DNA of 64,000 nt from Gammaproteobacteria bacterium (GTDB lineage Bacteria > Pseudomonadota > Gammaproteobacteria > Steroidobacterales > Foliamicaceae), in assembly GCA_009845905.1 (NCBI GenBank), contig VXYS01000004.1, positions 460,548 through 524,547 on the forward strand. The letters run 5' to 3'. Below the pieces are notes generated by a model. That model was not told where the DNA came from. It searched no databases and saw only the letters and a list, made by a program, of their open reading frames with translations. The first letter of the stretch is position 1. Each line of letters begins with the position of its first letter. This document shows positions 1 through 64,000 of this stretch, in pieces. Made by a program: the position numbers and the translations under genes.

Positions 1-338
1 CCGGCAATCTCCCGGAACCTGCGCACCAGGTCCGGCAACTGGCGTTCGACGATGCTGCCGGTGCAGTCCACGTATTGCTCCTGCTGGGAGCGCGAAAGCG
101 CGGTCCACATCTGGTAGAACTCCTGCCGCTCCATCACTTCCCGCACTTCTTCGACGCTCTCCGGTTCGCGTCCGTGCTCGGCGACGAACGCCGGCCTGGC
201 GTCGCGCTCGTAGATCAGTTCATTGCCGGGCTTGAGCACCCTGCGGGCGGCCCCGCTCAGCGACACGAAGAAACTCAGCCTGGATTGCTCCTCCTGAGAC
301 ATCTCCGGCAGCATGGCGTGGGATCCGGGTTTCTTCAT
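1..338 (-). CDS. hypothetical protein, N-terminal part only (C-terminus lies beyond window start)
   Basis: My own translation of the minus strand from the ATG at 338..336 gives MKKPGSHAMLPEMSQEEQSRLSFFVSLSGAARRVLKPGNELIYERD... It stays open to position 1 and is GC3-rich like its neighbours. Not in the ORF track because there is no in-window stop. No family recognised. Confidence 0.45.
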   Translation of the reverse strand, partial: MKKPGSHAMLPEMSQEEQSRLSFFVSLSGAARRVLKPGNELIYERDARPAFVAEHGREPESVEEVREVMERQEFYQMWTALSRSQQEQYVDCTGSIVERQLPDLVRRFREIA

Positions 339-381
339 GATTCCTGATTATAGGGTCAGCGTCGGCAGTCGGACCGGCTTG

Positions 382-1905
382 TCAGGAACCCGCGCCCAGC
401 CTGGCCAGGGACAGTTTGTTGATGGGAATCTGGGTGGTCTTCTGCTCGGTGAAGAAGTCGAGGAATTCGCGCACGCCGTCGCGCCCGACACCCGAGGACT
501 TGTAGCCTCCGAACGGGGCGCGCACTTCCCGGACCAGCGGCGTGTTGACCCAGACGGTCCCCGCGCGCAGCGCCTGCGTGACACGGGTAATCGTGTGCAG
601 GTCTTCCGACCACACGTACGCCACCAGCCCGAATTCCGTGTCGTTGGCGATGTCGATGGCCTCGTCGAGGCTGTCATAGACCTGAATCGCGGCGAAGGGT
701 CCGAAAATCTCCTCCTGGCAGACGCGCAAGCCGTTCGAGGGCGCCAGCACCGCCGTGGGCTCGAAGTAGTAACCGGCCTCGAAGCCTTCCGCGCGCTTGC
801 CTCCCGTCAGCAATTCGGCCCCCTCGCCCAGGGCGATTTCCACGTAGGAAAGCACCTTCTCCAGGTGCTCCCTGAACGCCAGCGGGCCCATTTCGCATTC
901 GGGGTGCATCGGATCGCCGAGCCGGACCTGCCGGGCCCTTTCGACGAACCGTTCGATGAAGCGGTCGGCGATGGAGCGATGCACGAGTATCCGCGAACCC
1001 GCCAGGCATTGCTGGCCGTTATTGGAATAGATCGCCAGCAGGGCGCCGTCCAGGGCCTGCTCGAAATCGGCCGTCTCGGTGATGATGTTGGCCGATTTGC
1101 CGCCCAGCTCCAGCGCCACCGGTGCGAGGTTCCCCGCGGCCGCCGACATGACCGAGCGGCCCGTTTCGGTGCCGCCGGTAAAGGCGACCAGGTCGACCCC
1201 GGGGTGCTCGACCAGTGCCGCGCCCGTCACCGGACCGCGGCCGTTCACCAGGTTCACGACGCCCTTGGGCAGGCCCGCCTCGTGCAGGATTTCGACCATC
1301 CGGGCCAGCGCCATGGGCGTGTGCTCCGACGGCTTGAGCACGCAGGTGTTGCCGTAGGCGATGCACGGCGCGAGCTTCGCCGTCGCCAGCCCAAGGGGCG
1401 AGTTCCAGGGGGCAATCAGGGCCGCGACGCCCACCGGCTCGTGGGTCACCATGGTCAGGAACTTCTTGTCCTGCTGGTAGGTCTGGCCGGCCATCATGCT
1501 CAGGCTTTCGGCGAAGAGCTCGAAATTGTCGGTCAGGCGCTTGATCTTTCGTCCCCGGATCGTGCGGATCGGGACGCCCGTATCAAGACACTCCAGCACG
1601 GCCAGCTCCTCCGCATTCTCCAGCAGGTGAGAGCGAATCGATTGCAGGACCGCCTTGCGCTCGGGAATGCCCATCTCGGGCCAGGGACCCCGGTCAAAGG
1701 CTTCCCGGGCCGCAGTGACCGCGGCATCGACTTCGTTGGCGGCCGCCTCCTCGAGCGTGCCGATGACGTCCTCGGTGGCCGGATAGATGATCGGAATTTC
1801 AACGCCCGTGCCCGCGGCCCGTTTTCCATCGATGAAGCACTGCACGCGCTTGGTCACGGCAATCCCTTGCGGCAGCGCCGGTTTCGATTTACCGTTATCT
1901 TTCAT
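382..1905 (-). CDS. NAD(P)-dependent aldehyde dehydrogenase family protein
   Basis: 507-aa ORF with the ALDH hallmarks ELGGKSANII, NNGQQCLAGSR and EEIFGPF. Length is typical for the family. Confidence 0.9.
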   Translation of the reverse strand: MKDNGKSKPALPQGIAVTKRVQCFIDGKRAAGTGVEIPIIYPATEDVIGTLEEAAANEVDAAVTAAREAFDRGPWPEMGIPERKAVLQSIRSHLLENAEELAVLECLDTGVPIRTIRGRKIKRLTDNFELFAESLSMMAGQTYQQDKKFLTMVTHEPVGVAALIAPWNSPLGLATAKLAPCIAYGNTCVLKPSEHTPMALARMVEILHEAGLPKGVVNLVNGRGPVTGAALVEHPGVDLVAFTGGTETGRSVMSAAAGNLAPVALELGGKSANIITETADFEQALDGALLAIYSNNGQQCLAGSRILVHRSIADRFIERFVERARQVRLGDPMHPECEMGPLAFREHLEKVLSYVEIALGEGAELLTGGKRAEGFEAGYYFEPTAVLAPSNGLRVCQEEIFGPFAAIQVYDSLDEAIDIANDTEFGLVAYVWSEDLHTITRVTQALRAGTVWVNTPLVREVRAPFGGYKSSGVGRDGVREFLDFFTEQKTTQIPINKLSLARLGAGS

Positions 1906-1954
1906 CTGGAGCGTTCCCGGGTCGGATTCCTGTGGATTATTTCACGGCAGGCGG

Positions 1955-2917
1955 ATGCGGGACAACGGGACCGGGAGCCGGGCGGACAGGAAAGTGCTGA
2001 ACTACGCATTGAGGCGGCTTCTGGTCGCCATCCCGACACTTTTCGTCATCATCACCGTCTCGTTTTTTCTGATGCGCGTCGCGCCCGGCGGGCCCTTCGA
2101 CCTGGTTCCGGACCTCGACCCCCAGCTCATGGAGAACCTGCGCAAGGCCTACGATCTGGACAAGCCCCTGTTCGAGCAATTCGCGAACTACCTCGGGCGC
2201 CTCGCGCAGGGTGACCTGGGACCGTCGCTGGTGTATCGGGACAAGAACGTCGCCGAACTGATTGCCGAAGGCCTGCCGGTCAGCGCGCAGCTCGGGCTGA
2301 CCGCCATCGCCGTGGGGCTGTTTTTCGGAATGCTGAGCGGCATCGTAGCCGCCTTGCGCAAGAACACCGCGGCCGATTTCACCGTCATGGCGATTGCAAT
2401 GACCGGGGTGGCGATTCCCACCTTCGTAACGGCGCCGCTGCTCACGCTGTTTTTCGGCCTGTACCTGGGCTGGTTGCCCATTTCCGGCTGGAACGGCGGG
2501 CAATTCGCGCACATCGTCCTCCCCGTTTGCGCATTGGCGCTGCCGTCCATCGCGGGCATCGCGCGCATCACGCGGGGTTCCATGCTGGAGTCGCTGAACG
2601 CCCAGTACGTGCGCACGGCGCGGGCCAAGGGCCTTCCCGAGTCGAAAATCATCATCCGGCACGTACTGCGGCCGGCCTGCATGCCGGTCGTCAGCTACCT
2701 GGGTCCCGCGATCGCCGGCGCGATGACCGGTTCGGTGGTGATCGAGACGATCTTCGGACTGCCCGGCATCGGGCGCGCCTTCGTGGAGGGCGCACTGAAC
2801 CGCGACTATTCCCTGATCCTGGGCATCGTCATCGTCTACGCCACGCTGATTATCCTGCTCAACCTGCTGGCCGACATCATCTACGGCTACCTGGATCCCA
2901 GGGTCCGTCCGCGATGA
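1955..2917 (+). CDS. ABC transporter permease, oligopeptide/dipeptide type (OppB/DppB-like)
   Basis: The C-terminal 307-320 aa of track ORF 1787..2917 are a multi-TM protein. It has the family-typical start LNYALRRLLVAIPTLFVIITVSFFLMR and the YVRTARAKGL motif. Start is ATG 1955 or GTG 1994. The upstream part of the ORF overlaps the ALDH gene and is rejected. Confidence 0.85.
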   Translation: MRDNGTGSRADRKVLNYALRRLLVAIPTLFVIITVSFFLMRVAPGGPFDLVPDLDPQLMENLRKAYDLDKPLFEQFANYLGRLAQGDLGPSLVYRDKNVAELIAEGLPVSAQLGLTAIAVGLFFGMLSGIVAALRKNTAADFTVMAIAMTGVAIPTFVTAPLLTLFFGLYLGWLPISGWNGGQFAHIVLPVCALALPSIAGIARITRGSMLESLNAQYVRTARAKGLPESKIIIRHVLRPACMPVVSYLGPAIAGAMTGSVVIETIFGLPGIGRAFVEGALNRDYSLILGIVIVYATLIILLNLLADIIYGYLDPRVRPR

Positions 2918-3828
2918 GCGGGCCGGCCGCACTCGGACTGCCGGCGGGCGGCGGCGGCGGCGTGAACGCCGTGCAGGGCCGCTCGCTATGGAAAGACGCC
3001 ATGGCCCGCTTCCGCCGCAACCGCGCGGCCATGGCCGGTCTGTGGGTGCTGGGGGTGATCACGGTGCTGGCCATCCTGGTCCCCGAGTTCTGGCCGAACA
3101 GCCTGGATGAGGTGAACTGGGACTACATACAAGCGCCGCCCACCACCGAAAACATGCTCTGGTTCGGCACCGACGTGAACGGGCGCGACATGTTCTCCCG
3201 CACGTTCTACGGCGCGCGGATCTCGCTCACGATCGGGGTGCTCACCACGCTGGTGGCGCTGATCATCGGCGTGCTCTACGGCGCCATCGCCGGCTACCGG
3301 GGCGGCGCTGTGGGCGACGTCATGATGCGCGTGGTGGACGTGCTGTATTCCCTGCCCACGCTGTTCTTCGTCATCATCCTGGTGACCGTATTCGGCAACA
3401 ATTTCCTGCTGATCTTCATCTGCATAGGCGCCGTGGAATGGCTGACGCTGGCGCGCATCGTGCGCGGGCAGACACTCTCCATCAGGGAAAAGGAGTACGT
3501 GGAATCCGCGCTGGCAGCCGGCCTGTCAACGCCCACGATCCTGCTGAAATACATCATCCCGAACGTGATCGGGCCGGTGATCGTTTACGTGACACTGCTG
3601 ATTCCCATCAACATCATCGTGGAGAGCTACCTGAGTTTTCTCGGCCTCGGCGTGCAGGAGCCCTTTACGAGCTGGGGACGGCTGATTTCCCAGGGCGCGG
3701 ACGAGATCGGCACCGCTCCATGGCTGCTCGTCATTCCCGCGGCCTTCCTGGTGATCACCCTTTTCTGCTTCAATTTCATCGGTGACGGCCTGCGCGACTC
3801 GCTCGACCCGAAGGACCACCAGCGATGA
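2914..3828 (+). CDS. ABC transporter permease, oligopeptide/dipeptide type (OppC/DppC-like)
   Basis: ATG 2914 overlaps the upstream stop (ATGA). Product is TM-rich with EYVESALAAGLS and SFLGLGVQEP motifs. The first ~129 codons of the track ORF are an out-of-context extension. Confidence 0.88.
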   Translation: MSGPAALGLPAGGGGGVNAVQGRSLWKDAMARFRRNRAAMAGLWVLGVITVLAILVPEFWPNSLDEVNWDYIQAPPTTENMLWFGTDVNGRDMFSRTFYGARISLTIGVLTTLVALIIGVLYGAIAGYRGGAVGDVMMRVVDVLYSLPTLFFVIILVTVFGNNFLLIFICIGAVEWLTLARIVRGQTLSIREKEYVESALAAGLSTPTILLKYIIPNVIGPVIVYVTLLIPINIIVESYLSFLGLGVQEPFTSWGRLISQGADEIGTAPWLLVIPAAFLVITLFCFNFIGDGLRDSLDPKDHQR

Positions 3829-4784
3829 GTGCGTCTCTGCTGCACTGCGAGAACCTGCACGTGCGCTTCACGACGCAGGACGGAGAGGTCTTTGCCGTAA
3901 ACGGCGTGGATTTCGATATCCACAAGGGCGATTGCGTCGGCATCGTGGGTGAATCGGGCTCGGGAAAATCGCAGACCGCCATGGCCGTGCTGGGCCTGCT
4001 CGCCGGCAACGGTGTCAGCAGCGGCAGCGTGCGATTCCGGCAGAAGGAAATCCTCAATGCGCCTCCCGAAGAGCTCAACCGGATACGGGGCTCAAAGGTG
4101 GCCATGATCTTCCAGGACCCGATGAGCGCGCTGACGCCGTTCATGCGGATCGGCCGGCAACTGTGCGAGGTCCTGCAGGAACACACCAGCCTGAGCCGGG
4201 AGCAAATCCGTGCGCGAGTGATGGAAGTGCTGGAGATCGTCCAGATACCCCAACCGAAGCGCCGTTTCGAAATGTATCCGCACCAGTTGTCGGGCGGGCA
4301 GCGCCAGCGCGTGATGATCGCCCAGGCGCTCTTGTGCAAACCGGACCTGTTGATCGCGGACGAGCCGACAACGGCGCTGGACCTCACGATTCAGGCGCAG
4401 ATCCTGGACTTCTTCAAGTCGTTGCGAAAGCGCACGACCATCGTGATCATCACCCATGACCTCGGCGTCGTTGCCGGGCTCTGCAATCGGGTCATCGTGA
4501 TGTACGCCGGGCGAGTTGTCGAGCAAGGCTCGATCGAGGACATGTTCCTGCGTCCGCGGCATCCCTACACGCGGGCGCTGCTGGCGGCCGTGCCGCGCCC
4601 GGACTGGGACCCGGACATGCGCCTTCCGGTCATCGGGGGGCAGCCCCCGACCAGCACCCGCCTGTCCGAGGGCTGCAGTTTCGCTCCGCGCTGCGCCCAC
4701 GTGGTGGAACGCTGCCGGCGGGAAACGCCCGAACTGCGCGGGCGAGAACACCTGAAGGCCTGTCACCTGGACCTTCCGCCATGA
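3825..4784 (+). CDS. ABC transporter ATP-binding protein (OppD/DppD-like)
   Basis: Walker A GESGSGKS, signature LSGGQRQRV, Walker B LLIADEPTTALD, plus the oligopeptide-type C-terminal extension. Start overlaps the upstream stop. Confidence 0.92.
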   Translation: MSASLLHCENLHVRFTTQDGEVFAVNGVDFDIHKGDCVGIVGESGSGKSQTAMAVLGLLAGNGVSSGSVRFRQKEILNAPPEELNRIRGSKVAMIFQDPMSALTPFMRIGRQLCEVLQEHTSLSREQIRARVMEVLEIVQIPQPKRRFEMYPHQLSGGQRQRVMIAQALLCKPDLLIADEPTTALDLTIQAQILDFFKSLRKRTTIVIITHDLGVVAGLCNRVIVMYAGRVVEQGSIEDMFLRPRHPYTRALLAAVPRPDWDPDMRLPVIGGQPPTSTRLSEGCSFAPRCAHVVERCRRETPELRGREHLKACHLDLPP

Positions 4785-5758
4785 GCAATACGCTGCTCAA
4801 GGTCGAGAACCTGAAAGTGTATTTCCCATCGCCGGCGCCGGGCGGTCTCAGGCGCCGCTACGTGCCGCTGAAGGCCGTGGACGACGTCTCGTTCACGGTC
4901 GCGGAAGGCGAAACCGTCGGCATAGTGGGCGAATCGGGCTGCGGTAAATCCACGCTGGCGCGGGCCATTCTGCAGCTTATCGAGACCACCGGGGGGCGCA
5001 TCGTCTGGCAGGGGGAAGACCTCACAAGGCTCGGCCGCAAGGCGATGAACGAGAGGCGCAGGGACCTGGGCGTGGTCTTTCAGGACCCGCTTTCCAGCCT
5101 CAATCCGCGCATGACCATAGGCAGCATCATCGCCGAACCCCTGCGGCGCTTTCATCCGGAAATGAGCCGCGAGGAAATCAATTCCGCCGTCGTCGAAACG
5201 ATGCGCGACGTGGGCCTGAACCGCGAGTACGTCAATCGCTATCCCCACGAGTTCAGCGGCGGTCAATGCCAGAGGGTCAGCATCGCCAGGGCCATGATCC
5301 TCCGTCCGAAGCTAGTGATCTGCGACGAACCGGTGAGCGCGCTGGACGTGTCGACCCGCACGCAGACCATCAACCTGCTCAAGGAGCTCCAGCGGAAACA
5401 CGGGATGTCCATCATCTTCATCAGCCACGATCTGTCGGTCGTGCGTATCGTCTGCACGAGAATCATCGTCATGTACCTGGGCCATTTCGTGGAAATCGCC
5501 GACCGGGACGCACTGTTCGGCTCGCCGACCCACCCCTACACGAAAGCCTTGCTGAGCGCCATTCCCGTTCCCGACCTGCACTCGCAGGATGACGGCAAGC
5601 GCGTGATCCTCAAGGGCGAACTGCCCTCTCCCACCGAACCGCCGTCCGGATGCGTGTTCCGGACCCGCTGCCCGATCGCCACCAACTACTGCATCAAGCG
5701 CGAGCCGATTCTTGCGCCGCGCGACAACGGGGCGCGCGTGGCCTGCCACCACGTCTGA
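4781..5758 (+). CDS. ABC transporter ATP-binding protein (OppF/DppF-like)
   Basis: Walker A GESGCGKST, signature FSGGQCQRV, Walker B LVICDEPVSALD. There is a 4-nt overlap with the upstream gene. Confidence 0.92.
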   Translation: MSNTLLKVENLKVYFPSPAPGGLRRRYVPLKAVDDVSFTVAEGETVGIVGESGCGKSTLARAILQLIETTGGRIVWQGEDLTRLGRKAMNERRRDLGVVFQDPLSSLNPRMTIGSIIAEPLRRFHPEMSREEINSAVVETMRDVGLNREYVNRYPHEFSGGQCQRVSIARAMILRPKLVICDEPVSALDVSTRTQTINLLKELQRKHGMSIIFISHDLSVVRIVCTRIIVMYLGHFVEIADRDALFGSPTHPYTKALLSAIPVPDLHSQDDGKRVILKGELPSPTEPPSGCVFRTRCPIATNYCIKREPILAPRDNGARVACHHV

Positions 5759-5780
5759 TGCGGGTACAGCGAATACGCCC

Positions 5781-7133
5781 ATGAATTCGAACAACGGGAG
5801 CGGCGGCGCGGCGCTGGATTCGGGCCAGGCCCTGATGATGCAGGTCGGACCGCTGCTGGAGTGGCTGGGCGGCATTGAGCTGGCCGAAACGCCGCAGGTT
5901 GAGGAGAAGGCCCGGCTGCTGCTGGTCGACACGCTGGCCTGTGCGGTTTCGGGGCTGGGTAAAACGGAACCGGCGGCGCTGGCGGCGGAACTGGCCCGGA
6001 TTGCGCCCGGCCCGGTTCTGCTGCCGGGAACGAAAAAGGGCCTGGCGCCGTCGGAAGCGGCTTTTGTCCTGGCCCTGGCCGCCTGCTGGGACGAGGCTTG
6101 TGAAGGTCTCGCCAGGGCGCACGGCCGTCCCGGGCTGCACGCGGTCGCTTCCGCCGCCGCCTTGGGCAGCGCGCTCCAGTCAACGCTCGGGGAAGTTCTG
6201 CAGGCCGTTGTCTTCGGTTATGAGATCGGCGGGCGTTTTGGCGAAGCCCTTCGGGTTCGCCCGGGCATGCATGTGGACGGCGGCTGGGGATCGCTTGCCG
6301 GCGCGGCGGCCGCCTCGCGGTTGCTGGATGCAAATATCGAGACGTCGCAGCACGCTCTGGCGATGGCAGCCTGTCAGATGCCCTGCAGCCTGTACCTGCC
6401 GGTCGCCGAAGGCTGCACGGCGCGCAACACCTATGCGGCCCACGCCGCCGCCATGGGAATCTTCTACGCGAAATCGGCAATCGCGGGCATCACCGCGCCT
6501 CCGGGCGCGTTCGACACCGCCGGCGCCCTGAACTTCGATGCTGAAAAGACGGACGTCTCTCCGCTGGAGGCTACAGAGGACTTCTACATCCTCGAGGGGT
6601 ACCTCAAACCCTATGCCGCGGTGCGCCATGTGCACTATGGAGTGGCCTGCGCCGAGCTGTGGCGACGGGACAATCCCGGCGCCGATCCCGGCGAAATCGA
6701 CGCCATCGAACTTGAGACTTACCAGGAAGCCGTGACCTATTGCGGCAACAGGCGTCCGCGCACGGCGATACAGGCCCAGTTCAGCCTGACATACGGCCTG
6801 GCGTACGCACTGCGAACCGGCAACCTGACTCCCGATGCCTATCTGCCCGAAGCGCTGGAGGATGCAGAGCAGCAGGAACTGGAGCGAAAAATCAGGGTGA
6901 CGGTCAGCCCCGATATCACCGACCGCGGCGCCGTCCTCCACGTGCGCGCGGGCGGGCACTCAGAGAGTTATCGGGTGGAGTCCATTGCCGGCGACATCGA
7001 CAGGCCGATGAGCACCGGCCAGGTGATCGCCAAGGCCCGCGAATACATGACCCCCGTGATCGGGGCGGAAAAAAGCCGACGGATCATCGATGCAATCCTG
7101 AACGGCACCCTCGACTCACGATTCACCCTGTAA
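5781..7133 (+). CDS. MmgE/PrpD family protein (2-methylcitrate dehydratase-like)
   Basis: About 450 aa with PrpD-like N-terminal motifs (ARLLLVDTLACAVSG) and a family-typical size. Start ATG 5781 was chosen to avoid overlap with the ATPase gene. Confidence 0.7.
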   Translation: MNSNNGSGGAALDSGQALMMQVGPLLEWLGGIELAETPQVEEKARLLLVDTLACAVSGLGKTEPAALAAELARIAPGPVLLPGTKKGLAPSEAAFVLALAACWDEACEGLARAHGRPGLHAVASAAALGSALQSTLGEVLQAVVFGYEIGGRFGEALRVRPGMHVDGGWGSLAGAAAASRLLDANIETSQHALAMAACQMPCSLYLPVAEGCTARNTYAAHAAAMGIFYAKSAIAGITAPPGAFDTAGALNFDAEKTDVSPLEATEDFYILEGYLKPYAAVRHVHYGVACAELWRRDNPGADPGEIDAIELETYQEAVTYCGNRRPRTAIQAQFSLTYGLAYALRTGNLTPDAYLPEALEDAEQQELERKIRVTVSPDITDRGAVLHVRAGGHSESYRVESIAGDIDRPMSTGQVIAKAREYMTPVIGAEKSRRIIDAILNGTLDSRFTL

Positions 7134-7142
7134 CGCCAGCCC

Positions 7143-7247
7143 TAGCCCTTTCTTCGCCCTCCTCCTCGTGGGAGCGTTGGAGCAGGGACAGCGAGAAACG
7201 AGCCAGGGATGGCGTCTCCCACGAGGAGGAGGGCGAAGAAAGGGCTA
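7143..7247. repeat. Perfect 32-bp inverted repeat with a 41-nt spacer, between convergent genes
   Basis: Left arm 7143..7174 is TAGCCCTTTCTTCGCCCTCCTCCTCGTGGGAG. Right arm 7216..7247 is its exact reverse complement. It lies between stop codons at 7133 (+) and 7261 (-). Confidence 0.9.
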
Positions 7248-7260
7248 TAGCACGACGGGG

Positions 7261-8013
7261 TCAGAGGGTTGCCAGTAATTCGGCGGCGATGGTGTCGAAG
7301 AGAGGAGAGCCGGACTTGAGGCCGGCCTCGCGCAAGAGCCACCAGGCGCCGCAGAGGTTGGATGACAGGAGCGGGACGCGGAAATCGGGGCGGACGGTTC
7401 GGATGGCATCGAGCGTCACCATGCCGGTGCCCGAAAGGACGATGGCGGAATTCTTCGGGGGCTGGACGGATTTCAGCGCCTTGACGACCTGCGGGGTCGT
7501 GGCGTCGTAGGCGCCGAGTCCAGCGCCGTCGTCGAAGACCCGCGTGATCGAGACCACGCGGTGGCCGGCCGCCTTCCAGTAGCCCGCGCCCAGGGAGGTC
7601 AGCCAGTCCGGGTAGGGAGATACCAGGGAAATCTCGTCGCAACGTAATGCTTGAAGCGCTTCGTGAATGGCCAGGCTGGCGGTAATGGTGCGCACGCCGG
7701 TTGCCGAGGTCAGGTCGGCGCAGAGTTTCCTGTCGCCCTCGGGCAGCAGGCGGTACGAGGGACCGGTGACGGCGATCAGCACCGATTCCGGGTTCAGGGC
7801 GCCGTACGACTCGATGGCCTTGCGGTAATGCGTTATGTACAAGCGATTACGTTCCTCGAGCGGTTTACCGGGCATGAGGGGGAGCCGCGACACATACATC
7901 GTCATGCCCTCCGGGAGCAGGCGGGCCATTTCCGGCTCCACGGTCGGGTTGGCCGGAGGGACGACCACGCCCACCTGCCGGGTCATTGCGGGATCAGCCG
8001 TCAAGGCTTTCAC
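7261..8013 (-). CDS. Asp/Glu racemase / maleate isomerase / arylmalonate decarboxylase superfamily protein (paralog 1)
   Basis: About 241-250 aa, with VGVVVPPANPTVEPE at the N-terminus and LSSNLCGAWW near the C-terminus, as in maleate-isomerase-like proteins. Start is GTG 8013, or more likely ATG 7986. Confidence 0.75.
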   Translation of the reverse strand: MKALTADPAMTRQVGVVVPPANPTVEPEMARLLPEGMTMYVSRLPLMPGKPLEERNRLYITHYRKAIESYGALNPESVLIAVTGPSYRLLPEGDRKLCADLTSATGVRTITASLAIHEALQALRCDEISLVSPYPDWLTSLGAGYWKAAGHRVVSITRVFDDGAGLGAYDATTPQVVKALKSVQPPKNSAIVLSGTGMVTLDAIRTVRPDFRVPLLSSNLCGAWWLLREAGLKSGSPLFDTIAAELLATL

Positions 8014-9193
8014 GATGCGGCTTCACGCGCGGGGCGATATCCAGCATCGATGCGGACCGCAGAAATTCCCGCGACCTGTCCGGATCGTCGGCGCAGCCGC
8101 GTACTTCGCGAAGCCAGTCATCGGCCCTGGCGACCCTTTGATCGGTGCGTGGAATAAGTTCGTTTCGCGCAATTTCATGTCGCTCGTCGGCGCGCCGCTC
8201 AAGCATACTCGCGGGACTGCCCTTCAGCGTGTCGATCAGGGCGCCGGCGATTGCATAGGCGTCGTGAATGCCGCAGTTCATGTTCATGCCGCCGCGCGTA
8301 TTGGTCAGGTGTGCGGCGTCGCCGACCAGGAAGATCCGGCCCGCGCGGTTTTCGCCGGCAATGGCGCTGCTCACCGCAAAGATGTCGACGGAAACGAAAT
8401 CCGGTTCGAGAAGGTCAGACGAGGAAAAGAACCTGCCGAGCCGTTCGCCAAGCCAGTCCCTGTCCAGCGCCTGTCGCTCCGATATCCCGGCGGGGACCCT
8501 GAGGATGATCCGCCAGCAATCGGGCATCTCGAGCAGGCTGCAGGAGCCTTCGTCATTGAAGACGTAACTGAGCGGCGCAATTCCGGGAATCACGGAGTCC
8601 AGGTCCTGGCGCGTCATGACGCGAAGCACGCGCGTTCCATAGGGCCGTTCGTCGAATTCAATCCCGAGGCTTTCCCGCACGGCGCTGCGCGCGCCGTCCG
8701 CCGCGAACAGCCAGGACCCGGTGACCTTCTCCCGGCCTGCCGCGAACCTGACATCGGCGGCAACCTGCGAGCCAACCGTTTCCGCACCGACGACCTCCGC
8801 CCCGAACCTGACTTCGGCGTTCGGCAACCGCCGGAGAGCCCCCACCATGTCCCGCGTGAGGTCCGCCTGCTCATAATGCAGGCGAAAGGGAAAGGGCGTT
8901 TCCGTCTCCAGGAGCGACAGGTCAAACCGCGCCAGCGCCTGGTGGGCGCCGTCCAGGTATTGAATCTCCCGCACGACCCTGCCCGCGCTCACCGCCGTGT
9001 CCGCCAGGCCGAGCTCGTCCAGAATGGCCAGGGTGGGCGGATGAAAGGTCGAGGCCCGGGACGCGCGGCTGAGCGCCTCGCGCTTCTCGAAGACCCTCAC
9101 CCGGACACCCGCCCTGGCGAGCAGCAGCGCGGTTACCAGGCCCACGGGCCCGGCGCCGGCCACAAGGACCGGATCATGCCCGGCTACTGACAT
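7994..9193 (-). CDS. FAD-dependent aromatic-ring monooxygenase
   Basis: N-terminal Rossmann motif VLVAGAGPVGL. Also the GD motif FLVGDAAHLTNTRGGMNMNCGIHDA, typical of PheA/TfdB/MhpA-class hydroxylases. Confidence 0.88.
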   Translation of the reverse strand: MSVAGHDPVLVAGAGPVGLVTALLLARAGVRVRVFEKREALSRASRASTFHPPTLAILDELGLADTAVSAGRVVREIQYLDGAHQALARFDLSLLETETPFPFRLHYEQADLTRDMVGALRRLPNAEVRFGAEVVGAETVGSQVAADVRFAAGREKVTGSWLFAADGARSAVRESLGIEFDERPYGTRVLRVMTRQDLDSVIPGIAPLSYVFNDEGSCSLLEMPDCWRIILRVPAGISERQALDRDWLGERLGRFFSSSDLLEPDFVSVDIFAVSSAIAGENRAGRIFLVGDAAHLTNTRGGMNMNCGIHDAYAIAGALIDTLKGSPASMLERRADERHEIARNELIPRTDQRVARADDWLREVRGCADDPDRSREFLRSASMLDIAPRVKPHRESLDG

Positions 9194-9213
9194 GTTGCCT
9201 TCGTACCCGGCTT

Positions 9214-9232
9214 GCCAACGCGATGCGTTGGC
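9214..9232. promoter_or_regulatory. 8-3-8 palindrome in a divergent intergenic region (candidate operator)
   Basis: GCCAACGC-GAT-GCGTTGGC, located between the divergent monooxygenase (start 9193) and TonB-dependent receptor (start 9342). Confidence 0.3.
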
Positions 9233-9341
9233 TTTCAGGAATCTTCGGAAAAGCAGTCAACCGAAACCCTGCAAAGTCCTGTGATATAACCTGTTGCACA
9301 GGCAGCGTTCTGAACCATGCCAGTTCAGGAGGGGGGATCTC

Positions 9342-11798
9342 ATGAACACGCACCGTTCCACTCTAACGGTAGCTACGGTACTCGCGGGCCTATTTCTTGC
9401 AAGCGACTTCGCCCTGACCGTCGCCCAGGCGCAAATCGAAGAAATAGTCGTCACCACACGCAAGCGCGAAGAGCGGCTGTCCGAATTGCCGCTGTCCGTT
9501 TCCGCGCTCGGCTGGGAGGAACTCCAGAATCGCGGCGTGGAGCACCTTCTGGACCTGGCGCACCACGTGCCCGGACTTGATTTCGAAACCACCGGCAGCA
9601 TCGCCGGTTCACGCCCGATCATTCGCGGCCTGAACCAGCAGACGCGCGTTGGCGACGAAGTCAATGTCGCGACCTTCGTGGACGGCGTCTATACGCCCGG
9701 TTTTACCGGCTCGACGTCCATAGGGTTCGACGGCCTTGAGCGGGTCGAGGTGGCCAAGGGTCCGCAAAGTGCGCTGCAGGGCCGCAACAGTTTCGCCGGG
9801 TCGATCAACTACATCACACGGAGGCCCGGCGACGAGTTCGAGGCGGGCGTTCGGGCAACGGCGGGTACCGAAGGCAAGTGGGATGCATCGGCCTACCTCT
9901 CGCTGCCCCTGGCCGAGAATGGACTGGCGGTACGGGTCGACGCCGGCGTGTACAACAGCGGCGGAACCCATACCAACAGCATCAACGGCGACCGGTTGAA
10001 CGACCAGGAATCGGGATTCGTGCGCGTGAACGCCGTGTTCAATCCGAACGAATCGCTGGATGGGTTCTTCTCGCTCAGCTACCGGGAAGACAAGATTTCC
10101 CCCAGTCCGCGGGCCTTTGTCGCCGACGACGATCCGCGCCTGATCGGGAAACCGGCCTCCGTCAGCCCCTTCGAGCGCGGCGAGTCCACCGCGGCCGGCA
10201 TCTGCCGGGACGGCCTGGGGGGCGAGATCGACTGCGGTATTCCCCGCTTGTTTGACGGTGAAGTCACGTCCACGGGCGGAGAGCTTTTCGCCGATCCCAT
10301 GGGCGTGGCCGGGGACCGGAACTCGCTGCGCGCGGTCCTGGAACTGACCTGGGACCTCGACGCCGTTTCGGTCACCTCGCTCACCGGTCTGCAGGACCGC
10401 AAGGCCTTTACCTTCTCCGATGCCGATACGAGCCCGGAAGGCACGTCGTTCTCGGGCATCGTCGGGCGCAGGACCCAGGCCTTGTCCGGCGGACCCGTGC
10501 TCGCGCAGTCGCTCACGGGATCGGATGAGGACCGCCGGGAATTCAGCCAGGACCTGCGGATGCAATCGAACGGCGACAACACCCTGGACTGGCTGGTCGG
10601 CGTCTACTTCAGCAGCGAGGACTTCGACGACAACCGCAAGCGCTGCTCGGACCCGCCCGTGAGGTCAAGAAGCACGGTCTATACGCAGGGCTGCCCGCCC
10701 GTGCTCGACGAGGAGGTCAATCGCAAGAACACGTTCCGGTCGGTGTACGGCGCCGTTGATTTCGACGCCTCGGAGCAGATGAATCTCGCTCTCGAACTGC
10801 GCTACACGTCGGAAAAGAAAGAATTCGACGAGATGCAGAACGTCTTCCCGATGAGGTCCCCAACCAGTGCAAGCTTTGTACCGCCGCAGGGCCGGTTCGA
10901 GGACACTTTCAGCTTCCTGACGCCGCGCGGCGTGGTTTCCTACCGGCCCAACGAGGACACCCTGCTCTACGCGGTGGCCGCCCGGGGCGCGAAATCCGGC
11001 GGCTTCAATTCCGGTTCGATCTGCGTGGGTTCCAACGACCCCGGCCCGGACTGTTCGGTATCTGAACGCAGCTTCGAGATCGAGACCAACTGGACCTACG
11101 AAGCCGGCGCCAAGGTCAACCTGTTCGGCACGGCGCAAGTGAATGCGTCCGTCTTCTTCACGGACTGGAAGGACCAGCAGTTGATCGCGGGCACGGAACT
11201 GGCGACGAGCAGCAGCCCGATCGTGCGCAATATCGAAGGCTCCGAGGTGCAGGGCATCGAGCTGGAGGCCTACGTCGCGCTGACCGAGGCCATCAGCCTG
11301 AACCTTGGATACGCCTTTACCGATACCGAGTACGGCCACGCCTACTCCACCGCGACGGACGATCTCGAAGGAGTTTGCGACATCCTGGATTGCGCCGTCA
11401 TGGCCGACGATATGGGCGAAGGCCCGATCACCACCGGTGAAATCACCGGCAATCAGTTCTCCAGCGTCAGCAGGCACTCCGGCAATGTCGGAATCGCGTT
11501 CGTCAGCCGGTTCATGAACGGCGGCTACGACTTTTTCGGCCGCGCCGACGCCGTGTTTCGCGGCAAGCGCTATATCGACGATTCCAATACCGGGTACATC
11601 GGCAGTCAGACGACCGTCAATGTGCGCTTCGGCCTGCAGAGGGAGAACCTGTCCGTGCAGGGCTTCTGCAGCAACGTGACGGATGACGACACGCCGATCC
11701 GGTCGTTCCTGCTGCGGAACTTCCTGGGCGTGCCGCATCGCGTCATACACGAGCGCGAGGGGCGCAAGTGCGGCGTGAGCCTCTCGTTCACCTATTAA
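9342..11798 (+). CDS. TonB-dependent receptor
   Basis: Signal peptide, then AQAQIEEIVVTTRKREE (TonB-box/plug start). Beta-barrel-type sequence ends in the terminal aromatic residues LSFTY. AGGAGG RBS lies upstream of ATG 9342. Confidence 0.92.
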   Translation: MNTHRSTLTVATVLAGLFLASDFALTVAQAQIEEIVVTTRKREERLSELPLSVSALGWEELQNRGVEHLLDLAHHVPGLDFETTGSIAGSRPIIRGLNQQTRVGDEVNVATFVDGVYTPGFTGSTSIGFDGLERVEVAKGPQSALQGRNSFAGSINYITRRPGDEFEAGVRATAGTEGKWDASAYLSLPLAENGLAVRVDAGVYNSGGTHTNSINGDRLNDQESGFVRVNAVFNPNESLDGFFSLSYREDKISPSPRAFVADDDPRLIGKPASVSPFERGESTAAGICRDGLGGEIDCGIPRLFDGEVTSTGGELFADPMGVAGDRNSLRAVLELTWDLDAVSVTSLTGLQDRKAFTFSDADTSPEGTSFSGIVGRRTQALSGGPVLAQSLTGSDEDRREFSQDLRMQSNGDNTLDWLVGVYFSSEDFDDNRKRCSDPPVRSRSTVYTQGCPPVLDEEVNRKNTFRSVYGAVDFDASEQMNLALELRYTSEKKEFDEMQNVFPMRSPTSASFVPPQGRFEDTFSFLTPRGVVSYRPNEDTLLYAVAARGAKSGGFNSGSICVGSNDPGPDCSVSERSFEIETNWTYEAGAKVNLFGTAQVNASVFFTDWKDQQLIAGTELATSSSPIVRNIEGSEVQGIELEAYVALTEAISLNLGYAFTDTEYGHAYSTATDDLEGVCDILDCAVMADDMGEGPITTGEITGNQFSSVSRHSGNVGIAFVSRFMNGGYDFFGRADAVFRGKRYIDDSNTGYIGSQTTVNVRFGLQRENLSVQGFCSNVTDDDTPIRSFLLRNFLGVPHRVIHEREGRKCGVSLSFTY

Positions 11799-11879
11799 TG
11801 CCGGCCTTCTTGAGGGCCTGCGCGAGGCGATCTCCGGGAAGCAGGTCGCCTGAATCGACGAGCTGCCGCCGTTGACGCA

Positions 11880-13094
11880 TCAATCGATCCGTTCCGCCTT
11901 CTCCAGCGACCGCAACATCGAGCTTTCCATCAGGAAATCCGTCATCAGGCGGCGGTCGCTGGTCACGCGTTGCAGTTCGTCCCATACCTCGGCTCTTTCT
12001 TTCCTGCCCTTAACCCTGTGGCGCCGGTAGTTCCGGTCCGACCTGACCTGTACGTCATCGAGGGCGATTGAGCGGCGCTGCCGCGAATACCGGTCCAGCA
12101 ACGATTCGTCGGCGCCCTCCAGGATGATCGCGGCCAGCTTGTCGCAAAGGCTGCGCGCGTCGTGAATGCCGCTGTTCATTCCCAGTCCGCCCGAGGGACT
12201 GTTGAGATGGGCGGCATCGCCGGCCAGCACCATGCGCCCCGTCCGGAAGCTGTCGGCAATCCGCCGGTGAATGGTGTAGGCGCCCGTGTGAACGATCTCG
12301 TACGGACCCTCCTTCGGGTGGATTTCCTGCAGCCTGGCCTGGATCCGTTCCGGCTGCAACGCTTCCTCATGCGACTGTCCGGGTTTTGGCGAGAATCCGA
12401 CCCGCCAGACGTCCTTCAGCTGCATCATGCTGAAGTGACTGTCTTCGGTCCAGCAGTAATTGACGGACAACAAACCCTCGATGTGTTGGTCGAAGGGATA
12501 GCGAACCGCGACCGTCAGCGACGTAATCGGGTAGGTCTCGCCCCTGAAGTCCAGGCCCATGGCCTTGCGGACCCGGCTGCCCGCACCGTCCGCGCCGATG
12601 ACAAAGCCGCCCCGGACCGTTCGCGTGCCCGCCGGGCCTTCCACCTCGATTTCGACGCCATTTTCGTTCTGCGTCGCATCGATCACGCGAGCCCCGAACT
12701 CGAGATCGAACAGACGGTTGTCCCCGAGCCGTGAACAGATCGCGCGCGTCAGCCGGAACTGTTCGCACTGCAGCCTGTAGGGATGAGAGGTCCGGCCCCG
12801 AAGGACTTCCATATCGAACACGGCGCATGCACCCGTTACGTGATTGCGATATTGCCACTGCCTGCACTGGAGGCCATTCGCGAGCAAGTCCGCGACGACG
12901 TCGGCATCTTCAAGCACATCCAGCGTGCCAGGATGAAAGGTCGAGGCGCGCATGTCTTCGGGCAGTTCGCTCTCGGCCTCGAATACCGACACCGGGATGC
13001 CGCTGCGGATCAGGAACAGGGCGCAACTCAGCCCGACGGGGCCGGCGCCTGCAATCAGGACTCGATCGTCGTCCGCCGGGCCAACTCTGTTCAC
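11880..13094 (-). CDS. FAD-dependent aromatic-ring monooxygenase (paralog of 7994..9193)
   Basis: VLIAGAGPVGL Rossmann motif and VLAGDAAHLNSPSGGLGMNSGIHDA motif. Confidence 0.88.
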   Translation of the reverse strand: MNRVGPADDDRVLIAGAGPVGLSCALFLIRSGIPVSVFEAESELPEDMRASTFHPGTLDVLEDADVVADLLANGLQCRQWQYRNHVTGACAVFDMEVLRGRTSHPYRLQCEQFRLTRAICSRLGDNRLFDLEFGARVIDATQNENGVEIEVEGPAGTRTVRGGFVIGADGAGSRVRKAMGLDFRGETYPITSLTVAVRYPFDQHIEGLLSVNYCWTEDSHFSMMQLKDVWRVGFSPKPGQSHEEALQPERIQARLQEIHPKEGPYEIVHTGAYTIHRRIADSFRTGRMVLAGDAAHLNSPSGGLGMNSGIHDARSLCDKLAAIILEGADESLLDRYSRQRRSIALDDVQVRSDRNYRRHRVKGRKERAEVWDELQRVTSDRRLMTDFLMESSMLRSLEKAERID

Positions 13095-13124
13095 GCTATG
13101 CGACGCCGCTGTGACGAGCCTCGA

Positions 13125-14588
13125 TTATTCGGACTCCCCTGGCACCGGGATGCTGTCCAGAAGGCCGTCCACGACCGCGCCAAAGGCGCTCCAGGGCGCC
13201 TCCCGGAAACTGTGGTTGCGCACGATGAAGGACGGCCCGGCGAAAAAGTTCTCGTATTGCTGCTGGCGCGAGCCGAACTCGCTGCCGTACATGTCCCAGG
13301 CCAGGCGGTACAGCTTGACGCGGTCCACCGCGGTTTCATCCCCGGCCGCCCAGTAGTCCCTGAAGATGTCCCGGGTCGCCGGGTTTTCCAGCACCGAGAT
13401 GTCGGCGGGCATCTGGAACACGCTGCCGCCGGACAACTCCCGCATCATCGCGATGATCTCGGGGTAGTGCTCCTGGCACCAGTTGAGCGCCGCATACATG
13501 TAGCGCCGGTTGAAATTCACGAATCCGTTGCCGAGGTCTTCGCAGTCCTGTATCTGGCCCTGGATCATCCCGCCGAGGGCCGCTTCCCACGCTGCGAGTC
13601 TCCCGAGTTTTTCCGCCACGACGGGAATCCTGTCGACCCCGGCGGATTGCGTGATCTTGTGGATGATTCCGGCGATGAAACGCAGTTTTGCATGAAAACG
13701 CACATTGGACTGGTGATTGCCGAGCGTATGCGAGGCGGTCTGGACGTAAATCTCCCGCGAGAGCGCCGCGCGGTCGTGAACGAAAACGCGCTCCCAGGGC
13801 ACCCGCAGGTTATCGAAGATCAGCATCACGTCGCTTTCGTCAAAATTCGACGCGAGCGGACTGTCGAACTCCGTGGCCGCATAGAGCTCCATGGGCTTGC
13901 GTACCCACAGGGTCAGCCCCGCGGTATTCATCGGCACGGCGCAGGTTATGGCTTCCTTTTTCTTGTCATCGGAAATCGGCGTCAGGTTGCCGATCCAGAC
14001 TTCATCGCAGAAGACGCCCGCCGTGGCCAGCATCTTCATTCCGTTCAGGATGACGCCGTTGTCATCCTCGTCGACGACCTGCAGCACGGCCTGGTATCCC
14101 CTGGTGTCGCCGAAGATGTTTTCGTTCTTGGACTGGGGGGCCGGATGCACGGCATACGAGGCGTACAGGTCGTTCTTTCTGAGGTGCTCGTAGTAGTCGG
14201 TGATATGGCCCGAACAGGAATCGCCGTCCCGGTCCAGTATTTCCGGGTTCATCGCAAGGCCCGTCACGAAGCTGGCGACGTGATCGGGACTTCGGCCGAA
14301 AAGACCGTATGTCCGTTCGGCGATCGCGTAGTGCGCCCGCGAGCGCCTGACGAGGTCTTCACGGGTTCGGGGCATGAGGAAATAGGACGAGAATTCCTCG
14401 CCCTCCTCCTCGAACGACATCGGCTCGCCGTTGGCGGGATCGGCCTTGTGGTCGAACAGCCTGGCCAGCGTTTGCGCAGCGCCCCTGAAGGCCGGGTGTT
14501 CGACAACGTCTTTCACCTCCTCGCCGCCGATGTAGACCTTGCGCCCATCCTTCAATCCAGCCAGGAATTTCTTGCCGGTACGCAGCAT
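13125..14588 (-). CDS. 4-hydroxyphenylacetate 3-monooxygenase oxygenase-component family protein (HpaB-like, two-component flavin monooxygenase)
   Basis: 487 aa. N-terminus MLRTGKKFLAGLKDGRKVYIGGEEVKDVVEHPAF and overall length are typical of the HpaB/4-HPA hydroxylase family. Confidence 0.85.
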   Translation of the reverse strand: MLRTGKKFLAGLKDGRKVYIGGEEVKDVVEHPAFRGAAQTLARLFDHKADPANGEPMSFEEEGEEFSSYFLMPRTREDLVRRSRAHYAIAERTYGLFGRSPDHVASFVTGLAMNPEILDRDGDSCSGHITDYYEHLRKNDLYASYAVHPAPQSKNENIFGDTRGYQAVLQVVDEDDNGVILNGMKMLATAGVFCDEVWIGNLTPISDDKKKEAITCAVPMNTAGLTLWVRKPMELYAATEFDSPLASNFDESDVMLIFDNLRVPWERVFVHDRAALSREIYVQTASHTLGNHQSNVRFHAKLRFIAGIIHKITQSAGVDRIPVVAEKLGRLAAWEAALGGMIQGQIQDCEDLGNGFVNFNRRYMYAALNWCQEHYPEIIAMMRELSGGSVFQMPADISVLENPATRDIFRDYWAAGDETAVDRVKLYRLAWDMYGSEFGSRQQQYENFFAGPSFIVRNHSFREAPWSAFGAVVDGLLDSIPVPGESE

Positions 14589-14683
14589 CTTTCCGATTCA
14601 GCGGCGAAAGCTAAAATGAACGGTCAAATCCACGCCCGACCGTCGAACCGAATGGTTGCCTGCCGGACAAACAGGGGACGAGC

Positions 14684-15832
14684 ATGTTGATGAACAACTG
14701 GTACGTGGCTGCCAAGAGCCATGAAGTGAATGCGGAAAAGCCATTGATCGTGCGTATGTTAGGCCAGAATTTCGTACTCTTCCGCACTCCCGAAAACCAG
14801 GCCGTCTGTCTGACCAACACCTGCTGCCATCGCGGCGGTTCGATAGGCCGGGGTGAACTGGACGGCGCCGGACGTATCGCCTGCGGCTACCACGGCTGGA
14901 AATTCAATGCGCAGGGCCAGTGCGTCGAGATTCCCGCCCTGGGGGAAGACACCAACATCCCCAGGCGCGCACGGGTGGACTCGTATCCCGTCGAAGAGCA
15001 TTTCGACTGGGTCTGGGTTTTCCTGGGCGACCTGGAAGAGGAAAAGCGCCCGGCGATCCCGACGACCGTTTTCCCCGAGTACCACGACAAGGAAAACTGG
15101 CGAGTGGTTTCGATCGAGTTTGACGCCGATGTGAACTGGGCCCGCGGGCACGAGAACTCGCTCGACAGCGCGCATCCCGCATTTGTGCATTCGCGTTTCG
15201 GGCGGCGCAGCGCGCCGAAAGTGCAGATCGTCCCGCTGGTCGAAAACGACTTCGGGGGCCATAACGCCACTCGCGAACGCGTCCCGCCCAAGCACACGCA
15301 GGTGAGCGAGGATATCGCCAGGCTGGTTTCCAGAAAACGGGGCAATACGGTGGCCTCCACCGACTCCTACCTGGCGGGTATTTCGCACCGTATCGACATC
15401 ACCCGCGAGGGCAATATCCGGCAGGTCACGGTCTCCGCGCGCACGCCCGTCGATTCGTACAACACGCGGATCTTCATGCACCAGGCGCGCAACTACCTGA
15501 TGGAAGAGGAGCACGACGAGGCCCGCCTCGACGGCATCCGGCTGGCCTTCCGCGAGGACTATGAGGCAGTCGCTTCGGTCGAGCCGAAATTCGTGCCGCG
15601 CTCCATGGCGCACCAGCTGCTGGTCGAGTCCGATCAGCTCGAAACGGCGTTCCGGAAGGTGCTGTTCGATAAAGTGAAGCAGGGCTGGGAAATCGACGTC
15701 GAGAAACTGGAGCACGAAGGGCGCTACCGGCACTTCTCGATTCCGTCGCCGGCCCGCCGGGCCGACCCGAAGAACTGGGTCCACCCGGTTGTGCCTACGA
15801 CTTTCCCCCGCCAGGATCAGGCCAGCGAATAA
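14684..15832 (+). CDS. Rieske [2Fe-2S] aromatic-ring-hydroxylating oxygenase, alpha-only (VanA/phthalate-family-like)
   Basis: Rieske motif CCHRGG...CGYHGWKF and mononuclear iron motif ENSLDSAHPAFVH. No beta subunit or reductase gene is adjacent. Confidence 0.88.
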   Translation: MLMNNWYVAAKSHEVNAEKPLIVRMLGQNFVLFRTPENQAVCLTNTCCHRGGSIGRGELDGAGRIACGYHGWKFNAQGQCVEIPALGEDTNIPRRARVDSYPVEEHFDWVWVFLGDLEEEKRPAIPTTVFPEYHDKENWRVVSIEFDADVNWARGHENSLDSAHPAFVHSRFGRRSAPKVQIVPLVENDFGGHNATRERVPPKHTQVSEDIARLVSRKRGNTVASTDSYLAGISHRIDITREGNIRQVTVSARTPVDSYNTRIFMHQARNYLMEEEHDEARLDGIRLAFREDYEAVASVEPKFVPRSMAHQLLVESDQLETAFRKVLFDKVKQGWEIDVEKLEHEGRYRHFSIPSPARRADPKNWVHPVVPTTFPRQDQASE

Positions 15833-15847
15833 GCCGGCAGCGAATCC

Positions 15848-16954
15848 TCAGTAGTCGTACCAGAAATTTTGCCAGGCCGCCCGCGGGTGCAGATAATCCG
15901 CGGCTTCGCGTGCGTTGTCCGGCTGATACCCGGTCCAGAGATTGGGCTGATAGCGCTCTTCATACTGGTCGAAGACGTGCCGGTACATGCTGATGTGAAA
16001 ATCGGGAATCCGATGGCGCTCGCGATAGGCCGCCATGTCGATCACGGCGCGGCGGCGGGTCTCGAAGGGGCCGGCCTGGGCAAGCACCTCGCCCTTCGGC
16101 CCGAATATCGAAGACCGCCCCACCCAATCGTTGCGCGGCGCGTTCTCGACGAAAAACTCTTTGTTCTCGTAGCCGATATTCAGTGAATTGTTCACGACCA
16201 CCGTGAAGACGTCGTGATGGTAGGAGCACATCTGCGTGTCCTCCCAGCGGAACCCGCCGGTGGCGGGCCGCACCAGGATTTCCGCGCCTTTCAGCGCCTG
16301 CGCCCGGAACAGTTCGGGTTCGTACTGGACCGGCGACATCGCGATGTTGCCGATGTCGGTCCGGGCTACGGGAATCACCGCGTCCCAGCCGTACATCTCG
16401 ACGAAACGGTCGAAAACGTCGTAGATGCAGGTCGTGATCTGCTCGCTGTGCCGGAACGTTCCGCGCTTGGCGCGCTGCTTCCAGTGCCTGGCCACGATAT
16501 TGCTATCCGGCCCCACCAGGATCTGCATGTTCATCACGTGGCCCGGCCAGTCCTCGTCCTTGATCAGGCAGCCGAAAGCGATGTAGCAGTCGTATTGCTT
16601 CGCCTTCAGCGCAATCTCCTCGATTTCCCTGCATTCCGTATAACGCGCCACCCTCAGGTACTGCTCGCGGTTCTTCCTGCCTCCTCCCTGAAGGGGGAAC
16701 TCGTGAAAACACACGAGGTCGGCCCGGCCCTTGCCCTGCGCCTTGTCGATCGCGTTGAGCGTGTAATCGAGGTTGTCCCGGATCAGCGGTTCCGGATCGT
16801 CCGGGTCAACCGGCCGAGTGCGCGTCTGCACGATATTGATGGACACCTTGTCGCGGCGCAGGTCAACGGTCGGATAGGTGCCGTCCTTGCGCACCATCGT
16901 AGGTACGGGAATGTCGTGTCGGGTTGTCATGGCGAAGCTCTCCGTTTGCGGCAT
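15848..16954 (-). CDS. carbon-nitrogen hydrolase (nitrilase/amidase superfamily) protein, atypical
   Basis: Amidase-like layout with LVCFHEFPLQG (Glu), RHWKQR (Lys) and TDIGNIAMSPVQYEPE...LKGAEILVRPA. An alternative start ATG 16930 has a better GGAGA RBS. Confidence 0.7.
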   Translation of the reverse strand: MPQTESFAMTTRHDIPVPTMVRKDGTYPTVDLRRDKVSINIVQTRTRPVDPDDPEPLIRDNLDYTLNAIDKAQGKGRADLVCFHEFPLQGGGRKNREQYLRVARYTECREIEEIALKAKQYDCYIAFGCLIKDEDWPGHVMNMQILVGPDSNIVARHWKQRAKRGTFRHSEQITTCIYDVFDRFVEMYGWDAVIPVARTDIGNIAMSPVQYEPELFRAQALKGAEILVRPATGGFRWEDTQMCSYHHDVFTVVVNNSLNIGYENKEFFVENAPRNDWVGRSSIFGPKGEVLAQAGPFETRRRAVIDMAAYRERHRIPDFHISMYRHVFDQYEERYQPNLWTGYQPDNAREAADYLHPRAAWQNFWYDY

Positions 16955-16994
16955 CCTAGCAGCCCGCGGCGGAACGAAGGAACTACCGGGGCGC

Positions 16995-18242
16995 TTATGT
17001 CGCCGGTCGGATGTTCGCCTTCTCCAGGACCCGCCTGCGGTAGAGCAGGCACAGCAGCACCGTGATCAGAACGACGCCCGAGCCCAGGATGATCGGCCAC
17101 GACAGACCGATCAGATCGGCCAGGATGCCGAAGAAAAACGTGCCCAGGGCCGGCCCGCCCCGGTTCAGCATGAACCAGGAGCTCATCACCCTTCCGCGGG
17201 TGTCCTCGTCAACCGCGTGCTGCACGAGCGATTGCGAAGACACGCTGAAGACCACGTTCATGAAACCGAGCGCGACCAGGAAGGCGCCCGCCACCCAGTA
17301 TTCGCGCACCAGCGCGAAGGCGGTAGCGGCCGCGGCAATGGCGAGGCTGCTCAGCAACACGACCTTCATGAGACCGCTTGAATGGCGCGTCCGCGCCATG
17401 GACAGGCCACCCGCAATGCTGCCCGCGGCGCTCATCGAGATCAGGATCGACAGGCCCGCCATCCCCTCGGCAAACACCATATCCACGTAAGCGGGCAGCA
17501 TGAACATGATCGGGCGGGCGAACAGGACCATCACGGCAGCAAGGACGACCGTCATCAGAATGGCCTTGTTGCGGCCGAGACAGGCCATCCCTTCGATCGC
17601 CTCGCCGAAGGCCCCGGTCCTCCGGTCCGGTGAACGCGGGGCTTTGCGCGCCAGCTCCGGCAGTCGAATCGCCGCAATGCAGGAAATAAAGACCACAAAG
17701 CTCAGCGCGTTCACCAGCATCGCCAGGCCGATCCCGCTGACCGCAACGACCACCCCGGAAAGGATGGGACCGAGCAATCGGGCCGTGTGCAGACTGATGT
17801 TGCCTATCGCGATGGCCGCTGTCTGCTGCGCCGACGGCACGAGCCGTGGGACCACGGCCAGCCGCGCCGGTTGTCCGAGCGACTGAAACGCCGCCTGCAG
17901 CGCCCGGATAATGCAGATGATGACAACGTTGAGATGTCCGGTGCTGTAGATGGCGAAAAGGGCAAGCGCGCAGAACAGGCCGCCCCCGTTGCTGAAAAGG
18001 ATGAGCCGGCGCCGATCCAGGCGGTCGGCCAGCACGCCCCCCAACGGACCGACCAGGAAAATCGGCACGAACTGGGACGCCGCCACGATACCCAGCCAGA
18101 CCGTGGAATTGGTGAGTTCCCAGATCAGCCAGGACACCGCCACCAGCTGAATCCAGTTTCCCGTCAGAGACAGCACGTTGCCCACCGAAAACAGGGCGAA
18201 GTTCCGGTTGCCGAACAGCTGCCTGACGGTCGAGATTTTCAT
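16995..18242 (-). CDS. MFS transporter
   Basis: 415 aa, about 12 predicted hydrophobic segments, and the motif GPLGGVLADRLDRRR between TM2 and TM3. Confidence 0.85.
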   Translation of the reverse strand: MKISTVRQLFGNRNFALFSVGNVLSLTGNWIQLVAVSWLIWELTNSTVWLGIVAASQFVPIFLVGPLGGVLADRLDRRRLILFSNGGGLFCALALFAIYSTGHLNVVIICIIRALQAAFQSLGQPARLAVVPRLVPSAQQTAAIAIGNISLHTARLLGPILSGVVVAVSGIGLAMLVNALSFVVFISCIAAIRLPELARKAPRSPDRRTGAFGEAIEGMACLGRNKAILMTVVLAAVMVLFARPIMFMLPAYVDMVFAEGMAGLSILISMSAAGSIAGGLSMARTRHSSGLMKVVLLSSLAIAAAATAFALVREYWVAGAFLVALGFMNVVFSVSSQSLVQHAVDEDTRGRVMSSWFMLNRGGPALGTFFFGILADLIGLSWPIILGSGVVLITVLLCLLYRRRVLEKANIRPAT

Positions 18243-18323
18243 CGCTTTCCAAGTCTATACGGCGTTCGCACGCGGGGCTCCGGCATGCGAAAATCGCGCC
18301 GGAACCCTCTGAGCACCCCTGAT

Positions 18324-19163
18324 ATGAACTCCTCGCCACTACGAATCGACGCCCACCAGCACTTCTGGAAAGTCGAGCGCAATGACTACGGCTGGCTGAC
18401 CCCGGCGCTCAAGCCCCTATACCGTGATTTCGGGCCCGACGACCTCGCCCCGCTTCTGCAAGCGGCGGGCGTCGACAGGACCATCCTGGTCCAGGCCGCG
18501 CCCACCGTCGCGGAAACGCGCTTCCTGCTGGAACTGGCCGGGCGGACCGACCTGGTAGCCGGCGTCGTGGGCTGGATCGACATGGAAAGCGCCGACGCGG
18601 CAACGGTGCTGACCGATCTCGCGCAAAACCCGAAGCTGGTCGGAATCCGGCCGATGATCCACAACATCGAGGACGAAGCGTGGATCACGCGCCCGGACCT
18701 AGCGGCGGCGACCGAGGCGGTGATCGATGCCGATCTGTGCTTCGACGCACTGGTCCGGCCCCAGCACCTGTCCTACCTGCTCGAATTCCTCAAGCGCCAT
18801 CCTGACCTCAAAACCGTCATCGACCATGGCGCCAAGCCGGTCATTACCGAGGGCCTTTGGCAGCCGTGGGCGGACCGGATGTCCGAAATTGCCGAGAGCA
18901 CCGATGCGTACTGCAAGCTCTCCGGCCTCCTGACCGAAGCGAGCCCGGATCAGGGCTACGACGACCTGCTCCCCTACATGGAGCACCTGCTCGCCACGTT
19001 CGGACCGGAACGCCTGATGTGGGGCAGCGACTGGCCGGTGCTTCTGCGCGCCGGCGCCTACCCCGGCTGGTTTGCGATTGCCGAGCGCTTTCTGAACAGC
19101 CTGGACGAAGCGGACCGGGCGCAGGTGCTGGGCGGCACCGCCGCCCGCTTCTACGGCGTCTGA
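18324..19163 (+). CDS. amidohydrolase-2 family protein, sugar-lactonase-like (L-fucono-1,5-lactonase type)
   Basis: The real start ATG 18324 gives [15 protein letters not shown], the metal-binding HxH of amidohydrolase_2 lactonases. C-terminus contains LMWGSDWPV. The upstream part of track ORF 17787.. is antisense to the MFS gene. Confidence 0.8.
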
Positions 19164-19185
19164 AGCGGCCTTACATGTGCGGCCT

Positions 19186-19926
19186 ATGAGTAAGCGAAAG
19201 CGCGTACTGATTACCGGAGCTGCGTCGGGAATAGGCCTTGCCTGCGCGCGGAGATTCAAGCGGGAGGGATACGCTGTGCTGGGCATGGACCTCAATGCAA
19301 GTCCGGATCCATCGGTCTTCGACCGCTTCGAGCAGGCGGACGTAAGCAACGAGGAAGTGACGCAAAAGGCTGTGCAGGGCTTCGACGTCCCCTCAGGAGG
19401 GCTGGACGCGCTCGTTCACTGCGCCGGCATCGGTCAGTACGGCACCGTGACGGAACTGGATTCGCAAAGCTGGTCCAACGTCCTGCGGGTCAACCTGACT
19501 TCGGCCTTCCTTGTGGCTCGCGCAGTCATTCCTCACATGCAGAAACACGGGGGCGGGACGATAGTCACCATCGGCAGCGTGTATGGACGTCTGGCGCCCG
19601 AAAGAATGAGCGCCTATGCGGCGAGCAAGGCGGGAGTGGCGCAATTGACCCGGTGCATCGCCATCGATTACGCAAGCGACAACATTCGGGCGAATTGCGT
19701 TTGCCCGGGGCTGGTGACCACCCCGATGTCCTCGCATCTGAACGCGCCAGGCAAGGAAAAGCAGCTGGAGGCGTCGCTGAAGGCGCATCCGATGAAGCGC
19801 GCCGGGACTCCGGATGAAATTGCCGACACCGTTGCCTTCCTTTGCTCGGACGCGGCAAGCTACATCACGGGCCAGAACATTTACGTGGATGGCGGTTACA
19901 CGACCGGAAAGCAGTTGAACCCGTAG
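19186..19926 (+). CDS. SDR family oxidoreductase
   Basis: TGAASGIG cofactor motif and YAASKAG catalytic YxxxK. Start is ATG 19186 (or GTG 19177). Confidence 0.88.
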
Positions 19927-19946
19927 AGCCGGCTTCCGGCCAGCTA

Positions 19947-20078
19947 GCCGGGCGCAGCAATCGCGTCCTTGATCCAGCGTGCCGTGGCGGGGGCGCCAAT
20001 GTTGCGTACCTCAAGGCCTGATTGACTCTCATCTGCCCTGGCCACCAAGCGATTGTCGGCCGTTACCAACGAAAACCC
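19947..20078 (-). pseudogene. remnant of a PIN-domain (VapC-like) toxin, C-terminal ~44 codons only
   Basis: Directly after the antitoxin stop, and in frame with it, the sequence reads GFSLVTADNRLVARADESQSGLEVRNIG...* (stop 19944..19946). LVTADxRLA followed by an acidic stretch resembles PIN toxin C-termini. There is no start codon and no N-terminal PIN region. Confidence 0.4.
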
Positions 20079-20315
20079 TCAGCGATTGCGATCCTCGCGC
20101 AGCAGCTTGACACTGTCTGTTTGATTGCGCTCGATGGTGAGTGACTGGAGATCACGTATGCGGGCACGTAACTCCTCTATGCGCCCGAGGGGGTCCGCGC
20201 GTTGCGTCAACGTATGGCGGATTTCCCCTTCGAGGGAGCGGTGATTGGCCTTTGCCTGCGCCTTCAACTTCTCAATCACTCCATCGTCCAGGTTGCGAAT
20301 CGTTAGTGTGCCCAT
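20079..20315 (-). CDS. ribbon-helix-helix antitoxin (FitA/VapB-like)
   Basis: 78 aa starting at ATG 20315: MGTLTIRNLDDGVIEKLKAQAKANHRSLEGEIRHTLTQ, a typical RHH antitoxin N-terminus. The rest of track ORF 20079..20804 is antisense to the DUF899 gene. Confidence 0.75.
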   Translation of the reverse strand: MGTLTIRNLDDGVIEKLKAQAKANHRSLEGEIRHTLTQRADPLGRIEELRARIRDLQSLTIERNQTDSVKLLREDRNR

Positions 20316-20398
20316 TGCAGAACTCCAAAATAACTGCAATATGCTAGCAAATCGCTTGCATTTGGACAAGCGAGCGCCAAAGTAACGAACGCGCGCGT

Positions 20399-20998
20399 TT
20401 AGTAAACGTTTTGTCCGCCGTCGTCGAGGACTTCCGGGCGCTTCCAGTAGGAATATTGAGGGGTCCAGTCCTGCGCGTTCATGCCGGCCAGGGCGAGGAG
20501 GCTCCAGAGCGAGCAGTAGAGGTCGCCGGGTCCGAAGACGCAGGCGTTGAAGCGGAGAACCTTGTCCCCTTCGCGCTTGTAGACGACCGCACCGGGGTAG
20601 TTGTCCTGGCCGTCCACGACCGACTGCTCTCGAATATAGGCGCCGCCGCCGTGCGAGGCGAGCCTGAAGCGCCAGCCGCGCTCGTTGGCGAACCGCCGCT
20701 GCAGTTCCGGCGGATCCTTGGACAGCAGAACGACGGACATGGCGTTTTCCAGGTGCGGGAGAAAGCCGTTGAAACCGTCGGCCCAGACGGTGCAGTAGCG
20801 ACACCCCTGGCCCATGTTGTGGATCGCCAGCAGCGTGTCCCTGCCGGCGAACAGTTCAAGCAGACTCACCTCGCCCGACCCGTCGGCGAAGCGGTAGTCG
20901 GGCACCTCGGCGCCACGGCTCTGTTTCAGAAGCGTCCCGAGTTCCCCCGTAAGCTCGAAGATCTGCTGCTGAATTTCGGCAATGCGTTTTGTGGTCAT
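20399..20998 (-). CDS. DUF899 thioredoxin-like family protein
   Basis: About 199 aa from ATG 20998 (GAAGGAA RBS). Contains GQGCRYCTVWADGFNGFLPHLE and SHGG motifs typical of DUF899. Confidence 0.7.
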   Translation of the reverse strand: MTTKRIAEIQQQIFELTGELGTLLKQSRGAEVPDYRFADGSGEVSLLELFAGRDTLLAIHNMGQGCRYCTVWADGFNGFLPHLENAMSVVLLSKDPPELQRRFANERGWRFRLASHGGGAYIREQSVVDGQDNYPGAVVYKREGDKVLRFNACVFGPGDLYCSLWSLLALAGMNAQDWTPQYSYWKRPEVLDDGGQNVY

Positions 20999-21037
20999 CC
21001 GGATTCCTTCATCGCGTGCCGCCGGCACATCGTCATA

Positions 21038-21772
21038 TTACAAACCCAGCACGCGGTAGTCGCCGTTGACGATGAGAGCTGCGGAGACGTACACACCAAG
21101 CAGCGCGCACAGGATCCAGAAGGAATTGATCGCCACGATGTAGATGTACATGTCGCGCCGGCTCAGCAGCTTGTGCCGTCTCGCCACGAAAAAGCTGACC
21201 AGGTAAGTCGAGGTCATATAGACCCATTGCCAGGACAGCATCAGCCCGATGATCCCGGCCACCAGAGCGGAAGGGTAACCGACCGTGAATGCCGCATACA
21301 GCACCAGTGTCGGAACAAGCGTGACGAAACCGTTGGCGATGTCCACGTTGAAGCCGAAGGTGCGGCGGTCGGCATACGAGTCGTCGTAATAACAGTAGGC
21401 TGCCCAGGCATCGGCCCAGACGGCCGGCGACAGGACCAGTGTCAGCCTGATCCTTGCGGCGAAGAAACCGTGCGCTGGCGAGCGTCCCGTCCTGTGCTGC
21501 ATTTCGCGCCAGTATTCGGCGCGCGATCCGATCCTGTCGCGCAGGAAAAACAGGCAGATCTCCCAGTAGCAGATCAGGAGATTGACCGAAAAGAACAGGC
21601 AGAACAGAGAGTGAAGAAAATTCACCTCCCCGCTGGTCCGCCAGCGCACCAGGATGCCGAGGAGTGTGCCGCCTGCGACGACCAGAACAACGACCAGCGC
21701 CACCGGCACCGTCAGCCCCTTGCTTCCCCGGCCCTGTTCGGATGGCGGCAGGCTGGCGCGGCTGTCGGACAT
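21038..21772 (-). CDS. EXPERA-domain membrane protein (EBP/TMEM97-like), candidate sterol Delta8-Delta7 isomerase
   Basis: 244 aa with 4-5 hydrophobic segments. WAAYCYYDDSYADRRTFGFNVDIANGFVTLVP aligns by eye with human EBP [31 protein letters not shown]. INSFW aligns with the EBP MNALW (N193/W196) motif. Confidence 0.55.
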   Translation of the reverse strand: MSDSRASLPPSEQGRGSKGLTVPVALVVVLVVAGGTLLGILVRWRTSGEVNFLHSLFCLFFSVNLLICYWEICLFFLRDRIGSRAEYWREMQHRTGRSPAHGFFAARIRLTLVLSPAVWADAWAAYCYYDDSYADRRTFGFNVDIANGFVTLVPTLVLYAAFTVGYPSALVAGIIGLMLSWQWVYMTSTYLVSFFVARRHKLLSRRDMYIYIVAINSFWILCALLGVYVSAALIVNGDYRVLGL

Positions 21773-21825
21773 GTGCCCCCCTCACACTATCCACTGTGGC
21801 GGCGAGCGCATTCTAACTTGCCGCG

Positions 21826-21856
21826 TTGCGACGAAACGGGTCGCACACGATACAAT
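21826..21856 (+). promoter_or_regulatory. candidate promoter/operator for the sterol methyltransferase gene
   Basis: TTGCGA (21826..21831), a 19-nt spacer, then TACAAT (21851..21856). Palindrome TGCGAC-N7-GTCGCA (21827..21845) overlaps the -35 element and spacer. The spacer is longer than optimal. Confidence 0.3.
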
Positions 21857-21895
21857 CCCGCTCGTTACCTGCCGGCATATCGGGAGGCGCGGGGG

Positions 21896-22915
21896 ATGGA
21901 TGCGAAAGTAGCCAAACGTTCCCTTGGGAATCTGACCCAGGGGGAAGTGAAGTCGGTGGTCGATGACTACGTCGGGCTCCACGATGCCGGCGTTGAGCGC
22001 AAGAAGGAGCATTACCGGCAGCTCGTCAACAACTACTACGACCTCGTGACCGATTTCTACGAGTGGGGTTGGGGCAAGAGCTTCCACTTCGCTCCGCGGC
22101 GACGGGGCGAGAACTTCAAGGCATCACAGATCCGGCACCAGCATTTCCTGGCCGACAAGCTCTCGCTGAAACCGGGAATGCAGATTCTCGACGCGGGATG
22201 CGGTGTGGGCGGACCCATGGGCAATCTGGCCCGCTTTAGCGGCGCGAGTTTTGTCGGCGTCAACAACAACGCCTACCAGATCGAGCGCGCGAAAGTGCAC
22301 ACCCGGGACGTTGAGGCGCTGTGCCGTTTCATCAAGAGCGACTACATGAAGATTCCCCGGAGCGACGACCACTACGATGGCGCCATAAGCATCGAAGCGA
22401 TGCCCCACGCGCCGGACAAGACCGCCGCGTACGGCGAGATCTTCCGTCTTTTGCGTCCCGGGGCCGGTTTCGCGTGCTACGAGTGGTGTGTCACCGACGT
22501 TTTCGATCCTTCGAACACGGAACATCTGCGGATCAAGGAAGGAATCATGACGGGGTCGGCGCTACCCGACATCGCCGGCACGACAGAAGTGTGCGAAGCC
22601 GTGCGCGCGGCCGGGTTCGAGCTGCTCGAAGCCCGGGACCTTGCGCCCGATTCGGATCCGGAAACGCCCTGGTACCGGGCTTTGCAGGGCCGGGACTTCA
22701 CTCTGGCGAGCATCCCGCGCACGCCCTTGGGCCGCGCCCTGACCAATCTGATCCTGCGAATTGCGGAGCCGTTGCGACTCGCTCCGCAAGGCGCGCGGGA
22801 GGTCAGCACGTTCCTGAACTGGGGCGCGGACACGCTCGTTGAAGGCGGCCGGACCGGCATCTTTACGCCGATGTACTTTTTCCTGGCCCGCAAACCCCTG
22901 TCCGGGGGAGACTGA
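21896..22915 (+). CDS. sterol C-24 methyltransferase (ERG6/SMT1 family)
   Basis: 339 aa from ATG 21896 (GGGAGG RBS 8 nt upstream). Contains YYDLVTDFYEWGWGKSFHF (SMT region I), the SAM site LDAGCGVGGP, IEAMPHAP and YEWCVTD. The first 495 codons of track ORF 20411.. are antisense to other genes and are rejected. Confidence 0.85.
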   Translation: MDAKVAKRSLGNLTQGEVKSVVDDYVGLHDAGVERKKEHYRQLVNNYYDLVTDFYEWGWGKSFHFAPRRRGENFKASQIRHQHFLADKLSLKPGMQILDAGCGVGGPMGNLARFSGASFVGVNNNAYQIERAKVHTRDVEALCRFIKSDYMKIPRSDDHYDGAISIEAMPHAPDKTAAYGEIFRLLRPGAGFACYEWCVTDVFDPSNTEHLRIKEGIMTGSALPDIAGTTEVCEAVRAAGFELLEARDLAPDSDPETPWYRALQGRDFTLASIPRTPLGRALTNLILRIAEPLRLAPQGAREVSTFLNWGADTLVEGGRTGIFTPMYFFLARKPLSGGD

Positions 22916-22917
22916 CC

Positions 22918-25900
22918 TCACGCGGCGCGCGGCCTGATCCGAACCGCGTCCGGCTCCTTCTCCTTCGAAGCGGCGGTCAGTTCGAGTCGGGTCCGGCGGC
23001 GTTGCTCGTACAGGCCGAGCGCGCGCAGCGGGAAATACTGTCGGTACAGGACGTAGTCCAGCAGCGCCGTGCGGAAGAAGACGCCGGCCATGTCCTGTTT
23101 CGGCCAGCCGCCATCCGCTTCCTGGGCGTTGAGCAGAAAACGTGCGCCGCGCGCAATCGCGGTCCAGTTGGACTCATCTGCCTCCAGCAGCGCTAGCAGG
23201 GCCCAGGCGGTCTGGATGACCTGGCTTTCCTCGTGCGCAACATAGCGGCCCGTCAGGCAACCGCTGTGGTGTTCGCCCCATCCGCCGTCATCGCGCTGCC
23301 GGTCGAGCAGCCAGCGGCAGGCCAGGCGCAGCGCCGGATCGCTCGGTCCCGCCCCGGCGGCAACCAGGCCCCTGATGCCGAACAGGGTCCCGTAGATGTA
23401 CTGAACGCCCCACACGCCACGCCATGAGCCATCGCGCTCCTGGGTCTTGCGCAGCCAGGCGGCGCCCCTTGCGATGGCCCGCGCCGCCGGCGGATCAAGT
23501 GCCTGCGGGAACCGGCGCCCGCAGGCGGCCAGCGCCTCCAGACAGGACCCCGTGCACTCGACGTAGGAATTTTCGGTCATCGATTCGCCGAACATCTCGG
23601 CGGGGTTCAGCCACTCGAGACCGATCCGCGAGCGTCGTGCTTCATAGCTGCCGAAGCCGCCATCGCGGTTCTGGCTTCGCAACATGAACCGGACCGCCTC
23701 ATTCAGCGCCGCCTTGTCCGCGTCATCACCTCCTGCGGCGAGTATCCCGAGCACGGCTTCGGCGGTGCAGTCGCTCACCGGCCAGCCATGCCAGCCGCCG
23801 GGAAAACACCAGCCTCCCTTCGGGTCGGCGCGAAAGGCCTCGCGATACCCGTCGAAGCTGGTGCGGATCTGTTGTGAGCGCAGGAAGCCGGCGCCCTTGC
23901 GGACAGCGTCGTTAATTTCATCGGACCCGGGCGCGTCCGCGAGCGCCTGCACGGAAAAGGCGGTGTCCCAGGTGCTGCTTCTGGCTCCGGTGACCCGCGC
24001 GCCGAGCTCCTCGTCTTCCCAGAACCACCCATCGAGCCCGGCGAGCGCCGTACGGCAGTCGGCATCGTCCCGATCGTGCAGCCACAAGGCCAGAATGTTC
24101 AGAAAACCGCTGACCGGCGAGATGCTGCTGTGACTCGTGGTCTGCAACTCCCACTGGATCTGGCGGACCAGCTTCTCAAGGCAGCGGCGGCGCAGGCGCT
24201 TGCTGTGGATTCGTTCATACAGGCGCGCCAACGCGTATCCGGCTCGCAACCACACGCTCGGTCGCACAAACAGGTCGGCGTCGCGCAGGCGGTTGCGGGC
24301 GGAAGAAAAATCAAGGCGGTCAAACTCTTTTCCGAACAATTCTTCGCGCAGGGATTCGATCACGGGCGTGACCGGCGCCTGGAACCGATGCGCGTAGATG
24401 GACGCCATCGCCATGTAAATGAGCCGCGTATGGCAGTACCAGTTCGACGGATGCAACGGCAACCCGCGCGGCAGCTTCCACAGTTCCGGAAGAATTGCGT
24501 TCACCCCGCGCCAGTCATACAGATTGAGCAGCGCCAGCCAGAATTTCCCCCAGCTCGGGACCGCAAGCACGTCCTCTTCGGCGAGGAAACGGCCGGCCGG
24601 TGCGACAAGCGGGTCGTCAGGCTCCACGCCGAGCAGTCTCGACGCGACATAAACCAGCACGGTCACGAACAGGTGGGGCGGCGAGTGCTCGTGCAATCCC
24701 CACGCGCCGTCCGCCAGGCGGGTGCATTCGAACGAGCGCAGGATGCGCCGCCGCCGGCCGGAGTCTATCGGCTCACCGAGAATGTGCTGCAGCAGCACGT
24801 ATTGCGCCGTGAGCATGGGGCACCAGACCATCTCGCCTTCCCAGGCGCCGTCCTCGCCCTGAAGGTCCAGAAGGCGCGCCGCTGCCCTGCGCAATGCAGG
24901 CTCCGCGTCGGGCGACGCGGATTCGCCCGTCCGCGGGGCGCCGGCTCGGCCGTCGTTCGAGGACATGGAAGCGAGAAGCGCGCGCGACAACGCCCTGCGG
25001 GCCTCCCGGTCCTTGCCGCCGCCTCCGTCCCTGGCCTCCTTCAGCTTGCGAATGCCACGCAAGAACCAGCGGGCGCGGGCAACGAGCGGGAAAACGATGT
25101 AGCGTGCCCGCCGCCAGGCCAACTGTCTGAATGATGAACGAACCACGCCCGCAACGGCCCGGATCACCGTAGCTAGCGTTGCGAGCACAAGGTGGGTCAT
25201 CGAGGTTTCCTCGCAGGCGAGCAGCCGCATGGTCCGGTCGCGAACGACGCCATGCGCCCGCCAGTTGCGGTAGATCGCGCGCCGGAGCGCTGCCGCTTCG
25301 AGTCGATGATCGGCAAAGACCTCGTACAGCCCCATGGCGAGCAGCTCCGGGGCGCGGGTCGCCCTGAATCGCCGGACGGCGAAATTCCTGAAGCTCCCGC
25401 CTTCCGCCAGCGCGGCGGCGTCGCCGAAACCGAGCGTCATGCCCACCGCCGTCATCGGATGATAGTGCCCGGCCGCATCGCCGATCAGCACCCGCCTCGA
25501 CGTGCCGTACGAGACGCGCGGCCTGAGTTCATTGGCCGCCGCGTGGAATTTGCCCGACTTCAGCGCCGAGAGATAAGCGGGTCGCAATGCTTCCGGCAGG
25601 ACCCGAGCGTAAGACTCGGCCAGCAGGCCGGTCCTGTCGCGCGAGGTCCATTGCTCAAGCGGCACATCGACAACGATCCTGACGCAATGCTCGCCCAGCG
25701 GATATCCGAGAATCGGACCCGGGCCGCCGAGCATCACGTATCCGTAACCGGCCGGCTGCAGACTCACGCCTTCAAGGGTCACGCCCACCATCCGCGAGCA
25801 GGCCTTGCGCCGCATCGGCAGGCCCAGCGACCGCCGCACGGCGGAAGACCGGCCGTCGGCGCCGACAATCCTGTCGGCGGCGAGGTGTTCGCTGGAGCCG

Positions 25901-26394
25901 CCGCGGGTGAAGACCACGCCGTCGTCTTCGACCTGCCTTACCCGCGCATTGACAAGAAAGTCGATGCCCGGCTCATTGCGGACGGCTTCATGCAGACGCG
26001 CCACGAGGACCTCATGGTCGCAGGCTATACCCCGCCCCCCGCCGGGGTACGGGAGCACGATCGGTTCCGAACCGTCCTCCGGAAACACCACGAAGCCCTG
26101 ACCCTCGGTGCTGCGCAGCGGTGGATCGAGGCGGATGCCGGCATCGCGCAACATGCGCACGGCCAGCGGATGCAACCACTCGCCGGCCAGCCGCGTGGCC
26201 GCCCTGGGGTTCGCCTCAAGCAACGCCACGCGCGCGCCCTTGCGCGCGTGAGCGAGCGCGCAATAGCTGCCGACAGGCCCCGCGCCTACGATGATTACGT
26301 CGTAACGCGGGGAGGCGGCGCTCAACTGAATACGCTCGCTTGCGAGCGGCGGCGATAGCGGACCCGGCACGGTACCGTGGGGCCCGTCACCCAA
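22918..26394 (-). CDS. fusion protein: squalene monooxygenase (epoxidase) N-terminal domain + oxidosqualene cyclase C-terminal domain
   Basis: Single uninterrupted 1158-codon ORF. N-terminal part: YDVIIVGAGPVG, LAGEWLHP, IGDAAGHYHPMTAVGMT (squalene-epoxidase-like). C-terminal part: GWPVSDCTAEAV (OSC catalytic Asp motif), YVECTGSCLEAL and QW-type repeats RDGGFGSY, DDGGWGEH, ADGGWPKQ. There is no ATG at the 5' end, so the start is TTG 26394, GTG 26370 or TTG 26325. Confidence 0.85.
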   Translation of the reverse strand: MGDGPHGTVPGPLSPPLASERIQLSAASPRYDVIIVGAGPVGSYCALAHARKGARVALLEANPRAATRLAGEWLHPLAVRMLRDAGIRLDPPLRSTEGQGFVVFPEDGSEPIVLPYPGGGRGIACDHEVLVARLHEAVRNEPGIDFLVNARVRQVEDDGVVFTRGGSSEHLAADRIVGADGRSSAVRRSLGLPMRRKACSRMVGVTLEGVSLQPAGYGYVMLGGPGPILGYPLGEHCVRIVVDVPLEQWTSRDRTGLLAESYARVLPEALRPAYLSALKSGKFHAAANELRPRVSYGTSRRVLIGDAAGHYHPMTAVGMTLGFGDAAALAEGGSFRNFAVRRFRATRAPELLAMGLYEVFADHRLEAAALRRAIYRNWRAHGVVRDRTMRLLACEETSMTHLVLATLATVIRAVAGVVRSSFRQLAWRRARYIVFPLVARARWFLRGIRKLKEARDGGGGKDREARRALSRALLASMSSNDGRAGAPRTGESASPDAEPALRRAAARLLDLQGEDGAWEGEMVWCPMLTAQYVLLQHILGEPIDSGRRRRILRSFECTRLADGAWGLHEHSPPHLFVTVLVYVASRLLGVEPDDPLVAPAGRFLAEEDVLAVPSWGKFWLALLNLYDWRGVNAILPELWKLPRGLPLHPSNWYCHTRLIYMAMASIYAHRFQAPVTPVIESLREELFGKEFDRLDFSSARNRLRDADLFVRPSVWLRAGYALARLYERIHSKRLRRRCLEKLVRQIQWELQTTSHSSISPVSGFLNILALWLHDRDDADCRTALAGLDGWFWEDEELGARVTGARSSTWDTAFSVQALADAPGSDEINDAVRKGAGFLRSQQIRTSFDGYREAFRADPKGGWCFPGGWHGWPVSDCTAEAVLGILAAGGDDADKAALNEAVRFMLRSQNRDGGFGSYEARRSRIGLEWLNPAEMFGESMTENSYVECTGSCLEALAACGRRFPQALDPPAARAIARGAAWLRKTQERDGSWRGVWGVQYIYGTLFGIRGLVAAGAGPSDPALRLACRWLLDRQRDDGGWGEHHSGCLTGRYVAHEESQVIQTAWALLALLEADESNWTAIARGARFLLNAQEADGGWPKQDMAGVFFRTALLDYVLYRQYFPLRALGLYEQRRRTRLELTAASKEKEPDAVRIRPRAA

Positions 26395-27731
26395 CTGCCG
26401 TAATTCGGCGCGGGAAAATCCGCAACGGGATCAAAATCGAAGCGGTCCAGCAGCACCGCCCAGATCGCCTTCAGTTGCAGCATGGCGAATTTCTCCCCCA
26501 TGCAACGGTGCTTGCCCCCGCCGAAGCCGATCAGCGTGTAGAGGTGCTGCTTGTTCTCGCTGCGCGGCGGAGCGAACCGTTCGGGATCGAATCGCTCGGG
26601 ATCGGCGAACAGGCCCGGCAAACGGTGCGAGACCGCCGGAGACACGACGGCCAGGGCGCCGGCGGGCACCGTGTGGCCCGCATACTGCAGAGGCCGGAGC
26701 ACCTTGCGGATCAGCAGTATCAGCGGCGGGTGCAGCCGCTCGCATTCGCGCACCGTGTATTCCAGCGCCACCTGCCGCTTCAGTCCGTCGAGGCTCATGG
26801 CCCCCGCCTCACCGTAAATCTCGCGCATCTCGGCGCGAATCCGCGCCACGCAGGCGGGATCGCGGAACATCTCAAGACCCATCCAGCTTGCGAGCACCGC
26901 GCTGGTGTGCTGGCCGGCGAACAGGACCGTCAGCAGTATCCCGGTCACCTCGTCGTCGCTCAGGGTCCGGCCGTCCTTGTAGCGGGACTGCATCAGCGCC
27001 TGCATGAAATCTTCCGGCGCGGCGCCCGAACCCCGCCGGCCCTCCATGATTCGGACAAGAATCCCGGCTATCCTGCGGCGCGCGCGGTCGCGACGCCGAT
27101 GCGCCGGGATCGGCAGCCTGGGCAGGAAGAAGCCGATCAGGTTTATGCCCTCCTCGAGGTCGTGGTACGCCTGGGCGAATCCCGAATCCACCTGATCCCG
27201 TACCTCCTGACCCAGCAGGCAGCGGCTGGCGATGTTCACGGTAAGCCGGTTCATCGCCGCCGGCAGGTCCAGCGTTCCTTCCTCTCCGAGCGCGTCGGCA
27301 AACCGGGCGGCCTCCTCATACATGATTTGCGCGTACCTGCGCATGGACGCATCGCGCAGCGCCGGATACAGGAACCCCAACTGCTCCGCCATGATCTCGG
27401 GGGCCACGTCGTAGGCCACGCCGCGCCCGAAGATAGGCACCGTGAACTGATAGACGGCACGGGCGTCAAGCTGGTCCTCGGGCGCGCGGAAGTAGCAGTC
27501 GTGGGCTTCCGGCCCGGTGAACAGCACGAATTCGCGGGTCCCCAGCCGGAAACGGACCAGTTCGCCGTGCTCACGCCAGCCGCGATCGAGCATCGCCACC
27601 GGGTCCCTCTGGAACTCGGGCAGATGACCGAGCAACGGCCAACCGCCGGAGAGTTCGGGAATCGGCTTGCCCGGCGGCGCCGCGGGCCGCGCCGAACGCA
27701 GGGTGGCTGCACTGTCGGTATGGTTCGGCAC
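26322..27731 (-). CDS. cyp51: cytochrome P450 sterol 14-alpha-demethylase (CYP51)
   Basis: Heme loop FGGGKHRCMGEKFA. Also PELSGGWPLLGHLPEFQRDP, VYQFTVPIFGRGVAYD and FAGQHTS, which match the CYP51 pattern I recall from Mycobacterium CYP51. Start GTG 27731 has a GAGGA RBS 5 nt upstream. Track ORF start 27794 would overlap the reductase gene. Confidence 0.85.
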   Translation of the reverse strand: MPNHTDSAATLRSARPAAPPGKPIPELSGGWPLLGHLPEFQRDPVAMLDRGWREHGELVRFRLGTREFVLFTGPEAHDCYFRAPEDQLDARAVYQFTVPIFGRGVAYDVAPEIMAEQLGFLYPALRDASMRRYAQIMYEEAARFADALGEEGTLDLPAAMNRLTVNIASRCLLGQEVRDQVDSGFAQAYHDLEEGINLIGFFLPRLPIPAHRRRDRARRRIAGILVRIMEGRRGSGAAPEDFMQALMQSRYKDGRTLSDDEVTGILLTVLFAGQHTSAVLASWMGLEMFRDPACVARIRAEMREIYGEAGAMSLDGLKRQVALEYTVRECERLHPPLILLIRKVLRPLQYAGHTVPAGALAVVSPAVSHRLPGLFADPERFDPERFAPPRSENKQHLYTLIGFGGGKHRCMGEKFAMLQLKAIWAVLLDRFDFDPVADFPAPNYGSWVTGPTVPCRVRYRRRSQASVFS

Positions 27732-27739
27732 GTCTGTCC

Positions 27740-28837
27740 TCAATACACGAACGGGACCATCGAATACGGCACTCGCTCCCTGTAGCGCCCCCACAGTTCG
27801 CCGTACTTGGCGCGGCAGCGCCGCTCATCGCGGCGCGAGCGATGCCACAGCAGCCCCGCAAGCCAGGCCGGCAACACATACGGCGCCCAGGATGCAAAAC
27901 CGGTGGTGAGCGCAAACGCGAGGTACATACAGATCTCGCCGCTGTAGTTGAGATGCCGCCCGATTCCCCAGAACCCGGACACCAGCAGGCGCCCGTCGAG
28001 GGACTCGGCGGGCCGGCCCCAGATTCTGATTGCAGGGTTGCGCTTGAAGCGATGCTTCTGCGCGTTGGCGCCCCGGAACACCCAGAAGCCGAAGGCATAC
28101 AGCAGCACGATGCCGGCTGCGGCGAGGGGGCCCAGCGGCGGACCGGATGCGTCAACCAGCCACCAGCCGACGATGCAGTAGAAGAAGGGCACAAACACGT
28201 AGTCGCCCCACACCAGCATCCATCCGAAGCGCTCGCTGATGATGTCCCAGGTGTGGACCATGCCCCTTTCGAACTGGAAGTAATTGAGCACGTACACCCA
28301 CGTCAGGACCTGGTAGAGGGCCATCGCCAGCGTCAGATAGCCGTAGGTTTCGTATTGCACTACGGCGAACGACGTATTGAACAACGCCAGCCCGATGAGC
28401 GAGGGGCGGTAGCTGAACATCTTGAGGTCCACCCCGAGCAGGGCAGGATTGAGTTCCGCACCGAAGAAGAAACCCCGCCAGAACCCCGGCGATTCGGCAG
28501 GCTTCCGCGCGCTTCGCCAGTACAGCCAGCCGGAAAACGCGAATGCGAACACGTTCGCCGCCACGAAGAGCGCGAAAAAGTGCGTATACAGCAACGACAG
28601 TGAGAACGCGCCGGAGACCTGGGCGATGCCTGCCGCAAGGACGGTGAGCAGCAAAAGCGCCAGACCGTTGATCTTGTAGGTGATTGACTTGCCGCCGAGA
28701 TCCGGCCCCCTGATCCGGCGACCCGGCACGAGTATCGATCCCAGAAACAGTGCGCCGATAAAGACGGCGATCATTACCGCCGCCTGGAGCAGCAGCGCGC
28801 CCGAAAGCGCAAACGCAGTCGCCGGCAGCTCAGGCAT
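27740..28837 (-). CDS. ERG4/ERG24-family sterol reductase (probable C-14 reductase)
   Basis: 365 aa, multi-TM. Family-defining C-terminus LLVSGFWGIGRHLNYSGEI...RDERRCRAKYGELWGRYRERVPYSMVPFVY. Confidence 0.85.
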   Translation of the reverse strand: MPELPATAFALSGALLLQAAVMIAVFIGALFLGSILVPGRRIRGPDLGGKSITYKINGLALLLLTVLAAGIAQVSGAFSLSLLYTHFFALFVAANVFAFAFSGWLYWRSARKPAESPGFWRGFFFGAELNPALLGVDLKMFSYRPSLIGLALFNTSFAVVQYETYGYLTLAMALYQVLTWVYVLNYFQFERGMVHTWDIISERFGWMLVWGDYVFVPFFYCIVGWWLVDASGPPLGPLAAAGIVLLYAFGFWVFRGANAQKHRFKRNPAIRIWGRPAESLDGRLLVSGFWGIGRHLNYSGEICMYLAFALTTGFASWAPYVLPAWLAGLLWHRSRRDERRCRAKYGELWGRYRERVPYSMVPFVY

Positions 28838-29960
28838 CGGCGCCGCCGTCCGCGGTCGTCATCCCGGGCGCGGGCATCGCCGTGCCGTTCTCCCTGGCCA
28901 GGTACTCCTGCCACTTGCGCACGGTCACGTTCTGGAAAGCCCGCACCGCCGGGTTGAACTCCAGGGGGCGGGCGTTGAAGTGCCGCTCGTAACCCTCCTG
29001 TTCGGCTTCGAGCGCAAATCCGTCCTGGGAAAGCAGCGGACCGATGAGCACACGGTTGGAGATCTTGAGGACCGTGGTCATTGCAAGCCTGGGGAAGCGG
29101 ATCGGCAGCAACGGAACCTTCAGGGACTTGAAGTAGAACAGGAAGAAGGCCCGGCTGGTGCGTTCGTCGACGGGCAGCACGAAACACCAGTGCTTTATCG
29201 CGTCGTCGGTGTTCGACCACTGGTAGGGATACTGATAGCAGAGCTTCATCGAATTGGTATCGATCCGCTCGCGATCGACGAACATTCCGGAAAAACGCCC
29301 GCGGCCGACGCTGGTGTCGTAGGCCACGTGCACGTCGTCGCCGACCGTCTCGCAGCGCGTGAGCACGGCGCCGTCGAAGGGGCGATAGCGGCGGTGCAGC
29401 CAGGCGTGAGTGAAATCGCTGACGTTGTCGATCACCATCGAGTGGTGCGCCGACCAGGTGAAACTCAGCGGCACGCAGGCCCAGCGGCCCTTGCCCTCCA
29501 GCTCGGGAATATCGGGAATCCGGCGCGATTGAGCCCGTTCCGGGTTCCCTGGGAACAGCCAGATCAGGCCGTAGCGGACCTTTACCGGATAGGTCCTGAG
29601 CGCGACATTCGGCATGCTTCCCCCAAGCATCTCGTGCGCGGTCTCGGCAAGCCGTCCGTCCGGGTCGTATTTCCAGCCGTGGTAGGCGCACACCAGCCGG
29701 CAGCCTTCCACCTGGCCCAGCGACAGCTTGAGCTGGCGATGGGCGCAGCGGTTGTCCATGGCGTGAAACGAACCGTCCTCGGCCCGGAACAGCGCGATCG
29801 AACGCTTCCAGAAAATCACCTCGACCACGCTCCCGGGCTTGATTTTGCGCACTTCCTCGACCGCGTACCAGTAGTCCGGGTCCATGCCCGCCGCGCGCAC
29901 CTTCTGGCGCAGGTTGACGGCCTCCTCGAAGCCCGGCGGTCCTGCCGTCACCGTGTTCAT
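28830..29960 (-). CDS. sdmA: Rieske-type oxygenase, SdmA-like (bacterial sterol C-4 demethylation)
   Basis: Rieske motif CAHRQ...CAYHGWKY and iron motif DNVSDFTHAWLH. Assigned as SdmA by its position between an SdmB-like reductase and the sterol reductase/CYP51/OSC genes. Confidence 0.7.
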   Translation of the reverse strand: MNTVTAGPPGFEEAVNLRQKVRAAGMDPDYWYAVEEVRKIKPGSVVEVIFWKRSIALFRAEDGSFHAMDNRCAHRQLKLSLGQVEGCRLVCAYHGWKYDPDGRLAETAHEMLGGSMPNVALRTYPVKVRYGLIWLFPGNPERAQSRRIPDIPELEGKGRWACVPLSFTWSAHHSMVIDNVSDFTHAWLHRRYRPFDGAVLTRCETVGDDVHVAYDTSVGRGRFSGMFVDRERIDTNSMKLCYQYPYQWSNTDDAIKHWCFVLPVDERTSRAFFLFYFKSLKVPLLPIRFPRLAMTTVLKISNRVLIGPLLSQDGFALEAEQEGYERHFNARPLEFNPAVRAFQNVTVRKWQEYLARENGTAMPAPGMTTADGGADA

Positions 29961-31069
29961 GATGCGCCCCCATCGGCAGTTACCTGCGTACTCCGGTCCG
30001 GCACGGCGTTTTCCTCGTGTACCGCACCGTTCGCGCGCGGGCGTTTGGCCTGCGGATTGGTGATCGCCTTGCGCTCGTGATAGTGAAACGCGTACGCCTC
30101 ATGCACGGCGTCGCGGATGCGGGTCGGCCGGTAGCCGAGTTCGCTTTTCGCCTTGCCGAGATTGGCGTGACGGCGCTTTTTCAGAAGGCGGATGGCGCCG
30201 GGCGTGAAACGCTGGGGAAAGTCGGGGTGCACGCGGCTCAGGTAGAAGCTCGCCGCCTCCGAGAAGACATACATCAGGTTGGCCGGAATCCGCCGGCGCG
30301 GACGCGGGATGCCCGTAACCTCCTCGTAGAGATCAAGCATGCCGGAGATGGTCTTGTATTCGCTGCTGAAGATGTACTTCTCGCCCGGGCGTCCGTTGCG
30401 CATGCACAGCAGGTGACCTTCGACGATGTCGCGCGCCGCCACGAACTCGAACCCGCCGTCCACGTAGGCATGGAGCTTGCCGTCGGTGAAGTCGCACAGG
30501 GTCCGGCCCAGGCGCGACGGGAAAAAGTCCGCGCCGCCCACGACCGCACAGCAGGTTGCGACAACGACGTCCTGCCCTGCCGACGCCGCGCGCCAGCACT
30601 CGTGCTCGACGAGCATCTTGCTGCGCTCGTACGGCATCGTGCGCTCCATGGGGTAGAACTGCATGGTCTCGTCGCTTGGAGCGGACGGATCGTCGAGATC
30701 GTAGCCAACCGCGCTGAACGAGCCCGTGACCACTACCCGCCCGGCTTCGTACTCCCGCGCCGCCTGCAGCACGTTGCGGGTGCCCAGCACGTTGCACTCA
30801 TACAACTCGCGGCGATGCGCGCGAGTGCCGTCGATGGTGGAGACTTTCGCGGCGACGTGATAGACGCCCTGGCAACCCTCGATCGCGCGCCGGGTGGCGT
30901 TCAGGTCCCGGATATCGCCGTAAGCGCGTTCAACATCGAGGCCTTCCAGGCCCTCGTTGTTGTCCTCGTGCCTCAGCAGCACACGGATGCGAACGCCGTC
31001 GTCGAGCAGGCGGCGCACAAGATTGGCGCCCACGTGTCCGGCCGCGCCGGTTACGAATACGGGATTCAT
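29957..31069 (-). CDS. sdmB: NAD(P)-dependent epimerase/dehydratase-family reductase, SdmB-like (bacterial sterol C-4 demethylation)
   Basis: N-terminus MNPVFVTGAAGHVGANLVRRLL, an extended-SDR Rossmann fold. ATGA overlap with the Rieske gene. Assignment rests on operon context. Confidence 0.7.
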   Translation of the reverse strand: MNPVFVTGAAGHVGANLVRRLLDDGVRIRVLLRHEDNNEGLEGLDVERAYGDIRDLNATRRAIEGCQGVYHVAAKVSTIDGTRAHRRELYECNVLGTRNVLQAAREYEAGRVVVTGSFSAVGYDLDDPSAPSDETMQFYPMERTMPYERSKMLVEHECWRAASAGQDVVVATCCAVVGGADFFPSRLGRTLCDFTDGKLHAYVDGGFEFVAARDIVEGHLLCMRNGRPGEKYIFSSEYKTISGMLDLYEEVTGIPRPRRRIPANLMYVFSEAASFYLSRVHPDFPQRFTPGAIRLLKKRRHANLGKAKSELGYRPTRIRDAVHEAYAFHYHERKAITNPQAKRPRANGAVHEENAVPDRSTQVTADGGAS

Positions 31070-31197
31070 GGAAGATCCGCGAATTTCTTGCGATGGATAG
31101 GAAACAACCCCCGGTTTCCGGGCAAAAATTCGGACGCGCGTACTCTAACACTACGTCCCGCGACCGTGCGGTAAGTCGAACGGGCGAAGGCGTCGCC

Positions 31198-32250
31198 TTA
31201 TCTTTCCGGTTTCGGGACGTGGATCTTCGTTTGCTGAACCGGCGCGGGCCGCGGCGCCGGCCTTGGAGCGGGCGCGGCGGGTCGTGGCGCAGGGGCAGAC
31301 GGCCGCGAAGTTGGCATAGTCGGCCGTGAAGCTGGCGCAGTCGGTCGTGAAGTTGGCGCTGTCGGTCGTGCAGCCACCCTAGCGGGGCGAGAGGTTGGTG
31401 CAGCGCGTCGTGCTGCCGGTGCGGCGGGTCGCGTGTTCGGCGCCTGTCGCCTCGTATCCGCGACTCTCCGCGTTTTCGGCGCAACCGTCCGGGTGCGGGA
31501 ATTATCGGCCGTTCTGGGTACGGCCGGCCTGGTTCGCACAGCCGGCTTCGTTCGCGCGACCGGCTTCGTGCCGGTCACGGTGGAGGGCTGCCGCCGCGCA
31601 TCGCGGGAACGACTCAGGCGGCGTGCATCGCGGGCGTAGCCGCGGGGCGGCGCCGCGAGAGGCCGCCGGCGGTAGGTAGGCGCATAGATCACCGTGGTCG
31701 GATTCACAGCCTGCCTTTGTGGCGAATAAGTCCCGGCGCCGATTTCGTCGTCGTAAACGACGGGGTCGGGATATTCTTCCGCTTCGCTCAGCGCAACGGA
31801 GAAGTCTCCCGAATTGCCCTCCGCTTCTTCGGCGGCCTCGCGGGCGGAAGTCAGCTCGTCGCGAAGCGCCGCTATCTCGTCGCGCAGCGTCCTGGCTTCC
31901 TCGGCGCTGCGTTCCGCCTCGGAAGCGGCGTCCTCGCTCAACTGCTGCATTTCAAGCCGAATAGCGGAGATTTCGTCGCGCAGAACGGAAGCGTCCCGGG
32001 AAGCACGCCTGACTTCCTCGTTCGCAGCGTCGCGCACGGACCGCATATCCTCGCGCAAGGCGGCAATATCGTCGCGGAGATAACGGGCCTCGTCAAGTGC
32101 GCTTTCAAACTCGGAAACCACCGCCGCGCGCCGGTCGTCCGCAGCGGCGCGAGCTTCGGCCTTGTCCGCATCGTCCGAACCGGCGCACCCCGTCGCGACC
32201 AACACCCAGGCGGCAAGCGCACAGACCTCGTGTCGGATTGATGTATTCAT
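31198..32250 (-). CDS. lipoprotein with a coiled-coil region and a basic Pro/Arg/Thr/Ala-rich tandem-repeat tail
   Basis: Signal peptide plus lipobox (AWVLVATGC). Repeated LRD(D/E)I(A/S)A(L/I)R heptad-like segments. C-terminal RPTAPTSRPTAPASRPTMPTSRPSAPAPRPAAPAPRPAPRPAP. No family recognised. Confidence 0.6.
   Translation of the reverse strand: MNTSIRHEVCALAAWVLVATGCAGSDDADKAEARAAADDRRAAVVSEFESALDEARYLRDDIAALREDMRSVRDAANEEVRRASRDASVLRDEISAIRLEMQQLSEDAASEAERSAEEARTLRDEIAALRDELTSAREAAEEAEGNSGDFSVALSEAEEYPDPVVYDDEIGAGTYSPQRQAVNPTTVIYAPTYRRRPLAAPPRGYARDARRLSRSRDARRQPSTVTGTKPVARTKPAVRTRPAVPRTADNSRTRTVAPKTRRVADTRRQAPNTRPAAPAARRAAPTSRPARVAARPTAPTSRPTAPASRPTMPTSRPSAPAPRPAAPAPRPAPRPAPVQQTKIHVPKPER
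31297..31380. repeat. 21-bp tandem repeat, about 3.5 copies, inside the lipoprotein gene
   Basis: Units are AGACGGCCGCGAAGTTGGCAT / AGTCGGCCGTGAAGCTGGCGC / AGTCGGTCGTGAAGTTGGCGC / TGTCGGTCGTGCAGCCACCCT. They encode the RPT(A/M)P(T/A)S heptapeptide repeats. Confidence 0.85.
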
Positions 32251-32362
32251 GAACTTCAGTATAGCCCCGGCAGCACGCAGCCGGACTTCGATCGGCCTGC
32301 CCGTTGATTTATCGTCATTTCTCGCATAGTTTCATATACAGGCACTTGGTAAAGGACTGAAC

Positions 32363-33679
32363 ATGACCAACAGAATTGTCCGCTTGTCCACTCGCGACGT
32401 GCGTTTCCCCACGTCCGATCACCTGGACGGATCGGACGCAACAAACAAGGATCCGGACTACTCCGCTGCGTACATCACGCTGGAGACAGAAAAGGGCGAT
32501 CGGGGCTTCGGCCTGATCTTCACCATCGGCCGAGGCAACGATATCTGCTGCAAGACCGTCGAGGCGATGAGCCACCTGGTCATCGGAAAGGACCTCGACG
32601 ATATCCGGACCGATATCGGCGGATACTACAACGAACTTCGTTCCGACAGCCAGATCCGCTGGCTCGGACCGGAGAAAGGCATTGTTCACATGGCCGCCGG
32701 CGCAATCGTGAACGCCGTGTGGGACATGTGGAGCCGCGCCGAGGGCAAGCCGGTGTGGCGCCTGCTGTCGGAAATGGACCCGGAAGAGTTCGTGAACTGC
32801 GCGGACCTGCGATACGTCGAGGACGTGCTGACACGCGACGAGGCCCTGGCGATCGTCAAAAGGAACATCGCAACGCGAGACCGGCGAATCCGCCATCTCG
32901 AGGAACACGGCTACCCCGCCTACACGATGTCGGCCGGTTGGCTGGGCTACGACGACGAGAAAATCCGGAGGTTATGCAGGGAAGCCGTACAGAAGGGATT
33001 CCGCCATATCAAGCTGAAAGTCGGAGCAAATGTTGACGACGATATTCGCCGCTTGAGGAACATCCGGGAAACTGTTGGTTACGACGTCATCCTCATGGTG
33101 GACGCCAACCAGGCCTGGGAAGTGAATGAAGCGATTGAGTGGATGCGGCGTCTGGCTCCCTACAAACCATGGTTCATCGAGGAACCGACCAGTCCCGACG
33201 ACATCATGGGCCACAGGAAGATCAAGGAGGGCATCGGAGAAATCAGGGTAGCCACGGGCGAGCATTGCGCCAACCGCATCCTCTTCAAACAGTTCATCGC
33301 CAGCGACGCAATCGACGTGGTCCAGATCGACGCATGCCGCCTGGCCGGGCTCAACGAAATACTTACCGTATTTCTGCTCGCCGCAAAGTTCGGCAAGCCC
33401 GTGTGCCCTCACGCGGGCGGTGTTGGCCTGTGCGAGTATGTGCAGCACCTATCGATGATCGACTACGTCATGATTTCCGGAGAAATCGGCGAACGAGTCA
33501 TCGAGTTTGCAGATCATCTCCACGAGCACTTCGAGGACCCCTGCGTGGTCCGAAAGGGCGCTTATCTGGCGCCCACCGCGCCCGGCTTCAGCGTAAGAAT
33601 GCGCGAACAATCCGTCGCGGACTACGAGTATCCCGGCGGCTCCCAGTGGCGTGCACGCGTTGGGCGCACAGGTGGGTGA
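32363..33679 (+). CDS. L-fuconate dehydratase-like enolase-superfamily enzyme
   Basis: 438 aa. N-terminus RDVRFPTSDHLDGSDATNKDPDYSAAY is typical of fuconate dehydratases. Also HIKLKVG, MVDANQAW and IEEPT metal/acid-base motifs. Confidence 0.85.
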   Translation: MTNRIVRLSTRDVRFPTSDHLDGSDATNKDPDYSAAYITLETEKGDRGFGLIFTIGRGNDICCKTVEAMSHLVIGKDLDDIRTDIGGYYNELRSDSQIRWLGPEKGIVHMAAGAIVNAVWDMWSRAEGKPVWRLLSEMDPEEFVNCADLRYVEDVLTRDEALAIVKRNIATRDRRIRHLEEHGYPAYTMSAGWLGYDDEKIRRLCREAVQKGFRHIKLKVGANVDDDIRRLRNIRETVGYDVILMVDANQAWEVNEAIEWMRRLAPYKPWFIEEPTSPDDIMGHRKIKEGIGEIRVATGEHCANRILFKQFIASDAIDVVQIDACRLAGLNEILTVFLLAAKFGKPVCPHAGGVGLCEYVQHLSMIDYVMISGEIGERVIEFADHLHEHFEDPCVVRKGAYLAPTAPGFSVRMREQSVADYEYPGGSQWRARVGRTGG

Positions 33680-34722
33680 TGGCTACGTTCGAGAAGCGGC
33701 GCGTGGGCGGCTCGAGCCTTGCCGTGGATACGCTGGGCTTCGGCTGCGCCTCGCTCGGCAATCTCTATCACCCGGTTTCGGATGCTGACGCCAGGCAGAT
33801 TCTCGACTCCGCCTGGTCGCGTGGATTTCGCTACTACGACACGGCCCCGCACTACGGGCAGGGGCTGAGCGAGCGCAGGGTGGGTGACGCCTTGCGCAGG
33901 TTCCGGGGCCGGGAGTATGTGCTTTCCAGCAAGGTGGGGCGGCTGCTGAAACCGTCGGGTTACGCCGAGGAACGCCATGCCTTCATGTCGCCCATGCCGT
34001 TCGATATCTTCTACGACTACAGCTACGACGGGATAATGCGGTCATACGAGGACAGCGTGCAGCGTTTGGGTCTGGACCGCATCGACATTCTCTACATGCA
34101 CGACATTGGCGCAGTGACCCACGGCGCGAGAAACGACGAGCTGTTTCCGATCGCAATGGACGGCGGGTACCGAGCCATGGACGAGTTGCGCGGCGCCGGC
34201 GCCGTCACGGCAATCGGCCTGGGGGTAAATGAATACGAGGTATGCGAAGCCGCACTGGACCACGGCGACTGGGACTGTTTTCTGCTGGCCGGCCGTTACA
34301 CGCTGCTCGAGCAGGAGGCGCTGAACACGTTTCTGCCCATGTGTCTTGAGCGCAATTGCTCGATCGTCATCGGCGGTGCCTATAACTCGGGGATTCTTGC
34401 AACGGGCGTTCGCGGCCGGGGGCCCTTGTACTACAACTACGAAGCAGCCTCGGCCCGTGTGGTGGAGAAGGTCGCGAAGATCGAGGACACCTGCGAGGAG
34501 TTCGGGATCCCGATGGCGGCGGCCGCGCTGCAGTTCCCGTTGGCCCATCCTGCGGTCGTCTCGGTGATTCCCGGCATCGGCAAGCCGGAACGGATCGAGC
34601 AGACGCTGGAGCTGTTCAACACGAGGATTCCCGACGATTTCTGGTCCGCACTGGTCGAACGGGGATTGCTACGCGCGGACGCGCCCGTTTCCGGAGCGCA
34701 TACGGACGGACAGGAGCCATGA
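33679..34722 (+). CDS. aldo/keto reductase (D-threo-aldose / L-fucose 1-dehydrogenase-like)
   Basis: ATG 33679 overlaps the upstream TGA by 1 nt. Contains LGFGCASLGNLY, YYDTAPHYGQGLSERRVG and IDILYMHD. The upstream 180 codons of the track ORF lie inside the dehydratase gene. Confidence 0.85.
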   Translation: MATFEKRRVGGSSLAVDTLGFGCASLGNLYHPVSDADARQILDSAWSRGFRYYDTAPHYGQGLSERRVGDALRRFRGREYVLSSKVGRLLKPSGYAEERHAFMSPMPFDIFYDYSYDGIMRSYEDSVQRLGLDRIDILYMHDIGAVTHGARNDELFPIAMDGGYRAMDELRGAGAVTAIGLGVNEYEVCEAALDHGDWDCFLLAGRYTLLEQEALNTFLPMCLERNCSIVIGGAYNSGILATGVRGRGPLYYNYEAASARVVEKVAKIEDTCEEFGIPMAAAALQFPLAHPAVVSVIPGIGKPERIEQTLELFNTRIPDDFWSALVERGLLRADAPVSGAHTDGQEP

Positions 34723-34744
34723 CACAGCATGGAGGATCGCTGAT

Positions 34745-35521
34745 ATGACGAGGAAACTGGAAAACCGGACTGCGGTCGTGACCGGCGGCGGCAGCGGAAT
34801 CGGCAGGTGCGTCTCGGCCCGGCTGGCCACTGACGGCGCGCACGTCCTGGTGCTGGATATTGACCCTGACGCCGCCAGGCAGACCGTGGATGAAATTGCC
34901 GGGGCCGGCGGCAGTGCCGCTGCTCACAAGTGCGATGTTGCGGATCACAACGAGGTGGCGGACGTGATAGCGGCCATTCTCGACGATTCACAAATCGATA
35001 TCCTGATCAACAACGCCGGGATCGCGCACGTCGGGAACCTGGAAAACACCAGCGAGGAGGACCTCGACCGGCTCTACAGCATCAACGTGAAAGGCATCTA
35101 CAACTGCCTGGCCGCGATCGTTCCCGCGATGAAGGCACGCCGCAGCGGCGTCATCGTGAACCTGGCGTCGATCGCCTCCTGCGTGGGCATCGCCGACCGT
35201 TTCGCCTACTCCATGACCAAGGGCGCAGTGCTGACCATGACCTACTCCGTGGCCAGGGACTACATCGACCACGGTATCCGCTGCAACTGCGTCGCCCCCG
35301 CGCGGGTCCACACGCCGTTCGTGGACAATTTCCTGGACGAAAACTATCCGGACAACCGCGACGAAATCTTCGCGCAACTGGAAAAGAGCCAGCCGATCGG
35401 GCGCATGGGCACCCCCGAGGAGGTCGCCGTGCTGATAGCCTATCTTTGCTCCGACGATGCCTCCTTCATCACCGGCACCAATTTCCCCATCGACGGCGGC
35501 TTCATCACCCTCAACAACTAG
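34745..35521 (+). CDS. SDR family oxidoreductase (2-keto-3-deoxy-L-fuconate dehydrogenase-like by context)
   Basis: VTGGGSGIG, NNAG and YSMTKGA motifs. Confidence 0.85.
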   Translation: MTRKLENRTAVVTGGGSGIGRCVSARLATDGAHVLVLDIDPDAARQTVDEIAGAGGSAAAHKCDVADHNEVADVIAAILDDSQIDILINNAGIAHVGNLENTSEEDLDRLYSINVKGIYNCLAAIVPAMKARRSGVIVNLASIASCVGIADRFAYSMTKGAVLTMTYSVARDYIDHGIRCNCVAPARVHTPFVDNFLDENYPDNRDEIFAQLEKSQPIGRMGTPEEVAVLIAYLCSDDASFITGTNFPIDGGFITLNN

Positions 35522-35547
35522 GGCTTGTTAACGCTGCGCGACGTCGG

Positions 35548-36894
35548 TCAGCAGGCGGTCACGATGCAGTCGTTGATCAGGTTCTCGACGAGTTCCTGCT
35601 TGCCGCTTCTCTGACGTGGCTCTCCGTTCGCCGCGGCAATATCGCGCAGATCGCCCAGAGACAGTTCGCCGTCCTCGAAGCGCTTGCCGTCGCCCAAATC
35701 GAAACTCCGGTAACGGCCGTAGCGAAGCTCCGACATCCGTGGGTCCGCCAGAACCCTGTCGGCAACCAGAAGCCCCCGGGCAAATGCGTCCATGGCGCCG
35801 ATATGCCCGATGAACATGTCTTCGAGGTCGGTGGATTCGCGGCGGACCTTGGCGTCGAAGTTCAGGCCACCGCTGCCCAGCCCTCCGTATTCAAGCACCA
35901 CCATCATGGCGTGTACGCAGTCGTACAGGTCCATAGCGAACTGGTCCGTGTCCCATCCGTTCTGCGGATCGCCCCGGTTGGCGTCTATCGAGCCCAGCAG
36001 GCCCGCATCGGCGGCCATACGCAGGTCGTGCGCGAACGCGTGCCCCGCCAGCGTCGCATGGTTGGCCTCGACGTTGAGTTTGAAGTCGCCCGCGAGCCCG
36101 TGCTGGCGCAAGAAGCCGATCACCGTGAGGGCATCGAAGTCGTACTGGTGCTTCATCGGTTCCATGGGTTTGGGTTCGACCAGGAACGTGCCCTTGAACC
36201 CCACCGACCGGCCGTAATCGCGCGCCTTGGACAGAAACATCGCCATGTGTTCGAGTTCCCGCCTGGTGTCGGTGTTCTGCAGGCACGCATAGCCTTCGCG
36301 CCCGCCCCAGAACACGTAATTCTCTCCGCCCAGTTCCACGGTGGCGTCGATAGCGGCCTTTACCTGCGAGGCGGCATAGGCGACGACGGCGAAGTCCGGA
36401 TTTGTGGATGCGCCGTTCATGTAGCGCGGATGCGAGAACACGTTCGCCGTCCCCCACAGCAGCTTCATGCCGGTTGCGTCCTGCCGCTCCCTGGCCATCC
36501 CCACCATCTGCTCAAGGTTCTTTTCCGAGTCGGCAACACTGCCACCTTCGGAAGCCAGGTCGAAGTCGTGAAAGCACCAGAACGGCACGTTGAGCTTGGT
36601 GAAGAATTCGAACGCCGCGTCCACCCGTTCGCGCGAACGATCCATCGGGTCTCCCTTTTCCGCCCAGGGATGGACGCGGGTACCCGGTCCGAACGGGTCT
36701 CCCCCGGTGGCGCAGAAGGTATGCCAATAACAGACCGCGAAGCGCAGGTGCTCTTCCATGGTCTTGCCGCCCACTGACCGGGACGGATCGTAGGTCTTGA
36801 ACGCCAGTGGATTGTCCGATTCAGGGCCTTCGTATTGGATCCTGGCGATACCCGGGAAATATTCCCGATCGCCGATAAAGACGCTGCGGTTCAT
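35548..36894 (-). CDS. xylA: xylose isomerase
   Basis: 448 aa with [25 protein letters not shown] and [10 protein letters not shown] motifs characteristic of XylA. Confidence 0.93.
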
Positions 36895-36919
36895 GTTCTT
36901 GCCCCCTTTGTCTGGCCTC

Positions 36920-38401
36920 CTAGGCGTAGATCGCGGTCATGGTCGCAACCGCGCGCCTGTATTCGCGGTAGCACTCCCTGTAAGTATTCACGGACGCGCT
37001 GCGCGGTTCGCAACTGCGGCTGTCGTCCTTTTCCAGATGGGCATCGACGAGATCCTCGATCGATGCGCCCGTTTCGATGAGCTGCACGGCCTGAAGCGCC
37101 GCCCCGAAGGCCGCGCCTTCGCCCTGCTTGAGCACCACGACCGGAGCTTCGCAGATGTCGGCAACAATCTGCCGCCACACAGTGCTTCTTGCCCCGCCGC
37201 CGGTCAGCACGATCTCTCCGATATCGACGCCCAGGCCCGCCAGTTCGTCGATACCGAATTTCAGCGCAAAGGTCGCACCTTCGACGGAGGACCGCAGCAG
37301 GTTCTCGGGCCGGGCGTTGCGGCTGTCGATCCCCACTATGCAGCCCTTGGCATCCGGCAGGTTGGGCGTTCGCTCGCCATTGAAAAAGGGCAGCGTGATG
37401 ACGCCCCCCGCGCCCGGCTCGGCAGCAGCCACCCGTTCCTCAAATGCGGATATATCGGCGTTGAGCAGCGAGCGCATCAGCTCGGTGCTGACCGTGCAGT
37501 TCATGGTGCACAACAGCGGCAGCCAGCCCCCGGTTGAAGAACAGAACGCGGCGATATTGCCTTCGGGATCGACAACGGGCTGGTCGGCATAGGCATACAC
37601 GGTGCCCGAGGTGCCAAGGCTCATCGTGAGCATTCCCGGGCGCACGTTGCCGGTGCCGATCGCTCCCATCATGTTGTCGCCGCCGCCGATCCCTACCGGA
37701 ATCCCCGCGGGCAGGCCCAGCTCTTCGGCAATCTCCGTCCGGAGCGTGCCGATGGCTTCGTTGCCGATGCGCAGGGGCGGAAGGCAGTCGCTCAAGTCCC
37801 GGTCCGCATCGATGGCGCGCAGCATGCCTCGGGACCAATCCCTGCGGCGGACATCGAGAAAGCCGGTCCCCGAAGCATCGCCCATTTCCATACAGCGTTC
37901 GCCGGTCAAATGCAGGTTCAGGTAGTCGTGGGGCAATAGAATGCAGTCGAGTCGGTCATACAGTTGGGGTCTGGCCTTCTTCAGCCAACGCAGTTTGGAT
38001 GCGGTGTAGCCCGGCGCAATCGGATTGCCGGCGCGCTCAATGCAGGCTTCGCGACCGCCGAAAGCCAGCATGATCTCCTCGCATTCCACCGCCGTGGACG
38101 TGTCGCACCACAGTTTCACGGGAGCCAGCACTGCGTCTGTTGCGTCCAGCGCCACAAAGCCGTGCTGCTGGCCCGAAACCGCGACGGCCGCCGCTCTCCC
38201 GCGGACCCCGGGATCGACTCGAAGGGACGCCTCGCGCAGCGCGTCCAGCCACCACTCCGCATGCTGTTCGGCCACACCTTCGCCGTCCTGGCGAAGATCG
38301 AGGAACGCGCTGGCGCTGCCGGCCACGCGCCGATTCACGAAGTCGTAGCAGACAACCTTGACGCTCTGGGTGCCGAGATCAATCCCAACCGCAACGGACA
38401 T
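36920..38401 (-). CDS. xylB: xylulokinase (FGGY carbohydrate kinase)
   Basis: N-terminus [15 protein letters not shown] and C-terminus [18 protein letters not shown]. Adjacent to xylA. Confidence 0.88.
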
Positions 38402-38454
38402 CAGTCAGACCTGCCTGTGCGCGAACCTGGCGTTTTCACCGCTCCCGAAGTCGA

Positions 38455-39315
38455 TCAGTCGTCGACTACTCCAGCATGGGACACGAGCTCCTGGCGCTGT
38501 CGCCCCAGGCCTTCCACTCCCAGTTCCATGACGTCGCCCGGTTTGAGGTAGACGGGCGGATCGTGGCCGAGCCCGACGCCGGAGGGCGTGCCCGTCGAAA
38601 TGATGTCGCCCGGATTCAGCGTCATGAACCGGCTGATGTAGCTGACCAGGTAGCGCACCCCGAATACCATCTTCGAAGTGTTGCTGTTCTGACAGCGCCT
38701 TCCGTTGACGTCCAGCCACAAGTCGAGGCGTTGCGGATCCGGCACTTCGTCCGCCGTCACGAGCCAGGGTCCGATCGGAGCGAATGTGTCACAACTCTTG
38801 CCCTTGACCCACTGCCCGTGCCGCTCCAACTGGAATTCCCGCTCGGAAACGTCGTTGACGACACAGTATCCGGCAACATGATCCAAGGCTTCGGCTTCTG
38901 CAATGTACGACGCCCTTGTGCCGATCACCACGCCGAGTTCCACTTCCCAGTCGGTCTTCGCGGAATCGCGCGGAATGACGACCGGGTCGTACGGCCCGCT
39001 GATCGCGCTGGTGGCCTTGAAGAAAATCACCGGCTCGTCCGCCACGGCACTGCCGCTCTCCTCGGCGTGCTCAACGTAGTTCCGACCGACGCAGACGATT
39101 TTTCCCACGTTGCCGACACAGGGCCCGATGCGCACGTCGCCGGATACGGTGGGAAACCCGCTCACGTCGCTGTCGGCAATCTTGGACAGGGATTCGGCGT
39201 TCAGGTTGGGGCCGTCCAGGTCGCCAATCACGGCCGACAGGTCCCGAATTACGCCGTTCTCATCCAACAGGCCCGGCCGCTCCGCGCCGGGCTCTCCAAA
39301 TCTCAAGAGCTTCAT
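38455..39315 (-). CDS. fumarylacetoacetate hydrolase (FAH) family protein (2,4-diketo-3-deoxy-L-fuconate hydrolase-like by context)
   Basis: 286 aa from ATG 39315 (MKLLRFGEPG...). Contains KIVCVGRNYVEHAEE and ISTGTPSGVG motifs. The upstream 72 codons of the track ORF are rejected. Confidence 0.82.
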   Translation of the reverse strand: MKLLRFGEPGAERPGLLDENGVIRDLSAVIGDLDGPNLNAESLSKIADSDVSGFPTVSGDVRIGPCVGNVGKIVCVGRNYVEHAEESGSAVADEPVIFFKATSAISGPYDPVVIPRDSAKTDWEVELGVVIGTRASYIAEAEALDHVAGYCVVNDVSEREFQLERHGQWVKGKSCDTFAPIGPWLVTADEVPDPQRLDLWLDVNGRRCQNSNTSKMVFGVRYLVSYISRFMTLNPGDIISTGTPSGVGLGHDPPVYLKPGDVMELGVEGLGRQRQELVSHAGVVDD

Positions 39316-39416
39316 CGCAGCTGTGTTGTTCCCCTCATCGTTCGCCTTCCCGAAGAAAAACAATGTTACCCCGGCAGGTAACGCGCACCGCCTCCGGCGC
39401 GCGTGTAAATTCCAAC

Positions 39417-39449
39417 AAACTTGACAGAATACAGCAAGTTTAATACTCT
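39417..39449 (+). promoter_or_regulatory. candidate sigma70-type promoter with an overlapping 7-bp inverted repeat
   Basis: TTGACA (39421..39426), N17, TACTCT (39444..39449), about 35 nt upstream of ATG 39485. Inverted repeat AAACTTG-N11-CAAGTTT (39417..39441) spans the -35 element and spacer. Confidence 0.35.
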
Positions 39450-39484
39450 CCCCCGGACATTTTGTCTTCCACGGTAAAGGTCCC

Positions 39485-40615
39485 ATGAATCTTGGGCTGT
39501 TCTTCATGCCCCACCTGGCGCCGGAGCGCACCCCAAAGCAGGGTCAGGAGTTCATCCTCAGCACGATCGTCCGCGCCGACGAGCTCGGCTACTCCGAGGC
39601 CTGGATCGGCGAGCATTTTGCCTGCGGATGGGAGCCCGTGCCCGCGCCGGATCTGCTGATCGCGCAGGCCCTGGTGCAGACGAAACAGATCAAGCTGGCC
39701 CCCGGGGCACACGTACTGCCCTACCACCATCCGGTCGAGCTCGCGCACCGGATTGCCTACCTGGACCACCTCGCGCAGGGAAGGTACATGGTGGGCATCG
39801 GCGCCGGTTCCGTCCCCATGGACGCGGACCTGCTGGGCTCGGTCCGTTACGAGGAAGACGGCACGCCCACCATGCTGAATGCGCAAATGACGCAGGAAGC
39901 GCTGGACATCATGATCCGGCTGTGGACCGAGGACAAGGCCTTCGATTACAACGGCAAGTTCTGGCAATTCAAGCGCCGCGACTACGACGATTTCGAGAAG
40001 GGGCCGTTCCTCAAGCCGTTTCAGAAACCCCACCCCCCGCTGGGCATGGCGGGCATATCGGACAGTTCACGAACCCTGGCGCTGGCCGGCAAACTGGGCT
40101 TCCGGCCGATGAGCTTCTACATCGGCGCGGGCTATCTCGCGGGCCACTGGGACGCCTATGAAGCCGAGGCCACGAAGGCCGGACACAGCGTTTCGCGCGA
40201 CGACTGGGCCGTATCGCCACCGTTTTTCGTTGCGGACACCGACGAGGAAGCGGTGGAGCTGGCCTCCACGGGAGAGGTGGCGCGTTTCTGGGAGGAGTAC
40301 ATGATCCCCGGCATTGTTCGGCGCGGCCTGGCCAAATATTCGAAGGCGGACCCCAGCCATACGGACGACATGATCACGCCGGAATATCTCGCGCGGCACA
40401 TCTGGCTGGTGGGATCGCCGCAAACGGTGGCTGCGAAGACCGAGAAACTGATTCGCGAAACGGGCGGATTCGGAACCTTGATCGGCATGTGTTTCGACTT
40501 CATCGAACAGTACGACGCCTGGATCCACAATCTGGACCTCATGATCAATGAGGTTATGCCACGCCTGCAACGCGCCATGCCCGATCAGGGCTGCGCTGCA
40601 GGCCCTATGCAGTAA
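39485..40615 (+). CDS. LLM-class (luciferase-like) flavin-dependent oxidoreductase
   Basis: MNLGLFFMPH...ELGYSEAWIGEHF is a typical luciferase-like monooxygenase N-terminus. 376 aa. Confidence 0.82.
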   Translation: MNLGLFFMPHLAPERTPKQGQEFILSTIVRADELGYSEAWIGEHFACGWEPVPAPDLLIAQALVQTKQIKLAPGAHVLPYHHPVELAHRIAYLDHLAQGRYMVGIGAGSVPMDADLLGSVRYEEDGTPTMLNAQMTQEALDIMIRLWTEDKAFDYNGKFWQFKRRDYDDFEKGPFLKPFQKPHPPLGMAGISDSSRTLALAGKLGFRPMSFYIGAGYLAGHWDAYEAEATKAGHSVSRDDWAVSPPFFVADTDEEAVELASTGEVARFWEEYMIPGIVRRGLAKYSKADPSHTDDMITPEYLARHIWLVGSPQTVAAKTEKLIRETGGFGTLIGMCFDFIEQYDAWIHNLDLMINEVMPRLQRAMPDQGCAAGPMQ

Positions 40616-41672
40616 ACGGCCTGAATCCCGCGGCCGCGGCGGCCGCGTTGAGCCGGGCAAGGCCCCCGGCGCTCAGTTCCACGCTGCCGGCATGCGACAG
40701 GCGGCTGTCGAATTCGGGATCTCCGGGAGCAAGAACTGCGTCCACGCCTTCGGCAAGCGGAACATCGGTGACCCAGCGAAGATAACGTTCGATACGCTCC
40801 GAGACCGATTCCAGATCCTGTCCCAGGCGCGTGGGGTCGAGAACGATCACCAGGAGATTATTCGCGATCAGGCCCGCGTCGTCGAGTTCCGCGATCGTCT
40901 CTCCACCGGCCAGCGCGGAAGACAGCAATTCAGCCACCAGGGCCAGCCCGTAACCCTTGTGATCGCCAAAGGGCAGCAGCGCCCCGGTGGGCTCTTCGAA
41001 CATCACCGCAGGGTTCCGGGTTTCATTGCCGCGGTGGTCGAGAAGGGATCCTTCGGGCGCCGGGACGCCGCGGGTATGGGCCACGCGCGCCTTGCCCAGG
41101 GGAATGCGGCTGGTCGCGAAATCGAGCAGTATCGGCGGTTGGCCGACCCGCGGAATGCCGATGCAATGGGGATTGGTGCCGATCCTCGCCTGCGTGCCGC
41201 CAAAGGGAGCGACCAACGGGGCGCGCCCGTAAACATTGGCCCAGAACATGCTGATCATTCCGGCGTCCGCGGCGCGCTCCGCATAGTATCCGATACGGCC
41301 CATGTGGTGGGCGCGGATGACGTTGACGATGCCCACCCCGTATTGCGCGACCATGCCCACAGCGCGATCGACGGCCTCCAGCGCAACAATGTGTCCAAGC
41401 GCGAAGTTGGCGTCGATCACGGCAAACGGGGGATTGGCGGGACTGTCGGCCGGTTCGGCGCCGGGCCGGATCGCTCCCGCCCGGAACGAATCCACGTAGG
41501 TGCCCAGCATGCCGGTCCCGTGCGAAGGGTGCCCGGACTGATCCGCCACAACCAGGTGGTCGGCGACGATATCGCCCTCGCTGCGCTTCCAGCCCATGTG
41601 CACGAACAGGTCGGAGACGAATTGGCGCAGACTGTCGGCGCCCACCCGGACCGCGCTCCCGCTTGCGCCCAT
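40605..41672 (-). CDS. Ldh_2 family oxidoreductase (malate/L-lactate/ureidoglycolate dehydrogenase type 2)
   Basis: 355 aa from ATG 41672. Contains ADQSGHPSHGTGMLGTYV and FGDHKGYGLAL motifs. The upstream 70 codons of the track ORF overlap the SDR gene. Confidence 0.8.
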   Translation of the reverse strand: MGASGSAVRVGADSLRQFVSDLFVHMGWKRSEGDIVADHLVVADQSGHPSHGTGMLGTYVDSFRAGAIRPGAEPADSPANPPFAVIDANFALGHIVALEAVDRAVGMVAQYGVGIVNVIRAHHMGRIGYYAERAADAGMISMFWANVYGRAPLVAPFGGTQARIGTNPHCIGIPRVGQPPILLDFATSRIPLGKARVAHTRGVPAPEGSLLDHRGNETRNPAVMFEEPTGALLPFGDHKGYGLALVAELLSSALAGGETIAELDDAGLIANNLLVIVLDPTRLGQDLESVSERIERYLRWVTDVPLAEGVDAVLAPGDPEFDSRLSHAGSVELSAGGLARLNAAAAAAGFRPFTA

Positions 41673-41682
41673 GACGGCGCAG

Positions 41683-42483
41683 TCAGTAATGGATCGCGGT
41701 CTTGGCGCCGCCCGCCGCGGCGATGACGTCGCCGTTGATGCATCGCGACAGCGGCGACGCGAGAAAGGCGACCACGCCGCCGATATCCTCGGGCGTGGGA
41801 AGATAGCCGTTGAGATTGCCCGAGGCGAGTCCTGCCTCGATTTCCTGTTCGGAACTCCCCTCTTCCGCGGCGCGCCGCGCAATCATTGCCGCCACCTTGT
41901 CGGTTTTGGTGTAACCGGGATGCACAACCGTTGCGGTGATTCCGCTGCCCCCAAGCTCCTCGGCCAGGTTCTTGGTCATTGCAACGACGGCCACGTTGCG
42001 GATGCTGCCCACCGTGTCGCCCGACTTTCTGGCCCCCATTCCGCTGATCGATATGATCCGCCCCCAACCCTTGCTGCGCATATGGGGCAGCAGCGCCTGC
42101 GCACAGCGCAGATAACCCATGACCTTGACGTTCATCTGCTCCATCAACTGATCCCTGGTGACTTCCCAGGCCAGCGGAGTGCGGCCCTGTCCGGCCGGCG
42201 CGGCCGCGCAATTGACGAGTATTTCGGCCGCTCCCAACCTCTCCATGACGTCTTCAGCCATCGCAAGCACCGAGGCCCCGTCCCCCGTGTCCGCCGGAGA
42301 GGCGATCACTTCGGACCCTGTCGCCGCGCTGATCTCATCGGCGGCCTTTTCCAGGGCCGCCCGGGTACGCGCCACCACCGCGACCCTTGCGCCTTCGCGG
42401 GCCAGCGACTCGGCAATGGCCCGTCCTATCCCCTGGCTGCCACCCGTGACAACGGCCACCTTGGCCGCAATTCCGAGATCCAT
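41683..42483 (-). CDS. SDR family oxidoreductase
   Basis: ATG 42483 has a GGGAGAAGGA RBS. Contains VVTGGSQGIG. 266 aa. Confidence 0.85.
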   Translation of the reverse strand: MDLGIAAKVAVVTGGSQGIGRAIAESLAREGARVAVVARTRAALEKAADEISAATGSEVIASPADTGDGASVLAMAEDVMERLGAAEILVNCAAAPAGQGRTPLAWEVTRDQLMEQMNVKVMGYLRCAQALLPHMRSKGWGRIISISGMGARKSGDTVGSIRNVAVVAMTKNLAEELGGSGITATVVHPGYTKTDKVAAMIARRAAEEGSSEQEIEAGLASGNLNGYLPTPEDIGGVVAFLASPLSRCINGDVIAAAGGAKTAIHY

Positions 42484-42519
42484 AAATCCTTCTCCCAAGC
42501 TTCGGTCTGGCTCGGATTC

Positions 42520-42536
42520 TTACTGTAAACTAGTAA
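42520..42536. promoter_or_regulatory. candidate operator TTACTGTAAACTAGTAA (TACT-N7-AGTA dyad)
   Basis: Lies 18 nt upstream of aminotransferase ATG 42554, in a divergent intergenic region. Shares the core TACTGTA-N3-TAGTA with the site at 45459..45479. Confidence 0.35.
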
Positions 42537-42553
42537 TTTTGCAAGAAGCTTCG

Positions 42554-43714
42554 ATGAAACCGCCTGCCCGGACCGTCGCCGAAATGCCCCAAAGCGGCAT
42601 TCGGGAAATTGCCAATCTCGCCGCCCGGACGCCCGACTGCGTGCGTCTCGATCTCGGCGAACCGCACTTCCCCACGCCACCGCATATTGTCGAGGCTGCC
42701 TGCCAGGCGGCACGGGACGGATTTACAAAGTACACGCCGCCGGTCGGTCTGCTTTCCCTGCGCCAGGCAATCTCCGAAAAACTCCAGCGGGTAAATGGCC
42801 TGCATGTTCCTGCGGACCGGATCGTGGCGGTGAGCGGCGCCACCTCGGGGCTTTTTACGGCCTGCCTGTCGATTCTGGAGCACGGCGACGAGATTCTTCT
42901 GCCGGATCCCGCCTGGCCCAACTGGGAAATGATGGTCCTGTCGGCCGGAGGGACGATCCGTCATTACCCTGCTGATTCATCGAGGAACTTTCTGCCGGAA
43001 CCCGGAGAACTTGATGCGTACGTGGGAGATCGGACCAGGGCCATCATCCTGAATTCCCCATCGAACCCGACGGGAGCGGTCATGAGCCCCGGCCTGGTTC
43101 GTGAAATGGTGGATTTCGCCCGCCGCCATGACCTCTGGGTCATTGCCGACGAGTGCTACGACGAGTTCGTCTTCGAAGAGGAACACGCGTGTGCGGCCCG
43201 GTTCGACGGCGATGGGCGTGTGATCAGTCTTTTCAGTTGCTCGAAGACCTACGCGATGACCGGCTGGCGCGTCGGCTACGTGGCCTGTCCCGAGGCCCTG
43301 ATCGAAGTCATGGCGAAGCTCCAGCAGCCCGTAATCGGCTCGATCTGCTCCGTGGCCCAGAAGGCCGCCGAGGCCGCAATTCGGGGACCCCAGGACAGCA
43401 TAGCGGTAATGCGCGACTACTACCGCGGCAACCGGGACCTCGCCGTGGACATGTTCGCGAATACCGGCATCAGGACCTGGTCGCCTGGCGGCGCGTTTTA
43501 CATGATGGTGGATATTTCGTCCGCCAGCATGGATACCTACGATTTCGCCAAGCGCCTTGTGCGGTCACGGCAAGTCTCGGTGGCGCCCGGAGAAACCTTC
43601 GGCCCGGGCGGGCGCGGACTGGTGCGCCTGTCTCTCGCAACCTCCCGGGACAAGCTCGTGACCGGCCTTGAGCGGCTCATCGAAGCGATACGGGCGGATT
43701 CGCAAGCCGCTTGA
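42554..43714 (+). CDS. pyridoxal-phosphate-dependent aminotransferase, class I/II
   Basis: 386 aa from ATG 42554. Contains NSPSNPTG and the PLP-lysine motif SKTYAMTGWRVGY. Confidence 0.88.
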   Translation: MKPPARTVAEMPQSGIREIANLAARTPDCVRLDLGEPHFPTPPHIVEAACQAARDGFTKYTPPVGLLSLRQAISEKLQRVNGLHVPADRIVAVSGATSGLFTACLSILEHGDEILLPDPAWPNWEMMVLSAGGTIRHYPADSSRNFLPEPGELDAYVGDRTRAIILNSPSNPTGAVMSPGLVREMVDFARRHDLWVIADECYDEFVFEEEHACAARFDGDGRVISLFSCSKTYAMTGWRVGYVACPEALIEVMAKLQQPVIGSICSVAQKAAEAAIRGPQDSIAVMRDYYRGNRDLAVDMFANTGIRTWSPGGAFYMMVDISSASMDTYDFAKRLVRSRQVSVAPGETFGPGGRGLVRLSLATSRDKLVTGLERLIEAIRADSQAA

Positions 43715-43740
43715 GTATAGTGAACGCCGCACAAGGAGCC

Positions 43741-44463
43741 ATGGCCCATGCGGAAGGCACCGCGCGGATTGCGGTGCTGGTGCCCTCGACCTTTCTCCTG
43801 GATGGGGAAATATGCGAAATGGCTGCCCGGCGGGGCGCGGAGGCGCATTTGTTCCGTGTCCACCCGGAGTCCGTCGCGGATCCGCGCGATTCGGACGCGG
43901 TGGCGCGGATGGTCGAGGACATGGGGTCGGTCGAATCGCTGTCGAAAGCGGCAGCGCAGACTGCCGATGTAGCGCCGCACGCCATCGTCTGGGCATGCAC
44001 CTCCGGCTCTTTCCTGGGCGACGGAAATTTCGGAGAACGGCAAGCCAGGGTGCTCTCCGAATCCGGCGGAAACGTTCCCGCAACCACGACTTCACTTGCG
44101 CTCGTGGCGGCATTGAAGCGGTTAGCGGCCCGCAAGTTGCTTGTTCTCACTCCGTACCACGCGGACATCGGGGTCAAATTCGTCGATTTCTTGGAAAAAA
44201 GCGGCTTCCGCCCAGTGGGCCACGCTCATGCCGGCAAGGGCAGCGATGGTGAGGTAGGGACCTTGCGCCCGAAAGATTTTCTGGCCCTGGCGCGATCGGC
44301 CGGAACGCCGCCATTCGATGCGATCGTCATTCCGTGCACCGCTGTTCGCGATCGGCGGATGTCCGCGGAGCTTTCCCGGGAATTGCAACAGCCGGTCGTC
44401 ACCGCCAACGCGGCAACCATGGACCTCGCGGTACAATTGGCGCGGGGAGAACACGGCGCGTAG
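43741..44463 (+). CDS. Asp/Glu racemase / maleate isomerase superfamily protein (paralog 2, both catalytic Cys present)
   Basis: ATG 43741 is preceded by AAGGAG. VWACTSGSF and VIPCTAV motifs supply two Cys at the positions of the maleate isomerase catalytic pair. Confidence 0.75.
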   Translation: MAHAEGTARIAVLVPSTFLLDGEICEMAARRGAEAHLFRVHPESVADPRDSDAVARMVEDMGSVESLSKAAAQTADVAPHAIVWACTSGSFLGDGNFGERQARVLSESGGNVPATTTSLALVAALKRLAARKLLVLTPYHADIGVKFVDFLEKSGFRPVGHAHAGKGSDGEVGTLRPKDFLALARSAGTPPFDAIVIPCTAVRDRRMSAELSRELQQPVVTANAATMDLAVQLARGEHGA

Positions 44464-44528
44464 GGGAAGGCTCCGGCACTCGTCATGCATTCGGGAAGGT
44501 ACATTCGCCAAAGACGAGAACTGTCTGC

Positions 44529-45404
44529 ATGAAGTTAGCAAAATCGGAATACGCGCTATCGATCGGCGAAGTGTCCAAACTGCTTCACGTCTCGCCGGGC
44601 ATTCTGAGAATCTGGGAGCGTGAAGGCCTGATCACGCCCGAGAGAACGAAGGGCCGGCACCGGGTATACCGCCAGCAGCATGTGCGCCGCCTCCGGAAGG
44701 TCATCCGGCTCTATTACAACGAGCGCCTCAATCCGGCCGCGATCCGCCGCGAACTCGGCAGATCTCCCGAGCCTTCGGCCGAAGACAGCTATGTTGACGA
44801 GAAGCTGGGAGAAAAGCTCAGGATGCTGCGCAAGCAGCGCAAGATGACGCTGGTCCAGACCGCCGAATCCTCCGGACTGTCGCCGTCGTTCATCAGCGCC
44901 CTGGAGCGCGGCAACACCGGTGTTTCAATGGAGGCCCTGTTCCGCCTGGGCGAAGCGCTTCGGACCACGCTGCCGACGCTCAAGGGCGAAGAGCTCCCTC
45001 CAGCCAAGCGCCGCTTTGTACCCGCGGATAAACGTCCCCGATTCGTCACCCAGGACAAGTCCATCATCATCGAAGACATCATCTCGAAGCCGGCCGGCAT
45101 GGAGGCGGAGATTTCACACATTGCACCCGGCGGGCACAGCAACGGTATCTGGTCGCACAAGGGCCAGGAATTCGTTTACGTGCTGTCCGGTCAGCTTTCG
45201 CTATGGCTGGAGCCGGATGAGGATTACGAGCTGAAGACCGGGGACACGCTCTATTTCCACAGCCACCTCATGCACCGCTGGAAGAACAACTCCGACGAAA
45301 CGACGGTTGTGCTTTGGGTCAACGCCTTCCTTCCCGAGTATGCGCAGGTGCGCTCGGAATCGGAGGAAACCGGCCGGATTTCCGCGCCCGCGGACGAGGA
45401 CTAA
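44529..45404 (+). CDS. transcriptional regulator with MerR-type HTH + XRE-type HTH + cupin domains
   Basis: From ATG 44529. MerR-like: YALSIGEVSKLLHVSPGILRIWEREGLITPERTKGRHRVY. XRE-like: LRMLRKQRKMTLVQTAESSGLSPSFISALERG. Cupin: HKGQEFVYVLSGQLSLWL...GDTLYFHSHLMHRW. Confidence 0.8.
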   Translation: MKLAKSEYALSIGEVSKLLHVSPGILRIWEREGLITPERTKGRHRVYRQQHVRRLRKVIRLYYNERLNPAAIRRELGRSPEPSAEDSYVDEKLGEKLRMLRKQRKMTLVQTAESSGLSPSFISALERGNTGVSMEALFRLGEALRTTLPTLKGEELPPAKRRFVPADKRPRFVTQDKSIIIEDIISKPAGMEAEISHIAPGGHSNGIWSHKGQEFVYVLSGQLSLWLEPDEDYELKTGDTLYFHSHLMHRWKNNSDETTVVLWVNAFLPEYAQVRSESEETGRISAPADED

Positions 45405-45458
45405 ACCCTGTCCGCCGTGCGCCGGACTGCTCTGAACGGCATTTTGGTTTTCCAGTAA

Positions 45459-45479
45459 ATCTACTGTACGATAGTAGAT
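45459..45479. promoter_or_regulatory. candidate operator ATCTACTGTACGATAGTAGAT (7-7-7 dyad)
   Basis: Perfect 7-bp arms ATCTACT/AGTAGAT, 30 nt upstream of ATG 45509. Shares TACTGTA-N3-TAGTA with the site at 42520..42536. Confidence 0.35.
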
Positions 45480-45508
45480 ATGCCGCGATGCCCGCCGGGG
45501 CCGTCAAC

Positions 45509-46687
45509 ATGAACCACGAGCCGACAATGGAATTTCTGCCCGAACCGGCGTTTCCGGTGGCGGAGTTTGAAGGCAGGCTGGCCGCCCTGAACGAAAAGAT
45601 CCTCTCCGGCGGCCTGGACGCGATGGTTATCCATATTCCGGAAAACATCAATTACATTTCTGGATGGCACACTCCAGGCTATTACTACCCGCAAATGCTG
45701 ATCGTAAAGCCGGGATCCAGGCCCATCATCATCCTGCGCGCGCTCGAGGCCCTGGGATTGCCGGTACGATCCTGGTTCCGGCAAGACCAGTTGATGGCCT
45801 ATCACGACAACGAGTCGCCTGTCGGCGAACTCGTCGAAGCGCTGAAGCGGCTTGAGCTCACCCGTTCCAGCGTCGGGCTGGAAACGCACGGCTGGTTCTT
45901 CACCGTTGACATGAATCGGGAGCTTGCGGACAGGCTGCCGAACATGAAGTTGGAGCCCAGCGGCTGGCTTGTGGAGTCGCTGAGGCGGAAGAAGTCCCCT
46001 GCCGAGATCGAGCAGATACGCAGGGCCTGCCGAATTGCGGAGATCGGTATCCGGGCGGGAATCGAAAATTTCCGGGCCGGCATGACGGAAGCCGAGCTGG
46101 CCGGCCACATACACCAGGCAATGGTGTCGTCCGGCTGCGAATACGTGGGATTGCCGATATTCGTCATGTCCGGACACCGGCAGCTCGCCCCACATTCCGT
46201 CTGGTCCAGCGAGAAGAGGATCGTGCCGGGCGAAAATATCTTTCTGGAGGTGGCCGGCTCGGTGAACCGGTACGCGGGCGCGTTGTTCCGGACCCTGGTG
46301 GTAGGCCCTCCAACGCAGCGTAATATCGAGAACATGGCGATTGCCGAAGCGATGCTCGACGCGGCGATGGCGGCGATCCGCCCCGGAACCACGTCCAACT
46401 GCGTCAACCAGGCGGTAAAGCGCATTGCCGACAGGAACGGGATCGTGCTGCGCAAACGCGCCGGGTATTCGATGGGCATTAATTTTGCGCCGGACTGGGG
46501 CGAGGGCAGTTTCCTCACGCTTCAGGACGGCGATCAGACCGTCCTGGAGCCGGGAATGGTGTTTCACTTGCCGCAGGCCGTGCGCCGTGCCGGCGAACCG
46601 CTGGTGGCGAGCAGCGAAACGGTTGTCGTAACGGAGTCGGGGTGCGGGCAGTTGACTCAATTCGCGCGCGGCCTGATCGAAGTCTGA
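45509..46687 (+). CDS. M24 family metallopeptidase-fold hydrolase (creatinase / ectoine-hydrolase / Xaa-Pro peptidase-like)
   Basis: 392 aa. A creatinase-type N-domain is followed by a pita-bread fold region (SPAEIEQIRRACRIAE, HSVWSS, GMVFHL). An alternative start is ATG 45488. Confidence 0.78.
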   Translation: MNHEPTMEFLPEPAFPVAEFEGRLAALNEKILSGGLDAMVIHIPENINYISGWHTPGYYYPQMLIVKPGSRPIIILRALEALGLPVRSWFRQDQLMAYHDNESPVGELVEALKRLELTRSSVGLETHGWFFTVDMNRELADRLPNMKLEPSGWLVESLRRKKSPAEIEQIRRACRIAEIGIRAGIENFRAGMTEAELAGHIHQAMVSSGCEYVGLPIFVMSGHRQLAPHSVWSSEKRIVPGENIFLEVAGSVNRYAGALFRTLVVGPPTQRNIENMAIAEAMLDAAMAAIRPGTTSNCVNQAVKRIADRNGIVLRKRAGYSMGINFAPDWGEGSFLTLQDGDQTVLEPGMVFHLPQAVRRAGEPLVASSETVVVTESGCGQLTQFARGLIEV

Positions 46688-46689
46688 CG

Positions 46690-47952
46690 ATGTTGCGGCC
46701 CGACGCTAATGCCGCCGCCGTAGGCAACGCCGTGGACCAGGACCGCCTCTGGGACCTGCTGATGCGCCTGGCCGAGATCGGGGCGCTCGAGAACGGCGGC
46801 GTCAATCGGCAGGCCCTGACGGAACTCGATACCGAAGCGAAAAATTTCGTCATTGAATGGGCCCGGGCGCGCGGCTTTTCCGCCTTTCAGGACGATGCAG
46901 CCAACCTGTTCGTTCGCATGCAGGGCGCCGCCGCGTCGCAGGACCCCCTTATCGTCGGCTCTCACCTGGACAGCCAGCCCACCGGCGGCAAGTTCGACGG
47001 GGCGTTCGGAGTGGTGGCGGGCCTCGAGGTGCTGGAATCGATCCGTCAACAGGGGCTGACACCAGAAAGACCGATCGAGGTCGCCGCCTGGACCAACGAA
47101 GAGGCCAGCCGGTTCCTGCCCGGAGCTACCGGCTCCAGCGCTTTTGCCGGCACCCGCGAACTGAGCGCGGTGCTTGACAACCGGACTGTCGACGGCGCCC
47201 GGGTGGGCGATGAACTGGCCGCCTCCATCGCGGCGACCCGGGCCGAACTGCGTCCGATCCACTCGGTGCGCCCGTGCGCGTCGCTTGAGATTCATATCGA
47301 GCAGGGCCCTGTCCTCGAACAGGCGGGCCTGCCCGTTGGCATCGTGAAAGGCATCCAGGGCGTGAGGAGGATACAGGTCGAGATACTCGGGGAAACGGCC
47401 CATGCCGGCACCACCCCCCATGCGCTGCGCAAGGACGCCCTGGATGGCGCCGCCCGGATCATGGTGAGCTTGCGGTCGCTGACGCAAGACGACGATGACA
47501 TCCTGCGACTGACCTTCGGCAGGATCGACAGCTTTCCGAACTCGCCGGGCACCGTAACCGACAAGGTGCGCCTGACCATCGACCTGCGGCACCCCGAAAA
47601 GGCGGTAATGGACAAGGTGGAGGGATTGATCCAGGAAGTCGCCACGGCCCAGGCGCATCCCTGCCTTGCGGAAGTGAGAGTACTCTCGACAGTGGATCCG
47701 ATAGCCTTCGATCCTTCAATCATCGGCCTGCTGGAGAACTGCGCAAACATGATGAACGCTTCCGGCCCGCTGATGCTCTCCGGCGCCGGCCACGACTCGC
47801 TGCACCTCGGCAGGATCTGCCCCACCGGAATGGTATTCGTCGCCTGCGAGGGCGGAATCAGCCACCACGAGGCCGAGAACGCAAAGCCGTTCGACCTGGC
47901 CCTGGGCACCCGCGTGCTGGCGGCAGCCGCATGGACACTGGCCAATCGCTGA
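46690..47952 (+). CDS. M20 family amidohydrolase (allantoate amidohydrolase / N-carbamoyl-L-amino-acid hydrolase-like)
   Basis: From ATG 46690. The signature GSHLDSQPTGGKFDGAFGV is typical of the AmaB/AllC group. Also WTNEEASRF. Confidence 0.82.
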   Translation: MLRPDANAAAVGNAVDQDRLWDLLMRLAEIGALENGGVNRQALTELDTEAKNFVIEWARARGFSAFQDDAANLFVRMQGAAASQDPLIVGSHLDSQPTGGKFDGAFGVVAGLEVLESIRQQGLTPERPIEVAAWTNEEASRFLPGATGSSAFAGTRELSAVLDNRTVDGARVGDELAASIAATRAELRPIHSVRPCASLEIHIEQGPVLEQAGLPVGIVKGIQGVRRIQVEILGETAHAGTTPHALRKDALDGAARIMVSLRSLTQDDDDILRLTFGRIDSFPNSPGTVTDKVRLTIDLRHPEKAVMDKVEGLIQEVATAQAHPCLAEVRVLSTVDPIAFDPSIIGLLENCANMMNASGPLMLSGAGHDSLHLGRICPTGMVFVACEGGISHHEAENAKPFDLALGTRVLAAAAWTLANR

Positions 47953-48068
47953 TTTCCGGGCTTATTTACCTCAGTAACGAACTCGCTTAGCGAAGAATTC
48001 TCTAAATCCCAATAAACTCCCCAAATCCGAACAAATACCTGAATGGCTCCTTGTTGTATAGTTCCAAT

Positions 48069-48260
48069 ATGAACAAAGAAATGATCACAATTGTCAGCAC
48101 CGGGCTCGGGGTAACTGTGACACTTCTTATTGCAATCTGGATGACTTGGGCAGATACCAACCAAAGACTGGTATCTGTTGAGACCCGCTTAGCGAGAGTT
48201 GAGGGCCTCCTGATTGCTCGCGGCGAAATGCCGCCGCCTGTGTCTGAAAACGCGGGTTAA
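48069..48260 (+). CDS. small hypothetical membrane protein (63 aa)
   Basis: MNKEMITIVSTGLGVTVTLLIAIWMTW (one TM segment) followed by an amphipathic RLVSVETRLARVEGLL. Lies in a locally AT-rich intergenic islet. No homology recognised. Confidence 0.3.
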   Translation: MNKEMITIVSTGLGVTVTLLIAIWMTWADTNQRLVSVETRLARVEGLLIARGEMPPPVSENAG

Positions 48261-48325
48261 CAAATCCAACCAAGACCAGGGCGTGTTAACGCTATGCGGC
48301 GCAGGTAGCCCACGCCGATACCCTT

Positions 48326-50572
48326 TCAGACGACGCTGAACTTTTCCTTGAGGCAAATGTCTTCGCTCGACGCGCCGACCTGAATCTCGTACGCACCGGC
48401 CTCGACCACCCGGTTAAGCGAGCGGTCGTGAAAGGCCAGCTCCCGGATTGGCAACCGGAACTTGACCGTAGTTTCCTCGCCGGCCTTCAGGTGCAAGCGG
48501 GCAAATCGCTTCAGTTCCTTAACCGGCCGTACGACGCTGGCGATTTCATCACGCACGTATAGCTGCGCCACTTCATCGCCATCGCGCATTCCGGCATTGC
48601 GCACCTCGAAGGCTATGCCGAGAGTTTCGTCGCGGCCGATCCGCTCCGCGCTCAGCCGCAGTCCACCGTAAACGAACTGCGTGTAACTCAGGCCATGCCC
48701 GAAGGGATAAAGCGGGCGGTTGGAACCGAAGATGTAGTCCCATTTGGAAGAAGCGGGGTGGCGGTTGTAGTGCACCGGGACCTGGCCCGTTTCGCGAGGC
48801 AGGGTGACCGGCAGTCGGCCCGCGGGATTGAGCGCGCCGAACAGCGCCCGGGCAATCGGCCCTCCCCCCTGCTTCCCGGGCAGCCAGCACCAGAGTATGG
48901 CCGCCGCATGCCTTTCGACATTTCCCAGCGCCAGCGGGCGGCCGTCCACAATCACCAGCACCACGGGTTTACCGGTAGCGGCAAGTTCACGGACGAGTTG
49001 CTCCTGCACCCCGGGAAGGCCCAACTCCGCGCGGTCCCGCCCTTCCCCGGAGGTATCGCCATGCTCCGAATAACCGCGCAATACGGGTTCGCTTCCCGAA
49101 CGCCCGCCCACGGCCAGAACAACGGCATCGGAGCGCTCTGCGGCGCGTACGGCCGGCTCTATCCCGCTTGAGTCCTCGCCCCCGATGTCGCAACCCGGGG
49201 AGAAATTCAGCCTTATGCCAGGTCCGGCAACGTCCTCGAGACCCTTGAGAATGCTGGTCCCTTCGGACAGCCCCACCGGAACGCCATAGGCCGCTTCGAA
49301 GGCGTAGTCGCCCAGCAGATTGCGCACGCTGTGGGCATTCGGTCCGATAACGGCCAGCGAGGCCAGCTTCCCGCCCAATGGCAGCACCCCATCGTTCTTC
49401 AGCAATACCAGGGATTCGCCGGCTGCCCGCGCGGACAGCGAGCGATGGCTTGCGCTGTCGATGACCGACAGGTCCACTGACGGTTGCCGGGAGGGGGCAG
49501 CATCCAGCAAGCCCAGCCGTTCCTTCGCGGCAAGCACGCGCATTGCGGCGCGATCGATCAATTCCACGCTTACCCGGCCCGACTTCACCGCGGACGCAAG
49601 CGGTTCCCCGAAACAGTCGGCCGCAGGCAGCTCCACATCGATTCCGGCCTCCAGCGCCTGGCGCGCCGCCTCGGCCTTGTCCACGGCCGTGAAATGCATG
49701 CGCCGCAGCTGGTCCACGGCCTCGTAGTCCGAAACGACGATTCCGCCGAATCCCCACTCCTCACGCAGTATCGACGTCAGAAGCTCGGCGGAACCCGCGC
49801 AGGGGATGCCGTCGATGTCGTGGTAGGCGTTCATCACCGAAAGCACTTCCGTTTCCTTCACGACCCTTTCGAAGGGAACCATGAAACAGTCCCGTAGCTC
49901 GCGGGGCCCGGCGGACACGGGCGCCTCGTTGCGGCCGCCCTCCGACGAGCCGTGGGCCACGAAATGCTTCAGCGTGGCGCCGATGCCGGTGCGCAGGTCG
50001 TCGCCCTGCAAGCCCCGAACGGCAGCCAGTCCCATGCAAGCGGCCAGATACGGGTCCTCGCCGAAAGTCTCTTCGCAGCGGCCCCATCGCGGGTCGCGTA
50101 CCAGGTCGAGCACCGGTCCGAGGGCCTGGTGCGTTCCCACGGCCCGCATTTCCTTGCGGATGGCCGCGCCGATTCGCTCCACCAGGTCCGGATTCCAGGC
50201 GCTTGCCAGGCCTATGGCCTGAGGGAAGGACGTGGTCCCCCGCGCCTGAAAGCCGCACAGGCACTCCTCGTGAAGAATTGCCGGCACACCCAGCCGCGTG
50301 TTGTGCCGGAGATAGTCCTGTATCGCATCGGCGACGGCGGCGGCCTCACGGACCGGCAGTCCGCTGACTCCGGCCACGCGCGAAACCTGTCCGATGCCTT
50401 CGGCAAGGTGCTGGCCGGCTTTTTCTTCCGAGAACCTTCCGTCCTCAAGAAGGTCCGTTACCCAAACCGCGCACAACTGGGCGATCTTCTCCGCAAGGGT
50501 CATGCGTGCCAGCAATTCGGCACACCGAGCCGATTCGGCTGTCGACGGTGGTGTTCGGTCCCGGCCGCTCAT
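48326..50572 (-). CDS. glycoside hydrolase family 3 (beta-glucosidase/beta-xylosidase-like)
   Basis: 748 aa with DPRWGRCEETFGEDPYL, KHFVAHG and GIVVSDYEAV (nucleophile Asp region). C-terminal fibronectin-like domain. Confidence 0.9.
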   Translation of the reverse strand: MSGRDRTPPSTAESARCAELLARMTLAEKIAQLCAVWVTDLLEDGRFSEEKAGQHLAEGIGQVSRVAGVSGLPVREAAAVADAIQDYLRHNTRLGVPAILHEECLCGFQARGTTSFPQAIGLASAWNPDLVERIGAAIRKEMRAVGTHQALGPVLDLVRDPRWGRCEETFGEDPYLAACMGLAAVRGLQGDDLRTGIGATLKHFVAHGSSEGGRNEAPVSAGPRELRDCFMVPFERVVKETEVLSVMNAYHDIDGIPCAGSAELLTSILREEWGFGGIVVSDYEAVDQLRRMHFTAVDKAEAARQALEAGIDVELPAADCFGEPLASAVKSGRVSVELIDRAAMRVLAAKERLGLLDAAPSRQPSVDLSVIDSASHRSLSARAAGESLVLLKNDGVLPLGGKLASLAVIGPNAHSVRNLLGDYAFEAAYGVPVGLSEGTSILKGLEDVAGPGIRLNFSPGCDIGGEDSSGIEPAVRAAERSDAVVLAVGGRSGSEPVLRGYSEHGDTSGEGRDRAELGLPGVQEQLVRELAATGKPVVLVIVDGRPLALGNVERHAAAILWCWLPGKQGGGPIARALFGALNPAGRLPVTLPRETGQVPVHYNRHPASSKWDYIFGSNRPLYPFGHGLSYTQFVYGGLRLSAERIGRDETLGIAFEVRNAGMRDGDEVAQLYVRDEIASVVRPVKELKRFARLHLKAGEETTVKFRLPIRELAFHDRSLNRVVEAGAYEIQVGASSEDICLKEKFSVV

Positions 50573-51618
50573 GGCCGGCGCCCGCCGGCAACGCCGAACC
50601 GGTAGACGATTTCCGAACGATAGGGCTCGCCGGGTTCCAGGACACAGTTCGGAAAACCCGCGCGGTTCGGCGCCGCGGGAAAGTTCTGCGCTTCCAGACA
50701 GAAACCGTGGTGCCGTTCGATTGCAATGCCTTGCTTGCCTATTCCCGCGTCATCCAGGTGATTGCCGGTGTAGAAATGCACCCCCGGCTGGTTAGAAAAC
50801 AGTTGCATTGTCCTGCCTGACTTGGGTTCCGTAACCATCGCCACTGCGTTGAGCGTGCCCGCATCATGCGAATCCACGGCGAAATTGTGGTCGAATCCCG
50901 ACCCGAACCTCAGTTGCTCGTCGTCCTGAAACATAGCCTCTCCGATACGCCGCGCACTGCGAAAGTCCATGGGCGTGCTCCGAACGCTGCGGAATTCGCC
51001 GGTAGGAATCAGTTGCTCGTCAACCGGGGTGAAACGGCTGGCGCGCAATTCAAGTCGGTGATCGGTGATCGGCCCTGCGTGCACGCCGGCCAGATTGAAG
51101 TACATGTGGCTGCTCAGGTTTACGACGGTGGTCTTGTCCGAGACCGCGGTCAGTTCGATGACCAGCGCGGTATCTTCTTCGATCGCATACTTTGCCTGAA
51201 TCTCCAGGGTCCCCGGAAAACCGCCCTCCCCGTCCGCCGAAACGCGGGACAGAACAAGACTGTGTTTGTCGTGATCCACAATATTCCAGACCCGGCCATG
51301 AAAGCCCGGGCTGCCTCCATGCAGGCAATGACGGCCTTCGTTCGGATCCAGCTCGTAGCTGACTCCCCTGAGTTCGAACCGCGAATTTTCTATGCGATTC
51401 GAGTATCGCCCGATCAGGGCGCCCAGGTAGTGCTCCGGATTGGACAGGTACCCCTCCAGATTTGCATAACCAAGGACAACGTCCGCAATGGCGCCTTGCC
51501 GATCAGGCGCCATCAACGCCACGACCCGGCCCCCGAAGTTGGTGATCGCGGCCCGAATTCCGTGTCGGTCTCCAATTTCGAACAGCGCCACCCCGCCATC
51601 GTGCGCTCGTCTTGTCAT
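50569..51618 (-). CDS. galM: aldose 1-epimerase (galactose mutarotase family)
   Basis: 349 aa with RYSNRIENSRF, HCLHGG, GFPG and FCLEAQNFP motifs. Confidence 0.88.
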   Translation of the reverse strand: MTRRAHDGGVALFEIGDRHGIRAAITNFGGRVVALMAPDRQGAIADVVLGYANLEGYLSNPEHYLGALIGRYSNRIENSRFELRGVSYELDPNEGRHCLHGGSPGFHGRVWNIVDHDKHSLVLSRVSADGEGGFPGTLEIQAKYAIEEDTALVIELTAVSDKTTVVNLSSHMYFNLAGVHAGPITDHRLELRASRFTPVDEQLIPTGEFRSVRSTPMDFRSARRIGEAMFQDDEQLRFGSGFDHNFAVDSHDAGTLNAVAMVTEPKSGRTMQLFSNQPGVHFYTGNHLDDAGIGKQGIAIERHHGFCLEAQNFPAAPNRAGFPNCVLEPGEPYRSEIVYRFGVAGGRRP

Positions 51619-51713
51619 GAGCGAGCTACTTTACTGGACACTGCTACCATGACGGATATGAAGTCCGGAAACTTCCGCGGCGGTAACGCGGCGCAGGCCG
51701 CAGGACTGCCGGC

Positions 51714-53006
51714 TTGATCCGTAAACCCTGGATCGCCATCGTTTTCTGCGCCCTGGTCGCGGTTGCGGGATGGTCGAGCCTCAACCTCGACAAGCGTTCG
51801 CCGAATGCGGATGGCGCCACCACGGTCCACTGGGTGTTCGCCGAGCGAAACCCCAGGATCATCGCCTTCTACGATGAGGTCATCGCTGATTTCGAGGCCA
51901 GCAATCCGGGCGTGGAGGTCAAATACCGTTATCTCGCCCGGATGAGCCAGCGGCTGCCAACCCTGATCGCATCGCCCACCAAGCCGGACATCCTGTTCAC
52001 TCAGGGCGCCGGCCTCCTGCGGCAGCTCTACGATATCGGGGCGGTTCGCGACTTGAGCGCCGAGATGCTGCGCGACGGTTGGTCCGACAGCTTCGTGCCC
52101 GCCGCGCTGGACAACTTCACCTACGACGGCGCCATCATCGGCGTGCCGCACCACATCACCAAGGTGGACTTCTATTACAACAAGGACCTGTTCCGGCAAG
52201 CGGGAATCGACGCCGGTTCGGTGGAAACATGGGACGATTTTCTCCAGGCGGTTGCCGCCCTGCGGGCGTTCGGCGTGACACCGATCGCGGCGGGTCCGGC
52301 GGACCCCTGGACCGTGGGGTCGTATTTCGGACTGGCCGCCACGCGCGTATGCGGGAAAGAGGCGTTTCGGCACGCAATGCAGGGCCGGGGCCAGGGTTTT
52401 CTGATGCCCTGCATGATCGAGGCCGCGGGAATGGTCAGGCAGCTGGCGGAGGTGGATTCCTTTCAGCAGGGATTCGCGGCATCCAAGTATCCCAAGGCGA
52501 CCGGCCTGTTCGGGGACGGCAGGGCCGCAATGGTTATGGCCTACAGCGCCACCACGCCGAGCGAACAGCAAAAGAACGCCTCTGACGGCATCGGTCTTGC
52601 AACCGGGACGATCGGTTTCTTTTCCATGCCTGTAGTGCCCGGCACGCCCGGCAGCAGAACGGACATCTATGGTGCGGTAGGCGGCTGGGCGCTCACCACG
52701 GGGTCGTCCGATGCAGCCCTTGAATTCCTGAGGTTCCTCACGAACCGGTCCAACCAGCAGAGGCTCGCCGAACTCGGCCTGAATATTCCGGTGCATGTGG
52801 CCGCGGGAAGCAGTGTCACCGATCCGATGTTGCGGGCCGCTGCAAACGAAGTCAGCCAATCGGGATGGTTTCAGACGTTTATCGAAAACGCCATGCCGGC
52901 GGCGGTCGGTCAGACCATGCACGATGTAACGGTTGACCTGCTCAACAGCCGCATTGAACCCGAAGAGGCGATGAGAAGACTGCAGGCGGTTGCGGAACTG
53001 GGATAG
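51714..53006 (+). CDS. ABC transporter substrate-binding protein (carbohydrate, family 1)
   Basis: 430 aa with a signal/anchor sequence (TTG start), plus size and sequence style of sugar-binding proteins (VHWVFAE..., FYYNKDLF). Confidence 0.8.
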   Translation: MIRKPWIAIVFCALVAVAGWSSLNLDKRSPNADGATTVHWVFAERNPRIIAFYDEVIADFEASNPGVEVKYRYLARMSQRLPTLIASPTKPDILFTQGAGLLRQLYDIGAVRDLSAEMLRDGWSDSFVPAALDNFTYDGAIIGVPHHITKVDFYYNKDLFRQAGIDAGSVETWDDFLQAVAALRAFGVTPIAAGPADPWTVGSYFGLAATRVCGKEAFRHAMQGRGQGFLMPCMIEAAGMVRQLAEVDSFQQGFAASKYPKATGLFGDGRAAMVMAYSATTPSEQQKNASDGIGLATGTIGFFSMPVVPGTPGSRTDIYGAVGGWALTTGSSDAALEFLRFLTNRSNQQRLAELGLNIPVHVAAGSSVTDPMLRAAANEVSQSGWFQTFIENAMPAAVGQTMHDVTVDLLNSRIEPEEAMRRLQAVAELG

Positions 53007-53017
53007 CCTGGGGCCTG

Positions 53018-54238
53018 TTAACATGGCGCAAGTGCGGCCGTCGCCGCCGCAATACGGCGGCAGCCTTCCACGAGGTCTTCCTCCGCGTAGGCGTAGGACA
53101 GGCGGAAGTGACCTCCCAGCCCAAAGGTGTTGCCGGGGACGATGGCTACCCTGGCGGAATCGAGTATGTAGCCGCAGTAGTCCGAATCGTCGGCAATGGT
53201 CGTCCTGTCCGGCGCTCTCAGCCCGTACGTCGCCCGGCAATCCGGAAATACGTAAAAGGCGCCGCCCGGTACGCGGCACGACACCGCTTCAATGGCGTTG
53301 ATCGCGCTCACCACCAGGTCCCGGCGGCGGCGAAAGGATTCACAACGCTCCCCGAGCAACTCCTGCGGGCCGGAGAGCGCCGCACAGGCCGCGATCTGGG
53401 ACACGACGGATGCGGGAGAAGTCGACTGGCCCTGCACTGCCACCATCGCGCGGATCAGCTCCACAGGCCCGATTCCCCATCCGATGCGCCACCCGATCAT
53501 GGCGTAGGATTTCGATACGCCGTTGACGATCAGCGTCCGGTCCGCCAAGTCCGGCGCCGCCACGCGGAACGAGCAGAAAGGCTCGTAGGAAATATGCTGG
53601 TAAATCTCGTCGGCCATCACCCAAACCTGCGCAAATTCCCGCAGGACTTCCGCGAGGGCTTCGAGTTCGGCGCGCGAGTACACCTTTCCCGACGGATTGC
53701 CCGGCGAGTTCAGCACCAGCCACCTCGTCTTCGGCGTAATGGCGCTGCGCAGGCGTCCCGGCGTGAGCGTCAGTTCCGCGCCGCAATCCACCCGCACCGC
53801 TTTCCCGCCCACCAGCCCGACAATGTCCGCGTAGTTTGTCCAGTACGGAGCCGGCAGGATGACCTCGTCGCCCGGATCCAGCGTTGCCAGAAACGCATTG
53901 AACAGGACCTGTTTTGCACCGGTGGAGACGATCACTTCCGCCGGGTCCGCCGAGAATCCGGTTTGCGCCCCGGCATCGTCGCAGATGGCCTGGCGCAGTT
54001 CAGGCAGCCCCTGTGTGGGCGGATAGCGGATAGCGCCCTGCCTCATGGCGGCGCAGGTCTGCTCGATTACATGCGGCGGCGTCGGAAAATCGGGCTCTCC
54101 GGTGCCGAAACTGAGCACGTCCTCGCCCGCGGCCCTCATGGCCCTGGCCTTCTCGGAAATGCGCACGATTTCCGAAAGCTCAAGCGAGCCTGCCCTCGCC
54201 GAGCGTCGAAACGTTGCTGAAGCCGCGCGCGCCATCAT
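53018..54238 (-). CDS. pyridoxal-phosphate-dependent aminotransferase, class I/II (aspartate aminotransferase-like)
   Basis: LNSPGNPSG and the PLP-lysine motif VSKSYAMIGWRIGW. Confidence 0.88.
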   Translation of the reverse strand: MMARAASATFRRSARAGSLELSEIVRISEKARAMRAAGEDVLSFGTGEPDFPTPPHVIEQTCAAMRQGAIRYPPTQGLPELRQAICDDAGAQTGFSADPAEVIVSTGAKQVLFNAFLATLDPGDEVILPAPYWTNYADIVGLVGGKAVRVDCGAELTLTPGRLRSAITPKTRWLVLNSPGNPSGKVYSRAELEALAEVLREFAQVWVMADEIYQHISYEPFCSFRVAAPDLADRTLIVNGVSKSYAMIGWRIGWGIGPVELIRAMVAVQGQSTSPASVVSQIAACAALSGPQELLGERCESFRRRRDLVVSAINAIEAVSCRVPGGAFYVFPDCRATYGLRAPDRTTIADDSDYCGYILDSARVAIVPGNTFGLGGHFRLSYAYAEEDLVEGCRRIAAATAALAPC

Positions 54239-55419
54239 TCGCCGCTACGGGTTGCGTTCGCTTCGCCACCGCCGAATTCCCGGCAAACCTTCTCGAACGC
54301 GCCGATTCGGGCTTCTCCGTCGCAATAGGACGTCACGATGCGGAACAGATTGCCCTTGGCGTCGGGCCAATCGCGCAAGTGAATGCTCTCGGACTTCAAT
54401 CGGCGCTGGAAATCTGCAGGCAGGCGGGGAAAAAGCTCGTTCGCCTGTACCGGATCGTTCAGTTCGACGCCCTTTACCGATGCCAGGGCCGCCGCCAGCC
54501 GCTCCGCGTTGGCGTTCGCGGCCCGCGCATTGGCGACCCACAAGCCGTCTTCCAGGTAGGCCAGCAACTGTGCCGACATGAAGCGCATCTTCGAGTGCAG
54601 GAAGCCGGCGCGCTTGTGTATGAACCGCGCCTTTTCCGCCAGTTCCGCGTCGAACAGCACGACCGCGTCCGCGTTCATCGTGCCGTTCTTGGTCGCCCCG
54701 AACGACACCGCATCCACACCCGCCTTCCAGGACATTTCCGCCGGCGTGGCATCCAGGCTCACCATGGCGTTGGCGAACCGCGCGCCATCCATGTGGACCT
54801 TCAATCCGGCCGCATGCGCCAGGCCGCTGATCGCCGCGATTTCCTCAAGCGCATATAGGGTGCCGCGTTCCGTGGCCTGCGTAAGGCTGACCGCCGCCGG
54901 CAGGAGCTGATGCACGGTACGCCGGGCGTGGCCATGCAGCGCGGACTCGAACGTGGATGCCGCCAGCTTGTTGTGCGGGCCCTCAAGCAACGCCAGCCGG
55001 GCCCCCAGTGTGAAGAACTCCGGGGCGCCGCATTCCGTGGTGACGATGTGCGCATTGCAGTGCGCGAAGATCAATCCGTGCGGCGGCGCCAACGCGCCCA
55101 GGGCGAGGCCGTTCGCCGCGGTACCGGTCGGTACCGGGAACACGAAACACGCGCGTTCGAATACGTCTGAAAACGCGGAATCGATGCGCCGCGTAAATCG
55201 TTCCATTCCGTACGGCGGCACGAAGCCCCGGTTGCAGGCGACCAGGGCCTCGAGGATCCGCGGGTGGACGCCGGCAGCATTGTCGGAATAGAAATCGAAC
55301 CCCTCCGAAGCGGAGGCGTCGTCCTGCTTGAGCAAGTCCGCGAGCACGTCAGGGCCTGTCAACACGATGCGCTGCCGCCCTGTTGCGTCGGTCTGCCGGC
55401 GCCGGGGAAGCGGCCTCAA
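54235..55419 (-). CDS. low-specificity L-threonine aldolase / beta-eliminating lyase family protein
   Basis: FYSDNAAGVHPRILEAL, PTGTAANGLAL and SFGATKNG (PLP lysine). The start may lie downstream of 55419. Confidence 0.8.
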   Translation of the reverse strand: MRPLPRRRQTDATGRQRIVLTGPDVLADLLKQDDASASEGFDFYSDNAAGVHPRILEALVACNRGFVPPYGMERFTRRIDSAFSDVFERACFVFPVPTGTAANGLALGALAPPHGLIFAHCNAHIVTTECGAPEFFTLGARLALLEGPHNKLAASTFESALHGHARRTVHQLLPAAVSLTQATERGTLYALEEIAAISGLAHAAGLKVHMDGARFANAMVSLDATPAEMSWKAGVDAVSFGATKNGTMNADAVVLFDAELAEKARFIHKRAGFLHSKMRFMSAQLLAYLEDGLWVANARAANANAERLAAALASVKGVELNDPVQANELFPRLPADFQRRLKSESIHLRDWPDAKGNLFRIVTSYCDGEARIGAFEKVCREFGGGEANATRSGE

Positions 55420-55745
55420 TCACAGTGAAATACCTCCTCCATGGCCGCCCACCACTCGCCTTCCGCGCGGGTTTCCAGCCCTTCCTGGCAGGGATCGGTG
55501 AGTTTCCACCAGCGCCGGGTTTCCTCGTCGCGGTCCATTCTGGCCATGTCCGCCTCGAAATCGTTCCCGTGATACTCGAAGTACCCGAACAGCAGGTTTT
55601 CCGGTTCGCGCAGGAAGATGCTGTAGTTGCGAATGTTGCATTGCCGGATCCTCTCCAGCACCCCGGGCCAGGCGTTGGCGTGAAGCGCCTTGTACTCGGC
55701 GATTTTCTCCGGCCGTATGCGGATGATCCATCCCATTCGCTGCAT
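55416..55745 (-). CDS. rhaM: L-rhamnose mutarotase family protein
   Basis: 109 aa: MQRMGWIIRIRPEKIAEYKALHANAWPGVLERIRQCNIRNYSIF...WWAAMEEVFH, a typical RhaM/YiiL pattern. Confidence 0.85.
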   Translation of the reverse strand: MQRMGWIIRIRPEKIAEYKALHANAWPGVLERIRQCNIRNYSIFLREPENLLFGYFEYHGNDFEADMARMDRDEETRRWWKLTDPCQEGLETRAEGEWWAAMEEVFHCD

Positions 55746-55757
55746 GCTCTGCTTCCT

Positions 55758-56852
55758 CTAGATCCTGTTGCCGGTGGCGGCGTCGAACAGGTGGATCCGC
55801 CGCGGCGCCACATGGATCCGATCGCCGCGCCTGAACCTTGCGGAGCTTCGCGTCATTGACGATCCGGCAGTCCCGGGCAGCGGGTCCCGATAGCTCGCGT
55901 TGAACGTTTGTCCGCCGAACCGCAGATCGAGGAAGACCTCGGCCCCGGTGATTTCGGCGCCCGCCACCGTGGCGCCGATCCCTTCGCCGCCATCGTCCAC
56001 GAACTCGAAATGCTTCGGCCGGATACCCAGCGTGACCTCCCGGCCGCTGTGCCGACCGGCCCAGGCCGGAAGCGGGATCCTGCCGTTGGCGCCGGACACG
56101 AAGCAGTTACCGTCGATTCGGCCTTCGAATATATTCATTCCCTGCGTGCCGATGAATTGGGCGACGAACAGGTTGGCGGGCCGGTCATAGAGTTCCATCG
56201 GCTCCCCGATCTGCTCCGTGCGGCCTTCGTTGAGCACCAGGATCCGGTCGGCCATAGTCATGGCTTCCAGTTGATCATGCGTTACGTAAACCGTCGTGTT
56301 GCCGATCTCGCGGTGCAGCTCGCGCAATTCCGTCCTCATCTGACCGCGCAACTTGGCGTCCAGATTGGAAAGCGGCTCGTCGAACAGAAAGATCGCCGGG
56401 TTGCGCACGATCGCCCGGCCCATGGCCACCCGTTGGCACTGCCCTCCGGACAATTGACGCGGCAACCGGTCGAGGTAATCGGAGAGGCCGAGCAGTTCGG
56501 CGGCGCGCCCCACTTTCTCGTCGATCTCCTGCTGGCCGGCCCGCCTCATCCTGAGCGAAAAGGCCATGTTTTCCGCCACGCTGAGGTGCGGGTACAGCGC
56601 GTACGACTGGAATACCATCGCGACGTCCCGCTCCTTGGGCGGAACATCGTTGACGACCCGGTCATTGATGCTGATTTCGCCGCTGGTTACCGGTTCCAGC
56701 CCGGCAATCATCCGCAGCAGTGTGGACTTGCCGCAACCGGACGGTCCCACAAGCACCAGAAAGGTGCCCCTGGGCACCGACACGGTTACGTCCCGGATGA
56801 CTTCAACTTCATCATAGGACTTGCAGACGTTCTTCAGCGTCAGACTGGCCAA
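55758..56852 (-). CDS. ABC transporter ATP-binding protein, sugar type (MalK/UgpC-like)
   Basis: TTG 56852 is preceded by GAGAGAGGGA. Contains LKNVCKSY, Walker A GPSGCGKST, LSGGQCQRV and FLFDEPLSNLD. The upstream 35 codons of the track ORF are rejected. Confidence 0.9.
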   Translation of the reverse strand: MASLTLKNVCKSYDEVEVIRDVTVSVPRGTFLVLVGPSGCGKSTLLRMIAGLEPVTSGEISINDRVVNDVPPKERDVAMVFQSYALYPHLSVAENMAFSLRMRRAGQQEIDEKVGRAAELLGLSDYLDRLPRQLSGGQCQRVAMGRAIVRNPAIFLFDEPLSNLDAKLRGQMRTELRELHREIGNTTVYVTHDQLEAMTMADRILVLNEGRTEQIGEPMELYDRPANLFVAQFIGTQGMNIFEGRIDGNCFVSGANGRIPLPAWAGRHSGREVTLGIRPKHFEFVDDGGEGIGATVAGAEITGAEVFLDLRFGGQTFNASYRDPLPGTAGSSMTRSSARFRRGDRIHVAPRRIHLFDAATGNRI

Positions 56853-56884
56853 GCGGGTCCCTCTCTCATGCGTCCCGGAAACAC

Positions 56885-57658
56885 TCAGGTCAGCGCGAAC
56901 AGCCGGCCGTAGTCGGCGGTCCGCACGCGGGCCCCGGCCAGCCTGATCGCTTCCCATATTGTGACCTGATTGGCCGTGAGTACGGGCAGGTCGAGTTCGG
57001 CCTCCAGCCGTCGCATGACCTCGAAGGCCGCCATGGCCGTATCCGGTATCAGCAGGGCCTCGGCGCCGGAGCAGTCCATCGACAGCGCCTTTTCAATCAG
57101 CAGGTCCGGCCCAAGGTCGAAAGCGTCCTCCCCTCTTTCCGTGTCCAGGTGAATGGCGTCGCCCACCGCGATCCCGGCTTCGCCCAGAAAACCGCGAAAG
57201 GCTTCGGTGACTTCCGCCGGATAGCTGGCGAGAACCGCCACACGGCGTATGCCCAGGGCCCGGATGGCCCCGGCATAGGCCAGCGCGGTGCTGCTGACCG
57301 GAGCGCCCAGGATCTCGGCAAGCCCTGCAGCCTGGTCTTTCGACCACTGCATCCCGCCGATAAAGCTGGCGCTGGTTGTGGCCCAGATCGCTGCATGAAC
57401 GCGTAGTGGCTTCATCGAACGCGTCGGGTAACTCAGGTTCTCGATCGATCCGATCGCGTAGAGAGGATCGGGATAGTGGGTCTTGTCACCTCCGTACGCA
57501 TGCATGCCGCCGATCAGGTAGCACAACAGGTTGTGGTTGAAATATTCCGCGAAGTGGTAGTACTCGAAGGCGCTTCCGCCGCGGGGATACAGGAAACCCA
57601 GTCGCGGCCGCTCCGCCATCGGCACGGCCGTGTTCGGCGTTATCACGTCCGTATACAT
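56885..57658 (-). CDS. Asp/Glu racemase / maleate isomerase superfamily protein (paralog 3, lacks both Cys)
   Basis: 257 aa, co-linear with paralogs 1 and 2. IWATTSASF and LIPDTAM replace the two Cys motifs. Confidence 0.7.
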   Translation of the reverse strand: MYTDVITPNTAVPMAERPRLGFLYPRGGSAFEYYHFAEYFNHNLLCYLIGGMHAYGGDKTHYPDPLYAIGSIENLSYPTRSMKPLRVHAAIWATTSASFIGGMQWSKDQAAGLAEILGAPVSSTALAYAGAIRALGIRRVAVLASYPAEVTEAFRGFLGEAGIAVGDAIHLDTERGEDAFDLGPDLLIEKALSMDCSGAEALLIPDTAMAAFEVMRRLEAELDLPVLTANQVTIWEAIRLAGARVRTADYGRLFALT

Positions 57659-57676
57659 CGCCCTGCGGTTCCTGCG

Positions 57677-58684
57677 TCAGCCCAACTGACGTTCCGCGTC
57701 CTCCTTCGAGTACGAACGCAGGTTGTCGACGATGGGCGCGATATGGCCTCCTTCTCCGGTCTCGGCGAAAAGGCCGAACCGGCCCTGCGAGCGCTCCTGG
57801 AAATATCGTTTTAGCGTCATCCGGGTCTGGTAGTCCAGCAGGTCCTCCCACGGCGTCGCGCCAGCGTCGAAAAACCTCCAGTTTTCCCGGTCCGCCAGGT
57901 CCGGCTTTGCCGACAGCTCGCCGCGGTACAACAGCAGCGTGCATTCCCGGTGCCGTATTTCGTCAACGGAATACAGGAAACTGATGGTCGTGGGGGCGCC
58001 TGCTTCGGCCAGCCGTTCGCGCAGGCCCCCGAGGGGCAGCCCGCCCGCATCGCCAGGCGCCTCGGGAAACGACCACTTGCCGCCCTCCCCGGCACGGCAC
58101 AGCAAAACGCGGCCGCCGTGGTCCACGATCACGCTGAATACGGTCTGCCCGCGCGTCTGGGACGCGCTCTGCTCGTCCGAAACATTGAAGAAACCGCCGC
58201 GGAAATAGCCCAGCGGCAACGCGGAGCCCTCGGCCATACCCACCACCTTGCCGATCACCACGTCATGATCACCGGCGGCCACGATGTCGCTGAGCCTGCA
58301 ATCCAGCCACGCGACCGAATCGGCGAAGATGGGCGCGCCCGTGGCCGCGCGTTGGGTCTGAACGCCATCGAACTTGTCCGCGGCGTTGGTCGCGAAGCGT
58401 ATCGACAGCTCCCTTTGCGCTTCGCTGGCGATATTCACGGCAAACACCTCGCTTTGCCTGAGCGCGGCCAGGCTTCTCGACCGGCGCTCAACACAAACCA
58501 GCACCAGCGGCGGCGCCAGCGATACCGAGGTGAAGCTGTTGGCCGTCAGGCCGTGCAGACACCCTTGCGAATCCAGGGTCGTGACAATCGTGACGCCCGT
58601 GGCGAAACTGCCGACGACTCTGCGGAAGAACGCGGGATCGACCGATGCGTGACCGGCGGCCCCCGTCAACGCCCGGTCCCCCAT
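57677..58684 (-). CDS. flavin reductase domain fused to a Nudix-like domain with a degenerate Nudix box
   Basis: N-terminal part: FRRVVGSFATGVTIVTT...LTANSFTSVSLAPPLVLVCV (flavin reductase/HpaC-like). C-terminal part: GGKWSFPEAPGDAGGLPLGGLRERLAEAGA, resembling GX5EX7REUXEEXGU with substitutions. Confidence 0.7.
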   Translation of the reverse strand: MGDRALTGAAGHASVDPAFFRRVVGSFATGVTIVTTLDSQGCLHGLTANSFTSVSLAPPLVLVCVERRSRSLAALRQSEVFAVNIASEAQRELSIRFATNAADKFDGVQTQRAATGAPIFADSVAWLDCRLSDIVAAGDHDVVIGKVVGMAEGSALPLGYFRGGFFNVSDEQSASQTRGQTVFSVIVDHGGRVLLCRAGEGGKWSFPEAPGDAGGLPLGGLRERLAEAGAPTTISFLYSVDEIRHRECTLLLYRGELSAKPDLADRENWRFFDAGATPWEDLLDYQTRMTLKRYFQERSQGRFGLFAETGEGGHIAPIVDNLRSYSKEDAERQLG

Positions 58685-58687
58685 ATT

Positions 58688-59719
58688 TCAGGCGCCCGGC
58701 CCGATGGCATTGCGCAGGTCCACCGTGCGCGCGGGCGTCTTTCCGGCAAGAAATTCGCGCACGTTTTCAATGGCGAATTCAATCATGCGCTCGCGCATTC
58801 CCAGCACGTTCGAGGCCATGTCGGGGGTGCCCACCACGCGCGGCAGCCGGTGCACCGCCAGCCGCGAAGGAACGTTGTAGTGATAGCCCGCGGGAGACGC
58901 GTCGGCATAGTCCCACCACACGTCGGCGGCAAAACCGCCCAGGTCGCCCCGGGTCAGGGCCTGGTGGACCGCCGACTCGTTGACCACCATGCCGCGGCCC
59001 ACGTTCACCAGCAGGGCGCCGGGCTTCAGGACCGCAAACTGCTCATGCCCCATCAACCCGCGGGTCCGGGGAGTGAGGGGCAGAGCCAGGATTACGGCAT
59101 CGGCCGCTTCCAGTACGGAATTGAGCCTGTCGGCGCCCACGAGTTCGTCCACGGCGTCCACCTGCCGGGAAACATCGCGCCTGACGCCGACGGTCTTCAT
59201 CCCGAAGGCGCGGCACCTTGCGGCAATAAGTGTCCCGATACGCCCCAAACCGACGATCGCGGCGACCTTCCCGGCAAGCTGAACGCTGGCCGTATCCGGC
59301 GTCAGATCGATCCAGTCGACGCGCCGCACCGACCGGTCGTGCTCCGCGATTCGTTTGGCGAGCGCCAGCAGCAGCGCCATGGCATGCTCGGCAACCGCCA
59401 CGGAATTGACGCCGCCGGCGTTGGCGAGCGTCACTCCGCGCTTGAGAAAAAGCGCGAGGTCGTAGCGGTCGTAACCGGTATGGGCGGACGAGACCAGCTT
59501 CAGCTTGCGGGCCTCGACGAAGACCTGGCGGGGAAAGTTCCAGCCGACGATGATTTCAGCCTCGCGCCCCAGGCGGACCAGTTCCGCCGGGTCCGCGTCG
59601 TAGTCGCCCTGGTCCGGCGAATGTTCGGGCACCAGGAATTCACAGCCGGACGGAGCCAGCGTGCGGATCCACTCCAGCTGCTCCGCGGCCTTCTGCCAAC
59701 CCAGCAGGATCGCTGTCAT
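58688..59719 (-). CDS. D-isomer-specific 2-hydroxyacid dehydrogenase family protein
   Basis: NAD site GKVAAIVGLGRIGTLIA, NVGRG and HLPRVVGTPD motifs. Start is ATG 59719. Confidence 0.85.
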   Translation of the reverse strand: MTAILLGWQKAAEQLEWIRTLAPSGCEFLVPEHSPDQGDYDADPAELVRLGREAEIIVGWNFPRQVFVEARKLKLVSSAHTGYDRYDLALFLKRGVTLANAGGVNSVAVAEHAMALLLALAKRIAEHDRSVRRVDWIDLTPDTASVQLAGKVAAIVGLGRIGTLIAARCRAFGMKTVGVRRDVSRQVDAVDELVGADRLNSVLEAADAVILALPLTPRTRGLMGHEQFAVLKPGALLVNVGRGMVVNESAVHQALTRGDLGGFAADVWWDYADASPAGYHYNVPSRLAVHRLPRVVGTPDMASNVLGMRERMIEFAIENVREFLAGKTPARTVDLRNAIGPGA

Positions 59720-59726
59720 CCTGTTC

Positions 59727-60506
59727 CTACCACGCAAGCGCTCCGCCGTCCACTGGAATCACCGCTCCAGTCACGTAGCTTCCCGCATCCGAAGCGAGAA
59801 ACAGCGCCGCGCCCACGATCTCGTGCAATTCGCCCGCGCGTCCCCGGGGCAGCATCTTCATGAAGTCCGCGTTCACGTCCGGCTCCTTCTCGGTCTCGGC
59901 CCGAATGGTCTCCGTCATGAACAGCCCGGGCGCGATGGAATTGACCCGCACGCCGTGCGGCCCCCACTCCACGCCCAGGCTCTTGGCGATCTGAATTTCC
60001 ATGGCCTTGCTCACCTGGTAGCCGACGCTGCCCGGCTTGCCCACCATACCCCCGATCGACGAAAGATTGACGATGGCGCCGCCGTTGTCCTGCTCCAGCA
60101 TCACCCGCCCCACCGCCTGGGTGCAGAGAAAGGTTCCGCCGGCGTTCACGCTGATCACCTCGTCCCAAAGCTCCATCGGATAGCTCACGGCGGGCGACCG
60201 TCCGCCTATCCCCGCGCAGTGAATCAGCGCGTCGATGCGCCCCGACACGCTTAGCGCGGCGCTTACCAGGGCATCCACCTGCCCGGGAACGGACACGTCC
60301 GTGGGACAGGGCAGAACGCTGGCGGCCGCTGGACTGAGCTCCTCGGCAACCTTGCGCAGGCCGGGGGCGTTCTTGTCCGCGATGACCACATTGGCGCCGA
60401 AGTCCGCCAGGGCCAGGGAAATTTCCCTGCCTAGCCCGCTCGCCGCGCCAGTCACGACGACCGTCTTGCCGCCAAAGTCGAAAAGCGTCCTGTACCTGCC
60501 GTTCAT
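59727..60506 (-). CDS. SDR family oxidoreductase
   Basis: VTGAASGLG and YQVSKAM motifs. 259 aa. Confidence 0.88.
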   Translation of the reverse strand: MNGRYRTLFDFGGKTVVVTGAASGLGREISLALADFGANVVIADKNAPGLRKVAEELSPAAASVLPCPTDVSVPGQVDALVSAALSVSGRIDALIHCAGIGGRSPAVSYPMELWDEVISVNAGGTFLCTQAVGRVMLEQDNGGAIVNLSSIGGMVGKPGSVGYQVSKAMEIQIAKSLGVEWGPHGVRVNSIAPGLFMTETIRAETEKEPDVNADFMKMLPRGRAGELHEIVGAALFLASDAGSYVTGAVIPVDGGALAW

Positions 60507-60539
60507 GCCTCTTTCCCCTGCACCCTCGCCACGACTCCC

Positions 60540-61319
60540 TCAACTGGCGATGTAGCCGCCATCCGTCGCGATCAGGTTGCCCGTCACCATGCTGCTGGCG
60601 TCCGAGGCAAGAAAGAGTATCGCGCCCACGACCTCCTCCGGCTGCGCCCTGCGGCCCATCGGCACTCGCCGCAGGCGTTCCGCGAAATACTCCGGCTCCC
60701 GAGCTTCTTCCTGCTGGTTTTGCGGCGTATCCACGGATCCGGGTGCAATCGAATTGACCCGCACGTTGTACGGCGCCCACTCGACCCCCAGGCTGCGGGA
60801 CATCTGACCCAGTCCCGCCTTGCTGACCTGGTAACCCACGCTGCCCGGCCATCCGACGGCAGCGGCGCAGGAAGCGATATTGATGATCGAACCCTTTCTC
60901 CGCGCAATCATCCCGGGCGCCACCGCCCTGGCGCACAGAAAGCTGCCGCGCGTATTGATGTGTATGACCTTCCGCCACAGTTCCAGCGGATAGTCCCTGG
61001 CCACGCCGCGTGCGCCTATACCGGCGCAATTGACGAGCACATCCACGTGGCCGGACACGCTTTCGGCTGTTTCCGCCATCTGAGCAACCTGCTCCTGGTC
61101 CGAAATGTCGGCCACTGCGCCGGTCACGCGGTAACCCTCGGCCCGCATTGCGGCCACGGCCTCGTCCAGGCCGCCGGAATTCACGTCCGCGGCCACGACC
61201 TGGGCGCCGGCGTCGGCAAGCCCGTAGGCGGCGCGCAGGCCCATGCCGCTGGCTGCGCCGGTCACCAGCGCCACCCGGTCATCGAGCCTGAAAAGATCAG
61301 TGGAGTATTGGCCCGCCAT
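60540..61319 (-). CDS. SDR family oxidoreductase (paralog of 59727..60506)
   Basis: VTGAASGMG and YQVSKAG motifs. 259 aa. Confidence 0.88.
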   Translation of the reverse strand: MAGQYSTDLFRLDDRVALVTGAASGMGLRAAYGLADAGAQVVAADVNSGGLDEAVAAMRAEGYRVTGAVADISDQEQVAQMAETAESVSGHVDVLVNCAGIGARGVARDYPLELWRKVIHINTRGSFLCARAVAPGMIARRKGSIINIASCAAAVGWPGSVGYQVSKAGLGQMSRSLGVEWAPYNVRVNSIAPGSVDTPQNQQEEAREPEYFAERLRRVPMGRRAQPEEVVGAILFLASDASSMVTGNLIATDGGYIAS

Positions 61320-61452
61320 GCGTCAGAAACTGCTCCTTACAGCGCCAACTTTTACAGTATATCTGTTCACTTGCAGCAACTTAAGAGTATGGCCGACTCC
61401 TGTCAAGCAGGACGGCCGCCCACGGTTGAGACGATCAGTTGCACCGAACGCC

Positions 61453-62337
61453 TCACGATTTCACGGCGCCTGAGGTGAGGCCCGAGATGACGTGCCGCTG
61501 CGCGGCCAGGAACACAACGATCATCGGCAGCATGGTGAGCGTCACGAAGGCGCAGATCATCTGCCAGTCCGATCCCCGCTCATCGGTATAGTCCATCAGG
61601 CCCAGCGGCCATGTAAAGAGTTCGGGAGTGCTCAGAAGGACCATCGGCAAAAAGTAGGTGTTCCAGCTTGCCACGAAGTTTATGATCGCAACGGTTGCGA
61701 TGATCGGCCCCGACAGCGGCAATACGATCTCCCAGTAGAACCGGAAGTAGCCGCAACCGTCCACGAAGGCCGCGTCGAACAGCTCCCCGGGCAGGTTTCT
61801 GAAGTAATTGGCGAACAGGACCACGGCCACCGAAATGCCGCCGGCAACCTTGGGCAGCACCAGACCGATATGGCTGTCCATGAGCCCCAGGTCGCGAACG
61901 AGGATGAAGAGCGGAAGAATGGCCGTTGCGGTGGGAAACATCAGGCCCATGACCACGTACCCGAGCAGGAACTTCGAGCCGAAGAAGCGCAGTTGCGAAA
62001 ACGCGAACGCGGCCATGGACGCGACCAGGATCGTGAACACGACCGCAAGGAAGGCCACCACCAGCGAATTCCTGAGCATGACCCAGTAATCCGCGCTCAG
62101 CAGGATGTCTCCGTAATTGCTCCAGACCCAGGTGCTGGGCAGGCCCAGCGGATTGACCCTTAAGTCCCCCAGCGTCTTGAAGCCTCCGAGCACGGTCGCC
62201 ACCAGCGGCACCAGCACGACCAGCGCGAACACGGAGAGCACCGCATAGACCAGCACGCGGCCCACATCGACGCGGCGGTCCGGTGCGCGCCCTGCCGCTG
62301 CGGGATCCCGGACGGTAATCGGATTCCCTTCAGGCAT
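61453..62337 (-). CDS. carbohydrate ABC transporter permease (MalG-like)
   Basis: 294 aa, 6 TM, with an EAA-type loop (DAAFVDGCGYFRFYWEIVLPL). Confidence 0.88.
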   Translation of the reverse strand: MPEGNPITVRDPAAAGRAPDRRVDVGRVLVYAVLSVFALVVLVPLVATVLGGFKTLGDLRVNPLGLPSTWVWSNYGDILLSADYWVMLRNSLVVAFLAVVFTILVASMAAFAFSQLRFFGSKFLLGYVVMGLMFPTATAILPLFILVRDLGLMDSHIGLVLPKVAGGISVAVVLFANYFRNLPGELFDAAFVDGCGYFRFYWEIVLPLSGPIIATVAIINFVASWNTYFLPMVLLSTPELFTWPLGLMDYTDERGSDWQMICAFVTLTMLPMIVVFLAAQRHVISGLTSGAVKS

Positions 62338-63229
62338 ATCGGCCGCTCAACTTCCGGTAGGTCGCAGAGAACGCCAGGGTGATGAAGAAGATGACCACGC
62401 CGATGGCGGAGCCGAATCCGATCCGCATGCTCGCGATGCCGTCGGCGTACAGGTAGTGCACCATGGTTGAGGTGGACCGGGAGGGTCCGCCTGTGGTCAT
62501 GGCCATGATCATGTCGAAGGCCTGGATGGAACTGATCACCACGAAGAACCCGGAAAGCGCGATGGTGGGGGCCAGCAACGGGATGGTGATTCTCGTCAGC
62601 TTCTGGAACGGGCCCGCGCCGTCGATCTCGGCGGCCTCATAGAGCGAATGGTCGATCTGCTGCAGTCCGGCCACGAACAGGATGAGGTGGAAGCCGAAGC
62701 TCTTCCACACCATCACCACCGCCACCGCCGTAAGCGCCAGTTGCGGATTGGCCAGCACATAGGCTTCGTCCAGTCCGAACAGGCTGATTTCCGAAAGCAC
62801 TCCGTAGTCTCCGTCGAGCAGGTAGCGCCAGATCAGACCGGCGGTCAGGTCGGCGAGCACGTACGGCAGGAAGAAAATCAGCCGGAACGTGATCGCGAAC
62901 GGGATCCTGCGGGCGATCACCACCGACAGCCCGAGCGCGACGGGCACCACCGTGGCCATCATGAAGACAATCAGGTAGAGATTGTTGCCGAAGGCCTTCC
63001 AGAACAGGGGATCGTTCAGAACGCTGACGAAATTGCGAAATCCGGTGAAATCGGTGGGCCAGCCGAATCCGTTCCAGTCAAAGAAACTGAACATCGCGGC
63101 CTGCGCCACGGGCCAGACCATGAAAACGGTGTAGATGAGCAGGCCGGGGCAAAGAAACAGCGTGACCAGCGCGGCGGTCGACCGCTGCGGAATCCCCGGC
63201 GCGAACGGGCCTGTAACTGCTGTTTTCAT
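62330..63229 (-). CDS. carbohydrate ABC transporter permease (MalF-like)
   Basis: 299 aa, 6 TM, with an EAA loop (YEAAEIDGAGPFQKLTRITIPLL). 8-nt overlap with the downstream permease gene. Confidence 0.88.
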   Translation of the reverse strand: MKTAVTGPFAPGIPQRSTAALVTLFLCPGLLIYTVFMVWPVAQAAMFSFFDWNGFGWPTDFTGFRNFVSVLNDPLFWKAFGNNLYLIVFMMATVVPVALGLSVVIARRIPFAITFRLIFFLPYVLADLTAGLIWRYLLDGDYGVLSEISLFGLDEAYVLANPQLALTAVAVVMVWKSFGFHLILFVAGLQQIDHSLYEAAEIDGAGPFQKLTRITIPLLAPTIALSGFFVVISSIQAFDMIMAMTTGGPSRSTSTMVHYLYADGIASMRIGFGSAIGVVIFFITLAFSATYRKLSGRYA

Positions 63230-63411
63230 TTGAATTGCATCAAGACGGTAGTGTCTCCTGCGCTTGAAGACAAGATTCCCAGACTTCAGAACCGCTTTCG
63301 CGCCGGGAAAGGGAAAATCCCGCCCGTGTTTGAATACTACTGCAATCGAACATCTTTCTTGGAACAGAGCGGCTCGTCGCGGACCGTGATAATTCTAGTA
63401 AATCGATACTA

Positions 63412-63440
63412 TTGCAAAAAGTTTGCATTCCTGATATAAG
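63412..63440 (+). promoter_or_regulatory. near-consensus sigma70-type promoter with an overlapping palindromic operator
   Basis: TTGCAA (63412..63417), N17, TATAAG (63435..63440). Palindrome TGCAAA-AAG-TTTGCA (63413..63427) overlaps the -35 element. About 105 nt upstream of the TonB-dependent receptor ATG 63547. Confidence 0.4.
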
Positions 63441-63546
63441 AGGGTATCGCGGATACGGGGACGATCAGGATGAATCTGCCGCGGACTCCGCTCGGGGCCG
63501 GTTGACAGCGAGCCGGCGAGGCGATTTTCAGGGAGTTCAGACAACC

Positions 63547-64000
63547 ATGAGCACACCATATGTAGCGAACAAATTGCAATCTGTTTGGATGATTGCCATT
63601 GCAGCGGGACTTGCATTCGGCGCGGGAACCGCAGCGGCCCAGTCCGATTCCGACGACGAGGCCATCGAAGAGATCGTGGTGACCGGCATCCGCGGATCAC
63701 TGCAGCGGTCGCTCGAGGCAAAGCGAAACGCAGACCAGGTCATCGACAGCATTTCCGCGGAAGACATCGGCAAGTTCCCGGACGAAAACGTGGCCGAATC
63801 ACTGCAGCGGGTGACCGGCGTGCAGATCGATCGAAGCGGCCGCGCTTTCGGTGAAGGCAGTTTCATCAGTATCCGCGGTCTGGGACCGGACACCAGCCGG
63901 ACGTTTGTCAACGGTCGGGCAGTCCTTGCTACCGGCTTCGGCGAGCGCGGCGTGGACTTTCGCAATCTGCCCTCCGAATTCGTCTCCTCCCTGAGTGTCG
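63547..64000 (+). CDS. TonB-dependent receptor, N-terminal part (continues beyond window end)
   Basis: My own translation: MSTPYVANKLQSVWMIAIAAGLAFGAGTAAAQSDSDDEAIEEIVVTGIRGSLQRSLEAKRNADQVIDSISAEDIGKFPDENVAESLQRVTGVQIDR... This is a signal peptide plus plug domain, typical of carbohydrate-type TBDRs. Open to the window end. Confidence 0.85.
   Translation, partial: MSTPYVANKLQSVWMIAIAAGLAFGAGTAAAQSDSDDEAIEEIVVTGIRGSLQRSLEAKRNADQVIDSISAEDIGKFPDENVAESLQRVTGVQIDRSGRAFGEGSFISIRGLGPDTSRTFVNGRAVLATGFGERGVDFRNLPSEFVSSLSV

Follow-up and report, generated by a model that had tools for sequence, protein, structure and literature searches.

A probable bacterial sterol biosynthesis cluster of the known sponge-associated kind in an uncultured gammaproteobacterium, with a candidate remote EBP-like membrane protein

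Does a compact group of adjacent genes in an uncultured gammaproteobacterium encode de novo sterol biosynthesis, and is such a locus new? A sequence-only reading of the window (the whole 64-kb stretch of DNA that was analysed, part of a 1.17-Mb metagenome scaffold) had proposed a near-complete route from squalene to a modified sterol and had called this combination of genes unusual. The nearest relatives of the window are sponge-associated gammaproteobacterial MAGs, with 90-97% amino-acid identity, and the bacterium carrying it is itself probably sponge-associated. We consider the locus, with a probability of about 0.82, to be a bacterial de novo sterol biosynthesis cluster of a known, sponge-associated kind, located on the chromosome of this organism.

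By ORF calling on the sequence, all ORFs of the sequence-only reading were recovered at the coordinates it had given, and every motif it had quoted was located as described. HMM searches and searches against the sequences of solved structures supported its gene-by-gene functional reading for seven products, which are listed here together with the neighbouring ORFs.

29957..31069, minus strand: SdmB-like NAD(P)-dependent SDR, first gene of the operon (NCBIfam NF052578, Pfam Epimerase/3Beta_HSD)
28830..29960, minus strand: SdmA-like Rieske non-haem iron oxygenase (NCBIfam NF052579, Pfam Rieske/VanA_C)
27740..28837, minus strand: ERG4/ERG24-family sterol reductase (Pfam PF01222; 4QUV), reductase tail motif at 27743-27832
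26322..27731 (open to 27794), minus strand: CYP51 sterol 14-alpha-demethylase (Pfam p450; 6MCW), haem loop FGGGKHRCMGEKFA at 26484-26525
22918..26325 (open to 26394), minus strand: squalene epoxidase::oxidosqualene cyclase fusion (Pfam SE/SQHop_cyclase, TIGR03463), cyclase motif VSDCTAE at 23758-23778
21896..22915, plus strand: ERG6-type sterol C-24 methyltransferase, SMT (Pfam Sterol_MT_C), YEWGWGKSFHF at 22058-22090 and LDAGCGVGGP at 22187-22216
21038..21772, minus strand: TM244, 244-aa polytopic membrane protein transcribed divergently from the SMT gene, candidate remote member of the EXPERA/EBP superfamily
20399-21028, minus strand: DUF899 gene
31198-32250: lipoprotein-like ORF at the right end of the interval, unrelated

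The five minus-strand genes of the operon are translationally coupled: at two junctions start and stop codons overlap, as ATGA and TTGA, and the other two are an overlap and a gap of 8 bp each. The SMT gene converges on them with 2 bp separating the stop codons. The sdmB stop overlaps the sdmA start as ATGA; the reductase gene overlaps sdmA by 8 bp and lies directly upstream of CYP51, its 3' end 8 bp from the CYP51 start, for which we adopted the publicly annotated GTG at 27731 (upstream of it the ORF stays open as far as 27794); and the TTG start of the fusion at 26325, in an ORF open up to 26394, overlaps the CYP51 stop. Flanking genes on the scaffold encode a TonB-dependent receptor, an ABC transporter, HpaB, a glycoside hydrolase and an aldose epimerase. 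The DUF899 gene, which had been counted with the cluster, is conserved solely in the nearest relatives and was rejected as a member; it and the downstream lipoprotein ORF, which the sequence-only reading did not contain, are bystanders. A second Rieske/VanA gene in the window (14684-15832) is merely 27% identical to SdmA and is no paralogue, and a longer ORF in another frame over TM244 (21033-21794) is a high-GC artefact.

Judged from their sequence scores, the family assignments of the cluster products lie far beyond chance. The fusion is a single ORF with a squalene epoxidase domain at about 25144-26304 (Pfam SE 78.7 bits, 5e-22; FAD_binding_3 77.6 bits) and an oxidosqualene cyclase domain at about 22993-24897 (SQHop_cyclase_N/C 183.8/204.3 bits, 5e-54 / 3e-60), and 21 of 26 related loci carry both domains on a single ORF. 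Compared with solved structures, it matched human OSC (lanosterol synthase, 1W6K) with 453 bits, SHC with 180 bits and human squalene monooxygenase (6C6N) with 88 bits. The cyclase had been read as an oxidosqualene cyclase, and it scores as one and not as a squalene-hopene cyclase, with 746.6 bits with the TIGR03463 oxidosqualene cyclase model (under the curated cut-off of 851) versus 286.2 bits with the hopene-cyclase model. It contains VSDCTAE and a valine at the residue aligned to human V453, which, by the rule given in PMC4919349, indicates a lanosterol-type cyclase.

Placement of the P450 (Pfam p450, E 6e-59) in the CYP51 family was confirmed, as its best 56 PDB matches are all CYP51 enzymes, first that of M. 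capsulatus (6MCW, 371 bits) and then that of M. tuberculosis (316 bits). The protein holds FGGGKHRCMGEKFA, YQFTVPIFGRGVAYD and AGQHTS, which we take to be the haem-loop, B'-helix and helix-I signatures of CYP51, and has no fused ferredoxin domain. The ERG4/ERG24 reductase (Pfam PF01222, 248 bits, E 1.6e-73) has as its closest solved relative the delta(14)-sterol reductase of Methylomicrobium alcaliphilum (4QUV, 226 bits), and its specificity is most likely delta-14. With methanotroph enzymes as the closest solved relatives of both proteins, the earlier description of these two parts of the locus as eukaryote-like could not be upheld.

For the SdmB-like SDR the best NCBIfam model is NF052578 SdmB (296.4 bits, E 3.7e-88), the HpnA model scoring 233.9 bits; the protein matches Pfam Epimerase (2e-33) and 3Beta_HSD (4e-18), contains GAAGHVG and YERSK motifs and is 74-97% identical across syntenic clusters. 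The SdmA-like oxygenase matches NF052579 4beta-methylsterol monooxygenase (402.2 bits, E 1.6e-120) as well as Pfam Rieske (4e-20) and VanA_C (4e-13), and carries the CAH...CAYH cluster ligands. Because their scores (402 and 296 bits) fall below the equivalog cut-offs of 600 bits for each model, we grade both as homologues of the Sdm enzymes and not as proven isofunctional proteins, with SdmA as the predicted C-4 methyl oxidase and SdmB as its predicted C-4 demethylation partner, a decarboxylating dehydrogenase/reductase. C-4 demethylation by SdmAB homologues has been demonstrated by others.

The SMT (Pfam Sterol_MT_C 79.8 bits, 1.6e-22, cut-off 21.7, plus SAM-MTase domains) is 43% identical to yeast Erg6, retains 25/25 residues conserved in functional SMTs and has Y/W/S at positions 81/83/249. 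According to the residue rules of a preprint (10.64898/2025.12.19.695621), it should methylate, perhaps ethylate, and not propylate; Ser at position 249 and the lack of Phe at 81 and 83 speak against formation of a 24-isopropyl group. More than 3,760 SMT homologues were found, the nearest of which (88-91% identical) occur in sponge-associated MAGs, and sponge-symbiont SMTs methylate desmosterol in vitro at C-24 (Brown et al. 2023).

At least 25 GTDB species representatives were found to share the gene order, at identities of 52-97% between cluster proteins, and the cluster-bearing taxa include Gammaproteobacteria, Alphaproteobacteria, Thermodesulfobacteriota, Binatia, Rhodothermales, Chloroflexota/Dehalococcoidia and Arenicellales. 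The claimed unusualness found no support, as this cluster type, with fused epoxidase/cyclase, sdmAB and convergent SMT, is published (PMC9531527; PMC10070321) and widespread in sponge-symbiont MAGs. The locus is not new: Kelly 2022 and Brown 2023 had already reported its gene order from metagenomes of sponge symbionts. The portion of Supplementary Data 1 of Brown et al. 2023 considered here has consecutive SMT, one ERG1+ERG7-matching gene, ERG11, ERG24, sdmA and sdmB on contigs from symbionts of A. aerophoba and T. swinhoei as well as in a Nitrospira MAG. In that portion, these clusters (Aplysina aerophoba contig JGIcombinedJ30088_10000835, a Theonella swinhoei Chromatiales MAG and a coral-reef Nitrospira MAG) have the same genes and order as the window and, beside the fusion, an SMT about 42% identical to yeast Erg6, as in the window, whose source is probably sponge-associated too. 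The A. aerophoba cluster differs by a second, propylating SMT with Gly249, whereas the window has one SMT with Ser249, and the homologues that the same portion of the data names do not include the 244-aa EXPERA-like gene. Of the 537 Ircinia MAGs in Kelly et al. 2022, 115, from 10 phyla, carry 'clusters of steroid genes', in which ERG24-CYP51-LSS is accompanied by SMT or FDFT1 on the other strand; evidence of HGT was given for these clusters. The window shares with them this core, the upstream same-strand 'DFR' (= SdmB) and the opposite-strand SMT at the 3' end, and our synteny scan gave the same multi-phylum pattern; in contrast, the Kelly pipeline left SdmA/SdmB and the epoxidase fusion unannotated, and ERG2, which the window lacks, was reported in some of their clusters.

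The pathway of Methylococcus capsulatus/Methylomicrobium (SQMO, OSC, CYP51, sterol reductase, SdmAB) has equal chemistry through C-4 demethylation and is the source of the closest solved P450 and reductase; its SdmA and SdmB are also the best NCBIfam models for the window proteins, which nevertheless score well under the equivalog cut-offs. In methanotrophs, which are not known to have an SMT, epoxidase and cyclase are separate genes, and the CYP51 of M. capsulatus is fused to a ferredoxin. A further difference is that methanotroph SdmAB removes just one C-4 methyl (PMC10202945). Enhygromyxa salina and Calothrix sp. NIES-4105 (Lee et al. 2023), the latter with its sterol genes in one cluster, likewise join SdmA/B-type C-4 demethylation to eukaryote-like downstream steps including C-8 isomerisation, but there the isomerisation is done by recognisable homologues, the route, in E. 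salina at least, leads toward sterols of the cholesterol type, side-chain alkylation is not known from these bacteria and the clusters are not of the sponge-symbiont type.

TM244 had been called EBP/EXPERA-like. It has no Pfam or NCBIfam match even at E<=10, the Pfam EBP model failing as well, yet fold and profile-profile evidence backs the call. For its AF2 models (pLDDT 81.5 and 94.0), human EBP, the 3-beta-hydroxysteroid delta8,delta7-isomerase (8W0R and 6OHT; EXPERA PF05241), was the only Foldseek PDB match with TM>0.3, at full-length TM 0.52-0.62 (8W0R: E 0.014-0.028, TM 0.53-0.62; 6OHT: TM 0.52/0.60), with Foldseek E-values overall of just 0.014-0.2. In hhalign the TM244 family scored 36.5 with vertebrate EBP (probability 58%, E 1e-4), 8-9 sd higher than shuffled controls (14.8+/-2.5, maximum 22.6). 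The profile alignment is collinear, with W-x2-Y-x3-D-x2-Y-x5-F-x4-[DE], Q-x-Y-G-x3-Y and N-x2-W matched and, written as TM244=EBP, E71=E80, W123=W101, Y126=Y104, D130=D108, Y133=Y111, F139=F117, D144=E122, N216=N193 and W219=W196 aligned. TM244 differs from human EBP by an identity of about 14%, a ~31-residue insertion after TM2 and an Ile in place of the catalytic His76. Its family is bacterial (about 330 clusters at 50% identity), whereas EBP was previously thought to originate within eukaryotes (PMC8237579). Taken together, TM244 is a candidate very remote EXPERA/EBP-fold protein. Distant relatives of TM244 look eukaryotic. Of five homologues looked up without bias, three adjoin sterol genes and two lie away from any such gene; 18 of the 64 SMT loci also have the gene beside sterol genes.

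As to its reaction, a delta-8/delta-7 isomerase is a tentative proposal to which we give somewhat less than even odds: of the six EBP active-site positions, five are retained or show a conservative replacement (E80, E122->D, T125->N, N193, W196), and the window contains neither an ERG2 nor any isomerase candidate besides TM244. The chance comes close to even that TM244 instead performs another carbocation-type shift, which could be delta-8 to delta-8(14), or side-chain delta-24(28)/delta-24(25) in preparing or resolving SMT products, or that it is a non-catalytic sterol-binding/sensing protein like TMEM97 or EBPL. Such a role would fit the alignment of the catalytic EBP His76 to Ile67, the related genome L030, where a genuine ERG2_Sigma1R gene (2.5e-63) adjoining the SMT occurs together with a TM244 homologue, the loci in which TM244 stands next to an SMT with the remaining cluster not within 10 kb (L026, L027, L036, L042, L049, L052), and L070, where a homologue is found with an ERG4_ERG24 reductase, a KshA-type Rieske oxygenase and a DUF1295 protein. 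Both the retained active-site positions and the want of a further isomerase candidate in the window speak against it, and L071, where a homologue lies beside a sterol cluster without any SMT, weakens the case for a strictly side-chain role.

The notion of a near-complete route has to be qualified: a squalene synthase, a C-5 desaturase, delta-7 and delta-24 reductases and a P450 redox partner are all missing from the 64-kb window. The operon sdmB-sdmA-erg24-cyp51-(sqe::osc) and the convergent SMT gene, presumed to be expressed, would encode a sterol route in the following order, as we infer it. The FAD epoxidase domain would convert squalene, supplied from elsewhere in the genome, to 2,3-oxidosqualene, which the fused cyclase domain (DCTAE, Val453), possibly by substrate channelling in the fusion, would turn into lanosterol; CYP51 would take off the 14-alpha methyl and the ERG24-type reductase saturate the delta-14 bond left by CYP51; the SdmA Rieske oxygenase and SdmB SDR would strip one or both C-4 methyls; the SMT would methylate the delta-24 side chain at C-24 once, possibly twice, with no 24-isopropyl; and TM244 would most plausibly move the nuclear double bond from delta-8 to delta-7 by protonation/deprotonation via a carbocation.

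That the cluster yields early or partly processed sterols only (for instance lanosterol or, as in methanotrophs, 4-methyl delta-8 sterols), with the SMT working on host sponge sterols and not on what the bacterium itself makes, is unlikely. It would agree with the removal of a single C-4 methyl by M. capsulatus SdmAB (PMC10202945), with a window that holds no redox partner or squalene synthase, and with Brown et al., who suggest shared host/symbiont sterol synthesis as possible and report a Chlamydiae SMT without other sterol genes. However, the SMT is tied to the operon by the 2 bp between the stops, in an arrangement kept across phyla, and SdmB of equivalent published clusters is 52-54% identical to the SdmB of Calothrix, which together with SdmA achieves full C-4 demethylation (PMC10202945), versus 43-45% to that of M. 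capsulatus.

A eukaryotic origin of the sequence, by mis-binning or mis-assembly of sponge or algal DNA into a bacterial scaffold or by very recent transfer from the host, is effectively refuted: ERG24, CYP51, SMT and EBP are textbook eukaryotic enzymes and the distant TM244 relatives have a eukaryotic look, but the genes are intron-free and overlap in an operon that uses GTG and TTG as start codons, the cluster GC is 0.64-0.67 versus 0.60-0.67 across the window, the 1.17-Mb scaffold has a TonB receptor and an ABC transporter as neighbours, the closest solved homologues are methanotroph enzymes, SdmAB chemistry is bacterial-only and, according to Brown et al., SMTs and OSCs of this kind fall in bacterial clades and all of their contigs are prokaryotic by Whokaryote.

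From its gene content, the bacterial de novo cluster would be expected to provide fecosterol/episterol-like C28-C29 sterols that bear a 24-methyl(ene), possibly a 24-ethyl(idene) group on a delta-8 or delta-7 skeleton and may retain a 4-alpha methyl group, and TM244 is the sole fresh lead that the locus offers.

Nine real open reading frames (ORFs) occupy the interval 20399-32250, and the five minus-strand genes from sdmB to the epoxidase::cyclase gene form one operon, with an ATGA overlap, an 8-bp overlap, an 8-bp gap and a TTGA overlap as its successive junctions.

Genes in the interval 20399-32250
31198-32250, minus strand: lipoprotein-like coiled-coil/Pro-rich ORF, upstream of sdmB
29957-31069, minus strand: SdmB-like SDR, operon gene
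28830-29960, minus strand: SdmA-like Rieske oxygenase, operon gene
27740-28837, minus strand: ERG4/ERG24 reductase, operon gene
26322-27731 (ORF open to 27794), minus strand: P450 (putative CYP51), operon gene
22918-26325 (open to 26394), minus strand: single ORF with squalene epoxidase (SQE) and oxidosqualene cyclase (OSC) domains, operon gene
21896-22915, plus strand: ERG6-type methyltransferase (SMT), convergent on the operon, stop codons 2 bp apart
21038-21772, minus strand: TM244, a 244-aa membrane protein, divergent from the SMT gene
20399-21028, minus strand: DUF899/AhpC-like gene, after TM244

The sequence-only reading had described this interval as a compact sterol biosynthesis locus, and this observation was confirmed: all motifs it quoted are present, and its gene-by-gene functional reading is supported by Pfam, NCBIfam and sequence comparisons with solved structures. 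The cyclase part of the fusion carries VSDCTAE (aa 873-879, 23758-23778), which is the xxDCTAE motif of OSCs and not the DxDDTA motif, as had been read. It scored 746.6 bits with TIGR03463 (OSC), which is below the curated cut-off of 851, compared to 286.2 bits with TIGR01507 (hopene cyclase), and 453 bits with human lanosterol synthase (1W6K) compared to 180 bits with squalene-hopene cyclase (SHC, 1GSZ), next to Pfam matches to SQHop_cyclase_N/C of 184/204 bits. Judged by its sequence, the cyclase is an OSC rather than an SHC and, given the score under the TIGR03463 cut-off, a divergent member. At positions 381, 449 and 453 of the human enzyme (1W6K) it has Ala, His and Val. Of these three classic positions, only residue 453, with Val for lanosterol and Ile for cycloartenol, tracks the product in bacteria as well (PMC4919349), so that V453 indicates a lanosterol-type cyclase. 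The N-terminal part of the fusion looks like an SQE of the ERG1/SQLE type: PF08491 matched with 78.7 bits (cut-off 20.1) and FAD_binding_3 with 77.6 bits, the FAD-binding GxGxxG Rossmann motif is kept as GAGPVG, and human squalene monooxygenase (SQLE, 6C6N) aligned with 88 bits. Epoxidase and cyclase are encoded by a single ORF at 21 of 26 related loci.

The P450 (Pfam p450, 200 bits) can likewise be identified from its sequence as CYP51 sterol 14-alpha-demethylase. Its best 56 PDB sequences are all CYP51 (193-371 bits), headed by Methylococcus capsulatus CYP51 with 371 bits, and the next is a non-CYP51 P450 with 162 bits. It carries FGGGKHRCMG, YQFTVPIFGRGVAYD and AGQHTS, which we take to be the CYP51 signatures of the haem Cys loop, the B'-helix and helix I, respectively. 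A cyclase among the SHCs or a P450 outside CYP51 had been named in advance as findings that would tell against the sterol reading; since the cyclase scores higher with OSCs than with SHCs and the best 56 P450 matches are all CYP51, neither applies. The reductase matched PF01222 (ERG4_ERG24) with 248 bits (cut-off 27), and its best structure is the Methylomicrobium delta-14 reductase 4QUV (226 bits); this match and the position next to CYP51 suggest a probably delta-14-specific enzyme rather than a delta-7 or delta-24(28) reductase.

For the two remaining operon genes, the NCBIfam equivalog models have cut-offs of 600 bits each. The SdmA-like protein matched NF052579 over its full length (17-356 on 4-345/351) with 402.2 bits, under this cut-off and by far its top NCBIfam match, and contains the Rieske ligands CxH...CxxH. 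The product of 29957-31069 has NF052578 (SdmB) as top match with 296.4 bits, also under the cut-off of 600, and scored 233.9 bits with the HpnA model, again under the cut-off of that model; it is treated here as SdmB-like. The equivalent genes of published clusters (Brown et al. 2023, PMC10070321) are 52-54% identical to Calothrix SdmB. SdmAB homologues have been shown by others to remove one C-4 methyl group in methanotrophs and both in Calothrix (PMC10202945).

The DUF899 gene and the lipoprotein-like ORF were both rejected as cluster members because their conservation is limited to the nearest relatives, homologues of the latter occurring only at the closest related loci (L004, L005 and L038). 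This ORF encodes 350 aa with a lipobox-like N-terminus (LVATGC), coiled-coil repeats and a long Pro/Arg/Ala-rich tail, and a family search with it gave no match. Inside its Pro/Ala/Arg-rich coding sequence ARAGORN placed a tRNA-Gly(GCC) (31387-31456, plus strand), the only tRNA call in the window, which is a false positive since Rfam has no tRNA there at gathering score or E<=10; the Rfam scan of the window returned zero RNA families. An ORF at 21033-21794, longer than TM244 and in another frame, is a high-GC artefact. A sigma-70 promoter scan of 19900-32500 found 0 sites with 1.7 expected, which is uninformative in a high-GC genome, and the terminator-like matches in this region are mostly intragenic. 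Beside the locus lies a gene for a 78-aa FitA-like ribbon-helix-helix protein of the antitoxin type (20079-20315, minus strand), kept at the related loci L004 and L009; no PIN/FitB-like toxin was found among the public-record gene calls neighbouring it.

As had been proposed, the genome context is an ordinary catabolic one, with flanking genes for catabolism and transport (a TonB-dependent receptor, ABC transporters, HpaB, VanA-type oxygenases, a GH3 glycosidase and an aldose epimerase). The Rieske/VanA_C gene at 14684-15832 (plus strand) was rejected as a paralogue of sdmA, since the similarity of the two proteins is confined to the Rieske domain, with 27% identity there; its product is therefore probably an aromatic O-demethylase and not a sterol enzyme. 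Another Rieske/VanA_C oxygenase gene lies just beyond the left end of the window (2726-3868 of L069). The 64-kb window contains no additional sterol gene beyond the locus.

What did not hold is the claim that the locus is unusual; it is out of date, because the cluster type has been published and is common in sponge symbionts. For symbionts of Ircinia, Kelly et al. 2022 (PMC9531527) reported 'clusters of steroid genes', which occur in 115 of 537 MAGs, spread over 10 phyla, and are subject to purifying selection and HGT; their ERG24-CYP51-LSS core is bordered by a DFR-like gene and, encoded on the other strand, by SMT or FDFT1. Brown et al. 2023 (PMC10070321) reported consecutive SMT, ERG1 and ERG7 in one gene, ERG11, ERG24, sdmA and sdmB on symbiont contigs of A. 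aerophoba, P. ficiformis and T. swinhoei and in a Nitrospira MAG, and mentioned 'fused SMO/OSC homologs'. The window shares with these clusters the order sdmB(DFR)-sdmA-ERG24-CYP51-(SQE::)OSC and, at the 3' end, the convergent SMT gene, and its locus belongs to the sponge-symbiont 'cluster of steroid genes' type. In a scan of one genome per GTDB species we found 64 SMT loci, at least 25 of which have the whole cluster in the same order; these span Gamma- and Alphaproteobacteria, Thermodesulfobacteriota, Binatia, Rhodothermales, Chloroflexota/Dehalococcoidia and Arenicellales, with 52-83% identity across phyla. Gammaproteobacterial MAGs, among them CO36388bin_2 and SB0673_bin_2, are the nearest genomes, and their cluster proteins are 90-97% identical to those of the window. 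The window belongs to a metagenome scaffold of 1.17 Mb (ENA ERZ23491782, 'ENGE20-1_SAMN12347683'), and this name together with the nearest MAGs suggests a sponge metagenome as its source. Since clusters of identical layout are already in print, the window adds another instance and is not a discovery; the remaining interest lies in the residue-based prediction for the SMT and in TM244.

The SMT, the only one in the window, matched PF08498 (Sterol_MT_C) with 79.8 bits (cut-off 21.7), and an alignment to yeast Erg6 shows in it every one of the 25 residues that functional SMTs have in common (Regions I-IV and others). The Erg6 reference sequence used agrees at all 28 numbered positions of the Brown & Welander preprint (10.64898/2025.12.19.695621); on the alignment thus checked, the window protein reads as a sterol C-24 methyltransferase (ERG6/SMT). 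Bacterial SMTs from such clusters make 24-methyl, 24-ethyl and in three cases 24-isopropyl sterols in vitro (Brown 2023, PMC10070321). According to the Brown & Welander preprint (10.64898/2025.12.19.695621), Gly249 is necessary for propylation (24-isopropyl), Phe at 81 and/or 83 promotes C30 products, and G249S mutants of a propylating SMT retain C29 products and lose the C30 ones. The window SMT has Y81, W83 and S249, and thus neither the Gly249 nor the Phe81 and/or Phe83 of propylating SMTs, so that 24-methyl, perhaps 24-ethyl, and no 24-isopropyl products are predicted. The A. aerophoba cluster differs in having a second, propylating SMT copy. A prediction that the enzyme methylates, perhaps ethylates and does not propylate is useful in itself.

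From the gene families, operon structure and synteny observed here, we infer a route in which the fused SQE::OSC would convert squalene via oxidosqualene to lanosterol, after which CYP51 would remove the 14-methyl group, the reductase would saturate the delta-14 bond, SdmA/SdmB would demethylate C-4, the SMT would methylate C-24 and TM244 would shift a double bond of the nucleus. Squalene synthase, a P450 redox partner, a C-5 desaturase and delta-7 and delta-24 reductases are missing from the 64-kb window, and therefore fecosterol/episterol-like C28 (possibly C29) sterols are likely end products, rather than cholesterol- or ergosterol-type ones.

TM244 had been read as an EBP/EXPERA-like membrane protein, which is borne out by structure prediction and profile comparison, Pfam, including its EXPERA model PF05241, and NCBIfam giving no match even at E<=10. 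In PDB sequence searches, neither the single sequence nor a 30-sequence profile found anything relevant, chance matches being anthrax toxin receptor and OTCase (E 0.2-1.7). The family is small (431 clusters at 90% identity; 330 at 50% identity among 1.84 billion representatives), the handful of named members are all annotated 'hypothetical', and 2 of 10 distant members have sub-threshold Pfam EBP matches (E 0.041 and 0.7). With 30 close sequences as input AlphaFold (AF2) gave a model with pLDDT 81.5, and with 50 diverse ones a model with pLDDT 94.0 and pTM 0.89; for both of them Foldseek returned human EBP as sole PDB match at TM>0.3 (8W0R: E 0.014-0.028, TM 0.53-0.62; 6OHT: TM 0.52/0.60). The Foldseek probability was 0.97-1.00 and the TM score 0.52-0.62 normalised by either length, at E-values of only 0.014-1.0. 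As modelled, TM244 adopts the EBP fold, a five-TM bundle around a sterol cavity.

Profile comparison with hhalign points the same way. A broad family profile of 50 sequences aligned to vertebrate EBPs with a score of 36.5 (probability 58%, E 1e-4), compared to 14.8+/-2.5 (max 22.6) for 100 column-shuffled and 15.4+/-2.7 (max 21.9) for 100 block-shuffled EBP profiles and 16.6 for the reversed profile. This signal arises only with the broadened profile, the narrow bacterial alignment giving nothing significant with a single-sequence EBP or the EBP profile. The relaxed TM244/EBP alignment is collinear and full length, with an insertion of about 31 residues after TM2 in TM244 relative to EBP, and pairs E71/E80, W123/W101, Y126/Y104, D130/D108, Y133/Y111, F139/F117, D144/E122, N147/T125, N216/N193 and W219/W196 as well as the QxYGxxxY motif, at positions that vary little or not at all in either family. 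Among the EBP catalytic residues compared (H76, E80, E122, T125/126, N193 and W196), His76 aligns with Ile67 of TM244. Very probably, TM244 is a remote member of the EXPERA superfamily. Several distant members (P0336, P0338, P0343, P0365 and P0386; L075) have low-complexity acidic, basic or poly-Thr/Asn extensions and come from 1-3 kb contigs, which suggests that the family is also present in uncultured microbial eukaryotes.

Of the 64 SMT loci, 18 have a TM244 homologue at no more than 10 kb from the SMT gene, in taxa that range from Gammaproteobacteria to Latescibacterota and Dehalococcoidia, and look-ups begun from TM244 homologues ended beside sterol genes in three of five cases (L070, L071 and L072; not L073 and L074). 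At L072 the homologue adjoins an SMT-containing cluster. L071 (10763-20675 of a 1.98-Mb contig, ENA ERZ25070844) is a variant sterol cluster that has TM244 and lacks SMT, in the order squalene synthase (SQS_PSY), sdmB, sdmA, ERG24, CYP51, SQE::OSC, an amine-oxidase-family (possibly HpnE-like) gene and TM244. At L070 (6495-10735 of scaffold_959, ENA ERZ23495471) a TM244 homologue named Bryobacterales has as neighbours a Rieske/KshA_C oxygenase of the KshA type, a DUF1295 protein and an ERG4_ERG24 reductase. No cyclase is encoded close by, and the module may serve to modify sterols rather than to make them. These associations link TM244 with sterol metabolism, but not with side-chain methylation in particular. 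According to Hoshino & Gaucher (PMC8237579), three uncharacterised genes often accompany bacterial SMT, and EBP arose within eukaryotes.

As to its reaction, a delta-8/delta-7 isomerase is a tentative assignment that we rate somewhat short of an even chance, given that at L030 a bona fide ERG2_Sigma1R gene (2.5e-63) and a TM244 homologue occur together and at L013 ERG2 occupies the place of TM244. Alternatively, TM244 may catalyse another double-bond shift or bind sterols. Mutual exclusion of ERG2 and TM244 by non-orthologous displacement was rejected, as L030 carries both. The plant cyclopropyl isomerase CPI1, considered in view of His449 of the OSC, was dropped: V453 indicates lanosterol, and CPI1 presumably shares none of the TM244 motifs. 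L030 itself (6317-19569, Pseudomonadales MAG OZ244871.1) is a larger isoprenoid/sterol island with genes for DXP synthase, polyprenyl synthase, SMT, ERG2_Sigma1R, an amine-oxidase-family flavoprotein, the TM244 homologue and a YhgA-type transposase, and also for a 700-aa GPP34 (Golgi phosphoprotein 3-like)::cytochrome P450 fusion, which is odd in a bacterium.

A more far-reaching reading, to which we give a probability of about 0.35, is that TM244 represents an unrecognised, very divergent EXPERA/EBP branch that has lost the catalytic His and acts as nuclear double-bond isomerase of the sterol pathway of sponge-symbiont bacteria, with relatives in uncultured microbial eukaryotes. In the available text of the published cluster descriptions TM244 was not found annotated, the rest of the cluster being annotated already, and it offers a testable EBP-fold candidate for a step left unassigned there. 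If EBP-type, TM244 would extend the EXPERA superfamily into bacteria; if the far-reaching one is true, EBP-type sterol isomerases would not be a purely eukaryotic invention, and the published bacterial 24-alkylsterol clusters would encode one step beyond their annotation.

Follow-up and report, generated by a model that had tools for sequence, protein, structure and literature searches.

The gene at positions 21896..22915 on the plus strand probably encodes a functional SAM-dependent sterol C-24 methyltransferase (SMT) of an uncultured gammaproteobacterial sponge symbiont, to judge from its sequence, and lies within a sterol cluster of about 10 kb. The gene was analysed within a window of 64,000 nucleotides, the whole stretch of DNA under study (GCA_009845905.1, VXYS01000004.1:460548-524547). 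The enzyme would methylate the side-chain delta-24 double bond of a sterol intermediate, and its product would be 24-methylene or 24-methyl sterols and possibly 24-ethyl sterols; that the protein is active, which sterol it accepts in nature and how many methyl groups it transfers are points that we infer from conserved residues and from characterized relatives. Both the enzyme class and the gene layout are already known and were tested in vitro in 2023, and this locus adds a further example. Sponge-metagenome runs contain 98-99% of the region's sampled words, and the nearest loci are found in Gammaproteobacteria MAGs, closed chromosomes among them.

The SMT coding sequence runs from an ATG at 21896 to a TGA at 22913-22915 and specifies 339 amino acids. 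The longest mechanical ORF in this frame begins upstream at 20411 and spans 834 aa, but the start at 21896 is supported over it because homologs are 337-351 aa long, a GGGAGG motif occupies 21882-21887, close relatives have GTG in place of this ATG, and two conserved opposite-strand genes fill the stretch upstream. The GGGAGG, located on the plus strand 8 nt 5' of the start codon, is the likely ribosome-binding site; GGAGG is kept upstream of the SMT in four related loci (L001, L002, L006 and L035). That the gene is real is supported by its 3745 homologs at E<=1e-20 and by its codon composition, with a GC3 of 0.79 against a GC2 of 0.45. Across MAGs the protein retains 80-91% identity with synteny preserved. 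Between the SMT and the divergently transcribed gene on its 5' side lies an intergenic region of 123 bp (21773..21895) containing two conserved elements, TACAAT (21851-21856) and CCACTGTGG (21791-21799), for which we infer a promoter role; a consensus promoter scan of this region returned no full sigma-70 match.

Assignment to the ERG6/SMT type, as the earlier note had proposed, is borne out by domain content, alignment and residue conservation. The motifs quoted in that note are all present in the translated product. Region I, the sterol-binding segment YYDLVTDFYEWGWGKSFHF, occupies aa 47-65 (22034..22090) and includes YEWGWGKSFHF (aa 55-65), which satisfies the pattern Y-E-x-G-W-G-x-x-F-H-F. 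Region II, the SAM-binding loop LDAGCGVGGP (aa 98-107; 22187..22216), satisfies DxGxGxxGP, with D99, G101, G103, G106 and P107 aligning with yeast positions 125-133. IEAMPHAP and YEWCVTD are found at aa 166-173 and 195-201, respectively. A Sterol_MT_C domain (PF08498) covers aa 275-334 (22718..22897) with a score of 79.8 bits (gathering cut-off 21.7), and matches to the Pfam models Methyltransf_11/25/31 indicate a class I SAM-dependent methyltransferase core. The protein is 42% identical to yeast ERG6 over 310 aa (255 bits, E 4e-87). In a MAFFT L-INS-i alignment with the ERG6 reference, verified as NP_013706.1, it is identical at 25/25 residues common to all functional SMTs, a list taken from the Brown & Welander 2025 preprint (10.64898/2025.12.19.695621). 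The AlphaFold model, built to relate residue 249 to Region I in space, has a mean pLDDT of 60.6, falls below 50 in Region I and the C-terminal domain, and is poor outside the Rossmann core; it was therefore set aside.

The SMT would be transcribed alone, from the strand opposite to a run of five minus-strand genes (sdmB, sdmA, C-14 reductase, CYP51 and a fusion gene) whose products would make and trim a tetracyclic sterol. Its immediate neighbor, at 22918..26394, encodes up to 1158 aa, with the start codon uncertain between TTG 26394, GTG 26370 and TTG 26325. This gene had been described as a cyclase, which is right for its oxidosqualene cyclase part (aa ~500-1130); it is, however, no plain cyclase, as a squalene epoxidase (aa ~31-417) is fused on, and the Pfam domains SE, FAD_binding_3, SQHop_cyclase_N and SQHop_cyclase_C are all recognized. 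The fusion scores 509.6 bits against TIGR01787 (squalene/oxidosqualene cyclases), over the cut-off of 322.7, and 746.6 bits against TIGR03463 (oxidosqualene cyclase), under the cut-off of 851. It matches human lanosterol synthase 1w6k at E 1e-134 and retains the catalytic VSDCTAE; the residues that determine its product are of mixed type (Ala/His/Val at human 381/449/453). Next on the minus strand is a CYP51 sterol 14-alpha-demethylase (26322..27794; Pfam p450), whose 5' end overlaps the following gene and whose start is uncertain; its best solved relative is the Methylococcus capsulatus CYP51 6mcw (E 7.8e-110). This is followed by a sterol C-14 reductase of the ERG4/ERG24 family (27740..28837; Pfam ERG4_ERG24 248 bits; E 7.5e-66 to the Delta(14)-sterol reductase 4quv). 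The run is completed by two genes assigned to bacterial C-4 demethylation by Pfam domains and by their position in published clusters, namely an SdmA-type Rieske oxygenase (28830..29960; Rieske and VanA_C) and an SdmB-type NAD(P)-dependent 3-beta-HSD/epimerase (29957..31069; Epimerase and 3Beta_HSD). The SMT had been said to be linked to a full upstream pathway. A sterol cluster with epoxidase/cyclase, CYP51, C-14 reductase, SdmA and SdmB is indeed present, but no squalene synthase turned up when the main predicted genes of the window were scanned against Pfam, and most of the cluster genes act after cyclization or alongside the SMT rather than upstream of it. The flanking genes have typical bacterial transport and catabolic functions.

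Residues linked to the number of methylations can be read from the alignment. In yeast numbering the enzyme carries Tyr81, Trp83 and Ser249, which correspond to Tyr55 (codon 22058-22060), Trp57 (codon 22064-22066) and Ser221 (codon 22556..22558, aligned to both ERG6 and a propylating SMT from an Aplysina aerophoba symbiont). It thus has neither Gly at 249 nor Phe at 81 or 83. Mutagenesis has shown that Gly249 is necessary for the production of 24-isopropyl (C30) sterols, all 11 substitutions of it having abolished C30; positions 81 and 83 affect methylation number, with Phe81/Phe83 favoring 24-isopropyl (10.64898/2025.12.19.695621). For instance, a Chlamydiae SMT with the G249S change retained its C28 and C29 products and lost C30 (10.64898/2025.12.19.695621). 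The residue-249 rule was obtained from mutants of two enzymes and describes a necessary, not a sufficient, feature (10.64898/2025.12.19.695621). Because the present enzyme has neither Gly249 nor Phe81/Phe83, one or two methylations are expected, and it is predicted to add one, perhaps two carbons, not three. The Tyr81/Trp83/Ser249 combination marks a subclade made up of the 12 closest of 120 SMT homologs, and this subclade may have its own product spectrum.

One might suspect contamination with eukaryotic DNA from the sponge, or else a class I methyltransferase that does not act on sterols (cyclopropane-fatty-acid, tocopherol or ubiquinone type), as public records label the protein just 'class I SAM-dependent methyltransferase' and generic methyltransferase Pfam models also match it. 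Both ideas are effectively refuted. The Sterol_MT_C domain, Region I and the full set of SMT residues argue against a non-sterol enzyme, all NCBIfam non-sterol methyltransferase models fall far below their own cut-offs (the cyclopropane fatty-acid synthase model gives 49.9 bits against a cut-off of 400), and the best non-sterol PDB match, MitM, reaches 67 bits (E 1.5e-17) over ~117 aa. Judged by similarity scores, the protein does not belong with the cyclopropane-fatty-acid or tocopherol types. Contamination is contradicted by the bacterial surroundings, with a TonB receptor, ABC transporters and overlapping operon genes, and by the same locus in closed bacterial MAG chromosomes. It is unlikely, though less so, that the SMT homolog is inactive or acts on something other than the usual delta-24 sterols; intermediates of the 4-methyl or 4,4-dimethyl type and sterols of host origin are examples. 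Of 34 bacterial homologs tested in vitro, about a third (~10-11) were inactive on desmosterol and 24-methylenecholesterol, and in four of these no conserved residue was missing (10.64898/2025.12.19.695621). Inactivity is opposed by the intact 25 residues, by strong purifying conservation across syntenic MAGs and by the activity of the positional ortholog. That ortholog, from the A. aerophoba symbiont, is also the reason to consider an SMT making 24-isopropyl sterols, since the two enzymes share a cluster position and approximately 67% identity; propylation is nevertheless very improbable with Ser at a position where Gly is necessary and with no Phe at 81 or 83. A functional SMT adding one or two carbons remains the preferred reading.

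The SMT and the fusion gene converge tail to tail at TGAcctca (22913..22920). The fusion-gene stop reads tca on the plus strand (TGA on the minus strand) at 22918-22920, and only the CC at 22916-22917 separates the two stops, exactly the 2 bp given in the earlier note. It had been argued from this spacing that there is no room for terminators, that the convergent transcripts must overlap and that antisense or interference coupling could follow. The sequence does lack a terminator-like hairpin at the junction, and scanning around 22900 revealed no site resembling a terminator. The idea that the 3' ends of the two coding sequences conceal a bidirectional terminator was likewise rejected, as the RNA stability of the junction does not exceed that of shuffled sequences (z = 0.13 to 1.81). 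A search confined to RNA libraries returned no run, and the only candidate runs were fragmented contigs without strand direction, from mixed strains and of unspecified library type. The 2-bp spacer recurs in the four loci named above and in L005, and relatives with SMT identity as low as 80% still have it, including where TGA has been replaced by TAG as the cyclase stop; the convergent layout itself is kept in many phyla. These observations would fit a selected regulatory feature, with overlapping SMT and cyclase-operon transcripts exerting mutual control through antisense pairing or colliding polymerases. We regard this as improbable, and a special status of the junction is not supported. Convergent genes in the window often end close together or overlap, 5/11 pairs being <=26 bp apart or overlapping (gaps of 15, 2, 26, -11 and 11 bp). 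Where other lineages have this layout, the SMT-cyclase gap ranges from -53 to +133 bp (27-133 bp apart or overlapped by ~50 bp), so that the spacing is not conserved beyond the close clade. Furthermore, the two genes are co-directional in myxobacterial loci, and in Nitrospira symbionts it is another gene that meets the 3' end of the cyclase gene, in one case overlapping it by 22 bp. Rho is also a common terminator of untranslated antisense read-through. Ordinary close packing of genes in a compact genome accounts for the junction better than a regulatory role does.

The gene divergent from the SMT (21038..21772, minus strand) encodes a 244-aa polytopic membrane protein of an unannotated family, and its association with the SMT is only partial. 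Single-sequence searches of PDB and Pfam with this protein gave no match, and PF05241 was not matched even at E<=10. Among its divergent relatives, 4/10 match PF05241 at 10.7-14.7 bits, under the cut-off of 25.7. Comparison of the family profile with EBP by profile-profile alignment (hhalign) gave a probability of 66% and an E of 5.6e-5 over 112 columns; with human EBP as a single sequence, the family profile gave no significant match (E 0.11). The structural model of the protein, with a pLDDT of only 73, finds human EBP as its top Foldseek match (probability 1.00, TM 0.48/0.54, E 0.036). EBP, the 3-beta-hydroxysteroid delta8,delta7-isomerase (PDB 6oht/8w0r), is the only meaningful fold match, all others having TM<0.25. 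The functionally important EBP residues W101, Y104, Y111, E122, N193 and W196 correspond to W123, Y126, Y133, D144, N216 and W219, which are invariant in the 244-aa family, with the counterpart of E122 being Asp. The proton-relay residues His76 and Glu80 of EBP fall outside the alignment, and in that helix the family has an invariant N64 and E71. From profile, fold and residue comparison the protein is a candidate remote EBP/EXPERA (sterol isomerase) relative. Most family members do not lie beside sterol genes, and a role as general SMT partner was ruled out when none of 22 sponge-metagenome homologs with adequate flanks had an SMT nearby. It is conceivable, though we hold it only tentatively, that the SMT and the 244-aa protein form a working pair, in which the latter, overlooked by every annotation pipeline, would be a highly diverged bacterial sterol delta8-delta7 isomerase of the EBP/EXPERA type, or a related sterol enzyme that handles carbocations. 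Through such a pair, sponge symbionts could arrive at delta-7, 24-alkylated sterols. If confirmed, an EBP-like membrane protein encoded within part of these clusters would close a gap in bacterial sterol synthesis, and this candidate missing enzyme is the more useful by-product of the analysis.

Steranes with alkylated side chains are taken as fossils of eukaryotes, and 24-isopropylcholestane as one of sponges. The existence of bacterial SMTs weakens this reading, an argument already put forward in 2023 together with experimental tests (Brown et al. 2023, PMC10070321). The locus described here adds another complete example in a gammaproteobacterial symbiont, and the sequence-based prediction that no 24-isopropyl side chain is formed in this lineage could help to narrow the symbiont sources of the biomarker.

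The order SMT, fused SMO/OSC, CYP51, C-14 reductase, sdmA, sdmB is the same in the five related loci and many others, occurring in 20+ MAG loci from several phyla. This cluster type, with the SMT beside a fused SMO/OSC, has been published with enzyme assays (Brown et al. 2023, PMC10070321), and the statement that bacterial SMTs are known mainly from uncultured bacteria agrees with that work. A close parallel is the A. aerophoba symbiont SMT 'JGIcombinedJ30088_10000835 1 of 2' (gene ...835-11; J30088_1000083511), which also comes from a sponge symbiont and lies at the same cluster position, by a fused SMO/OSC followed by ERG11, ERG24, sdmA and sdmB (PMC10070321). The identity of ~67% to this enzyme (217/323 aligned codons) is approximate, the published DNA text being OCR-damaged; it was obtained with a frameshift-tolerant aligner against the codon-optimized DNA. 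The A. aerophoba SMT performs three methylations in vitro, giving C28, C29 and C30 (24-isopropyl) sterols (PMC10070321; 10.64898/2025.12.19.695621), and it has Phe81, Phe83 and Gly249 where the window SMT has Tyr81, Trp83 and Ser249. Its contig also has a second SMT, whereas none was found among the window genes.

A further parallel is the cluster of a Theonella swinhoei-associated Chromatiales MAG (genes 2690455922-5927; Brown et al. 2023), likewise from a gammaproteobacterial sponge symbiont and arranged in the order SMT, fused SMO/OSC, ERG11, ERG24, sdmA, sdmB. Identity to ERG6 is 41.6% for the SMT of this cluster and 42% for the window SMT. In the available text of the preprint, where label placement is uncertain owing to OCR, this enzyme stands among the active ones, apparently in the single-methylation group (10.64898/2025.12.19.695621). 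In the T. swinhoei MAG a DHCR24 homolog is encoded two genes away from the SMT, whereas none was found among the window genes. ERG6 of S. cerevisiae shares Regions I-IV, Sterol_MT_C and all 25 conserved residues with the window SMT. It differs in having Tyr83 and Asp249, adds one carbon to zymosterol, and carries an N-terminal extension ~26 aa longer; it is also a eukaryotic, ER-associated enzyme, whereas the window SMT is encoded in an operon-like cluster.

The open reading frame that the earlier note assigned to an ERG6-type sterol C-24 methyltransferase (SMT) is present on the plus strand at 21896-22915. It runs from an ATG at 21896 to a TGA at 22913-22915 and encodes a 339-aa product in which all of the quoted motifs can be read (aa 47-65, 98-107, 166-173 and 195-201). 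Mechanical ORF mapping extends the longest in-frame ORF upstream to 20411, giving 834 aa. Several observations support a start at 21896 over one at 20411: the lengths of homologs fall between 337 and 351 aa, a GGGAGG is found 8 nt before the ATG, four close relatives have GTG at this codon, and the stretch further upstream is taken up by two conserved opposite-strand genes. Public records name the protein only as a "class I SAM-dependent methyltransferase", and generic class I methyltransferase domains in Pfam match it. The SMT-specific Sterol_MT_C domain is also found, at 79.8 bits against a cut-off of 21.7, and identity to yeast ERG6 (NP_013706.1, confirmed by exact look-up) is 42% over 310 residues (E 4e-87). 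A non-sterol methyltransferase identity was considered and rejected: the top solved-structure match, MitM, reaches only E 1.5e-17 over ~117 residues, and the NCBIfam models for cyclopropane-fatty-acid, ubiquinone and other methyltransferases all score far under their own cut-offs. By these scores the protein does not group with non-sterol methyltransferases, and the assignment to the ERG6/SMT type was right. The 25 residues common to all SMTs of demonstrated activity have been listed in a December 2025 preprint of the Welander laboratory (10.64898/2025.12.19.695621). Aligned with ERG6 and 14 bacterial homologs, the window protein keeps 25 of 25.

The convergent gene, described earlier as the cyclase, is indeed a cyclase in part, but the 1158-aa product (22918-26394, minus strand) joins a squalene epoxidase to an oxidosqualene cyclase (SE-OSC) and is not a plain cyclase. 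The catalytic VSDCTAE is kept. At the equivalents of human T381, C449 and V453, which we take to be the positions usually separating lanosterol from cycloartenol synthases, the cyclase has Ala, His and Val. This mixed signature is not cleanly that of a lanosterol synthase or of a cycloartenol synthase, and leaves the substrate series of the SMT uncertain. Further along the same strand are a CYP51 (26322-27794; closest solved structure Methylococcus CYP51, E 8e-110), a C-14 reductase (27740-28837; MaSR1 4quv, E 7.5e-66), an SdmA-type Rieske/VanA_C oxygenase (28830-29960) and an SdmB-type 3-beta-HSD/epimerase (29957-31069). The five minus-strand sterol genes (26322-31069) are packed in an operon-like manner with overlapping ends, for instance by 4 bp at 29957-29960 and 8 bp at 28830-28837. 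At the 5' ends of CYP51 and SE-OSC the overlaps are nominally 55 and 73 bp, which makes it probable that translation of both begins further downstream (GTG 27731 for CYP51; GTG 26370 or TTG 26325 for SE-OSC). The "full upstream pathway" previously attributed to this region was an overstatement. The first step of the cluster is squalene epoxidation, and most of its genes belong to steps that follow cyclisation. No squalene synthase, second SMT or DHCR24-type reductase turned up when the main predicted genes of the 64 kb were scanned with Pfam.

The 2-bp separation of the SMT and SE-OSC stops is also as the earlier note described: the dinucleotide CC lies between the TGA at 22913-22915 and the convergent stop at 22918-22920. 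The argument that the junction has no terminator stands as well. No terminator-like hairpin was found there, and in 60- and 120-nt segments of both strands the RNA folds are no more stable than those of shuffled sequences (z = 0.13 to 1.81). Some overlap of the SMT and cyclase transcripts is likely. The step from there to antisense or interference coupling was overstated, and a regulatory role for the junction is unsupported. The window has 11 convergent pairs in the ORF map, with gaps of 127, 81, 15, 472, 2, 362, 26, -11, 325, 373 and 11 bp, so that five of the 11 overlap or lie at most 26 bp apart; the other tight pairs are at 40605-40615 (11-bp overlap), 15832/15848, 35521/35548 and 53006/53018 (gaps of 15, 26 and 11 bp). 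Close packing of 3' ends characterises this genome in general. Spacing also varies between lineages. The 2-bp spacer is retained in a close clade of five related loci (L001, L002, L005, L006 and L035), down to 80% SMT identity, and there survives a change of the cyclase stop from TGA to TAG. Elsewhere the same convergent pair has a gap of 1-3, 27-35 or 75-133 bp or an overlap of ~50 bp, and in myxobacterial loci the SMT and cyclase are co-directional. In a Nitrospira sponge symbiont it is the gene for a 244-aa membrane protein that abuts the cyclase, with a 22-bp overlap. Because of this variation and the other tight pairs in the window, the 2-bp arrangement is not distinctive. The final ~17-20 residues of SE-OSC are specific to the close clade. 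Cyclase matches run to residue 1158 only in that clade and one further locus (L014) and end at ~1134-1154 elsewhere, which suggests that the gap was closed through a lineage-specific C-terminal extension of the cyclase.

Divergent from the SMT is an unannotated gene for a 244-aa polytopic membrane protein (21038-21772, minus strand). Sequence searches of Pfam, NCBIfam and the PDB gave no match for it, and each of its 431 homologs is called "hypothetical"; the family forms 332 clusters at 50% identity among 1.84 billion representatives. An AlphaFold model (pLDDT 73, pTM 0.66) has one meaningful structural match, human 3-beta-hydroxysteroid delta8,delta7-isomerase (EBP; prob 1.00, TM 0.48/0.54, 219 columns), all remaining matches having TM <0.25. 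Sub-threshold matches to EBP/EXPERA, a single Pfam family, were obtained with four of 10 divergent members, and a profile-profile comparison by hhalign of 50 diverse members with 25 vertebrate EBPs gave a probability of 66% (E 5.6e-5, 112 columns). Eight identical positions are invariant in both families (244-aa protein/EBP: W123/W101, Y126/Y104, D130/D108, Y133/Y111, Y185/Y160, Y190/Y165, N216/N193 and W219/W196), and D144 is aligned with EBP E122 in the profile alignment. In human EBP, W101, Y104, Y111, E122, N193 and W196 are functionally important (PMC6549186). The proton-relay residues His76 and Glu80 fall beyond the aligned region. Taken from profile and model, the protein is probably a remote member of the EXPERA superfamily.

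Context evidence for an association of this protein with the SMT is mixed. Of the 64 SMT-anchored loci, 14 have this gene beside the SMT, with two orientations represented, and it is also found inside the Nitrospira cluster and on a Petrosia contig with an assayed SMT. Most of its sponge-metagenome homologs do not adjoin sterol genes, and an SMT was near none of the 22 with adequate flanks. More distant homologs (33-37% identity) occur in a conserved neighbourhood on sediment and marine metagenome contigs (L109-L146), with an FAD/NAD-binding oxidoreductase 6 bp away, a CYP51-like P450 (40-43% identity) at 3.5-6.6 kb, and an extradiol-dioxygenase-like protein, alpha/beta hydrolases, a GMC oxidoreductase and another membrane protein as further neighbours. 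This may be a steroid-related cluster, either steroid-modifying or, perhaps, catabolic. The 244-aa protein is a candidate bacterial sterol isomerase rather than a proven partner of the SMT. In the window, the 123-bp divergent spacer (21773-21895) contains a conserved TACAAT at 21851-21856, ~40 nt upstream of the SMT start, and a near-palindrome, CCACTGTGG, at 21791-21799 in the nearly invariant part beside the membrane-protein start; these elements may form a shared promoter or operator. A DUF899/thioredoxin-like protein is encoded 9 bp downstream of the 244-aa gene on the same strand (20399-21028, minus), a position conserved in L006 (93% identity); in L001 and L035 the homolog is ~1 kb further off.

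Other clusters were also seen. Contigs of the Nitrospira sp. sponge symbiont (L065-L067, 1123-16735) carry a larger sterol cluster, with an amine-oxidase-like flavoprotein between two SMTs and a GPP34-P450 fusion protein. An oxygenase cluster at 7994-15832 of the window, by position unrelated to the sterol genes, comprises two FAD_binding_3 monooxygenases (7994-9193 and 11880-13094), a TonB-dependent receptor (9294-11798), an HpaB-type hydroxylase (13125-14588) and a second Rieske/VanA_C oxygenase (14684-15832) with the same domain pair as SdmA.

Bacterial SMTs and the sterol gene clusters surrounding them have been described by Brown, Olagunju, Giner and Welander (Nat Commun 2023, PMC10070321), who expressed 24 metagenomic enzymes and found 20 to be active, three of these making the 24-isopropyl side chain. 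"Fused SMO/OSC homologs", the type to which the window SE-OSC belongs, are named in their Methods. On their Aplysina aerophoba contig the order is SMT (gene 11), single-gene ERG1+ERG7 (12), ERG11 (13), ERG24 (14), sdmA (15) and sdmB (16), and a Theonella swinhoei-associated Chromatiales MAG has the identical order (PMC10070321 Supplementary Data 1). Gene 11 is SMT "1 of 2", among the propylating enzymes (PMC10070321). Its sequence was compared through the codon-optimised, OCR-damaged DNA of the preprint supplement, using frameshift-tolerant protein-to-DNA alignment, and 217 of 323 aligned codons are identical to the window SMT (~67%, against ~45% for a Chlamydiae propylating enzyme). This identity and the equivalent place of gene 11 in its cluster mark the window SMT, by sequence and position, as the ortholog of an enzyme with demonstrated activity.

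The number of carbons added may differ. C30 products need Gly at yeast position 249, which is necessary but not sufficient; substitutions there lost C30 in 11 of 11 cases, with C29 retained in G249A/S/N/T, and more C30 is made when positions 81 and 83 are Phe (10.64898/2025.12.19.695621). The A. aerophoba ortholog has DFFEFGWG and IMVGGGLPDI, whereas the window SMT has DFYEWGWG and IMTGSALPDI, which places Tyr81, Trp83 and Ser249 at the yeast positions. Gly249 is absent from all of the 120 best homologs, and only 12 of them, those closest to the window protein, share its Tyr/Trp/Ser combination. By analogy with these mutants of other enzymes, the window SMT is predicted to carry out one, possibly two, methylations without a 24-isopropyl product. 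In the activity-ordered table of the preprint, as far as its OCR-blurred label boundaries can be read, the cluster-linked Chromatiales, Petrosia and Sarcotragus SMTs come last in the single-methylation group (10.64898/2025.12.19.695621).

Relatives were found at 64 loci in a scan of one genome per species, all MAG-derived and many with sponge-bin names, and 98-99% of the region's sampled words are present in sponge-metagenome runs. The synteny is common to >20 of the 64 loci, in Gamma- and Alphaproteobacteria, Chloroflexota, Rhodothermales, Binatia and others. The SMT and its cluster are of a kind already described and assayed in 2023, so interest in this further member is modest. What the window adds is a predicted non-propylating lineage, with an EBP-like lead adjoining the SMT, in a gene order that is exactly that of the A. 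aerophoba contig and the Theonella swinhoei Chromatiales MAG.

Follow-up and report, generated by a model that had tools for sequence, protein, structure and literature searches.

A predicted squalene epoxidase–oxidosqualene cyclase fusion of the MsbE type in the sterol cassette of a sponge-symbiont-type gammaproteobacterium

Within the window (the whole 64-kb stretch of DNA that was analysed, which is from a sponge-symbiont-type gammaproteobacterium), the minus-strand gene at 22918..26325 probably encodes a single bifunctional MsbE-type enzyme of 1135 aa and ~125 kDa, which would convert squalene to a protosterol, most likely lanosterol. The epoxidase–cyclase fusion is real and already known, having been in the literature since 2020. 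An earlier note, made from the sequence alone, had proposed such a single-ORF fusion, and the intact ORF and its four Pfam domains bear this out. The note's domain map (epoxidase, hydrophobic and amphipathic helices, low-complexity linker, cyclase) is also accurate. Its suggestion that the architecture might be undescribed does not hold, as MsbE was published in 2020 (PMC7074536), PMC10070321 refers to “fused SMO/OSC homologs”, and such proteins are abundant in databases. The note had further considered that the fusion might turn out to be both common and characterised: database searches found it to be common, but the searched literature contained no biochemical characterisation, nor any enzymology, proteomics or transcript data for the fusion or any orthologue. 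The gene and its parts are as follows, with residues numbered on the 1135-aa protein unless the ORF is named.

22918..26325, minus strand: MsbE-type gene for a fused squalene epoxidase–oxidosqualene cyclase; start TTG at 26325, 1135 aa plus stop
26326..26394, minus strand: the first 23 codons at the 5′ end of the maximal ORF, within the 3′ end of the CYP51 gene
25216..26307, minus strand: predicted squalene epoxidase catalytic (FAD) domain, aa 7-370 (Pfam SE and FAD_binding_3; human SQLE 6c6n; motifs)
24979..25215, minus strand: helical tail of the epoxidase half, aa 371-449 (AF2 secondary structure, hydropathy and hydrophobic moment, cross-phylum alignment)
24904..24978, minus strand: flexible linker, aa 450-474 (LLASMSSNDGRAGAPRTGESASPDA), pLDDT 29-51, holding the Met454 codon
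22981..24903, minus strand: predicted oxidosqualene cyclase domain, aa 475-1115 (Pfam SQHop_cyclase_N and SQHop_cyclase_C; TIGR01787; TIGR03463; human LSS 1w6k)

The maximal minus-strand ORF, 22918..26394, runs for 1158 codons from a TTG without a stop or frameshift. This is the size given in the earlier note, which is true of the ORF; the gene itself has 1135 codons. The likely start is TTG 26325 rather than 26394, because this codon and the TGA that ends the upstream CYP51 gene overlap as TTGA, homologue N-termini start at the equivalent position and read MS.ASPRYDV, and an NTGA start/stop overlap lies at or near the fusion start in 77 of 80 related loci, mostly 7-8 codons before the YDV motif. 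In addition, the public gene call (ENA ERZ23491782 scaffold_1) gives exactly the same 1135-aa product. The 23 codons further upstream are thus probably not translated as part of the fusion protein. The peptides read earlier, YDVIIVGAGPVG, IGDAAGHYHPMTAVGMT and the linker KEARDGGGGKDREARRALS...SPDAEPA, were all found in the ORF translation, and nucleotides 24880..25047 correspond to ORF aa 450-505, as the note had them.

In cultured sterol-producing bacteria, epoxidase and cyclase are generally encoded by stand-alone adjacent genes, and both halves have unfused relatives with 40-56% identity, the cyclases being ~650 aa long and the epoxidases ~420-480 aa. A continuous ORF could accordingly arise from an assembly error, frameshift or chimera that merges two adjacent genes, an artefact that the earlier note had wished to see excluded. 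The occurrence of the fusion across genomes leaves this explanation with virtually no probability. In each of the best 80 GTDB species-representative genomes, the match covers query residues ~1-1135 in one piece, and the ORF, with the epoxidase at the N-terminus, runs for 1100 aa or more without interruption; these are independent assemblies, many of them closed chromosomes. Likewise, the best 120 database clusters at 90% identity, some with dozens of members, are all fused (1089-1186 aa, both domain sets), and the exact protein was found on three separate public contigs. The linker can be aligned between phyla, the indels in it being no larger than 1-4 aa. The fusion-bearing genomes among the best 80 belong to many phyla and are nearly all sponge-symbiont MAGs.

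By its domains and motifs, the N-terminal half is predicted to be a member of the squalene epoxidase/monooxygenase family (EC 1.14.14.17). Pfam matches were obtained to FAD_binding_3 (ORF aa 31-330, E = 1.3e-21, 77.6 bits against a cutoff of 22) and to SE (PF08491; ORF aa 177-417, E = 5e-22, 78.7 bits against a gathering cutoff of 20.1), and the half is alignable with human SQLE (6c6n) over aa 9-303 (E = 3e-24). The motif classes GxGxxG, GADG and GDAxxHxHPxxxxGMT are all kept, the FAD motifs being GAGPVG (aa 14-19), GADG (aa 155-158) and GDAAGHYHPMTAVGMT (aa 282-297). Across 26-79 orthologues, the catalytic and cofactor motifs of both the epoxidase and the cyclase are invariant or nearly so.

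The C-terminal half is similarly predicted to be an oxidosqualene cyclase (EC 5.4.99.7-8), that is, a class II triterpene cyclase of the two-domain alpha/alpha-toroid kind. It matched SQHop_cyclase_N (ORF aa 502-795, E = 5e-54, 183.8 bits) and SQHop_cyclase_C (ORF aa 806-1130, E = 3e-60, 204.3 bits), scored 509.6 bits with TIGR01787 (cutoff 322.7), and could be aligned with human lanosterol synthase (1w6k) over aa 485-1109 (E = 2.4e-134). The score for the curated model TIGR03463 (osq_cycl), 746.6 bits, fell below the cutoff of 851. This remains the top-scoring model, with hopene cyclase far lower at 286 bits, and the shortfall concerns the strict cutoff of the model rather than the fold. Squalene-hopene cyclases carry a DxDD motif and oxidosqualene cyclases VxDCTAE; the fusion has VSDCTAE at aa 850-856 (nucleotides 23758..23778), together with WYCH (aa 629-632), SYE (aa 893-895) and VECT (aa 922-925), and it keeps the equivalents of human D455/C456 (within DCTAE), H232, Y503 and C533.

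Lanosterol is the most likely protosterol product, as the equivalent of human V453 is a valine (Val850), which is nearly invariant in the family. In bacterial cyclases, V453 tracks lanosterol and I453 cycloartenol, and position 453 alone correlated fully with the product among the bacteria tested (PMC4919349). The other two positions of the lanosterol triad T381/C449/V453 are atypical: T381 is replaced by Ala781 and C449 by His846, the latter being the state seen in cycloartenol synthases. Together with the TIGR03463 score under the curated cutoff, these residues would favour a fused enzyme that makes cycloartenol, parkeol, another protosterol or triterpenol, or a mixture, so that the cassette leads to a different sterol series. 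We regard such a product as less likely than lanosterol, given the valine at the one site that was predictive in the bacteria tested, from which MsbE, too, was named a lanosterol synthase (PMC7074536). The neighbouring CYP51, ERG24 and SdmAB genes are compatible with lanosterol or with an alternative series.

The junction between the two halves is nearly constant in length: the stretch equivalent to aa 371-480 spans 110 aa in 67 of the 78 loci, and lengths overall run from 106 to 111 aa. In the AF2 model, the tail comprises a hydrophobic helix (aa 376-396), a long cationic amphipathic helix with 10 K/R (aa 401-434) and a short helix (aa 438-449); mean hydropathy exceeds 1.6 in one segment only, starting at aa 376. 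The tail is likely to serve as a membrane-surface anchor, and the linker that follows is predicted to be disordered. With a pTM of 0.51, the model does not predict how the two domains are placed relative to each other, and it supports neither a tunnel nor a common active-site face. The two halves have the same third-codon-position bias (1.63 and 1.64) and so are both under purifying selection; in the linker the bias is only 0.66, and mean identity is 40% in the wider linker region, aa 426-472.

The same linker raises the question of whether the ORF yields two polypeptides, by internal initiation or by proteolysis, in which case the fusion would be transcriptional and translational packaging only. 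The earlier note had suggested separate translation of the cyclase from an internal ATG, placed at aa 476; the codon is in fact ORF codon 477, that is, Met454 of the protein (24964..24966). An ATG occupies this position in 57 of 78 orthologues, and the predicted disorder of the linker and its faster evolution relative to the domains, a sign of relaxed constraint, would be compatible with cleavage as well. However, the codon is not conserved as a start, since 20 of the 78 orthologues have the non-start codons ATC, ATA, ATT, CTG or TTA there, and none of the 78 has a Shine-Dalgarno-like 4-mer within 20 nt upstream; in this window, the nearest GGGAGG lies ~36 nt upstream. The true fusion start, by contrast, is a conserved NTGA coupling site. 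Moreover, frame and junction length are kept in at least 80 species, which would be needless if co-transcription sufficed. Two separate products thus appear improbable, and a single bifunctional polypeptide is the reading that we retain.

The fusion closes a compact minus-strand operon of tightly overlapping genes in the order sdmB-like, sdmA-like, ERG24, CYP51, fusion, and it converges with a methyltransferase gene on the opposite strand. The neighbouring genes are listed below.

29957..31069, minus strand: NAD(P)-dependent SDR, 3-beta-HSD-like and SdmB-like, first gene of the operon (Pfam Epimerase and 3Beta_HSD; syntenic in 68/80 loci; equivalent of msbA, PMC7074536)
28830..29960, minus strand: SdmA-like Rieske oxygenase, candidate for C-4 demethylation (Pfam Rieske and VanA_C; syntenic in 70/80 loci; equivalent of msbB, PMC7074536)
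27740..28837, minus strand: putative sterol C-14 reductase of the ERG4/ERG24 family, 365 aa (Pfam ERG4_ERG24, 1.6e-73; syntenic in 68/80 loci)
26322..27731, minus strand: CYP51-type P450, candidate sterol 14-demethylase, 469 aa (Pfam p450; gene call; syntenic in 76/80 loci; stop overlaps the fusion start)
21896..22915, plus strand: putative sterol C-24 methyltransferase of 339 aa, tail to tail with the fusion gene (Pfam Sterol_MT_C; ATG with GGGAGG upstream; gene call of 339 aa)
21038..21772, minus strand: multi-pass membrane protein of 244 aa, Pfam-less, with an EBP-like fold, accessory to the cluster (AF2, Foldseek)

A methyltransferase lies near the fusion in 61 of the 80 loci. An 834-aa ORF at 20411..22915 was rejected as a spurious upstream extension of the methyltransferase gene, on the basis of the 339-aa gene call and of the ATG with its GGGAGG. 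The 244-aa membrane protein, which adjoins the sterol cluster in 29 of 80 loci, is a candidate sterol 8,7-isomerase. It has no Pfam match at E<=5, and none of the 120 relatives listed, of 431 in the database search, carries a Pfam domain, the few named ones being called “hypothetical protein”; its AF2 model (pLDDT 83.9) has human EBP (8w0r and 6oht) as top Foldseek matches. No squalene synthase is encoded within the 64-kb window.

The closest published counterpart is MsbE, encoded in the msb sterol cluster (msbA-F) of a gammaproteobacterial symbiont of the sponge Melophlus sarasinorum (Mohanty et al. 2020, Mar Drugs 18:124, PMC7074536). Going by the published description, each is a single ORF in which a squalene epoxidase at the N-terminus precedes a sterol cyclase at the C-terminus, and both have the FAD residues and a valine at the lanosterol-diagnostic position. 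The two clusters share the order NAD(P) oxidoreductase, Rieske oxygenase, sterol reductase, lanosterol demethylase and fusion, plus a SAM sterol methyltransferase. They differ in that the msb cluster was linked to sarasinoside saponins (PMC7074536), whereas no glycosyltransferase cluster is evident near the sterol cluster of the window. Kelly et al. (2022, Microbiome, PMC9531527) described sponge-symbiont “clusters of steroid genes” in which the ERG24-CYP51-“LSS” core averages 5910 +/- 74 bp; in the window, ERG24-CYP51-fusion measures 5920 bp (22918..28837), and in both cases a methyltransferase encoded on the other strand flanks the 3′ end. Kelly et al. annotated the gene only as LSS/ERG7, and we infer from the cluster length that it is the fused gene. 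Those clusters were found in ~10 phyla with evidence of horizontal transfer, and the same phyla occur among the fusion-bearing genomes here. Sponge-associated bacteria of many phyla share the cassette, apparently as a result of horizontal transfer. Brown et al. (2023) trimmed “fused SMO/OSC homologs” and tested the methyltransferases, not the fusion (PMC10070321).

Stand-alone bacterial squalene monooxygenases and oxidosqualene cyclases, such as those of Methylococcus capsulatus and Gemmata obscuriglobus, belong to the same two families and have the same catalytic motifs, but they are two polypeptides, whereas here the halves are joined by ~80 aa of helices and a ~25-aa tether of conserved length. 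In a neighbour-joining tree, the cyclase half falls among bacterial cyclases, its close neighbours including unfused ones of ~650 aa. The active-site residues of human lanosterol synthase (1W6K) and squalene epoxidase (6C6N) are kept in the fusion, although the human proteins are separate ER enzymes with N-terminal regions that the fusion lacks. Another natural gene fusion within a bacterial sterol pathway is MCCYP51FX, the CYP51-ferredoxin fusion of M. capsulatus (PMC7947880); it joins an enzyme to its redox partner rather than two consecutive enzymes, and the 469-aa CYP51 of the window has no ferredoxin domain. Other natural fusions exist among squalene synthase, epoxidase and cyclase, namely epoxidase–toroid–squalene synthase and squalene synthase–cyclase.

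In the mechanism that we propose, the N-terminal FAD monooxygenase half would epoxidise squalene to 2,3-oxidosqualene. As in stand-alone squalene epoxidases, the ~80 residues of helices, one hydrophobic and one strongly cationic-amphipathic, would probably keep the protein at the membrane surface, and the ~25-residue disordered tether of nearly fixed length would connect this half to the C-terminal cyclase. There, the Asp of VSDCTAE would protonate the epoxide, leading to a protosterol, most likely lanosterol. Possible advantages of the fusion are a 1:1 stoichiometry, a shared membrane patch for the two monotopic enzymes, and the co-transfer of both steps with the cassette. Substrate channelling, as the earlier note suggested, is plausible. 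“Labile” is too strong a word for 2,3-oxidosqualene, and a fixed 1:1 stoichiometry with less over-epoxidation would be a more specific benefit. More tentatively, and with some doubt on our part, the fixed-length tether and cationic helices might bring the exit of the epoxidase and the entrance of the cyclase together on one membrane patch, such that squalene becomes protosterol without release of oxidosqualene and with dioxidosqualene suppressed; the fused gene might then be the portable core that makes a five-to-seven-gene cassette work at once after horizontal transfer to unrelated sponge symbionts, and fusion among the first three sterol enzymes might be a solution that evolution has reached repeatedly.

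A natural single-chain squalene-to-lanosterol enzyme, if this is what the gene encodes, would be useful for bacterial sterol and triterpenoid engineering, a field in which the poor solubility of a bacterial lanosterol synthase in E. coli has been a problem (PMC12146001). It would also be a clean system in which to test whether channelling arises when two monotopic membrane enzymes are kept close together. The cassette bears on the spread of sterol synthesis between bacterial phyla (PMC9531527), and on whether bacteria, not sponges, can make the side-chain-alkylated sterols used as “sponge” biomarkers (PMC10070321).

The window's minus strand carries an uninterrupted frame of 1158 codons at 22918..26394, beginning with TTG, in agreement with the single epoxidase-cyclase ORF claimed in an earlier note on this sequence. 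Every peptide quoted there was found in this frame, and the quoted linker (nt 24880..25047) corresponds to ORF codons 450-505. Pfam assigned domains of both enzyme families to it:

Pfam domains of the fused gene (ORF numbering)
aa 31-330, FAD_binding_3
aa 177-417, squalene-epoxidase (SE) domain PF08491, 78.7 bits against a cutoff of 20.1
aa 502-795, SQHop_cyclase_N
aa 806-1130, SQHop_cyclase_C

Among NCBIfam models, TIGR03463 (2,3-oxidosqualene cyclase) ranked first at 746.6 bits, short of its strict cutoff of 851; the broader model for squalene and oxidosqualene cyclases gave 509.6 bits against 322.7, and the hopene cyclase model just 286 bits. Because the Pfam and NCBIfam matches cover both enzyme families, the original observation is correct far beyond chance.

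The epoxidase-cyclase fusion is real. Searching 5.8 billion proteins gave 579 relatives, and the best 120 of these clusters (68-92% identity) were all 1089-1186 aa long and all contained the SE and cyclase Pfam domains in one polypeptide. A scan of GTDB with one genome per species found 417 relatives, of which 80 were kept for analysis; all 80 match query residues ~1-1135 as one piece, and each locus contains an unbroken ORF of at least 1100 aa with the DCT motif, many of the records being complete chromosomes. Long-read confirmation, proposed in the earlier note, is thereby supplied in kind, with evidence from assemblies other than the window's. The single-piece match and intact ORF in 80/80 genomes, together with an independent public gene call (ENA ERZ23491782 scaffold_1, 1.17 Mb) of the exact 1135-aa product with a 4-nt overlap with a 469-aa P450, rule out an assembly artefact. 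The third-codon-position excess is alike in the two halves (1.63 and 1.64), indicating that both are under purifying selection.

The public call also bears on the start site. TTG 26325 and the TGA that ends the upstream P450 gene share bases, forming TTGA, and the closest homologues are 1135 aa long, with the N-terminus MS.ASPRYDV at the position of this TTG. An NTGA arrangement (in-frame ATG, GTG or TTG plus the upstream stop) is present in 77 of the 80 related loci, mostly 7-8 codons before the YDV motif, which is the position of the window's TTG. On these grounds a start at TTG 26394 was dropped for TTG 26325, and the first 23 ORF codons probably lie outside the protein. Residues are hereafter numbered in the 1135-aa scheme (ORF numbering minus 23).

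Both halves retain catalytic motifs. In the epoxidase half, which aligns with human SQLE (6c6n, E=3e-24), GAGPVG, GADG and GDAAGHYHPMTAVGMT are present, and these are invariant or nearly so in orthologues. The cyclase half aligns with human lanosterol synthase (1w6k, E=2.4e-134) and keeps the equivalents of D455/C456 (VSDCTAE), H232 (WYCH), Y503 (SYE) and C533 (VECT). The equivalent of the product-diagnostic V453 is Val850, and residue 453 alone tracked lanosterol versus cycloartenol in the bacteria tested (PMC4919349), but the equivalents of T381 and C449 are Ala and His; lanosterol is therefore our best guess for the product, without certainty.

The junction was examined with an AF2 model of the whole fusion, built from a 79-sequence alignment (mean pLDDT 74.5, pTM 0.51). 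With this pTM, the packing or facing of the two catalytic domains cannot be read reliably from the model, and the domain arrangement was discarded as evidence in favour of local features alone. Helices are predicted after the FAD domain at aa 376-396, 401-434 and 438-449, followed by a segment predicted to be disordered (aa 450-474, pLDDT 29-51), and the first predicted cyclase helix begins at aa 475. Residues 376-396 are the sole segment of the entire protein with membrane-like hydropathy, and helix 401-434, with 10 Lys/Arg plus Trp, Tyr and Phe, has a composition typical of interfacial amphipathic helices; the helical tail of the epoxidase half thus probably faces the membrane. The stretch aa 371-480 measures 110 aa in 67 of 78 orthologues (range 106-111), and within it the linker region aa 426-472 averages only 40% identity, with a weak bias (0.66) at third codon positions (78 orthologues). 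From this near-fixed length and low identity, the junction can be described as a helical tail plus a short tether, conserved in length rather than in sequence.

Separate translation of the cyclase from an internal ATG, placed at aa 476 in the earlier note, was also considered. The ATG is ORF codon 477, Met454 (nt 24964..24966). Although the codon is ATG in 57 of the 78 orthologues, it is ATC, ATA, ATT, CTG or TTA in 20 and GTG in 1, and no Shine-Dalgarno-like 4-mer occurs within 20 nt upstream of it in any of the 78. These data make a conserved internal start unlikely. The disordered tether might be cleaved after translation.

The fused gene comes last in a compact minus-strand operon, on which a sterol methyltransferase gene converges:

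Genes of the sterol cluster and its adjoining membrane-protein gene
29957..31069, minus strand, SDR / 3-beta-HSD-like protein, sdmB-like
28830..29960, minus strand, Rieske oxygenase, sdmA-like
27740..28837, minus strand, ERG24-type sterol reductase
26322..27731, minus strand, CYP51-type P450
22918..26325, minus strand, epoxidase-cyclase fusion
21896..22915, plus strand, sterol C-24 methyltransferase, ATG start with GGGAGG upstream
21038..21772, minus strand, multi-pass membrane protein of 244 aa

The same gene order was observed in 68-76 of the 80 loci, with the methyltransferase nearby in 61/80, and the cluster is flanked by unrelated metabolic genes. A scan of the cluster yielded no promoter-like sites, and the terminator-like sites in it look like chance matches. 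An 834-aa ORF at 20411..22915 (plus strand), a candidate second fusion of an unknown domain with the methyltransferase, was rejected as a spurious extension: only its last 339 codons, from ATG 21896, are real and encode the sterol methyltransferase, and the remainder, in GC-rich DNA, reads the 244-aa gene and a DUF899 gene in antisense. The 64-kb window encodes no squalene synthase, and in only 4 of the 80 related loci (L005, L006, L041, L065) does one lie within 8 kb of the fusion, so these genomes encode their squalene supply at other sites. The upstream sdmB-sdmA-ERG24-CYP51 genes are missing in about 9 of the 80 genomes, e.g., Acidimicrobiales and Ca. Rariloculaceae (loci L017, L027, L028, L029, L035, L037, L060, L074 and L080), showing that the fusion exists outside the standard cassette too.

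Two further reading frames lie near the cluster. The one about 7 kb away (14684..15832, plus strand) encodes another Rieske oxygenase, which bears VanA_C and KshA_C-like domains; KshA is 3-ketosteroid 9-alpha-hydroxylase, whose C-terminal domain is KshA_C. Just upstream of the operon, a 350-aa ORF (31198..32250, minus strand) has weak coiled-coil-type Pfam matches and is kept in the closest relatives only (L001, L003 and L024, 67-85% identity).

The genomes closest to the fusion are sponge Gammaproteobacteria MAGs at 88-92% identity (e.g., SB0673_bin_2 at 92%). A Nitrospira origin, suggested by early database names, was rejected, since Nitrospirota reach ~70% identity versus 88-92% for Gammaproteobacteria. 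Among the 80 kept GTDB genomes, fused genes at 64-74% identity occur in Alphaproteobacteria, Nitrospirota, Binatia, Acidimicrobiia, Thermodesulfobacteriota, Acidobacteriota (Bryobacterales, Vicinamibacterales), Opitutales, Nitrospinaceae, Candidatus Porisulfidus, Poriferihabitaceae and Rariloculus. This near-uniform identity across phyla fits the horizontal transfer reported for the clusters (PMC9531527). HMMER, run exhaustively against 1.84 billion 50%-identity representatives, gave 764 matches at E<1e-30, in which P0045 represents the sponge clade. The search also found at least 8 further full-length epoxidase-cyclase fusions at 39-51% identity (P0121-P0126, P0133, P0136), and unfused cyclases (~650 aa) and unfused epoxidases (~420-480 aa) at 40-56% identity. 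A rough neighbour-joining tree built on the cyclase domain puts most fused forms, with a few unfused neighbours, in one bacterial-cyclase clade, and P0133 and P0136 apart from it. On the simplest reading, fusion happened once or a few times and the fused gene then spread; we claim no count of events.

The suggestion that the architecture might be undescribed did not hold. Mohanty et al. 2020 (PMC7074536) reported the msb locus in a gammaproteobacterium symbiotic with the sponge Melophlus sarasinorum, comprising msbA (NAD(P) oxidoreductase), msbB (Rieske oxygenase), msbC (sterol reductase), msbD (lanosterol demethylase), the fusion MsbE and msbF (sterol methyltransferase); it is the same cluster as the window's, with the same reading of the fusion. 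Brown et al. 2023 (PMC10070321) also mention "fused SMO/OSC homologs". Kelly et al. 2022 (PMC9531527) described ERG24-CYP51-LSS clusters, 5910 +/- 74 bp long, in sponge symbionts belonging to 10 phyla, and since the window's ERG24-to-fusion stretch measures 5920 bp, their "LSS" is presumably the fused gene. The fusion is unmentioned in the main text of Nitrospira genome papers, triterpenoid-cyclase evolution papers, Hoshino and Gaucher 2021 and Santana-Molina 2020. In the literature covered, which takes in only a minority of subscription journals, we found no paper in which the fused protein had been expressed, assayed or structurally solved. The fusion is real, was read correctly and is biologically neat, and it is already described and common in databases.

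The 244-aa membrane protein adjoining the cluster, found beside it in 29/80 loci, gave no Pfam match at a threshold as loose as E<=5. Its relatives number 431; of the 120 listed, none carries a Pfam domain, and a few bear a name, always "hypothetical protein". A confident AF2 model (pLDDT 83.9, pTM 0.81) matched a single fold, that of human EBP (sterol 8,7-isomerase): TM-scores were 0.5-0.66 for 8w0r (0.58/0.66) and 6oht, and ~0.2 for the next matches. Sequence similarity to EBP was not detectable, and a PDB profile search with the family returned nothing, so that fold comparison alone gave EBP. Invariant residues in the family include W70, E71, D121, D130, D135, R136, N142, D144, W181, Q182 and Y185. 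The model makes this protein a candidate for an unannotated bacterial sterol isomerase family.

Other combinations of early sterol enzymes were also detected. Epoxidase and squalene synthase are combined in 15 of the 50%-identity representatives, mostly via a single toroid-like middle region (P0213, P0215, P0218, P0225, P0233, P0238, P0245, P0253, P0255, P0256, P0259, P0260, P0266, P0268 and P0269), from metagenome and MAG contigs. Most are ~1080-1200 aa long, with an N-terminal epoxidase, a C-terminal squalene/phytoene synthase and a middle part similar to one alpha/alpha toroid of the cyclase type (weak SQHop_cyclase_C match, QW-like motifs); P0260 (924 aa) and P0266 (808 aa) lack this middle part. 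P0194 (1022 aa) joins a squalene synthase-like region (aa 22-337) to an oxidosqualene cyclase (aa 364-1017), which adds a third fusion type for the first three enzymes of the sterol pathway. The EBP-fold protein and these other fusions may be fresher than the epoxidase-cyclase fusion.

Judging from sequence, it is quite probable that the fused gene is translated into one bifunctional, membrane-associated enzyme. As a single polypeptide, it would turn squalene into protosterol, probably lanosterol, which would then enter the CYP51, ERG24, SdmAB and methyltransferase steps encoded alongside. The sequence data establish the architecture, its conservation, the intact motifs and the operon context, while activity, product, membrane topology and any kinetic benefit of the fusion are inferred. 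Squalene epoxidase and oxidosqualene cyclase are monotopic membrane proteins that draw lipid substrates from the bilayer, which is established for their human counterparts. Realistically, therefore, a fusion would offer co-localisation, a fixed stoichiometry, less over-epoxidation and inheritance of both steps together on transfer, rather than the shielding of an unstable intermediate.
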